Part shown: positions 1-64,000 of the stretch, one piece after another | Layout: every line of letters starts with the position of its first letter | Numbering within the stretch: the first letter of the stretch is position 1 | DNA from: Tubiluchus corallicola | Lineage: Eukaryota > Animalia > Priapulida | Assembly (NCBI GenBank): GCA_030141605.1 | Contig: JAQGDQ010000001.1 | Span: 806,001 to 870,000 of the forward strand | Direction: 5' to 3' | Length of the DNA stretch: 64,000 nucleotides | The notes under the pieces: generated by a model | What the model saw: only the letters and a program-made list of their open reading frames with translations | What the model was told of the DNA's origin: nothing | Database searches by the model: none | Translations under genes and position numbers: made by a program

Positions 1-1285
1 ATTTAAAGTGCATGATTAGTTTCGAGCAATACGGTCAGAGTATTATAACCATAATTATTGTTTGTTGCTAAACTAAACAAACCTGGTACAGTCTAGCAGC
101 ATTCATTAAGGTTATCAAAGGGAACAATGCATTGCTTATTACAGAAGCTAACACTAGAATGACTAGCGATCCAGTCCTTAATGGGTAATCTCAAGTGATC
201 CATATCTTCGGAAGTAAACAACTAAGCTAGCACAGGTGCAAATTACAAATGTCTACACTGACAGTGTCTTTGCTTTAAACTTTTTGCAATTAGGAATCTG
301 AACATTTATAAGATTCTATAAATGAGAATATGCCAGCACTGCCAGAATAAGCCATAATAAAGTCAGAACTGGCCCATAATGTCAATGTGTGTGGGGGAAC
401 TATAAACTTTAGTCAGTTTTTTTATTTTGGAAGGTGTCAAAAATTTCGGTGACGTAGTTGTAGATGTATTCAATCCCCGATTACATTTAGAGTGCCAGTA
501 GTAATGACACACTATAATAAACTACTGAGTTTGGTTTTATATAAGCGCTATGTAACAAACAAGTATAGTTTGCACAAATATATAAAAGTTGCTACACCAC
601 AAGCAGTTGCTCAGCCTGAATCAATATAAGAACAATGCCAATTCCATGTACCTAACAATAATCACGAAAGTACAAGGTAATAGTAATACAGCACAAACAA
701 TTGTAAACTGCATCTCAAGTATTAACAACTGCAACAGGCAAGGGCGGGACTAATCACTATTAGTCTAAGGCATCGTAATGTCTTAATGCTTCCCTGGTCA
801 TCAGACCAATATGGCAGCCAAAGTGTATAAAATAGCACTTTTTAAAACATTTTGTTAAATACAATCTGTAGTGTACCATGACAACCAGCATGGTTTCAGG
901 AAAGTTTTAGGCTATTGCCAATTATTCACTCACCCACCCTCACCAATATGGTATTAAAATGGCATCCAAAATAGCATGTTTTTGGATATTTTACTAAATT
1001 TAGTCATCCATCGCATACCGTATAATACAGACAGCATTTGTTAATTTGTTAATCAGGGTGTGGAACATGGAATTCAGAGTATCCCTGGTTCAAATCCAAA
1101 CACTATACAAAGTGACTTTAATTAGTAGTCTTGCAATATAACAATCCGGAAAATGGATGTATTGCTGTACGAACTGATAAGAAAAAATGGTATGTTGTAA
1201 TGCACGATGTCTCCTGCAACCCCAGTGTACAGCCAAAGGAATAACATCATTAAATTTGAAACCAAAAAAATCAACAGTTACACAC

Positions 1286-4200
1286 CTCTCTATTAATTAA
1301 GTGCAGTCGCTTAGCTCTGCTTCCAAGTACAAATGAAAACTCGCTGACTTGAGCTAGACCACCGGAAACTATCCATCGCAAGTGAGAAACTTTTCTTGGA
1401 ATCAGGCACATCAGCACCAAAATGCTTGCTATAAACTAAAAACAACATTAGGAACTTACAGTGCCTTTTGATATAAACATTCAAAAAGCCGCAGACTATA
1501 AAAGTAATAAATATTTAGCTTTATTCATGAACAGGCTTATCCATACGTTTCTCTGCAGAGTTCATAATAGAAATTGGTTTTCGTGGGTGGCACGTCCTCA
1601 GAAAATTTAAGAAGCTAACCACACTTTTGTATGTATAGACGGTTCGGGCAATAATTTGAAAAAATATGGTGCAAAGGTTTAGCAAAACACATAATGTGGA
1701 CAGCCGGTCGGGATCCTACGCAATATACGATTAAGTGTAGCAGGCGAAGCCAGTGGATCTCTTTTTTTAAGGAAATATATATTGTTTTTTCGTATATTTG
1801 CTAGTAAAGTGTATGACTACTCAAGCACAGTGAATAAGGCATGGAAATATGTACTTACTTTTATCATAATCACAGCAAATGTTAGCCAGACAACTATTGT
1901 GAGCTCATATGCAACAAATGATGGGAAAACATGCAGACCTGCAAACAAGTCGACAATCCACAGTCAGTATATCAATATTAAAGTGGCCCTGACATATTAG
2001 CATTTTAACCTACACATATTATAGCAAAGTGTATAAATACATAACGAGATTTGTTAAAAATTAGCAGTAGGCGATGAAAGAGGGCTTATTTATAAATATT
2101 GTAACCTGTAACAGTCTTGTGCAGGCTTAAATATGAGATATCAACATTTAGATAGGATTTAAGTCTACTATAGCATTCATGATAAAACTGTCAAATTACG
2201 AGTCAGTTTTACAAGTGCTAAACTGTCAAATTTAGAGTCAGGTTTACAAGTGCTTAACAGCATTTACTCACTCATTTAAAGCTGCAAACTATAAAAAAAT
2301 TAGTAGTGCTTGTCTACATAAGTATTATTTATGATCAATATAAGTTTGATGATAATGCATCTTTAGAGATAGCACTTAAGCATTCAAATAAACTTGCCAA
2401 CAGATGCAAAGAACAAAATGGAGAAGAAATCTCGAACAGGATGTATTAGAGATTTTATATCAGCCACTAAGTTGGTTCCCTGGCAACTAATCATCACACC
2501 AGCAAGGAAACAACCAAGCTCCATAGAAATGTGTAGTTTATCTGTTATCTAGAAATAAAATACTCAGCATTATTTGACTAACCTGAGAAAATAACAGAAC
2601 ATTAGCAAACCGAAAATAAAATTCATATGACAATAATGAAACAAGGTATTTTTAAATATTCAATGCTAATATTTGAAATCGGCAAATGAGAGATTGCGGC
2701 TGGCATTTTATCATTTTGGCAACAAGTGATCCACAAAAAAATCACCATCTATAATACTTTAGATAATAAAAATACCCTTTAACTCAGGTGCATAATTAGA
2801 CCTACGTTGCCCTATAGACTGTAATTCAATTTCAGGCAGACACTTTGCATGTAATCCCTATAATTATTATAAGTAAAAACTCATATTTTTCAAACACAAA
2901 GGACGGAGTACTAATGTACCTTCAAATTCTACAAAAAGATACTGACAGACATAATTTTAACTTTCTAACTGCAATATCACATTACTATTGTTTACCAGTA
3001 TGCAAATTTAGCTGCAAAACAAAGTTGCAGTAAAGTGATATGTAGTTAAATTTAGTGCTAATGTAGTACTGGCTGTGTGCAAGTAAAGACTTCCACTGTG
3101 ACATGAAGTCAGTAATCATAAATATTCACAGTCCATCTGAAACTGGGAGTCAACAAAGCAGGTGCCCCTGTGTACCAAAATTGAAATGTTCTACCAAGAA
3201 TATTACAGTTTCAGCAAACCTAATTAGTTCAGGAATAAATTTATTAGTATATTAAGTTAGGCAAACTAGAGCAAGTTTTGAAACGTAAAATACAAAGTAA
3301 CAAATATGAAAACTTACCAGCAATGACAGAAATGATAAACCAATTGTTCCAACAGTCATCATTTCTTTGCTGTGTAGGTTATTAAGAGCTGTGAAGAAAT
3401 TTCCTATCACAAATTTGCCTATAATAGCTGCTAATATTGTTACTAATGCAACAGCTGTAATGCAAGCAAAAACAAAAAAATAATATTTTGTTCTGTCAAA
3501 TGCAAACGCAAACAATTATCATCAAACCACCAATTTTAGACATTTATGCAATACATTGAAACCTAGATTCTACACCCATGGCTTGCGACAACGGACTTAA
3601 AACTAGCTGCAGGAAATCAGGTACTCCCATTTTGTCTTTCTGCATTTTGCCTCCATCTGTCTTCTGTTATCTGTTTCTTTATTCCTTGCCTCGCACAATA
3701 TTGCAAGCCATCATATAGTATTAATGTAGCCCTCTGACATCACCTTTCAACAAATCTTTGGAAACAGATTAATATCTATTTTGAACACTGGTTTGTCTTG
3801 TGTTTAGTTGCACAAGCATTTCTCCTCTTGCTATTTCCTGTACCATATCTTAGACAAGTTAAGGGCAGCTTAACATGGATGAGTCATGGATAAGTTACAT
3901 CCACAACATAAACTTCACAATGCTGCGAGTCCACTCTATAGCTTTTGATGCCATGCCAAATAAGCATTTTTTGGTTGGTGCACAATATTGATTTTTGTTC
4001 TTCTCATTCCTTTACTAACGTTATTTTATTTAAATTAAAACACATTAAGTATTATTAATGACGCAATAGAAGTGTCCAGGTCAAGCCAGATTAATAATAT
4101 AAATATACAAAAGACACGTTCGATATGGTCTGGCTTTATCACTTGAAAACACTGTCTTTGTAGTGTTATAAATGGCAGTTTTCTTTCACATATCCTTCTA

Positions 4201-7200
4201 TCTTTTTAACTTGCTACTTATATTGATAACACCACTGCACATTTACTAATCAGACGAGTACATCACATATGTTTGAAATCATACTAAATTGGTAAATTTA
4301 AATTGGTGCTAAAGTTGACTTCGCACATTAAATGCAAAAACGAAGTTTATATCCGCTTATCATCATTGCAATTTACCACTCTAGTCATTATGCATATGGA
4401 TATTTCGTCTTTTTCTGATTATTATTTTGTTTGTATATTTGCTCTTGACTTGTGTTATAATCCTAAGACACACAAACATCTTAAAACAATATCAAACATC
4501 ATTTTACAATTTATATTTTTAATATCTAGCTTCGCTTTTACAAGTCAATGATATTGGTCCTAGAATCTGTAATTTTAACAGATTATGAGACCGTATTGTT
4601 AATCTAATAATGCCTGATTTGGTATCAACCCTGCAACCTTTTGGTCAACAAATGGGTCAGTCATCTCTTTTACCGCTACATCTGTGGAAGTGCTTGCAGG
4701 ATATTGCTTCCTTTATTGCTTCTTAACCTCATATGGTTAAGCTTCCTATAAGTGCAAGATGACTGCCTACACTTTTTTCTTTTGGGCTTCTTATCTGTGG
4801 CATTTTCTACTGGAATACTGCTTCCCTGCTGATTACAAATTAACAGTTTCAACACAAGGATCAGCAAGAACCCTAACCTTCAAATTAGTATAGGAGTACA
4901 GGAAATTTTGTTTTCTAGTCCAGCAAATCACATTATTACATTCTAACAGTTACCTTGAATGCCACCTGTATTGTTTGAAGTAATTTGCACAAGATAATGT
5001 ATCATGCGTATTTGTCATTTAAACACTTTAAATTTTACTTAGCGGCTAATATAATGGCAGATGAATGTTAATAGCCCAGAAAGTAGGTGTTGATGCTTAT
5101 CCCATCCATTTATGTAATTTGGCTATAAATGTGTAGTAAATAGGTAGGAAAAAGCAATTATCAGCAACTGAATTTCGACCTTTTAATTTATAAGAATTAC
5201 AATATACAGGAAATAGGCAATAGCAATTTGCTGGCAGCAACAATAACAAAAAGGTTTGCTTAGTTGTTAGTTAGAATACCTCCCAGTAACCGCGTGATGA
5301 GTAGAACATAGGCTAACACTCGTTTCTCAACGGCAGTTTCTACTGATACTCCAATTGATAAGGAAGGAAGAATTGCTATAAGTAGTCCTAACATAATGTC
5401 CTGCATGATGAGGATCCCCAACAGTGTTGTGCCATAATCCAGTTCACTTATTTCTGAATAAAAATAAGTTGCAGAGAAAAAACAACAGTTTACAATCGAA
5501 GTAAAACATAAGTTATATGCAAATATAAGCAAATCAAATAAGTACTTGAGTACAAAAAATCATAAATGTTTTACACCGCAACTTCATAAAAGCACTGGAA
5601 TTTACAAAAAGTTGGAAGAATGTTAACAACAGTCAGGATACATACATGCTATGACAGCAAACACATGAATGATCCAGTCAGATAATAAAAAACAAAACAT
5701 AATAAAATGCTTTCTGAGAACATAACTAGGGCCTCTCTTTATCATAAAATGTAAGCAAACATTGGAGTCTGTGCCTGTTGTTTAGCTACAAAAATCTAGT
5801 CATAGAATGTGAAACAAAAGTGAAATGTCATGGACTCAGGTTATCTTATTCTGATTTTTGTTAGAAAAGCACCACTCATTATAGGGCGTACGTATAGACT
5901 GTAGGCAAACTGAATGCTTTTAATCAAAGGTCAATATGCAGAAAAGAAAAAAATGCTTTACTACCAACCTCTTGGTTCTTTATTTATCCTACTGGGAAGA
6001 CCTAAACATAAAAATGGTTTCAAATTTTAAGAAAAACACTACAAACTGACAAGGCAGTTCGAAAAATAACAAAATAAGCAGTTCCATCATTACATATAAA
6101 AACAAACAAAGAAAAAAGTGTAACAAAACCATAAATATGCAAGTAGTCCTATAAGTTTAATTTAACTAAAAAGATGGTACCACACCTGGTGAACCCACTT
6201 CATGGGCATCTAAGAATTTTACAACAAGTGGTGTGCTGGACAGAGCAAGGCAAGCAGCAACAAAAGCTGAAACGTTCACTGAAATACCAGCTAAGAATCC
6301 GAACAATATCCCAACAATGATGATGATCACCATCATAGAAACACTTCCAAGCACAGATACTCTCCATGTCTATAACAATTAACAAGAAATGTTAATGCTT
6401 TCTCATTTTGCATTTTGCTTAAGCAAATGTATTTGACAGTCTCGATTTTCATTAGAAAGTTGGGGAATATCTACATGCTGGCGCTGTCAAAGACACAATT
6501 TTCTGAACCAAATATATGAAACTGTACTGTAACATGTGGGAAAAAATGAAAGGAAATGTAAAAATATTTCAGCTGTACCAAAACAACATTTCCAGCTCTG
6601 TTCAGGTTAAGCAATTTTTAAGGTTACAGAAGTTTTTTAACTATGAGACATGTGTTGTAACATATTTTTAATAGCCATATTTCATTTAACTATAATACGT
6701 TCTAGTATATTGGAATGACACCATTGCCAATTAACTGAAAATGACTGACTGGCATGCTGTCACATTGGTTGTCTCAGTGCACATTTTACATTCATTTGTT
6801 TGTCAATTGGATGTATTTTAAGAGCAATAAAGAATTTAACTATCTAACTAAAATCTTAGCTATGTGAGACTTATTTTGTAACTTCTCAGTGTCTAATTTG
6901 AAATGAGTCACGTTTACTTACCAGTGAGAAACTGCTAATAATATATAGTAAGCTTAGCTTGACAGCCCTGTATAAAGTATTATGCAATTTTACAATGATG
7001 TAGTTACTATCTGCTTCTGTGCTATATGATTATATAATATAGTTCTTATGCTAGCAGAACATAGGACAAGCTTTTTGTGGTAACACAGAATAGTAATTAC
7101 TGAATTAAAAAAACTTAGGCCTACATGTTGGAAACTATTACCTTTTTTAATTTCTCCGGAGAAAACTCTAAACCAACACTGAATAGAATGAAAAATACTG

Positions 7201-10200
7201 CAAACTCCCCTAGGCTTTCCAGTTGTACTAGTGACTGTAATAAAAATTTCAAATGCAGCTTAAAAATCTTAGAAAGTCATCAATTTCTGGTAATTTTTCT
7301 AACCAGAAATCTTAAGAAATTGACCAGCAAATTTTCAATAAGTCTCAATAGTAAACTCAAAAAAGTGAAATGTAACAGAATTTTGCAATTAAAATTTTTT
7401 GTAGTAATGATATAATTGAGTGCTAGAGTACCACTTGCAGTTTACCAAATTATATCAGGCTGGGCAAAAAATGTGCCGAAGTATGATCACGATATTAAAA
7501 GAAGAAAATAGCATAATTGACTGAAAATTATCTCACCGATGTTACAGACACTTTTGTATAAACACCAAAAAGTTTAGGTCCTTCTCTAAGATACAGATGT
7601 TTTGAATCAACAAGTCAAAAAAATGTCAGAAAAAAATTTGTATGTCACTATTACTAAAATTTACAGTAAGTGCACTATGTGTCCACCATTTTCAATACAA
7701 ACCATATGAAGACATTTCTTCTAACAGCCAATGCACAATTTTTTGCTCTTTAAGCAGTATTTGGTTGAAGCACTAAAAAAATCGTGAATTTAATTCGTCT
7801 GCATCAAATGGCTCTGTGCAGCTGGCATACGTTTTCTCTTTAACGGAATATCAGCAACCGTTATCTAGTGGATTAAGTCCCACCTTTTTCATTACAACAA
7901 AATATCACACTATTTTCTGTAATGAAGACTGCGCTATAAACGGGCTAATTTCTTTTTTGTTTTGTTGTCATGTATTGAGCTCTTTATATGTTAACATCGC
8001 CGTTTTTCAACTGATGGTTAGCGGACATTGTTCCGGCACTTAAGTACTTAACATGCAAAAGTTTTTCAGTTGTAACTTAAAAACTGAAAAATTATGAACT
8101 TGTAACATGCACAGCCAAACACCAGTATATTGTAATAACACACTGTGAAATTTCAACTTTGTAGGGTACTTGCTTCTAATATTTCTGTAGACTTAAACTT
8201 TGGCACATTTTTCTGTGGCACTCGGCATAAAGAACACTCTGACCTATTTTTATACCAGAATAAAATAATGCGAGTACTTGCTTTCTTACACCTTTTAAAC
8301 AAGCTTAATAAAGCTTAATTTGCAAAAAAGGAAGAAACTAGGAAGCAACATACTGTTAGATAGTTTATCCCAGATGGACCGAGAATAATGCCAGATAAGA
8401 TGTAACCAAACATGGCTGGTAACTGGATGATAACACATAACCAACTGCATATCATTGCTGTGATGACAACTACATTTATATCCTATAAAAACAGCAGTAC
8501 AATTTCATATTTTGAGGTCAAGTTTTTATAAAAAAAATCCAATGTAAAAGCTTATAACTTTTTTTGCACACTCTCTTTGTTTGCCTCAAATAGTATAAGT
8601 GAACACTGGCGCTGTGCCGAATGCTGAGATCAGGTAATTTTAATGGATTAGGATATGATCCAGAATTGTTTGCCAGTTTATTAAAATATTTAGATATTTT
8701 ACGAAAGTATAGCTTAGTTTTTATGTCTGGCATGCTTGTAGTGTAAGCGCTATAGCAATACTAGTGATCTTCATGCTGTGGTTGTGCGCAAGTAGTGCGC
8801 AAAGCTAGGTTTTTAATGCAAATCCAACAAAGAGAAATTAAGCATTATGCAGTATATGTAATAAAGAATTGAAGCGTGGATCAAGTGTTCAAAATTACAT
8901 CAACTTTAAAGAAACATTTGTAGCTTTGTGACTCAAAATTAGCCAGTGACACCGAAAATGTATAGCCAAGGCCGCCACATAAACAAAGGGTTAAACAAAT
9001 TAAATATCGTTTCTATTAATTTGTAGGCAAAACTGGATTCAGTCCATCCTTAGTGAAAATTCCATCACACATATTTCCATACAATTTCAATAACAAAAAA
9101 GCAGAAATAAGGATGTCACATTTTATGTAACATGTACTAGAATTTTGTTAAGAATTTTATTTCAACAGTAAGATGCGTACTACTTTTACTACCATTTCTG
9201 CAATGTTGGCTGCATTGCTAAAGCATGCACTTCAATAATTTGCAATAATAATAAAAAGATGCGACGTAAACTTGTTCACGTTCATTTTTTGAATCAAATG
9301 CTCAGTAGGACATCTCCCTAATGAACTAGTTTGTTCTAAATCATTAATCCATGGGTGGTAAGGATTCTAAGAGAATGCAATTTTTTGCATCCAGGGTAGG
9401 CAACAAGTTACACATCAGTAAACCACACCAGGCTAGGCCTTGCCAAATGATAAATATAGTCATAGGGATTTGGACTTGAATTTACTCTACCTCTGTCTCT
9501 ACACTAGTAATTAAATATTCCTATTACCTAAAAAGCATAGTCACAATTAAAGTTACCATAATTAAATAATGATCCTCATGTGGCACTGTTGTATCCTTAC
9601 CACGTGATAATACAAACATATTGTTCTCCGCATCTACCAGCTGAACCACATCTGCATCATTTTCTGATTGGTTGATTTTCCCATGGGGGTCACCATTTTC
9701 TATTTTAATAACTGCTTCTATATTATCTCCCTGAAAGCACCATGAAATTGTAAATTTTTGCAAATGCTTCATTAACCTACAAATAGTGCCCTAGCTTGTG
9801 TAACACTGAGATGTTAAAAATTTTATTAGGGATAAGTTTTTGATGCGAATCTTGTGTAATACACCCATAATTCCATATATAATTTGTATGAACTTGCATT
9901 ACTGCATTCAGCTTGTGAAAATTGGTAATGCTCTAACAAGTACAAAAAACTTCATTGAGACATTTCATGATAAGATAAATCAGTTGTAAAATGAGTTACT
10001 GAGTTTGGAATAAAAAAGTTTCAAATGTTATAAAGTCATTACCATACAGAATGTGAAAATTGCTACTACCTGCTTCGACAGCTTTGCATAGCTATCAAAT
10101 GCATGACTATCAAGTTCCGACTCAAGCTTGTCTGCTCCTTCCTCAATATCAGCTAAAATCTCACTAATGATACCAACAACCTTGCTATGATTCCTATGTT

Positions 10201-13200
10201 TCTGAAAAAATACTAGCATGTTAAGTATTTATTTATTATTGTTTTATTTTGTAATACCTTAATAATTCATTCTTCTTTCTTGATACTGGAAATAATTTCT
10301 AAAACTGCCTAAAAACAACACAGATAATTATAAATACAGTGACAATATCAACTGTGTTTTGTAACACTTCTTGTCTAAATTATACTCTCGAATATTCGTC
10401 TGCAGATGAACTGTGCTGCAGACTTCACATTGAAATGCGCTGCAAGGGTTCCATGTAAAGAAAAATCACACTATTTACTGCAGTTTTAATATTTGATGTA
10501 ACATCAATGTAATAGGAAAATTAGAAGCTTTAACTGTTATTCTTTAAATATTATTTCCATTTAGTATTGAATCAGTTTAATAGCTTAAAACAGGGGTGTG
10601 CAAACTGCAGCCCGCGAAGAGGTTTGTAAACGCAATGAAAGTGCAGCCCATGGGATCCAGCTGAAGTCCGCGCCACTATCGCAAAGATAGTGCGGGTAGT
10701 TTTTTCCTCTAGATCGGATGACATTAACCCTTACAAGACCGTTGTCACTTAATGTCACTGTCGGACATGACGAAATTTAACATTGCTCACTTGGAACACA
10801 AAAAACGATGTAATCACAGAACACGGCAAACTATCACGGAAGCCGCCATTCAAGCGCTCAAATGTGCAAGAAATGTGAGAAGCAATCTGACTGGCTGGTA
10901 GGAAGACCAATCTCTATTCTTCTATTATCGGGCCTGTTGATCTGTGCAGTCGTCTTCTTGGTCATAGCAGGTAGAACATTTTGACTTGAGTATTTTACAA
11001 AAGAAATCATAAATAAAATTATAAAATAACAAAGTCAAAATGATCTATCTACTATGAACAAGAAGATGACTGGGCAGACAAATTTGTAAGTAGCTAGCAA
11101 GCTGAAAAAGTGTGGTCACCCCTGATATAAGGGGATTTTAGTTTCAACTTAGGTTCAGTAGTACATGGCTCAAGCAGTGGCTATTTCATCGTTTCATCAG
11201 ATGTAGTATTCTTATGATCAGAATCATGGGTAAGAAAAAGAGGAAGATTGAAGAAGAACAGCGAGTAATTAATACAGATAGATTAATAAAGACAGATTAA
11301 TATGCACTGTACTACACAGACTGTGTGATACACATTACTAATATGCATTGTAATGAAATTACCACTATCTGTCATGAAAGTAGAAATACAAGGTTTTTAA
11401 TATAAATTTTAATAACTTCTAAAATAGTTTCTTGAGTGTAGTAGTACAGTAGTAATGATGTGCGCAAATCGGCTGCAAAAAAAATCATTATTAGGTCCTA
11501 CTGTGCTTGGCTCCTTGACCAAACTGCATGTGGCCCGCAGGAATTGCAGGAATGTTTAATGTGGACCGGCTAGTCAGATAATTTGCACACCCCTGGCTTA
11601 AAGCCTCAGATAAAAAATGATAGCTAAGTTATAAGCAAATTTCCCACGTGGTACTTCTTTATGTTTTTAGGACACAGTAGTCCAAAATTCAGACCAAAGC
11701 ATCATATTCTTCTCATCACAGCACTTCGTGTTCTTTGTTAAGTTTGTACATAACAAGTGGTACGGGATATTAAATTAACTGGGGATGGTGCCACTAAAGT
11801 AGTAAAACAATGAGACAGAAAATAATAAACCTCTTCAGCTTCAAATTTTTTCTCGATTTCTATAATTCGCCTGTATTCCTGTTCCTCCTTAAATATCGCA
11901 TCTTTAAGTGCATCAAGTCGTAGCTTTGCACTATCCTGCAATGTAAAGATAAATTACTGTCGAACAAAGTAATTTGTAATGCAAAGAACATTTAACCCAA
12001 ATAATAATCTATAATAACTAAAAAGTTCTTAACATTAAAAAGTCAAGAGCAAGTCATTATAGTACACCTACAAAAATCGGGTACGTTTAAAGTATGTTCA
12101 AAGAGTGGTGGACTTATAGAAATTTATTAAAGATGTACCTTGGTATATAAGATATCTTTATAATCTCCTTGCAAAGCTGTATTTAGAAAGTGAAGAGTGT
12201 TAACAATCATGAACTCGCTATCATTTAATTCCCGTTTGAACAATTCCAAGGCTGAGATCTGAAAGACAAGTAATGTATGTTTACGAACATAATCTCAAAA
12301 TATAAAAAAACTGGTAATATATATACAGTTCAACTGAGCAAATTTTTAGCACATTTTTGTTCAAGATACTAATAATGATTCCACTTAAAAATATGAAAAG
12401 TAAAAAATTTAGTAATATTAAGGGAAAATTAACATTATAAATTTATTAAATACTTCAGCTATCAGAATGCATACGGTTATTGTCATTCTATAAGATTTAG
12501 TTCTGTGATACATCTGCAATCTGTTACCAAAGTATGTCTGCAAGAGTGAGAATTTGCAATTTGAGAGACTAAATGAAACAGAATTTGCAATTTTATAAAA
12601 TACATACAAATTAATGCAATCTGTCCGTAGATTCTGTGAGACTGTGATTTTACAAAATGCAGACGAATTCAAGTTTTCAATTCATTGTTGTATTAAATTA
12701 GTATTACTTTCTATTGCTATACAAATTTTTCCATATAGGTTAAATCCATTCGAAAAGCTTTGGCAATAAACTGGTAGTATATGGCAGCAGAGTGGTGCTC
12801 TTAAGCAAATCAAAAGTCTGAAGAGCTTTCCCAGTAAGTCCCAACAATGTCCTGACCACCAAAAATTTCCTATTTTTTATGCAGTTTTATTGGGTTTGGA
12901 TTAAGTGGCCAATAGTTTATCGAATTTCAGTACAAGTTTTCATAAAATCGTAGCAAATTGATATCTGTTTTCTATGCAATAAAATATGGAAGACATTATA
13001 ATATTATGCTAAAAACACACCAGGCAATTAGTAAACATGCACATGTGAATTTAATTGCATATGCTTCATCTTTTTTACTATTTTTACCTGATATTGTTTA
13101 GCAATTCTATGCAGCTTTCTGTTCTTTTGTAAGGTAGTAATATGTTTTTGTATGCGATTCAGGGCAACACGTTTCTTCTTTATCACTGTTGAGAAAAACT

Positions 13201-14333
13201 TGCCAGCTGCAACAGGGTCAATAACTTGAAGAACAGAACTTGTATTGACTTGCTTAGAAAACACATGGACTTTATCACCTGTGGTATAACAAAGCAACAA
13301 TGCAGCACCAAAGTTAAAACTAAAACTGAACTATGACATTTTATCAAGTTTTTATTCCTGGCCTACTATCAACTTTGCATGGTCACGTGAATACCAGCAA
13401 TACAGCGTAATTACACACCTTCTCATTGTACTTTTGGTTGTTACGTCATATTGTCTACATCATATATTGCTTACTTAGCTGCATTGTTATATCAAAACAG
13501 TACTGAAAGTATTTTTAATGTTAAACTCAAATCACAGTTTTGTCCAGGACCACTTCAATCCACTAGGCGATATACAAAAAATTTTAGTACTAACGTACAG
13601 CATGCTAAAGTTTAAGCACAACATCACTGGCATTTCGTGGCATGCTGGTTTGTTATTGCAGCATGGTCAAATTTACTCTTTTCTGATTTATCCTGCTTTT
13701 TAAATATTGGCTGTCAGGTTGCCCAGCTTTCCTAGTGTTACTCAAACTTTCACAACCAAAAATCAATGAAATGTAGTTATAAGGCTGTGTAATTGTAGCT
13801 TTGTAGAGCACCTGCTTCTAAAGTTATTGTAGTCTAAACTTCGACACAATTTTTCTGTGTCCCTGCGATGTACATACATATGTCGGAGCAAAGGTTAAGC
13901 AGCAAAACAGCAAAATATTTTAAACCTTCAAACAGTGTAAAATAGATTGCTGAAGTTTTGTTGGTAGATTATTATTTTTGATCTACATTGCTCAAAATGA
14001 ATACATTCTGGGGGGGGGGGATCAGTTAGTATAGAAATGACTCAATTAGAGCTAATTTAGAGGTTAAAAGCACTTGGAAAAATATTATAAATTTTCACAT
14101 TTAAAACAGTGTAGAATGATAGTAGATTAAATAAATGGTTTGTTTTTAATGTACCATGAATCAAATAAAAACGATCAGTGTTTATAGTGTTAGAGTTTTG
14201 AGCATGTTATAATCAAATGGTTGCTGTAAGATGCAACGAAAGTTAATGACGTACCTATTACTTTAGATTCACATGTGTATACTGCACACAACAAGAGCAA
14301 AGTTGTTAAGCAAAACAATAGTAAACTCTTCAT
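1286..14333 (-). CDS. TMCO3: Transmembrane and coiled-coil domain protein 3 (CPA2/KefC-like K+/H+ antiporter); 15 coding exons, 3' end outside the window
   Basis: Phase-consistent exons (minus): 14333-14255 (signal peptide [21 protein letters not shown]), 13278-13088, 12258-12139 (ALQGDYKD), 11935-11831, 10201-10070, 9730-9557, 8482-8354 ([14 protein letters not shown]), 7234-7142 ([22 protein letters not shown]), 6369-6186 ([13 protein letters not shown]), 6001-5969, 5453-5280 (LLGILIMQD), 3454-3318, 2548-2398 ([10 protein letters not shown]...PVRDFF), 1938-1859 ([13 protein letters not shown]), 1435-1286 ([16 protein letters not shown]). Total 1932 nt = 644 codons, open. Motifs match vertebrate TMCO3 from memory. 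The final TM exon was not found in 1-1285. Confidence 0.93.
7456..8225 (-). mobile_element. Internally deleted Tc1/mariner element in a TMCO3 intron
   Basis: Imperfect TIRs (aaaaatgtgccgaag / ctttggcacatttt). Minus-strand remnants include LNPLD...KEK.Y and C-terminal [12 protein letters not shown]. It is colinear with 48955-49702. Confidence 0.7.
10591..11595. mobile_element. hAT (Charlie-like) non-autonomous element
   Basis: TIR CAGGGGTGTGCAAA ... TTTGCACACCCCTG, with 8-bp flanks gcttaaaa / gcttaaag (7/8 match) and subterminal GGCCCGC-like motifs. Confidence 0.8.
13500..13872 (-). mobile_element. Partial third copy of the Tc1/mariner family
   Basis: gcacctgcttcta..ttattg.agtctaaacttcg.caca.ttttt at ~13808-13860 matches the right end of 49647-49700. 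Confidence 0.5.
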
Positions 14334-14559
14334 GTCGTCCTGTAAGTAAATAATTGTCATTACCTATATTCAGAAATAAAGCGTTTAATTACTGCTAGCT
14401 AAACATGGATTCTAGTATCACCAAAGAAACCCAGAGAATTTATAGAATGGTTTCACATTAAAGCTTAATAGTTTGCTTTGTACTCATATCAAAATCATCA
14501 CAAGTGTGCTCAGCTGTCCAAAAACCTTTAGCTAATCTGCATTCTCCAAGATGAATTTA

Positions 14560-15230
14560 GAATTGGAATTATTCTTTCAGAATTAGTGAGGTGTTCCATT
14601 GAAATCCATCAATGTGAGTAACCTGCCTCCTTGATATATTTGACTGCTGAATTGATTCATTAAAGTTTTAATATGTAAATTATTTTCTGGTAATCTTAAA
14701 TCATGTTCCGCATAGTTAAGTCTTCTACATTTAACCTTTTTGTCCATTTTCTTGCTTGACTTTGTCATAAGTCTTCATGGCTTATAACTTTTGGTTACTT
14801 TATCTCTAATAATGATCTGTAGGCTATAAACGTCTTTCAAAACCACCAATCTCTAATTGATTGCTTCTTATGTTCATAGTTCACGATTCTAAACTGTACA
14901 GAAAGATAGAATCCTGCTACAAAAGTTTTGAAAATCAGGAATTCATAGTATAGCCTAATGCTCTTGTTCCTGAAGACATTTCTACTTAAGCCTTGAGAAC
15001 GTTGTTAGAGCCAACATTTGATATCATCTTCAGTACCTAGGCAAATAAGCTTAAAAAATTAGCTAGATATTTATTGCATGGGAGTGGGCACTTTCTTTTA
15101 ATAACTTCGATATCTTCTTTTGTTCTTGCCAAAAAGAAAATATCGTTTGCATATTGCATATCAAATATAGCAAAAGGTTCCACTTCGCATAGTAACTGAA
15201 TTATGCTGAGCACTTTTAGGCAAAAACAGC
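14560..15230 (-). mobile_element. Degenerate reverse-transcriptase fragment
   Basis: The minus strand near 15165-15110 reads MQYANDIFFLARTKEDIE, a decayed YADD motif. Surrounding frames are broken. Confidence 0.5.
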
Positions 15231-15699
15231 AAATGCAGTTAGAAAAACGATGTAAAAGGTGCTGTTATCTATTGGATGAAAGAAGAGGCGCAAAACCTAT
15301 AGCTAGAGCTATGTCAGTTTTGTTTACATTAACGTGAATACAAAGAAAGAAGCTATGTATGGGAGCTACTCACTAAATGAGAAGAATATCTAAATACAAA
15401 TTCTATAACACACAACATTATAGCCATTTAATGGCAAATGGGCAAGCCTGCTAGCAAAACTGTGCCATAGACATTGGAAAAGAAATCTAAATTGTGGCTA
15501 TTTGAGGCACTAAGGAAAAACATTATTTCAAATCAATTTTACTTGAAAATCAGGATGCACATTGCTGAGCAAATTCATTTTTCAATTAGAAAAATCAGTA
15601 TAACAAGAGAAAAACTGTAGAATTAGGAAAAAGGGAAAAGATCACAGAAAAGATTCAAGAATTTTAATATAGTATTCAAATTGCAGAGGATTACATAAT

Positions 15700-18480
15700 A
15701 AATTAGAATATCAGCACAGAGTTATTAATGAAAAAACCTAGCAATACAGTTATTGTCAAAACCATTTTAGGAGAAGAAGCAATAAGTATTGAGGAGTATA
15801 AAGAGTCTCAAGTATATAAGAAATAAACATGAAGGAGGTTTATTATAAGCAATTAGTAATAAATCATAAAATGTAATAATAAAGGTACACCAATACAATG
15901 ATGTTAGTGAGCAATTATCAGTAGTAATGGACAATTCAAAAATAAAAATGGGAATAGGGTCATTATATTCAGGAAAGCGGAACTGATAGAGAATAAATGA
16001 AAATGATGTATGAAAGGTACGAAAACAAATACAAAAAAACAAAAGGCGGAAATGAAAGGTGTATGATAATGGGGGAATTTAATGCAAAAGTGGGAAATGT
16101 GATTAAAGCTAATAATGATGAAGTGACCTTGGCACTAAAATGTTACTGAATATGGTAGAAAAGGAAAAATGAGTTATATTAAATACAACCCAAGAGTGTC
16201 AAGGTCGATAGACAAGAGACAAAGCAGGGAAAAATCAATCTTTGATTATATTATAACAACTGCAAATGATATTAGTGCTCGTAAGTCCACAACTGTCGAG
16301 GAACAAAAACTGTATGTATTGTACAGTATAATAGGGAGAGATGTTAGAGAAACTATCTATACAAATCATAACACAATATTGTGTATTCTTGACTGGGTAG
16401 AAATCAGTATAATGAAAACTAGAAGTAAAGACTATAAAGAATTAGTAATAATAAATAAATACAGACTGGAAAAACAAGAAAAAGAAACAGATGATGATAG
16501 ATTTAAGGAAATTTGGAACACTAACAAATCAATACCAAAGAGATATGATGTATGTATTGAACAGGCTTCAGCAATAAGTAATAGGCTACTAACTAATAAA
16601 GACAAAAGGAAGCAGAAACATTGGAGCAAACGGTTGAAAATTTTAGCTAAGGAGATGTGCAGACTAAAACAAGATGACTGAAAAAATCTCTAAAAGAAAA
16701 AGAATTGAGAAAGTAGAATTAAAGAATTAAGAATTAAATCGAGGTAGTTGAAAAGATGACGAGGAAAGAGCAAAGAAAGCAACAAGCTAACACAATAGGC
16801 CTAAATTAAACTGGCCTAAATTAAACTATCAAGGAATTCACAATAGCTAGAAAACTTACCCAACAGATGTTCTGGGAATTTAGAAAACGTATGAATAAGC
16901 CAAAAATAGACGTTCTAAGCAATTGTCATAAAAGCTAGAGTAGGTTAATTCAGGAAGATCATGAAAACATGAAGATAATATTTCAGCAGTATCCAGAACT
17001 GTTAATGCCAGCTGCGCCAAAGGATGAGCAGAATCGAGAAACAGAATTAAGGATTGAAAGCATCTTTAAGCAGGAAGAAAAATGGCATACGATGAAGAAA
17101 TAAATGAAATAACTAATGATGATGTGATGGAAGCAATTAAACCATTAAAAATAAAAAATCACCAGATGTGCAAGATTGGAAAAATGAGATGATTAAAGAA
17201 ATTCGGAAAGAATTTACTGAGCAGTAACGTTAAATAAAATAATAGAGCCAAAAGAAAATACTAAGCAATGGACCCAAATGGAAATCAAATCAATCTATAA
17301 AGTAAAAGAAGATAAGAAAGAAATGAAATATAGACAAGGTCTATTTATAACACAACATACATATACTGAAATAATGGAAAAAGTGGTGAAAAGCAGGATA
17401 GCTAAATTTAAAGCAAACATAGGACTGTGCCAATATGGTGGAAGAAAAAATAGAAGGGTTTATGATCATTTACACACATTAGAATCAAACAGATTTACAA
17501 AAAATGAAGTTTGTGTAGTACAGCTGAATCCCGGTAATATGATTCGGCTTATAACGAAACTCTCATTAGTACAACAATTTTATTACTTCCCTGCCATAAT
17601 AGAACCAATGTAATCACCTATTGTTAATACAAAACTCGTCATTACTAAAACCCATTTATGCGATGTTTTCCCAAAGTCCCACCAATATAATTTTAATACA
17701 AATAAACACTTTCAAAACGATTTCTGCTATAGCCCGCCTTGCCTAGACACTCATCATCTGGTGCCATGGAAAATGTTGCCAACCCACTTTCCTATTCTAT
17801 ATGCAACTCTATTTATTTTTTACATTTATCAAAACATAATTTTTTATTTGCCTAGTGATCATTGACTAGATTCAGGTTATATACAGCAGCATCTGTCACA
17901 AAACAAAATGAACAGTGGTCACCAATGCAAACTTGTAACTTCATACCCTAGTACTAATAGTACTGATCATAATCAGGTACCTGAATATATTTGACAGCGC
18001 TATATTGCCTGCTCATAATGCAATAATGTGGTATTGATTGTTCATGAAAAAGTTGTATGAGAAATTTCATAGAAAAATGCAAAATGAAATTAAGGTTCTT
18101 AAAAAACAGGGTGGAACCAACAAAACTACATAGACACATGCAAACTATAAAAAGTAAAAGATATACTGAAATTAAAGTTAAATGTGATAATGATTAAAGG
18201 GAATGACAAGAACAAATTCAAGGGCTAGTTAATGTGCCCAATATGGTTGAAATAACTGATGTGCTTTGAATATGGAGAGTAGAAAAAATTGATAAACTCA
18301 GAGGTATTACTAATTGGGAAAAAGGAAGCATTAATGGCAGTCACTACACTAGCGAATGAATGTATGGAATATAGGAGCAAGATGAACAAACACATCAAAA
18401 ATGGGAAAGGACAACTGAAAGATCTGCATTTAAAAGGAGACTTTGCACCTTAACACTATTATTACTTGTTTCCCACCTAA
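15700..18480 (+). mobile_element. Degenerate LINE (APE endonuclease, RT start, C-terminal part), same family as the 19340-20210 copy
   Basis: Broken frames with MGEFNAKVG (~16070), EKSIFDYII, TNHNTI and YRQGLFIT...QYGGRK. Segment ~18040-18450 parallels the 19541-20209 ORF (NYIDTCK..KDILKI, NECMEYR). Many stops and frameshifts. Confidence 0.75.
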
Positions 18481-19175
18481 ATGATACCCACATTCATATC
18501 CAATGTTTAAGGCTAGAGGTAGTCCAGGGATCACCTCTAATGACTGTTCTCTACTGGCATTTAGTGTGTATATGGTATGTAGAAAATTTTGTGATTCCAC
18601 TCATGTTGCAAAATTTCTTTTGAATTTATTTATTGACTTAGATGTTACAGTTCTGCTATGGAATCGGGTTTGTAGAATTTACAAGGATGACTGCTAGTAG
18701 TTGCTACATTCCTTAAGATGGACAACTCATCAAAAACATAAATTTTATTGATAATTCGAAAAACCTGGAACATGCCACTTCGTTGGCACCTATATCGCTT
18801 TTCAGGGTAGAGAGTCGAGAATCGCAAAAATGGAATTGTTCTCTTCAGATTCTGTTAGAATATGATTTAAATTACCCTACATAAAAAGTCGGCCAAATTC
18901 GATTGCAATTTGTTCTAGGTACGTACCCCCCTAACTAAGACCTATGTCTACTCACTTAGGACAGTCATAATATACTATTATAATGTATGCCCCTTAATGT
19001 CGATTGTAGACATTGGGCAGGCAGAATTCGGCGCTATTACACTTTCGCACCGCCTAGCTTTTTATAGGTTATTACTCGTTTTTAGGCTCGTAAGTCATCA
19101 TTCTATTATTCTTACGTCATCAGTGAATGTTTCCGCTAATCTAATTGTAATTTAATCTTATTTAGGCATAATTAC

Positions 19176-20348
19176 CAATAATTACGCTGTATTCACAGTT
19201 CGACACAGTATGGCCATCTTGTTTGTGTGTGGTCACGTGACGAATTTCGTACTAGTTTATGCATTATCAGGGCCTAGCTTAAAAGGCACGTGACACACTT
19301 TCATCTTCACCGCATTTACGAAATAAAGAAAAAACCTTTACTTTTTTTTATAATCTAATAGTAATAATATTACAGTAATAAATAAAATCAATGATAAATA
19401 ACTGTTCCGTTCCAGGCCCACCCGCGATACGATACAAACTCCTGTATTGCGATTGCGATTGCGATACTCGACTCTCTCCACCTATCCGAGGCGGGCACCT
19501 TTATAGGGTGCAAAGTCTCTTCTTCTTTAACGCTGATCTTTTATTTGTCTTTTCCAAGTTCAATGTCTTTATTTGTCTTTATCCTGTATTCCATACATTC
19601 GTTCACTAGATTTCTAATTTCTGGCAATCCTTCCTTTTCACTGTTCATTAATACTTCCGAGTTCAAAATTTTTTTCCATTCTCCATATCTGTAACATCTA
19701 AGCATATGTTCAGTAGTGTCATCATCTTCCTCACACACTGGGCATAATAACTGATCCTTAAACTCATTCTTGTAGTTCCCCTTAACTTTAATCATATTCA
19801 GTCTTATTTTCAATATATCTTTAATCTCTTCTGGCTTGCATGTGTCTATATAATTTTGTCGTTTCCACTCGGTATGCCTTAAAAATCTTAATTTAGTGCT
19901 GCTCCTGCATTTTTCTGCACATTCGCTCTTTATACAACGTTCAATCTTATTCTTTATTTCTTTCTTCCATTCAGACTTTTTCATGACCTTCACCCTTTCT
20001 TTATTAGCATCTATGGTATATATTTTTGCAGTCTCAAATACTTCATTATACCATGACCTTTTGTGTACACTGTTTATTTGCATTTCTAGTATCTCTGATG
20101 CTAATCTCTTTGGTTTACTAATCAATAAATTCCGATAGAACATCAATCTCCTATAGTTTACTTTATGTTTTAGAGGCCATATGCCTATTTCAGTTACTAG
20201 TTGCTGCAACCCTAATAATCATAAATTATGTGAAGAAACTAAAAATACAGGTTAAGGGCCACATACGTCACTGCGCGAGAGCGATTGCGCATCAGTGATG
20301 TAAACACGGTTATTCACGTGCAGCTTTTAATGGCGGCTGTAGGTAAGT
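19176..20348. promoter_or_regulatory. Candidate bidirectional promoter and first exons for TMCO3 (-) and RNF168 (+)
   Basis: Minus side: YY1-type AAGATGGC (19220-19213) followed by gtaatt donors (GT at 19185-84 or 19175-74), GTCACGTGAC at 19232-19241 and CACGTG at 19287-19292. Plus side: CACGTG ~20315-20320, YY1-type AATGGCGG 20329-20336 and consensus donor AG|GTAAGT at 20342/20343. The region is locally CpG-rich and lies between two head-to-head genes whose ATG exons both start with splice acceptors. Confidence 0.55.
19340..20210 (-). mobile_element. 5'-truncated non-LTR retrotransposon (LINE) 3' end nested inside the TIR element
   Basis: Open 222-aa ORF 20209-19541 with the C-terminal RT-associated zinc knuckle CPVC...DTTEHMLRC. 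It is followed by a GC-richer 3' UTR and an A-rich tail near 19340-19350. Confidence 0.8.
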
Positions 20349-20639
20349 AATGCATGATTTTAATCTGATTTTAATCTGGACTTATAAAGCGTACGCAGCA
20401 ATAATATTATGGGAATATGGTGTATATTACGCCTGTTGGTCTGCTTTCTGGCCTGCAGGCGTGAAAACAACCAATAGGCCAGGAAAAGCTAGGCGGTGCG
20501 AAAGTGTAATAGCGCCCAGAATTCTAAACTAAAAGAAATCTGGCCTATAAACAAAAAGTAACTTAGACTAGGAGGTACGAAAGTAAAATATCGCCAAAAT
20601 CTGCCTCAAGACAGGTAAGCAAAAATTTAAACAACTCAA

Positions 20640-21614
20640 TGCCAATTGTTGGGCGCCGAGTAACCCACTAGCCAAAGTAGGGCAATTTTTGGCGTACATC
20701 GGCTAGCCAAGTAGGACGCGTCGTACATGGGCTAGCCCAAGTATGACCCGTCGTATATGGCTGCCCAAGGCGGACACTAGAGACAGGTCGCCAATTGAGT
20801 CGTTAAGCGTCTGGCACTGTCCGCTGTCCTTGTTTATGAAATAATAATAATTATACACGTTGAATAATTTATACATCTAATAAAATAAACGAATTTTATT
20901 CTGAGTTAGTATAATTTTTACTAATTACAGTACTAATCTTTTTTTGAAGTGAAATAAGCGCACTTTTTAGGCGCTTCCAACATTGCTTAAGGCATATCAC
21001 TTTTTACTTTGCCTTGCTTAATAGACAGGTGATCTTTTTCACTCCCTCTGGGACAAATAATTGTTTTCTACTAAGTAAACGGGTTAGCGAGTTATGTGCC
21101 CTATGTAGTTTCTCTCTTTAAAGTATTAGATACTTAGTTTAATGTTATGGTGATAATTATTAATGGAGCTAATAATGATGATACTGTTGTAAAAAGTAAA
21201 TTGTCAAGGACTATCCATCATTATTATAAAGTTACTTTTTTCTAAAACAAGTTTAGTTTTATGTTTTATTATGTCATAGATCTCGATTCTTGACAGAAAT
21301 CGCTAGTGCCCTACTTGGACTGCCCGTGTACTGTTTTTCCGCAAATTTAGCACATGCATTTTACCGGACGTGCCCTTCTTCGGTCAGGGGATTACTCGAC
21401 GCTCTACACCAATAGCTTGCCTGCACCTAATTTAATTATAGTCACAATAACGGTGTTGGGAGTGGAGTAGGACATTAACCGAAGTAGGACAATTGGCGTA
21501 CACGGGCTAGCCCAAATAAAACGCTTCGAATATGGGCTGCCCAAGCAGGACACCAGAGACAGGATACGAATCGAGTCGTTAACAGTACTGGCAACGTTTA
21601 TTGCCCTTGTTTAT

Positions 21615-21646
<32 letters not shown>

Positions 21647-21889
21647 TGAAAACATCAATACGCGTTGAATAATTTATTATACATCTGATAAAATAAAAGA
21701 AACTTGATCTGAGCTGGTAGAGTGGCCAATATTAAATTTGGTTTCGATATTGATCTTTTTGAAATCAAATAAACCTGCTTTTTTTAGCAGTTCCAACATT
21801 TGCTTAAGGTGTATCATTTTTATTTGTTCGCTTCACAGACAGGTGATTCGTTTCATTACCTCTTGGACAAATAATTGTTTTCTACTCTG

Positions 21890-21890
<1 letters not shown>
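20640..21890. repeat. Two diverged ~400-bp direct copies of a MITE-like unit with ggctagcccaagtagga subrepeats
   Basis: ~20690-21075 parallels ~21495-21885 (ggcgtaca..ggctagcc; agagacagg..gagtcgttaa; ttccaacatt.gcttaagg; ggacaaataattgttttcta). ggcgccgagtaaccc (~20652) is inverted against gggattactcgacgc (~21389). Confidence 0.65.
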
Positions 21891-21939
<49 letters not shown>

Positions 21940-21960
21940 CCCCTCTGTCTCTTTCTCTCT
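21889..21960. repeat. (CT)n microsatellite
   Basis: Direct reading. Confidence 0.95.
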
Positions 21961-22919
21961 AAGAGGGAGAGAAAGAAAAATCAATAAAGGCATTCCTTTT
22001 TTACATAGTATTCAGCCCATCATGCAGTCAGCTAGGCTCTTTCCTCAGGAAGAACAATAAAATTTTATTTACAAGACAACTGAAGAAGTATTTGCCAGTA
22101 CGTAATACAAGCTTATTGCTACAACTGTTTTTTGTTTTCATGATTTATTATCAAAGAATCCTTTGGAGAAATTTCTTCCGATAGACGATATGTTATTCAG
22201 GCATTTTAGATTTATAATACAGCACAAGTACACGTGGCAGCCAACATAATTATAGTAGAGGAGGACATCCTGAAAGTTATCAGTCTAGGTGAAACTACCC
22301 TAACAGATATAGCATTCGTCCACCTTGCACTGAGAACACTGAAAACTAACAGACAAGGAAGGACATCATTTCAAATAAAGCCTAAGCAAAGCAACCTAAC
22401 CTAAGAAAAGCACAAAGCATCAAATATATTCATCTCAGAGAACCTATAAAAGTTCAATAGAGAAATGAGAACAAAGCTCCGTGTCAAGAAGTGAAAGAAG
22501 AAACGTAATAATCAGAAAAAGCAATGTTGTCAAAAGAGCACACACTTCAACCCATTTAGTTATGACACCCAACACCCAACTGCTGAAAAACATCTCACCA
22601 GTAAACACTTTCTATCATAGAACTCTGAAAGGGAGATCACTGTTTAGATTTCTATTTTCAAATGCTGATAGAGTTATTTAGGAATAAAGTTTAAATAGTC
22701 ACATACAGCTTGCAAAAAGTGAACCTACTAATAATTCTATTAACTGTGGCTAATTTCAAACGTCAACGTAACACTCTCAGCTTAGACTGGCTATTTTTCG
22801 TGTAAATGTAAATTAATGCATGACTGCATAGTGCAGAGCCCTTATAGTGACGTGTAAAATATGTGCTTGTTCTAAGTGGTGTGCTGCTCAGATGACTATG
22901 TTGGATTAATTCTCTAATC

Positions 22920-24612
22920 TAAAGACAGTAGGGTAACAGTATCATTACCTTATCAACTTAAAAAATCAGTAATTATTCCTGTGTTTAAGGCTAAAGACTC
23001 CTTAGATATTAATAACTATAGACCTATATCATTATTACCTTTTTTCTCTAAAATATTAGAAAAAATAGTCCATAAAAGGTTATTAGACTACTTGACTATA
23101 CACAATGTCCTTTATAATCATCATTATGGCTTCCCTACACAGTTCTACACAGCTAGCCCTAATAAATATAATAAACAACGTAATTAATTCATTAGAACAA
23201 AACACTGTTGTCATTGGCATTTTTGCGATCTCTCTAAGGCCTTTGATACATTTAATCGTGCTATTCTGTTAGATAAGTTATTCCATTATGGCATTAGAGG
23301 GGTCGCATACTCATGGTTTGCTAATTACCTCAAGGACCGAACTCAAGCAGTTAAATGTAACAATGTTTTTTCCAACGAAGCAATAGTCACACACGGAGTA
23401 CCTCAGGGATTTATTTTGGGACCTCTGTTGTTTCTAATATACATTAATGACTTACGAAACTGTATTACTGACAATGGAAAGGTCTTCCAATTTGCTGATG
23501 ACACAAGTATTTTTTTCAAGATCAACAGCAAGTTGCTTAACACTACTATTATTAATAGTGAACTCAGTAAAATTACAGCCTGGTTTAAAATCAATAAATT
23601 AGCACTAAACTCAACTAAAACTAAATACATTTTATTCAGAGCTCGTAACAAACCCATAAATACGAACAGTGTTATAAAAATTGATGGTAATGCTGTAGAA
23701 CAAGTAAGCGAAATGAAGTTCCTAGGGGTTATGTTAAATGAATACTTAGATTGGAAACCACACTTAAACATGATTCATTCTAAAGTTGCTAAAAACATCG
23801 GGTTAATCAGTCGAGTTAAACATTGTTTTACAAAAGAACAGCTAATGACTCTTTATAATTGTCTAGTACTGCCATGCTTAACCTACTGTAATATACTTTG
23901 GGTGCACACCTACCCTTCAACTCTAGTTAAACTAAACTCTCTACAACATAAATTTATAAGATTGATAGGTAATTTGAACAAGCGTGAACATGTAGGTCTT
24001 AATCTTTTTAAGAATTATTCTATTCTAGTGCTAAATGATCTAATAAACCTTAATGCCGCTGTGTACATCTGCAAAACCAAACATAAACTTCACCCCGCTT
24101 TCTTTTTAAACCCATTATCTATTAACGTAAGACATTAAGTATTGCAGGACTGACGCGGCAAGGCACTTCATCACTAACACTGGCCCTAGACTTTGGAATA
24201 AAATAAACGAATACATAAAAAATTCTTTATCTATAAATAACTTCAAAAGAAATTTTAAAAATGAAATGTTTTCTAATTATACAGAATAAATCAATTTGAT
24301 TAATTACACTGCCGTCCCTGTCAGAACCCTATGTCAATTTTTACATTTCTGTAGTTCATGTTACTTCATACAGATACCATCTTTCTTCTTCTTTCTATTC
24401 TCTATTAACCTTTCTTCTACTCCTATAGTGCTCTTTTCTATTACACTCTGTCCACATTCATTTGGGGTACTTCTTGAGTACCCCACGGGTCATTTGCGGC
24501 TTGGCACCTTGTACACATAATAATAAATATATTATTAAATACTTTTATGTACAATGCTGTAATGATCATTGTGGATATATTTAATAAATAAATAAATAAA
24601 TAAATAAATAAA
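22920..24612 (+). mobile_element. 5'-truncated CR1/L2-group LINE with frameshifted RT and (TAAA)n tail
   Basis: YRPISLLPFFSKILEKIV, DLSKAFD, GVPQG.ILGPLLFLIYINDL, FADD and KFLGV motifs lie across shifted frames. (AAAT)n tail at ~24583-24612. Confidence 0.9.
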
Positions 24613-25121
24613 ATGTTGCACAATGGATATTTTTACAGCTATAGGAGTCCCATTTCCTGCACTTAAATAGGCGTCACCTATATTATAGGAATGAGTCTAT
24701 GGAGTAGATCTCAGGATCAGACTTAAAACCTTGGAAGTTGAAGATGTTGGGGCTATTAATCTGGTCTTGCCCTGGATGCCTAAAGCTCTGTTAATTAATA
24801 TGCTCCATAACATGTTAGTGCATGCAGTGGAGCAAGAAAGTTGAAAAGCTATATTGAAGGTCTCGCTTTCTTAGGCAAACAGTAAAGCAGTACCGAAAAT
24901 TAATAATGACAATTTTTCTAGGTTATGAACAAAATGCTTATGATTGCTACTCACCCACTAAATGAGATAATGGACAAAAAGCTCATGACATGATTCATTA
25001 ACATTTATAAGCCAGATGATCTTAATGACTTCCACAATAAATTGCATGGGCCGGATATTCATCTATAAAAAAATTATCATATTACTATGAAAAAATACAT
25101 CAAAGTTTATTGCCCTCCATG

Positions 25122-25576
25122 TAGGGGGTGAGCATTCCCTACCAGAAAGCGAATTTGAATCAAACCAAATTTGTGACTTTCGAATTCGAATTGAATCGAA
25201 TTGTGACTTTCGAACTGGAATCGAACCGAACTTCAGTATTTCAATTTCGAATCGAATTCGAATTGAGACTGAAAGATTTTTGAACAAGTTTTTGAACCAC
25301 CAGTAAAAATTAGTCTTACAAAGATAATGTATATTACTCGATTTTGTTCAGCAGCAAAACTGCTAATAATTTGCTTAAAATTGTACACAAAAATTGTACC
25401 ACTAAATTATGCTCCTTGCATGATGTTTCCAACATTTTAATGATAAAGTACGTATGTTCTTGAAGTGCTGAATTATTCAAATCTATAGTTTTCGGTTCGA
25501 ATCGAATTCGAGCTAAAAAAAACTCATTCGAATCGAATTCGATCGTTCAAACTCGAACATTCGATGCTCACCCCTA
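25122..25576. mobile_element. hAT-like MITE with GAATCGAATTC subterminal repeats
   Basis: TIR TAGGGG(G)TGAGCAT ... ATGCTCACCCCTA, with arrays of cgaatcgaattcgaa near both ends. The TSD is not clean. Confidence 0.7.
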
Positions 25577-27821
25577 CTTCGACGCATTTGATATTACCAT
25601 AATTATGCCAGAGTGGAATATCCTCATTGCTCCAAGTCAACAGATCAATATAAGAAAAAATTAGGCACGCACTGGGAAGACCACCCAATGATGGAAGTTC
25701 CATGATGTGTTTGACCCTCAATAGTCTCTTAAAAAATAAAAATCCCCAACCCTTCTACAACTGCCACTCCAAACTTTTAACAAAAGGACATAACTGACAT
25801 TTCTTCCTCACTATACCTTAACAATTTCCTCTAAGTGTAACAATTCCACTTACAAGACAGAGAACTTTTGCGAGAAAACGAAAATGTAAAACGCATGTGA
25901 GATAAAACGATTAACGGAGGCATAATGAGTGAGAAAACTATGGACAAAAAGCCCTAATTGTGTTGGTTTTCGCCCTATCGATCAACGGCAATCTGCGGTA
26001 ATTTTAAATTTTTTTTCGTTGTAATCTGAACTTAGCAAAAAAGTGAGAGTGTTATTTGCTGATATAATGATAAGATAGTTGCTTTAAAATTGCGTTGTGT
26101 AAGTCGCGCTGCTTGCCGCGATATGACCCTTAGAATAGCTCAAAATTTCGCTTAGGAAAAAAAGAAGCGCGAGAACGACCTGGCGTTTCAATTGCTTATT
26201 TTGATTTTTTCTATTTTTTTGTTTATTAAGTGCTTTAGTCAGAGCTTTTGTGTATTTTTAATAATTTGTTAGAGTAATCACATTTTGGAAGTTTTTCATA
26301 ATTCGTATATGAAATTTATTCTCATACACGTCATTCCCAAGTCACAAGATTTTATCGTAAGCAGCACGTAAAAAGCACAAATTTAAATTTAAATGCATCT
26401 GCGTGATAGGCAAGCCTATTTACCAGCGCTGTAGTTCGGAATCGACTCGGGCCTGAATTATATAAAAGTGCTCCGTATGCCACGGAGCAGCTCTACGCAG
26501 TTCTAATATGTGGTCTATATAATGAGCATTTTGCATTCTTGGCAAAAACGTATCACAAAAAGTCAGTGCCCTAGTAAAATTTTTTCATTGGCATGAAATT
26601 CTGAATACTTCAAATTATACAGTAAAAGAATAACAATGAGCGAATTTGTATAGTGCATCCATCAAAAAATTAACAAATCGGAAAAAATTCAGTGCATCCC
26701 TATGTGTGTCACACACATTTTTAGTCGTTCAGCGGCATGCTTGTCAGGATTCAGTTCTCACGCATTCTGCAACTTCACACGAAACTTTGCAAAATCATCT
26801 GGCTTGCTTTGCCTGTCAGTTACAAAAACAACGTACAGTAGCATTTATGAGTTTTATGAAAACTGAGACTAAAAACTGCCTTTTTACATCATTTTCCCAA
26901 TGCTGAAGTAATTGCCACTTGCCTATATTAAGTTTCATTAAAAAAACTCAAGTTTTCATTTTCCTGTACTAAATTTTTTTTACTTTTTCTGTTCGAGATT
27001 ATGCAATATAAATTCAGCTAAATTAATTCTCGTTTTGGGCACTCACTTGTAATCACATGTCTTGCCATTTAAGCATTTGCACATTTTATCCTTCTTAAAG
27101 CATTTTTTAATTTTTTTTGCACACCTAAATCATTTTTTAAAATATTCTTCTACTCCTTAGCACGTAATGGTGGCATAAATGGATCAGCAAAAATATGTTG
27201 ACCAATATAAACTGTAATTAACCAATATGTTTCAATTAATACATCTAGGCCTATAAGCGTGCTTTGTTGCTGAAACAAATTAGTTCTGCCAGACAAGCGC
27301 AATTGTTTGTGATCTATCTCTCATCATAACGTAAGATATGGTAACGTAGGTTAATAATTTATAAAAAACAAAACTTAATACAGTCTAAACCCGAACTTTT
27401 TATTCATACAAATTCAGAAACATCAAAATTAAAGGAACTTTTATTGGCTATTTTTCATCTTTTCAAAAGCAATTTTAGGTGCGATTAATTCGGCAAACCG
27501 AACTCTTCTACTACTCTGCAATACTACTGCCATTTTTAGCAATCATGCCATCCACAATCGTACCCTAAATATCAGAAATATTATTTAAAATGTCATCTCT
27601 TCTTAGAGCTTTTTATACCTTTTGGAATTATCACTAAGTTTTCATTTAACATCTACATAGCTATCTTATTTCTTTTTTGTAATTATAAATATGCCTGGTA
27701 CCAGTTGTCAAAGTAATGATTAGTGATTAGTTAATAGTCATGGCCTGAGTTAATAGCTCTTCCGTTGACTGTTTTGTCACTGTCGTAACAGTCGATACCT
27801 GTGCCATTAAGAAATTTTTTC

Positions 27822-28182
27822 ACACACTCATATCTCAGTTTGCCGGACTCGCGATATCGGAAAAATTGAACAAAATCTCCACTGTTAAAAGTCCCGCATA
27901 CTACGGACACAGTCTGTTGTTTCACGAGCTGACTGCTAGTTGGCGGGCCGTCACTTTGTCTGCATCCTTACATCAGTGCAACCAAGCGGCTTGTAACAAC
28001 ATGTGTGTAGCTTGTATGTCAGGAGCGGCCCGTACTAGATGTTTTTGAGATGACTGGGCGATTGATTCTATATTACCGTGAGTCTTATACACGGGACCTA
28101 CTGTATTAACTTAGTATCGGCAATCAGCAAATTCGGACCGACGTCTCACCACTTTTGTCTGGCAAACCGAGATATGAATGTA
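27822..28182. mobile_element. ~360-bp MITE
   Basis: Inverted ends acacactcatatctcagtttgcc / ggcaaaccgagatatgaatgtat; CpG-rich interior. Confidence 0.6.
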
Positions 28183-29051
28183 TTTAACCTGTTTTAAATT
28201 TAATCATATTTAATACTATTGATCCATGTAATGCCAACTTATTCATGCCAGAATATTAAGTCAACGACCTAGACAAATCTTTACAACAATTTGTGTCCAA
28301 AGAGGCTTTGAAAATACTAAAACTGTAAAGTGTTGAGTGACCAAATCTGAATACTTTTTAATGCCTAGTGGAGGACAAGGTTTACTAGTAATCAGTGACT
28401 TTGAATGGATCAACTTAATCATACATGTTTGAAAGAGGTTCATTTGCACACAATAAAAGCTTGATGCATAATTTTGGCTTGCGGAAGATGTTAGTGTCTT
28501 TTGCATATTTTTGTAAATCTCCTGCTTGCACCTGTAACTTGGGATCGTATACCATCTCACTGTACGTCACCAGTTGCATGACACTTGCATACTGCCCCTT
28601 ACAACTTGTGAAGCTGTGGGCCTACATCTCTACAACTCGCATTCCATTACTGGCTGTTACACTCTTAATTAAGCTCCTATCCCACCTCTGCTAGAAGTAT
28701 CTGCTTTGTCCATTTAATCATCTCAAAATCCACTACATTTTCTCCGCACCTAATACAAGATTTAATATTTACTAACTTCTAACAAACATAATTGATGTCA
28801 AAATCTATGATGAACCTATTTGCAGACAGAAAGTTAACTTTTCAGTTCGAAGTAATAGCAGTGAACCTAAATGTTATCTCAATGGAAAAGCACTCATGGC
28901 TTGAGTTCGAATTTAATTTGGTTTAGTTAGGAGGTTACAGTATCCTTTGCGAGGCATCTTAGCGCTTTTTGCTAAGATGTCTCGTAAACAATGTGCTAAC
29001 ATGAGCATTAAAAATTAAGCTGTGTGTTTTATTTTCAGCTACTTATTCGTG

Positions 29052-32000
29052 ATGCAGCTTCAAGAATGCATGTGTGCCATTTGCATGGACATCCTTATAG
29101 AACCTGTTATTTTGCCTTGTAGTCATGAACTATGTAAGCTGTGCTTCCATGCGAATGTTCACGAGACAAGCCTGCAGTGTCCTTTTTGTAGAAAATGGAT
29201 CAGTTCTTGGGCGAGGAAGGCTACCAGGGAAAATAAGCTGGTTAATCAGCAAAGATGGAGAGCTATTAGAGAAGCTTTTCCAGACATGATTAAGAAAAGA
29301 CTGACAGGAGAAGGAGATGCTGGCTGCTTGGGTTAGTCTAACGAAATTTATGGTTTTCTCACTTTTATCACTTTTATAATATATTATTATATTAATAATC
29401 ACTTTCTTATTAAGTTTTCCTATCTAGAATTAAATCAAAGTAATTTTTTATTTTGTGCTTAATGAGAGAGTTTAAGCTTTACACTAGGTTTGTAGTTTCC
29501 CCCAAGTTTTCTGTTTTGAAATGATGTAGAATGTTGTAGATTATATCATCTGCCTATGCAGTCAACCGCAGTTATCGAGTAGCACTGCCTTTTAATAAGC
29601 TGCAGAATGTGCTTGAGGCCAGCCACAAAAAAATTGTTTCTGCCTTATCTCATGAGCTCAAAAGATATCAGTAGGGAAGGAGGGAAAACTTTTTTCAAAA
29701 ATTTTTTTTAAACTTTGTGGATGTTTAAAGCTGAATCGTGGAATATTTAACATCAGTTGAAATCGAAGTTTGTTTATTTCTCACTGGTTAGCAGTAATGT
29801 TTTAATTTTTTCAATGCACTTTTTTCACGCTTTGTTTTTTAGTTTTCCTTTACTAAATTATGGTATAATTATCGATTATTGCATATCTTTTTTGTATGTT
29901 AAACGTACGCATATTCTGATAATTATGGTATAAGCGGCAACAGTACTCGGCCGCTAATGCACCGATTTGGTGGAAAATTCGATGCAAAATGGCAACCCTG
30001 GCCAAGAGTTAGCCGTGGAAAAATATGACCGCATCCTGGGTTCCCGGAAAGAACGATATTATAATAATTATTGCGTTTTAAATGAAAAAAATATGCTTTT
30101 ATACGACTGCGTCAAGCAAATATATGAACGTACAAAAAAAAACTAAAACTGTCCAGGCGGGTGTGCAATAAAAATATTAGCTGGGCAATTGACGGAAACA
30201 AAAGCATTTTTATTGTCGGCCTCAACTACAAGGGATGAGAATTGCCTCGATAGATTTTGGTAGAACTTTCCATAATGTGGAAATAGTGTTTGTTTAATAT
30301 GAGTTACAGTGTGTGTTAGTTAAATTAAATATTTGCTGTGCATAATTAATGATTACATGCTTTAATATTTTCACTCTTCTAATTAGGTATGCAGTTTTAG
30401 CTTTTGTGTTGTACAAATTGTCTCGATTGTTGTTAGAGTTCTAATTCATTACAGTAGTGTTAAATGTGATGTGCATATTCCAAATCTTTTACGTCATCTA
30501 ATTTACAGTTGGTTGTGTGTATAGGCTGATGTGGGGGAAAATGGGCCGCCACTGAGGGAAAGCGAACCAGAAGTGGGGGAAATGGGCTCCTATGGCAAAT
30601 AATATCTGCTGTGTTGTAAAAATATACATAAAAAGATTAAGATTAAGGTTATGATCTTTTATTAGGATCCTTAGCCTCATAAAAGTTGCATGCAATCCAT
30701 CTGTACTTTAAAAAAATACTAAAGATTTTGTATTAAGCTGCTATGACCATAGATGAGTCCAGGTGAGGTACTGGTGTCAAACGAGGCTTTGGGACGATTT
30801 CAGTCTGAGAACGAAAAAAGGCAGAGCACTCCTATTAATGTTTCTATTTCTGAAAAGCCAAACAACTAAAAAAAATTACACTTGTGCCCCAGTATATTCT
30901 GATAGTGAGGAAAGTGCCACTATCAGCAAGAAAAAGCATAGAAAAGTATAATATAGAAAGCAACTGAGTAAATTTTGGCAATTTTTTGATTGTTGGTTAC
31001 TATAATATTCAGATCGCCTGTCAGCAAGAATAGCAAAACAGAGTAAAAAATTATGCAGTGTTATTAGGAAATTACGGGAATTGAACACCAATGTTACAGC
31101 TTGTCGTGTTGAAAAGATGCTGCCATCTGATATTATTTAAAGGGTTGAAGAACCAGTCATATGAAGCTGTGGCATTCAATTTAAAGAAATTTAAATTCCA
31201 CAACTCGAGAGCTTAATAGCAATAGCAATTACAAACAGTTGTGAGTTAAGATATCTGGCTATATAAATGTTACAAAATAATCCACGAGTTTTTAAGCTTG
31301 GTAAACACCAAGTAAGTACTACTAAAATTAGTGGTTTCTAACTTTCTCTTTTTAAAATTTTCTTTTGATGTCAATTTTACTGTAGAACAAAATAATGGTG
31401 AGGTAATGATGGGCCCATTTTAGCCTGAAAGCTGGAGTTAAGAGGACTACATGAATGCCAAAAAAAACTTAAGTTACCATAAAAAATTGTTGATGCAGAA
31501 ACAAAATATTGTTGTAATCTAATAGAGCAGACCTCAAATGTATAGATGGAAAGTTCATCTGCAAAAAGTTTCACTTTTCTGTGAGGCGGGCCTTGGAATT
31601 CTTTGAAAAAACCTGCCCATTTTCCCTGTTTTACTTCATCATTTTAAATAGCATTTAAAACTGTAGTACTTTTGTAATGGTATTTAATATTTAACTATTA
31701 TTAAACAGGCGAATTGTTGCTTATCAACCTCGACCAGAGCTTATAAACAGTTTCCGAATTTCTGGTTTTCATTACTGTTTGACTGTATTTTGTTAAGTAA
31801 CTTGTATTTTAAGATATCCAAACAATGGCTGGTATTTTCTGAATTCGATCTGTGTTTGTACATATATTATTTTTGCAGTCTTGTTTTGCCACAAAATCTA
31901 ATATAATGTAGTATATTTTATCCAGCTAAGCGCAGTTTCATACTTGCACCTGATCATCTAAGCCTTTCTTTGTAATGAAGTCAGCTCAAAAAATTCATTA

Positions 32001-35000
32001 TGGGTTTTGTCAGTTGTGCTTCACTGAAAATTTAACTTCTGTGCAGTATGACCATGGACATTAAAAGTGACAGCATAATAAAAATTTGTTTCCACTGCAA
32101 GTTTACAACGAATGTCACTTACTTTCATTGTAAAGCAAAACACATTACTGAAAATATATATCATTTGGCCATTGGCATATGAAGATGAAAGTTTCTTTTA
32201 ACATGATGTTATTAATTGTGCTAGCAATTAGATCTGGTCACTAAATCTTCACAAAATTCTGCAAAACTTCTAGCGTCTTCCAACGATGACTCTGCAGTGA
32301 TTCACGTTTGTCTAATCGCCAAAAAGAACGTTGAGCTAACCTGTCCGTGTGTTTTTTTCAAATCTATCTTTGTTTGGTTTGTAAGGAAATTCTGCAATTC
32401 TTGCTGCAAATCCTGGCTGTTGGGCCCTGCTGTACCATCTATACCACCACAATAACAAATAAATAGTTTGGTCTAGTTATGAAGTTTATCAGTTTTAATT
32501 AATTTGGAAAGAATTTTCATAAATTATAGTTTTCTGCTAAGACTTCTTTTTTATTAATATAATTTACTTAAGTACATAATCAAAGTTAGGTTATTTAGTA
32601 ATGTTGGATATTATTATTTACAAGCGCCCCGTGTGTTATTCTGCAATTGTATTTTTAAGTCTTGTTACTCTCTAGCACTTAAATGGTTTGAAAACAGCTC
32701 AGCTGCTACCTGGCTGGGGTTTACTGGTTTTAACGTACGATATCTAGGCAATATTGGCGCATGGCCAAAAACTGTTTACCCGCTCAGTTGCGGTCAAAGT
32801 TCAAGGCACTGAGCTGTAGTAGTAATACTAGTAATAGTAGTACGATTCATAGTAGGATGTTACGTACACTACCGCGTGTCTGGTGCAGATTACAGATTAG
32901 TTGCAGTTACTTATCTGTGTTATAATACCGGTGAATTAGGCTGTCTAGTCTCCAATTTTTACGTAGCCTGTGATAATTATTATGTGATATCTGTTAAAAA
33001 TGTATCTGTCTAGGGATGGCGATGTAATATGCGGTGAACTGGTAACTTGATTTTACAGATTTGCAAAAATATCATTAATTTCCTCAATTTTATGAACGTG
33101 TGCACACTCGCTACAACGAGTCGAGAATATACGTATGTTTTATGAACTTGAAATGTCGTTAGGCCTGTGACAGCACATAATTGTTCTATATGAGTGTCAA
33201 AGTCATAAGTTTTATGTCTTAAAATTTCATGATCTCCATAGTTTTACATGTGTTAAATAATGTTTTTTAGCTAGTAGATGAGACTGTGTGCACGAGGATT
33301 GATGTAGATTAGCATTTTGCACATTTGGTGGAATTTATGTTTACATCTAATTTTTAATGGTGTAAACCCTACTTCATTAGGTCTATACGAAAGATTGTAG
33401 GAAGTACCCCTCATAGCACCATAATGTAAACGAGCCTCTTATAGTTGCATCTCCTCAGTTTCATTAGAATGAGTAGGGTGAATCTGGGTGAATAAAACTA
33501 AAATAAAATATCAGTAAAGACTACCGATCAAAAATGTATTTAATCCTCTGGTTAAACAAGATGTGCTCTAGCATGCTTTTCTATAACAATGTCCTTTCTA
33601 TTTTACTGTAGACTAAAGTGAATCATTTTTAATGTTTATAACATTGAAAAATTATTGAAACTATCATTATGACCTTAATTCACAGTCATTTGATTATAGG
33701 TATTTCATGTAGCAAAATATTATTCATAACTTAAATTAAGCTACTTTCATAAATACGTGGTGCAGTTAATTAACATTTAATAATTACTTTTAAATAAGAG
33801 ATGACGAGGAAAGGTACATGCATTTTCACGTAAGGCAATGTGTAAGAGTATAGAAAACATTTTCATTTAGTCATTCAAAATACTCAAGCATTTTTATAGA
33901 ATGTAGAAGTAGGTGGAGGAATGCTGCTTGGGACATTACCAATGGTTAGTGTTTTCAAATTTCGGACAGCTGAGATATTAACATGACATTCATTCATTAG
34001 ATGCTGCAGTGGTACTTCAAGTTTTGTAAAAAAACATTTATAAAACCACAACATTCTGTTTAAATTATGAGAATAAAATTCTTGTATATGTGTTAGTGTG
34101 TTATTATTAATAACTTATTAATGAAACGTTTTATGCTTTGATGGTGGGATGGAAATTCATTTTAATTGTAATTCATTAGTAGATGAAAATGTTGCATTGT
34201 TATAGACTGGTGCATGGTAAAAATGGCACAGAAAAAAATGGCACAACATGCCATTTTCATGCACTCAATTGTTGTAATTAAATTAGAATGAGTGCAGTAG
34301 GAAGCAGATCTCTGCCAAAGCCGAGCAGTCCTAAACTTATTCATGTGATTCTTTTTATTAAAAAATGTAAAACCTAGATAAACAAACAAACGTACAAAAA
34401 TGTGCCTGTACTGGTATTATGTACTAGCAAAAGATTCGCAAAATTTTTTTCATTAAACAGAATTATAAACAATAATTCACAAACATGTGACATAGTGTTT
34501 TTCTACTTTTCTTTAACCAGTAATTTTGGCAATGGTAATAGACTGTTTTACGTACCAAATCAGCTTGTAAGGCTATGCACATTAATTTGCAAGGTTATAG
34601 ATAGTTTTCCAAACAAGAATTTTTTGAAATGGAACCTGGAACTAACATGTAGTTGTTTGTCTTGTGGAGGTAATAAAAAAGAAGTACCAAACACTCGTGT
34701 GACCTCCATGAAGTATTTCTGTGCATTCAGTCAAGTTTTGCACAAAAAATGGGTGAAAAACTGCCATTTTGGCAGCTTAGACCCACCTACTCCACTAAGT
34801 TTTATGGAAATATGTTAGGTAGTTTTTGCAATAGGCTTACTGCTATAACAGACAAAAACAACCAATCAAACAAACTGTACTGCAGCATAATTTCCCTGGC
34901 AAAACTAACTAAAATAATTAACCCCCACAGAACCCTGACCATAAACTCATATTTTACTAAGCGTGCCGCTTTTTCCTGTGCTATTTTTACCTACTTTTCC

Positions 35001-38000
35001 ATTTGTGCTATTTTTACCTGCTTTCCATTTTTGCCATTTTTTTCTGTGCCATTTTTATCGTGCCATTTTTTTCCTGTGCCATTTTACCTGTATCATTTTT
35101 ATCTATATTCATTGTAGGCATTTATTGGCTTTGTAATTAACTCATTCATGCTTTGTCTTAAATTTGTAGTTTTTTAATGGAATTTGCAGTTTTTCAAATT
35201 GTTCTTTCATGGGTAATTTTCTTTTCAGTCAGCATAGGGAAACCAAATTTGTCACAACCTGGTGAAATCAGAAAAGAATACATGGAGCAGCTGAAAAAAG
35301 TAAGGTCATCATCATTAAAATTTAACTGTGGGATTTCTGTAAAATTTATTAGTCAAACGTAGTGAAATAGCCTATATGATGTTAATCGAAGATAAACTGT
35401 TTTTGGAGAATTTTGTATGCCAGTGGTGTGGTGTAAGATGTTGACTACAATTGTAATAGGGTTTAATTTCGTTTTGCTTGTAATTGACAATGCAACATAT
35501 ATAAAATTAAATCCTGTTTAAAACTTTGAAGACTGAGTATGCTCATTTTGTGTAATATAAATGTTTAGCCATTTACAGAACAGTTTTATATTCCAGGCTT
35601 GGGTGAATTGAGTAGAAATGTTTCTTGAGTTACCCATTGAAAGTTTCACAATTAGTTTTAATCACTTAATTTATCCTAAGAAATTTAGGAAATGACACAG
35701 CATCCAAGTGTTGTTGCGCTTGCTTGACCAAAGGCTGAACTATAACTCTACATGTACCAATTTGTTATCCAGCTAGCATACTGTAAATTTGAATTATCAC
35801 TGATGATTAAATTTTATTGAAATTAATGTATATTTTCAGCTGAATAAAAAGTCATAGCTATTAATAAAAAACTTTTATATAGCTTTAGTAGAAAACTAAA
35901 GTTAAGGCCATAACTATAAATATGTTTCTACGTAACAGTGTTATGTCAAAATGTGTTATAAATTTTGTAGTTGGGAGATAGGCTGTAGTTGTTTGTTTTT
36001 AGTGTTGGTCACTTGAATATATTAGTACATGTATACTCCACATCTCACTTACCAGTATTTCACCATTATATTTCATAGCTGCACGAAGAGCTACAAAAGG
36101 AAAGGGAAGAAGAGGAAAGAGCTAGTGCCTTGCTAATTTGTAAGTTGCAAGAAGAAGAGTTACGGGAAAGACAGAGCTACAATGTAATGGTCGAGGTAAA
36201 GTTATGAAATTTCCTAAGTACTTTTATGCACGTCAAAAGTTTCTTCAGTGTGCTTAATTTTAAATTTATAAATCCTGCTTAAGATATATATCTCTGGGTC
36301 TATAGCTAAATATGTCTCACATGATTCATGACTTAACGTCTTTTTAAAGAAGCTTGTGCTCTCCTATGACTTTATAGGAAATTATAATTAATTTGATAAA
36401 AGTTGGGCAGATTCATTTTACTACTTGCTAGGGTTTTTACAGAAGCCACTAAGGACTTTACTTTTTCATTTTTTTAACAAACAAGGTAAAATGTCTTAGG
36501 ACCCTGTATTTGAAAAAGCTTGTGGATGCATTTTAAGCTCAAATAAATAAACCAAAGCTTTCAGCTTTCACGTTTGACTCGCCCGTCAACAGGGGAAGAG
36601 CTTTATTCATTTTGAGGTTCCAGTGTCAAAAGTCAGAGTCACAGACCTGATATTTGAAAACTTATGAATCCATTTCGCATGTAGGTCACCCATAAACAGC
36701 AGAAGAACCCTGTCAATTTTGGGTACCAGTATCAATGGTTAAGGTCACAAGACTAGATATTTGAAAAATCTTGCAGACGCATTTTAAGCCAAAATAATTG
36801 ACTTTAAGCTTTCATATTTCATGTATACGCCACCAGAGATTTTTGTATTCGCTCTAACGTTTAAACAAAGTCGAATATTAAGTGCAAAAGACACAGGTGG
36901 CACTGCTTAGCGGCCAAGGGTGTAGCAAGGTGTATGCACGCATGACGTAACATTAAAAAACGGCACTTTTAGCCGTTTAATGTACAGTAAAAATTATCAC
37001 AAATATTTTTCCAGTATGTATGTGAAAGAAAAAATTATTGCTGACTCAAGTAAATGTTGATGTGTATGGTAATTATAAGGGAAAAGTCATCAAGTGATTT
37101 GTCAACATTTGCATCTTATAGTATTGTTTTTTAGGACTTTGGTAGGCCAGTTACACCTACATTTTAAAAGCACGTTAGGCCGAAACGTAAATTGCATTAA
37201 GATACAACTAACATTTTTTTCCTAAAAACACATGACAAATTTGAATTTAATGACTAATCAATACATGCAATAATAATTGTATAATAACAGTTATAATAAA
37301 AACATCTGTAGTATCAGCTGTATCTGTAATTACTTGGTAATTCACATGTGACAGCGAGGCCTACACGAAGGTATAATGAAAATGTAGCTTTACCCTTTAG
37401 AAAGACTACCATTAAAGTATGTTATGTTTTGTTCATTTAAATTTGTATTGTCAATTGTATATGATACAGTAGTTTTGGCCAATGTGTCTAATATTAAGAT
37501 TTTAGGCTCATAAACCATAGGCCTATTAATAGCAGTTTTGTTTACAGGTACATATATTTACAAAAATAAAAAAGTGTAAATATTAGCAACAGGTGATAAG
37601 AAGCTCATTAAAAGCAAAGGCCACCTAACTCGCATAAACACTACTTACACTTAATGTAAATAAAATGGTTTACTTGTATTTAAGCCAGAATGGGGTGCCT
37701 GGCATAGATCTAAAATTTTTAGTATCACTCATCCCTCAAAAACATTCTTTGATAAAAAATGATATTGTAAATAGAATGAAGAAGTATCTATTCTATTATA
37801 TTAATATTCTTGGTATCTTAATATATATATATATATATAAGATTCGAGGCTACAGCTTCGACGAGGGCACCATTTGCGGCGATTTATACATCAAACGAAA
37901 GGTCTCGATCTAGTGTCGTCTCATTGGGGGTTTATTTTTCGAACTGGGCCCACAGCGAGGAAGGGGAGGCGAAAAACCTCCAAAAATGACCATTTTTCGG

Positions 38001-40194
38001 CCGTTTTTTGCAAAAGTTATACGGCTGAGATGTAGAGAACGGGAACGGGCCGAGGGGGGTGCTGGGTATGGATAGATAGCCCGTTCAGCGGTGGGTGTCA
38101 TAGGCCTATTTAGAATTCCCAAGAGGGCCACGGGGTCCCGTAACGGGCGTTTTCGCGGACCCAACTCGCGATTTTTTCGAAATTTTGATCAAACAGCCTG
38201 CGGGAAAAACGTTCTAGCGGCGCCTGGTGGGACTCTCGGAAGGAGATATATAGCTCTTTACAAAGAAGAAGAACGGGGCTACACGATGATGTGGGATATA
38301 TGTTAGGGCAGGTCCACCGAGAGGAGTACTGGCGAGTTAATTAGAGGTTCCATTTTCAGCAATTTTCGCTTAGAAAACTGCTGACGCAAAGGCATTGTTG
38401 TGACGTCATCCATTGTATTCTGTCTATAATCTTATAACTTTAATTCAGTAAAAGCTGCTACAGGCTTTGCGTTAGTTAAACAAACTGTAGGCATGATGTT
38501 ACGGGCTTTGCGTTATAAATGTGGACTAGGTAGGATGTGCCCGTGTTATTGATTATACGTGGTTTTTTACGCAAAATCTTTTGCGGGGCCTTTGCTAGTT
38601 TCTTAATTATAATATTCTTAAAGATTATTACAGAAAACATGTGGCAATTAAATGCAGAGTATGGGATAACTGAAAATACTTGTTATGTGTGTTAAAAGTT
38701 TACAGTTTGTCTTGTTCTGATATGCAGCTAGGAGATGTGTATTTAATAAAAACTTATTATGCAGCTAGGAGATGTATATTAAATACTTGATGTTTTTATT
38801 TTAAATAAATTTTTTAGATGGATGATTCTCCTTGCATTACAAAAGAATTGAGGTCTAGGCAGTTATCAAACAGTTGTCCAAATAGTTTGCAGTCTGTGGA
38901 CCGGATCAGCACAGTCCAAGTCCATGGCTCCTCTTCAGCTCCTGTTCAAAAATGGAAAGACCTTCAAAATCCACCTGGCAAAGAAAATATTCAGCGTCGA
39001 TGTAGTGGTAGATCTCGGTCCAGCAGCAGTTCACGAGCTACAAGCAGGAGTAGCACCGCACTTTCGTGTAACCTATCTAGCTCATCAGCAGCAAATGGTA
39101 GTACAAGCAGTAATGGCAGTGGAACATGCACAGCTTCTGTTGCAGCCGAGTCTGATAGAAAGGCCGCTAACCATAAACGTAGCATAAGTGTTGATAGTAA
39201 TGACAGTATCACGGAAGAGTTGAGGTATTTTAAACCCATTAAAGCAATGCCAAGGACACCACCAAGGCGTCTAGCTAGTGGTAAAGTGCTGGAACCTATG
39301 CCTGTCCTTGTCTCGCCTCAAAAACAGGTCAATTTAACAGGAGAAAAGCAGTGTGGAGATGTAATTTCTAGAGTCTGTAGTAGTCCAAGTAGTCCATTAG
39401 TTCGGCGTAGATTGCAAGCATTAGCCGCTGAACGGCAAGCCGTTGTCTCAACCTTGTCAAAAGGAACAGAGACAGATTTAGTGGGAAAAAGTTTTATTTG
39501 TGACGAAAAACCAGAGGAGCTTAATGCTATGGTCTCTTTTAGTGAAATGGAGCCCGTACCAAGTGCTGTGAAACGACTGCGATTTGCAAACTCTCCTTCA
39601 TTGAAGCATGCTAGCACTAAAATTGAAAGGGCATCAGTTCCAGATGAGTCAGGTGATCACAGGCCTGTTACACCCCCTCATTGCTTTCGTCCAGTTGTGC
39701 CTGAAAAGAAGCCAAGTCCGGGAAAAGTATATAGAATGAAGCACAAACACAAGGCTGGCTCTGGAAGACACAATCATATAGCACGTGCTTATAAACAAAA
39801 ATTAAGTAGTGACGATTCTTCTAAACCTAGTACGTCGTCTGATGTTGGCAGTAAATTATTAAATATCAGGAAATTAGATGTCAGCAATAATGGTAAATCA
39901 TGTATTTGTAATAAATCAAAAGGAAGTGATGAGATGAGACAAGAGTCAACTTCTTTAGTAACAGGTTACAATAGAAATCTTCATACGGAATCATTTTCTG
40001 AACAGGAGAAACGTGATAGGGCTATAGCAGTGTCACTTCAACAAAAGTTTAATGAAGAAGCTGGGATTGTAGATAGGAGACTCCCAGGAGAAGAGTATGA
40101 TTTACGAAAACGTGACAGATTAATGTCGACAACTCACAGTCCTAGCAAAATGCATTTGTGCCAAAAGTCACATAAGAAAAGAAAAATGCCATAA
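29052..40194 (+). CDS. RNF168: RNF168/RNF169-family RING E3 ubiquitin ligase (~614 aa, 4 coding exons)
   Basis: Exons 29052-29331 (C3HC4 RING CAIC...LPCSHELCKLC...CPFCRKWISSW), 35229-35299 (LSQPGEIRKEY), 36079-36195 (UDM1/UMI-like EEEERASALLICKLQEEE) and 38818-40194 (MIU2-like EQEKRDRAIAVSLQQKF and LRM-like EYDLRKR). GT-AG sites with phases 1,0,0 are consistent. Extra small exons cannot be excluded. Confidence 0.9.
29617..30221. mobile_element. MITE with GGCC termini (Zator/Harbinger-like)
   Basis: Imperfect inverted ends ggcc.gc.acaaaaaaattgtttc / gaaacaaaagcatttttattgtcggcc, flanked by TGA/TCA. Confidence 0.5.
30530..31630. mobile_element. Degenerate TIR element with GGGGAAAATGGGC subterminal motifs
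   Basis: ggggaaaatgggc occurs twice at 30533-30587; the inverted gcccatttt(ccc) occurs at ~31413 and ~31615. Confidence 0.45.
34216..35105. mobile_element. Mutator-like MITE with tandem AAAATGGCAC / GTGCCATTTT subterminal repeats
   Basis: ggtaaaaatggcacagaaaaaaatggcaca at the left end; many tgtgccatttttacc/ttcc units at 34960-35105. Confidence 0.65.
36490..36830. repeat. Tandem-core interspersed repeat (gtcaaaagtcagagtcac / gttaaggtcac units)
   Basis: Three diverged units beginning tatttgaaaa..cttg at ~36507, ~36651 and ~36758. Confidence 0.5.
37816..38598 (+). mobile_element. Non-autonomous Helitron-like element in the last RNF168 intron
   Basis: Starts A|TC followed by (TA)n. Ends with hairpin cgcaaaa-tct-tttgcg ~10 nt before CTAG|T. 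The interior is markedly GC/CpG-richer than the flanks. Confidence 0.6.
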
Positions 40195-43100
40195 AGCAAG
40201 ATTTTCATCGTTATATGGCTGTAATAAAGTAATTTAAGTAATAAGATGATATATAATTGTGATAGTGAGGGATATGCTGTGCGAAGTTTAGTTTGTTTGA
40301 CTGAATGAGAGCTGTGCTTTATGCAATAAGTTCTTTCTAGCTAGTCGAAAGCGTTGCCATTGTCAGAATATTTTTTGACTTGGAATTTTTCGTTAATGGA
40401 CCGGGTCGATCTCTTAAGAAAGTATGCTCAATTACTATTATGCAAAAATATGTCTTAGCGAGATTTGATTTTTATGTATTTGTCTGATGCAAGTAATAAG
40501 TAGTTGTTTCCTAAACATTGCTGTAAAGAACATTGTTCTACATGCAGCTAATAGTACTTTTACATGGGTTCGCTTGTGGGTTAATTCCTATAAAAATGTG
40601 TCGTCTAATTGACAATGATCCAGAAATTGCGATTTCTTAGTCAGATTACCCTTTAATAAGAAGTACTAAACAGATTTACATCTTACTGCATTAGGGAACT
40701 GAAAGTTCATTAGAGTGGGTACGGATTAGAAGCACAAATCATTCTGTGTTAATTACTTACAATACGTATTGTCATGCCCCGGTACATAAGGCAACAACTT
40801 AGCAACATCTCTGTCTGCACAAGTGCTGGCTAGCCCCTAAATGAATGGCTCTTTGTTTTTGTTGATGACCCAGTAAACACATGCAAATTTATGTAAGGTC
40901 TGTATTAGTTTATGGAAATATATAAAGTAATTTACTGAAGTAATAAATGACCTAGAGGACAAAATTACGTCAGTTAAAGGTACGCTTTGTTGCTTCTCAA
41001 CTTTTTGTTTTAGGTGATCCAGTTAGTGCAGTAACACCGAATATTAAGTTGCTGTTATACATGTACATGTTTTGTCTATTACATAAAATGTATTTAGTAA
41101 CTGAAAATTGACACAGCATTTTGAATAAGTTTTCTTTCTTGAACTCTTGGCCAGGCTGCAGATTTTAAATGCAAAATACCTTTTTTAAGTCTGTTTTCTT
41201 ATGGTAAGAAAGATTAGTTAGCAGAGCCACCTACTGAATTTCTTTGGAAACTATTTCATATATCAGTAATTTTAGAAACAGGAAACTGCTTGCTGCCACT
41301 TATTTTGCCAATTATAATGTAATGGTGAATGGACTGAAATTGATGTATTATTTTTAAAATTCATGAATTTTTTGTAGATTTTTCTCATTTGACTAAACCA
41401 GCCAAGAGTGTACTCGCTTCTGAAATATTGGTTAGCAGAAATTGCTAATCAAAATAAAAACCCAAAGGTACGTAGCTCAGCTAAACCCTCTGCAGTCCCA
41501 CAGAACTAATTGTACTTACTGTGCAAAGGTCTAGTGTAAAAAGTTACATCTTAGACAACATTTTCTTACAAGCATTTGCATTTCAGCAAATTTGATGTCA
41601 GTGGTTATACTCCTGGGAACTGCAATGTTTTAGCTTCAAAAAGTTTGAGACAATATACATATAGACAACTTTAGTTTCTGTCAAATGAGAATTATTAGCA
41701 AAAAATGGATCATACCGTTTGCAAATTAAAAAGTTTGTGACAACTGAATATGGTAACTGATGCCACCTGGTATAAAATTACATAAAATTTCCAGTGCTTG
41801 TACTTTATTCATAGAATGGTGCTATATTTGTTTTCCAAGCATCTTGTGGGCAAATGGCATATATTTTAAATTAGCTTTATTGTATACAATGAACTCAGAA
41901 ATGTAAACTTGATATTAGTGGTATTGTTATGTATTACATTCTGACATTTAGTTTACAACTCCAATGTGTCTCAGCAATAATATTTCTGTTTTTTAGCTTA
42001 AAACACCACAGTAATTAAAAAGACATTGCAGACTACAGTCATGAAGTTTTACCTGTGCCTGCTTTGAATAGACAAATTTCTACATTTGCTTAATAATGTT
42101 TTAAAGTTGTTTCGTGTTACATATCAATGGTTGCATATTTATGAAAATTTGTTTTTGTGCCTTTTTGAAACGTAATTGTTTGAATTTTACTCCTTGTACA
42201 TTTTGTAATAACGAATGTAAGCAAAAAGTTAAAGTTTGCTTCTTCAAGACTTCTAAACAAAATATTTATTGTAAATTTGTTGAAATACTTAAGTAAAAAC
42301 ATCCAGTGAAACGTAAATATCAGAAATTTAGTGACGTCTTGTTTCAATTGAAAAATTCTCAAACTGTAATCATTTTTGTAACAGTTGTGAATATTCCACG
42401 GGGAGGAAACTTCACTAAATTTCTGTGACATGTATATTTATAGCCTTTTAAAAAGTTTTCTTCTCATAATACAACATTTATGATAACTGAAGTTTTGTCA
42501 ACTTTCTTGTTTATTTGTTGACTTGTTATGTTACTGGTGGTATTACAACATAATATTTGCTGTTTTGATGACCAAGTTTTGTTTCTTTTAAATGTATAAC
42601 TTAGGTCAAAAATAATTTACTGGTTATTATATATTATTATTATAAATAAATAAATAAACTATGATTAATACCTCAATTAGAACAACACGTTTTCTGTCAC
42701 AGTTGAACAGAGTACCAGTATTTGTACTCTTGGAACATTAATTTAGTTGACAATAAAATTGTTACTGTTTTGTAAATTGCCAGTTGATCTTTTTGTTTCA
42801 CGATGCAGTTGGGCTTTTGATAAGGTTAAATAGTTGACTCGAGCTTTCAAGCCTTTCCTTGGTGTGCTGTATTATATCATATTAAAGAGTGTTTGTAGTG
42901 TTGATGTGCGACATTGATGGATTAAGGTGTTACCGAAAACCTAGAATTACATTTAGACTCTTCATTTGTACCTTAAGAAATGTGATCGGGTGTTGGTTTG
43001 CTTAATGTTATACAGAACTAAAGACATCCGTATTCCATATTGAATTAGTCGTAGTATTGAATTAATTAATCAACTAACTATATTGCTCGAGAGAAATATT

Positions 43101-45009
43101 ACACTGGACATAGTTGATAAATTCAGTTATGTAGCTATTAGGACATCTGGACGGAGAGGGCTGCCATTTCGATTAGGACAAAAGAAAAATGGTCGAATAT
43201 GGTATGGCAGTTCTGTAATTTTTTATGCCATGGTATCGCTTTTAGTACTGTTGCATGGTGAAATACTGATGCATTTTCCTCGGGTAAATATTTTCGCTTT
43301 TATTCTTATACATTAATAGCAATCTTGTGATTAGTGACAGCTTGGTATTGCCACTGATGTCATTTACTTGAACCACTGTAGATTGTAGTTATGTATGATG
43401 CTGCTGCTATTATAATTATTGGCTATCTCCTGTTTTCCCATACAGTTTGTAAGGGGCTTTCGAAAAAAAAACGCGAGAGACGATACATAATGTCAAAGTC
43501 TGGCTTCAAAAGGGGAAACAATAAGTAAGGAATTTGAGCCTGTACGGATCATTTTACATTTCCGCACGTTTGGAAATAGCGCGTCGTGAATTTCTAAAAT
43601 TAACAATAGGATATCTTCAGTGCCTAATGTATCCTTAATCCTTATAGGGCTACATTGGTAATTTTACAGAAAATATGCTGTATTCACCGATACATTGCAA
43701 ATTACACGCACTTTAGTTTTACATCAGCCTATGTAAACACGACAAGTTAGTATTTTAATAGAACACAATAACGTGATGGAACGCAATGCCCTTTCAGCAA
43801 CTCCATTTGTTGGTAAATCATACAGGCTCCATAAATCTCAATAATGTTCTCGTCATATACAAAGTAATAAACTATTGTTCAGTTTTTGAATTGTTGCTAA
43901 ACAAATAGCGATAATGATGTTTGGTAAATTGCAAGAACAAACAATTCTTTCAGCAAATATTCAGTAGATGGCATGCTGTTATAACATTACATTCTTTTTT
44001 TGTTTGGACAGTGCTTTGACAGATATTTGAGAAACAGAATATGAAAAACACACATGATCATATGATGTAATACAATATTACATGTAAAGAAAGCACGTAC
44101 GTATACTAATTTACACTAATTACGTGTTGTGACTAGTTTTCACTTTCAAAATCTACAAACGAAAAATTATTGACTTTTCAAATTTGCAAGAAGAGAGATT
44201 AATAGATTTGAAGAAATCAACAGAGGGTGTTAAAAACTTTGCGGTTTCTGGCTTTTGATTGAATTTTCATCAACACGATATCTAGAAGGAGCTCCTTAAT
44301 TACGACATGTACAACCAAAAGGCACACCTAACACACTAATATTTTGTTAAATTTTGGCTTAAAAATTAATAATATTAATTATGGTTTGTCTGTACGTTTT
44401 AAACTTTGACTGTTCTTCACTGAAGAATGAAGGGAGCTTCAAATTAATATGATAGTGTCAAAAAAGGACATAGAAAGCGAATAAACAAGCAGCATGCAAA
44501 TAGCTAAATGAGTAAATGTATTAATGGCCAGTGAATTAGCGAACAAGATGACCGAATAAATGAAAAATAAACAAATAAACGAACGAGTAGTTAAATAAAT
44601 AAGAGCATGTATTACTGTATGAAACATTTGTTTATTTTGTGTAAAAACAAATAAATGAATAAACGAATGAAATAAAAAATGAGAAAATTAATAAATGAAT
44701 GAATCCTAATAGGCACGCTTTGTTGAAGAAATACCGAGTCAACATCAGGGATAGTGACTAAAATAGTTGGATTTGAAACATTAATCAACGACAGTATTTC
44801 ATCGTTGAATCAATATAGATCTCGTAAAATCAACACTAGACCGTGTTTATAACAAAATCATAAACTTAAGATTCTGCATTCTGACCAAAACTGCAAGTGG
44901 TGACTGTGAAAAGTCTTTGTTTGACTTGATATTTGTTTCAATATCATAATTTCGCTATTGCTGAATTTTCCGCGCCTGATTACCTAGGAAATCCATTTTA
45001 TTGCAACCC

Positions 45010-45480
45010 ACTTTAACACTTTCGCATATCTCACGTGACCTGACCAAGCCCACTTTTAGAAAAATTCTTATTACATATCTATGCTCGACTGCCTACCCAT
45101 ACGTGCAATAACATAGGCTTCTAGTCCAATACTGTAAGTGGTGCAAGGGACAAAGTCATTCTCCCTAATTTTCGCATTTTGCGTCCTGCTGCTGTGACCT
45201 TTGACTCAGAAGTCACCATTCTTATAGCAGATTGTGGCGCGCGAATTTTTTGTACTTTTCCTACTAGCTCTCATACATATAGAGTTATTGGCCAGACCCT
45301 TTTTAACACTTTCACCTATGTCACGTGACCAGGCCACGCCCACTTTTCGAAAAATACTTAATGCACGTCTATACCCACTCGACTACCCGCACATGCACAA
45401 ATATTCACTCTTAGTCCAATACTGTAAGATGAGTTGAGTGGCAAAGTCATTTGCCCTCATTTTCACGTTTTTACTCCTAT
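45010..45480. repeat. Diverged direct repeat (~170 bp, ~290-bp period) within an interspersed element
   Basis: tttaacactttc..tcacgtgacc..gcccactttt.gaaaaat..tagtccaatactgtaag..caaagtcatt at ~45012 and ~45302. Confidence 0.6.
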
Positions 45481-45879
45481 CTCAGAACTTTCCTAAACTT
45501 CAATTTCCAATACTTAATGCACAACTACATTGCAGAACTAAATACCAGTAAAAAATATTTTTAACTCAAAGCTCTACGAGGAGTTGACAAACAAAGAAAA
45601 ACTGACCAGTGGAAAATGCTCTTGACCCTTTGACCTTCGGTCGAACGTCACTATACCATGTTAGCACCCTTATCTCAGGTGCCTACCCTGCAAGTTTCTA
45701 GCTTTTGATCCTAGTTTCATGGTGCTAGCTGTTATAGCTACAGTGTTATTGACTAGCTCCCATTTTAAAATCTTTGCCCATGTCACGTATTTCGTTACCG
45801 CTGAACGAGTGATGAGAAAAGTTATCAGGTCTGTTTGAAATCATTGTAGGCAGCAAATTGACAGCCAGTAGTAAGTATA

Positions 45880-46035
45880 ACTACAATAATATTTATGTCC
45901 CCGTCATACTCAAATGAGCTGTCTCGCTGTATCTAGGCGAATGAAACCACCCATGGCAAGAATCGAAGCGGTTCACCCATCCATTAACTGACGCAGCCTC
46001 GATGCAGTTCGTGATTTCAGTCGCCAAGCATGATG
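45880..46035 (-). mobile_element. Possible tRNA-derived SINE head
   Basis: The minus strand begins gcatggctgagtggttacggc (A-box-like) and has ttcgattct (B-box-like) downstream. No cloverleaf. Confidence 0.35.
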
Positions 46036-46751
46036 CCGTAACCACTCAGCCATGCAAATCGCTTCTAATATGTATGTTGCTATATAAAAATTTGAAGAAG
46101 AACAGGACCATATTTCAGACTGTACCTCAATTTGGTGTAAATAAAAAGTACTGTCTATAATAATTAGCTATTATAATGTTTCTGACAATGAAAATTTTAA
46201 ATTAAGTACAAATTCAGGCCTGATTAACGGCATGCGAGAGTACTCATCTAGCGATGAGTGATTACCGTGTAACATTTTTTAACGGCAAAAACCATGAATC
46301 AAAAATTCTTCATGCATGTTTGCCCAAAACAAAACTGGAAATGCGGTGCTACAGTGTGACATGAGCAAAGAAGCTATTCCATTCCTCTAAACTTCTGTCA
46401 TTCACATATTTTAGGCCGTGGTCATTTTGGGCTACTGTTTTTTCATTAAAAATACATTAGACCATACAGCACCCGTTTTAAAAAATGTTGACTTAAACTT
46501 ATTTTTAAAAAATTATGAAACAGTCAGGTTAATCAATGTGAATAGACACTGAGTTCACGGTTTTTGACATATATGGTGCCTATAAAACAATAAAGCATGA
46601 TGCGGAATGCTAGTGGCGTGAAGTTTGAACGTGTATATGTATAGCACGACGAAATATGAACCCCTGAACAATTAATTTAACCTCGAGAGCTGAACGGAAA
46701 TGAGCGGAATGAATGCAAAAATAGACGACGCTTATTTTAAGTTTCTGACGT

Positions 46752-62131
<15,380 letters not shown>

Positions 62132-62439
62132 CTAAAACAAGCATAGACATCCTACAGTAAAATATTATTATAAATCCTCCATTAGTGACAACCAAGCCAT
62201 AGTGGCCATACATATTGAGTCCAATCCACCGTATCCCACTTTCCATTTTTTACAAAAACAAAAAATCTACCTGCTTTTAAAAATGGCTTCCATTGCGGAA
62301 AAACTGCAATCGCTCCCATTTGTCCTCTCAATTTCATTTAATCGCTTCTAAAATATCACATTCTGTTGGCTTAATGAGCAAACTAAAATACATGATTTCC
62401 TAATCGACTTTGCTAATTCTGTATCATTCATAATGTCGT

Positions 62440-62900
62440 GTATGTCCTAATGTCAGCTAGTGAACAGGGGTCAGTCTATAAATTGGGATAACAACAAAAT
62501 GTTTAGCTCCATAAAAGAGCGATTAGAATAGTAGGAATTGCTCAATACCTCAGTCATACTGAATTTATTTTCCGTCAATTTAAAGTGCTGAAGAAAAATT
62601 ACATAAGGAAGCTTGAACATTTACTTGCTGTCCCAAAACTTAAATTTTATTTTAAATGTCGTAACCACTTATTACCTGCTTATTTCATGTCTTTAATGTG
62701 AGGAACTAATTACCAAGATTGCACTACAAGAGCTAGAGAAATTATATGTCCACCTTAAATTACATTTAATATTTTCAAATCGTACTTTGTCCTATATCAT
62801 CTTTTTCTTTAGTTAATAATAATCATCTGAGTAACGTAACTGATAAAGTTCATACTCATGGTTATAAATGCTTCACCATGCATTATAAATTGTTTTTCCA
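62440..62900 (+). mobile_element. LINE C-terminal relic
   Basis: LHKRAIRIVGIAQYLSHTEFIFRQFKVL resembles the post-RT LQKRAIRII..SHT..LF..LKIL region of CR1/L2-group elements. Confidence 0.5.
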
Positions 62901-64000
62901 TAATGCTTATTTTGATATTGTATACTTGATAGTTATTGCGTAGGCGCATTGCGCACTTTATTATAATCGTCGTTAATTAAGTTGCTTTATAATTATTTCA
63001 CATCTGGTTATCCACGTTTATATTTTAATCATCGATTAAATCCTATAGTGTAATATACTAATAACTAACATCCTGTATGATAAATAATTCACTAATCATC
63101 ACTTATTGTTTGTCCCTACTTGTCATCATCGATGAAACTACAAGTACATTTTGCATGCTATATATGTTAACGGTCTGGGTGTTAACGCCCGTACGTTTTA
63201 CTGCGTTTTTGAAATGTATGGCTCTCCCAGCCCACATCTGTTTGTAAATTACAAACGTAATTACATGTATGCTGTTTTAAAATTGTGATGTGTGTTGAAC
63301 AAAAAATAAAAATTAAACGGTTAAAAGTTTCCATTTTTAAAATACAGTATAATTTGAAATTGCAAATATAATTATAATTGCGCTGCAACCCGCCCACTAT
63401 TGCGGTCAATTATTAAGCATTTCTGAGCCATTAATAGTTTTGAGACTGCCTGTAAGATATGCTACATCCCTGTATGCTCACGCATGTCTAGTAATTTTTC
63501 TCAGTCCTAGATGTTACACTGGCCAAGCACAATCTCACAGAGGCTCTTTGTGACGCTTTTCATAGGCCGCTGACACAGGTTAATTATTGTCATTTCACCT
63601 GTCTCTTGGACTAATGCATTACTTGTGTTAGTGTTAACATTACAAAGCTAATGTTTATGTTAAAAATTCTGCCGCTCCCCCACCAATGTCTGCAATAGTC
63701 GCATAGGATACTTGACGAAGCTCGCAATAGACCTTGAACACTTGTTTCATTCTATTGACCATTCCGCAAGGATCATTTGTAAAGCTAGAGAATAAGTGCG
63801 CGAACGACTGAACATTCAACATTCAGTCAAATAATCCTAGCTGCATTCTGAAAGCCATGCAGAAATTTCTGGAACTTCCCATGAAAAATAATTGTTCAAC
63901 TTGCTTTTCGCCCAGTAATTTCTATAACATGCATAATGTTAGTTAATGTGACGTTTATTTCCTACAGATTTTTCCTCCCTGCACATTTGGCGCCGAATAA

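What the first reader, a model, noticed from the sequence alone, without database searches (positions are those of the whole stretch)
19022..20524. TIR transposon with perfect ends appears to contain the bidirectional promoter and both first exons of the TMCO3/RNF168 head-to-head pair
Seen: exact 33-bp inverted repeats (19030-19062 / 20484-20516) bracketed by a direct 8-bp duplication CAGAATTC. Inside are two outward-pointing YY1-type motifs, each ~190 bp from an end, each preceded by a CACGTG E-box and followed by a splice donor (AG|GTAAGT at 20342; gtaatt at 19185 or 19175 on minus). The ATG-bearing exons of both neighbouring genes begin with a splice acceptor only 6 nt (TMCO3) and 13 nt (RNF168) before the ATG, so both need an upstream first exon, and I saw no better candidate in the 15-kb gap. 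Known: GG termini with an 8-bp TSD typify Merlin/IS1016 elements, and YY1 motifs just downstream of the TSS typify housekeeping bidirectional promoters. Inference: either a mobile 'promoter cassette' has been adopted by two housekeeping genes at once, or the element captured a promoter elsewhere (Pack-type) and offers alternative first exons. The perfect TIR/TSD implies a young insertion or constraint.
Basis: partly seen in the sequence, partly recalled or inferred. Interest (0 to 1): 0.85.

Follow-up and report, generated by a model that had tools for sequence, protein, structure and literature searches.

The report
Jumping DNA carrying two-way promoter look-alike
A small cut-and-paste transposon sits between two head-to-head housekeeping genes of an animal (likely a priapulid worm) and carries outward-facing promoter-like motifs at both ends, but the same motifs occur in many other copies of the element, so it is likely a mobile family spreading a captured promoter rather than the genes' own promoter.

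Summary
Observation confirmed: 33/33 inverted ends, exact 8-bp duplication, two outward E-box/YY1-type/donor modules, acceptors 6 and 13 nt before both ATGs. The composite module occurs twice in 64 kb, both here (0 in 300 simulations; pattern chosen after the fact). In one public contig set of the same species the arms are multi-copy. One contig over the left YY1 motif and E-boxes has depth 296, against 9-35 for single-copy pieces. Four joints skip the LINE-like insert, and a variant at depth 300 lacks the right module. Both motif ATGs are out of frame with, or stopped before, the neighbouring genes. A CpG-rich, low-depth stretch at 25940-26520 is an alternative promoter candidate. No transcript data could be tested. 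Best reading (0.5): a Pack-type transposon family with a captured bidirectional promoter, here a passenger. Adoption by the genes: about 0.17. The scan noted a similar case in sharks, on other DNA (e1-9525696, unchecked).

The parts
19022..19029 (+). left copy of the 8-bp target-site duplication
19030..19062 (+). left TIR, 33 bp, starts GG
19030..19441 (.). left arm of the family; CpG o/e 1.53; multi-copy in run X1
19115..19185 (-). candidate splice donors of the left module (19185, 19175, 19115; 1.8, 4.5, 5.9 bits), weak to moderate
19213..19220 (-). AAGATGGC, the YY1/TISU core; ATG at 19217, not in frame with TMCO3 or stopped within the exon
   Evidence: motif per PMC2518114
19234..19292 (.). 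two CACGTG E-boxes (19234, 19287), inside a contig of depth 296
19446..20199 (-). 5'-truncated LINE-like insert (225-aa open frame 19541-20218, short tandem tail); skipped by four family contigs; belongs to a separately repeated family
   Evidence: LINE label is an inference
20315..20348 (+). right module: E-box 20315, AATGGCG 20329, donor AG|GTAAGT at 20342 (10.7 bits); ATG out of frame with the RING gene; deleted in a variant of depth 300
20484..20516 (-). right TIR, 33 bp
20517..20524 (+). right copy of the target-site duplication
20543..20606 (-). older inverted copy of the left junction (19019-19087), 50 of 64 aligned bases alike, including 9 of 11 flank bases
14333..14341 (-). TMCO3 splice acceptor and ATG (signal-peptide-like start)
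29037..29054 (+).
25940..26520 (.). alternative promoter candidate outside the element: CpG o/e 1.46 (27 CpG), low depth in X1 (3-7), TATA-like box at 26459; untested

Best explanation
This is one copy of a repeated, non-autonomous cut-and-paste transposon family whose interior is likely a bidirectional housekeeping promoter with two first exons captured from another gene pair, and this copy is likely a passenger in the TMCO3/RING-gene gap that would supply at most minor alternative first exons. Shown: ends, duplication, motifs, high depth over the arms, insert-free and right-module-free variants. Inferred: an ancestor copied about 0.4 kb of host promoter between its ends (Pack-TIR type); a transposase encoded elsewhere then spread it to tens of sites, each with its own 8-bp duplication; this copy later took in a LINE-like 3' fragment between the two modules; the two genes keep an older promoter elsewhere in the 14.7-kb gap, for which 25940-26520 is my best candidate.
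For: Run X1 holds the same species: the 8 long pieces listed match at about 99% with depth 9.1-34.5, median 16.3. At 95% likeness, 266 records lie on 18860-20660; single contigs have depth 296 (19208-19324, left YY1 and both left E-boxes), 358 (19295-19375) and 301, that is about 9-22 times single-copy depth; the bins over the right E-box and the YY1/donor have summed depth 1287 and 460. Four joints skip the insert (summed depth 728, about 21-45 times). One joint (20223 to 20414, depth 301) removes the whole right module, so the family moves without it. 41 of 266 records fit both ends and 41 lie only partly on the stretch, as junction contigs of other sites would (not listed, so flanks unseen). 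At 85% likeness, family contigs differ from this copy by several indels inside the proposed left exon. Both motif ATGs give short upstream frames, not N-terminal extensions, whereas in human genes this motif's ATG is the true start in 64% (PMC2518114); both RING homologs found have 11 or more residues before the matching position, which would need a phase-2 exon, and the strong right donor gives phase 1. Promoter-carrying multi-copy elements are known (HelibatN3, PMC4224331), and multicopy Pack-TIRs lay far from their source in PMC8277862.
Against: The element holds the only two sites of the gap that combine a YY1-like ATG, an upstream E-box, CpGs and a usable donor (2 of 11 relaxed YY1-like sites), and the right donor is the second strongest of the 10 plus-strand donors above 7.5 bits. 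The arms are as CpG-rich as my alternative candidate (1.53 and 1.07 against 1.46). No parental single-copy promoter was found, because only 64 kb could be searched, so capture is inferred from the layout alone. Depth of contigs is not a copy count, and rests on one run. Out-of-frame on both sides would happen 4 times in 9 by chance, and 36% of human genes with the motif start translation elsewhere. The alternative promoter is only a CpG-rich stretch with no YY1 motif.
Confidence: 0.5

Rival explanations
1. The outward modules are the element's own: built-in outward promoters with donors (or relics of a two-gene autonomous parent) that let it restart transcription of genes it lands in, as maize Mutator does. 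No host promoter was captured.
For: Maize Mu insertions gave outward transcripts in 20 of 33 alleles (bioRxiv 10.1101/2023.06.05.543741, abstract). Each module lies about 190 bp from its end. An older relative of the end lies next door, so the lineage is long-lived here.
Against: The two modules are not homologous to each other (left arm against reverse-complemented right arm scores 27; 42 of 200 shuffles reach it), unlike promoters built into long TIRs. A variant of depth 301 has lost the right module. No parent element was found (no genome).
Confidence: 0.23
2. This copy is the working promoter of one or both genes. Either it replaced the old promoter, or the native promoter was copied into a resident element by gap-filling repair (which keeps the duplication intact), the original was lost, and daughters spread from here.
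For: Position and polarity fit; both genes need an upstream exon; best motif set in the gap; 56.9% of 281 animal Pack-TIRs lie within 15 kb of their source and arise by gap filling (PMC8277862); an older end of the same lineage at 20543-20606 shows the family has been at this place before.
Against: Multi-copy interior and a module-free variant; upstream ATGs out of frame; weak left donors; a 0.75-kb LINE-like insert between the modules; no second copy or remnant of the interior in 64 kb; multicopy Pack-TIRs were always distal in PMC8277862; both long plus-strand LINE-like pieces in the gap (15.5-18.8 kb, 23.2-24.1 kb) would be antisense to their host intron only if the promoter lay right of 24.1 kb (weak; antisense bias recalled from vertebrates).
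Confidence: 0.17
3. The motifs are chance features of a young, CpG-rich MITE and have no promoter activity.
For: The pattern was chosen after the fact; CACGTG occurs at 10 places in the window and strict YY1 motifs at 6 places; left donors are weak; young repeats keep CpG.
Against: Two outward composites 352 bp apart in the insert-free form, none elsewhere in 64 kb and none in 300 simulations; left core matches AAGATGGC exactly.
Confidence: 0.1

Closest known systems
Multicopy Pack-TIRs of animals (PMC8277862; passages read)
   Same: TIR element with internal non-transposase DNA of a few hundred bases, amplified by transposition, able to form chimeric 5' UTRs with neighbours.
   Different: The parental copy is not identified here; the cargo looks like a two-way promoter with two first exons, which the passages I read do not describe.
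HelibatN3 and other promoter-carrying bat Helitrons (PMC4224331; passages read)
   Same: Mobile element that spread a promoter, 5' UTR, first exon and part of intron 1; promoter-bearing families reached the highest copy numbers; one took in a retroposed sequence later.
   Different: Rolling-circle elements without TIRs or TSD; one-way gene starts with a known source gene.
Merlin / IS1016-like superfamily (PMC8101967; passages read)
   Same: 5'-GG ends, TIR within 24-462 bp, 8-bp duplication.
   Different: No transposase seen; hAT, P, Mutator and others also make 8-bp duplications (recalled), so the superfamily is only likely.
Maize Mutator outward-reading promoter (bioRxiv 10.1101/2023.06.05.543741; abstract read)
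   Same: DNA transposon predicted to drive transcripts outward into host genes from either side.
   Different: Mu's activity is shown by RNA-seq; here there is no transcript evidence, and the modules lie inside the arms, not in the TIRs.
Shark pogo MITE with captured bidirectional promoter (scan note e1-9525696, unchecked)
   Same: Same overall anatomy as noted there: miniature TIR element, about 380 bp promoter piece with two opposed start exons, many copies.
   Different: Other animal and other superfamily; a source gene was named there, none here.

Membership tests
Non-autonomous TIR transposon (MITE-like) | Terminal inverted repeats with a flanking target-site duplication | tested here: met
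   33/33 TIR, 8/8 TSD
Non-autonomous TIR transposon (MITE-like) | No transposase coding | tested here: met
   Only frame of 100 aa or more inside is the LINE-like insert; insert-free length about 726 bp
Non-autonomous TIR transposon (MITE-like) | Many near-identical copies | tested here: met
   Single contigs of depth 296-358 over the arms against 9-35; one run, depth is a proxy
Non-autonomous TIR transposon (MITE-like) | Different TSD at each copy; empty site | tested here: inconclusive
   41 of 266 records lie only partly on the stretch but are not listed; no empty-site joint among the 6 joints
Merlin / IS1016-like | 5'-GG termini, TIR 24-462 bp, 8- or 9-bp TSD | tested here: met
   against PMC8101967; one copy only
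Merlin / IS1016-like | Partner element with a DDE_Tnp_IS1595 transposase and the same ends | not testable with these tools
   No genome held; end patterns found 0 in metagenome and prokaryote collections, which do not cover animal genomes
Pack-TIR | Internal sequence with an identifiable parental copy free of TIRs | tested here: inconclusive
   No second copy in the 64-kb window; rest of genome not available
Exapted transposon promoter | Host transcripts start in the element and splice to host exons | not testable with these tools
   No usable RNA run (see Tried and rejected)
Exapted transposon promoter | Insertion fixed in the species and motifs conserved more than the family background | tested here: inconclusive
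   Neither filled nor empty junction seen in X1; family contigs differ from this copy in the left exon
TISU/YY1 start element | AAGATGGC core just downstream of the start site, ATG usually the true start | tested here: inconclusive
   Core exact on the left, partial on the right; ATG not in frame with either gene; start sites unknown

The most novel reading that the evidence does not exclude
The shared promoter and both first exons of two housekeeping genes now live inside a mobile element: the native bidirectional promoter was copied into a resident TIR transposon, the original was lost, and the cassette went on to seed tens of promoter copies across the genome while the founder copy runs both genes.
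Probability: 0.15. Interest if true: 0.85.

Novelty: new member of a known kind. Interest (0 to 1): 0.38.

Why it matters
On the best reading, this is one more case of a DNA transposon spreading ready-made gene starts, here apparently two-way and in a little-studied phylum. Tens of recent insertions of one promoter cassette are a natural test of whether a housekeeping promoter works wherever it lands. If the copy really runs both genes, two essential-type genes would depend on a still-mobile family; my four searches aimed at such a case returned 0, 1, 2 and 0 papers, and none that I read described it. The library lacks most subscription journals, so this is not proof that it is unpublished.

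Tried and rejected
Whole genome: none held, so no direct copy count, TSD survey, transposase partner or parental promoter. RNA: no RNA holder listed; run X2 (RNA is a guess) had 16 records on 13500-30000, none on the element or either first coding exon; no evidence either way. Empty site: no joint from 19021-19029 to 20517-20525 among the 6 joints; one search showed only 15 of 84 joints. X1 has no record at 95% on either flank (18860-18981, 20568-20660), on 19165-19207, or across the insert's right junction (bin arithmetic is met exactly by two other contigs). I do not count these holes: the tool warns against it, the bin with the RING exon is also thin (7.3), and assembly clean-up can remove single-copy paths beside deep repeats (recalled). 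End-pattern scans: 0 in metagenome contigs, 0 in prokaryote genomes, 3 matches of an 18-base pattern in viral contigs with no further likeness to the arms, taken as chance. Rfam: 5 matches at E 0.59-4.3, all far below gathering score; no spliced-leader or small-RNA family. Spliced-leader trans-splicing would remove the need for first exons; one search gave 3 papers, listing only, none on priapulids; left open. Long decayed TIRs as the source of both modules: rejected. Rest of the older element in the left flank: not found. A longer TIR with a 2-base indel instead of a TSD: considered because the duplication contains a palindrome and the older copy shares flank bases; the exact 8-bp direct repeat abutting both ends is simpler, but other copies' flanks are needed. 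Pfam gave nothing significant for the insert's frame; the Atlas gave unnamed clusters at 0.97 and zf-RVT (60% of members) at 0.93, with recognition below the tool's threshold, a lead only. Scan look-ups by sequence and near place: nothing. PMC7786948 passages: no matching case. Supplements were not consulted for any paper.

Full report
Observation. The element is real. The ends at 19030-19062 and 20484-20516 are complementary at 33 of 33 bases, and CAGAATTC lies directly outside both and nowhere else in the window. A composite of E-box, ATGGC[GC] and donor occurs twice in 64 kb, both in the element and facing outward, and never in 300 simulated windows. I derived that pattern from the element, so the rarity is overstated, but chance is not the first explanation. 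Both neighbours begin their ATG exon with an acceptor. A TMCO3 exon hits named TMCO3 proteins; its best match among 97 is 75% alike and is named Priapulus caudatus, so the animal is likely a priapulid or close to one. The other gene has a RING domain; I did not confirm the name RNF168 further.

Anatomy. 19446-20199 is an insert. It is 69% alike, inverted, to the end of a decayed element at 15.5-18.8 kb, has a 225-aa frame ending in a Cys/His cluster and a short tandem tail; I call it LINE-like from those recalled features and a weak zf-RVT lead, since Pfam gave nothing. Without it the element is about 726 bp and the two motif ATGs are 352 bp apart, the scale of a bidirectional promoter. In amphioxus 25% of neighbouring genes share such promoters, mostly housekeeping, and YY1 was scored at ubiquitous promoters (PMC6292497, passages). 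The two modules are not copies of each other.

Copy number. No genome is held. One public contig set, X1, shares 0.37 of sampled words and matches single-copy stretches at about 99%, so it is the same species and probably another individual. The 8 long pieces listed have depth 9.1-34.5. Over the element the depth rises sharply and falls again at its borders. Summed depth is not a copy count, so I rely on single contigs: 296 over the left YY1 motif and both left E-boxes, 358 next to it, about 9-22 times single-copy depth. Four contigs join 19441-19446 to 20200-20205, skipping the insert, with summed depth 728 (about 21-45 times). One contig of depth 301 also skips 20224-20413, which holds the entire right module. 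A contig of depth 211 follows the insert to 20199 and then leaves the element, so the insert belongs to its own repeated family; that it is private to this copy is an inference. At 85% likeness, family contigs of depth 228-509 differ from this copy by substitutions and indels inside the proposed left exon.

Fit to the two genes. Spliced as proposed, the right ATG opens an 8-codon upstream frame whose stop overlaps the main ATG, and the left ATG is out of frame with TMCO3 or stops within its exon. In human promoters this motif lies at +5 to +30 and its ATG is the true start in 64% of genes (PMC2518114, abstract and section 5). The RING gene's frame is open back to its acceptor and both homologs found are longer at the N-terminus, which would call for a phase-2 coding exon; the strong donor gives phase 1. 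This is mild evidence that the modules came from other genes. Against my reading, they are still the best motif set in the gap: of 11 relaxed YY1-like sites only these two have an E-box, CpGs and a usable donor. The gap does hold another CpG-rich stretch, 25940-26520 (o/e 1.46, against 0.44 in the TMCO3 body), with low depth in X1 and moderate donors on both strands; it is a candidate only.

Age and coincidence. Family contigs differ from this copy by about 2-5% (3 of the 8 pieces listed lie on the arms). At 2% the ends and duplication stay perfect 19% of the time, at 5% only 1.5%, so youth suffices but is not proven. A clean duplication means nothing was deleted on insertion, so an older promoter must have been in the gap. 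Rough inference: if about 2,000 head-to-head gaps of about 10 kb cover some 6% of a 300-Mb genome, 1-3 of 20-45 random copies would land in one; those figures are assumptions, apart from the 314 Mb of contigs in X1.

Mechanism. Most likely (0.5) an ancestor captured a host bidirectional promoter and was spread by a transposase encoded elsewhere; this copy is a passenger that may give minor outward transcripts. Rivals: built-in outward promoters as in maize Mu (0.23; abstract); adoption by one or both genes (0.17), best imagined as gap-filling capture of the native promoter, which keeps the duplication and usually draws on DNA within 15 kb, although multicopy Pack-TIRs were distal in that study (PMC8277862, passages); chance motifs (0.1). 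An older inverted copy of the left junction at 20543-20606, sharing 9 of 11 flank bases, is unexplained: it may show a target preference, repeated local activity, or longer true ends.

Comparison. It works like promoter-carrying mobile elements such as HelibatN3 (PMC4224331, passages) and like Pack-TIRs. It meets the tests for a non-autonomous TIR element; Merlin's end and duplication rules are met (PMC8101967, passages) but its transposase could not be sought; Pack-TIR membership lacks the parental copy. The scan noted a similar anatomy in a shark MITE (e1-9525696; unchecked, it led me to the Helitron paper). Searches for a MITE-borne bidirectional promoter or its adoption by a gene pair gave 0, 1, 2 and 0 papers; one search gave 131, of which I saw 20 as a listing.

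Verdict. Observation confirmed; interpretation partly supported; new member of a known kind; interest 0.38, and 0.85 if transcripts show that both genes start here (probability about 0.15).

Noticed in passing
window 20543-20606: Older inverted copy of the element's left end that also shares 9 of 11 flank bases with the present insertion site; possible target preference or longer true ends. A 12.4-bit donor follows at 20614.
   Followed up: partly
window 20709-21072 and 21482-21886: Two diverged direct copies (70%) of a repeat with depth about 900 in X1, right of the element.
   Followed up: no
window 25125-25578: Another short inverted-repeat element (ends begin GGGGTGAGCAT after TAG-containing flanks) with internal TTCGAA repeats and depth above 5000 in X1.
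   Followed up: no
window 25940-26520: CpG-rich, low-depth stretch with a TATA-like box at 26459; candidate native promoter.
   Followed up: partly
window 28951-28983: Small inverted repeat (12 of 13 bases) with two outward AAGATG motifs about 60-90 bp before the RING exon's acceptor.
   Followed up: no
window 23188-24138: 316-aa reverse transcriptase frame (RVT_1, E 3.7e-21) on the plus strand inside the gap.
   Followed up: no
window 37800-38400: The most CpG- and GC-rich stretch of the window, just before the 458-aa exon at 38818.
   Followed up: no
window 53160-53522 and 60592-60954: Minus-strand exons that look like a receptor guanylyl cyclase (recalled motifs, not searched).
   Followed up: no
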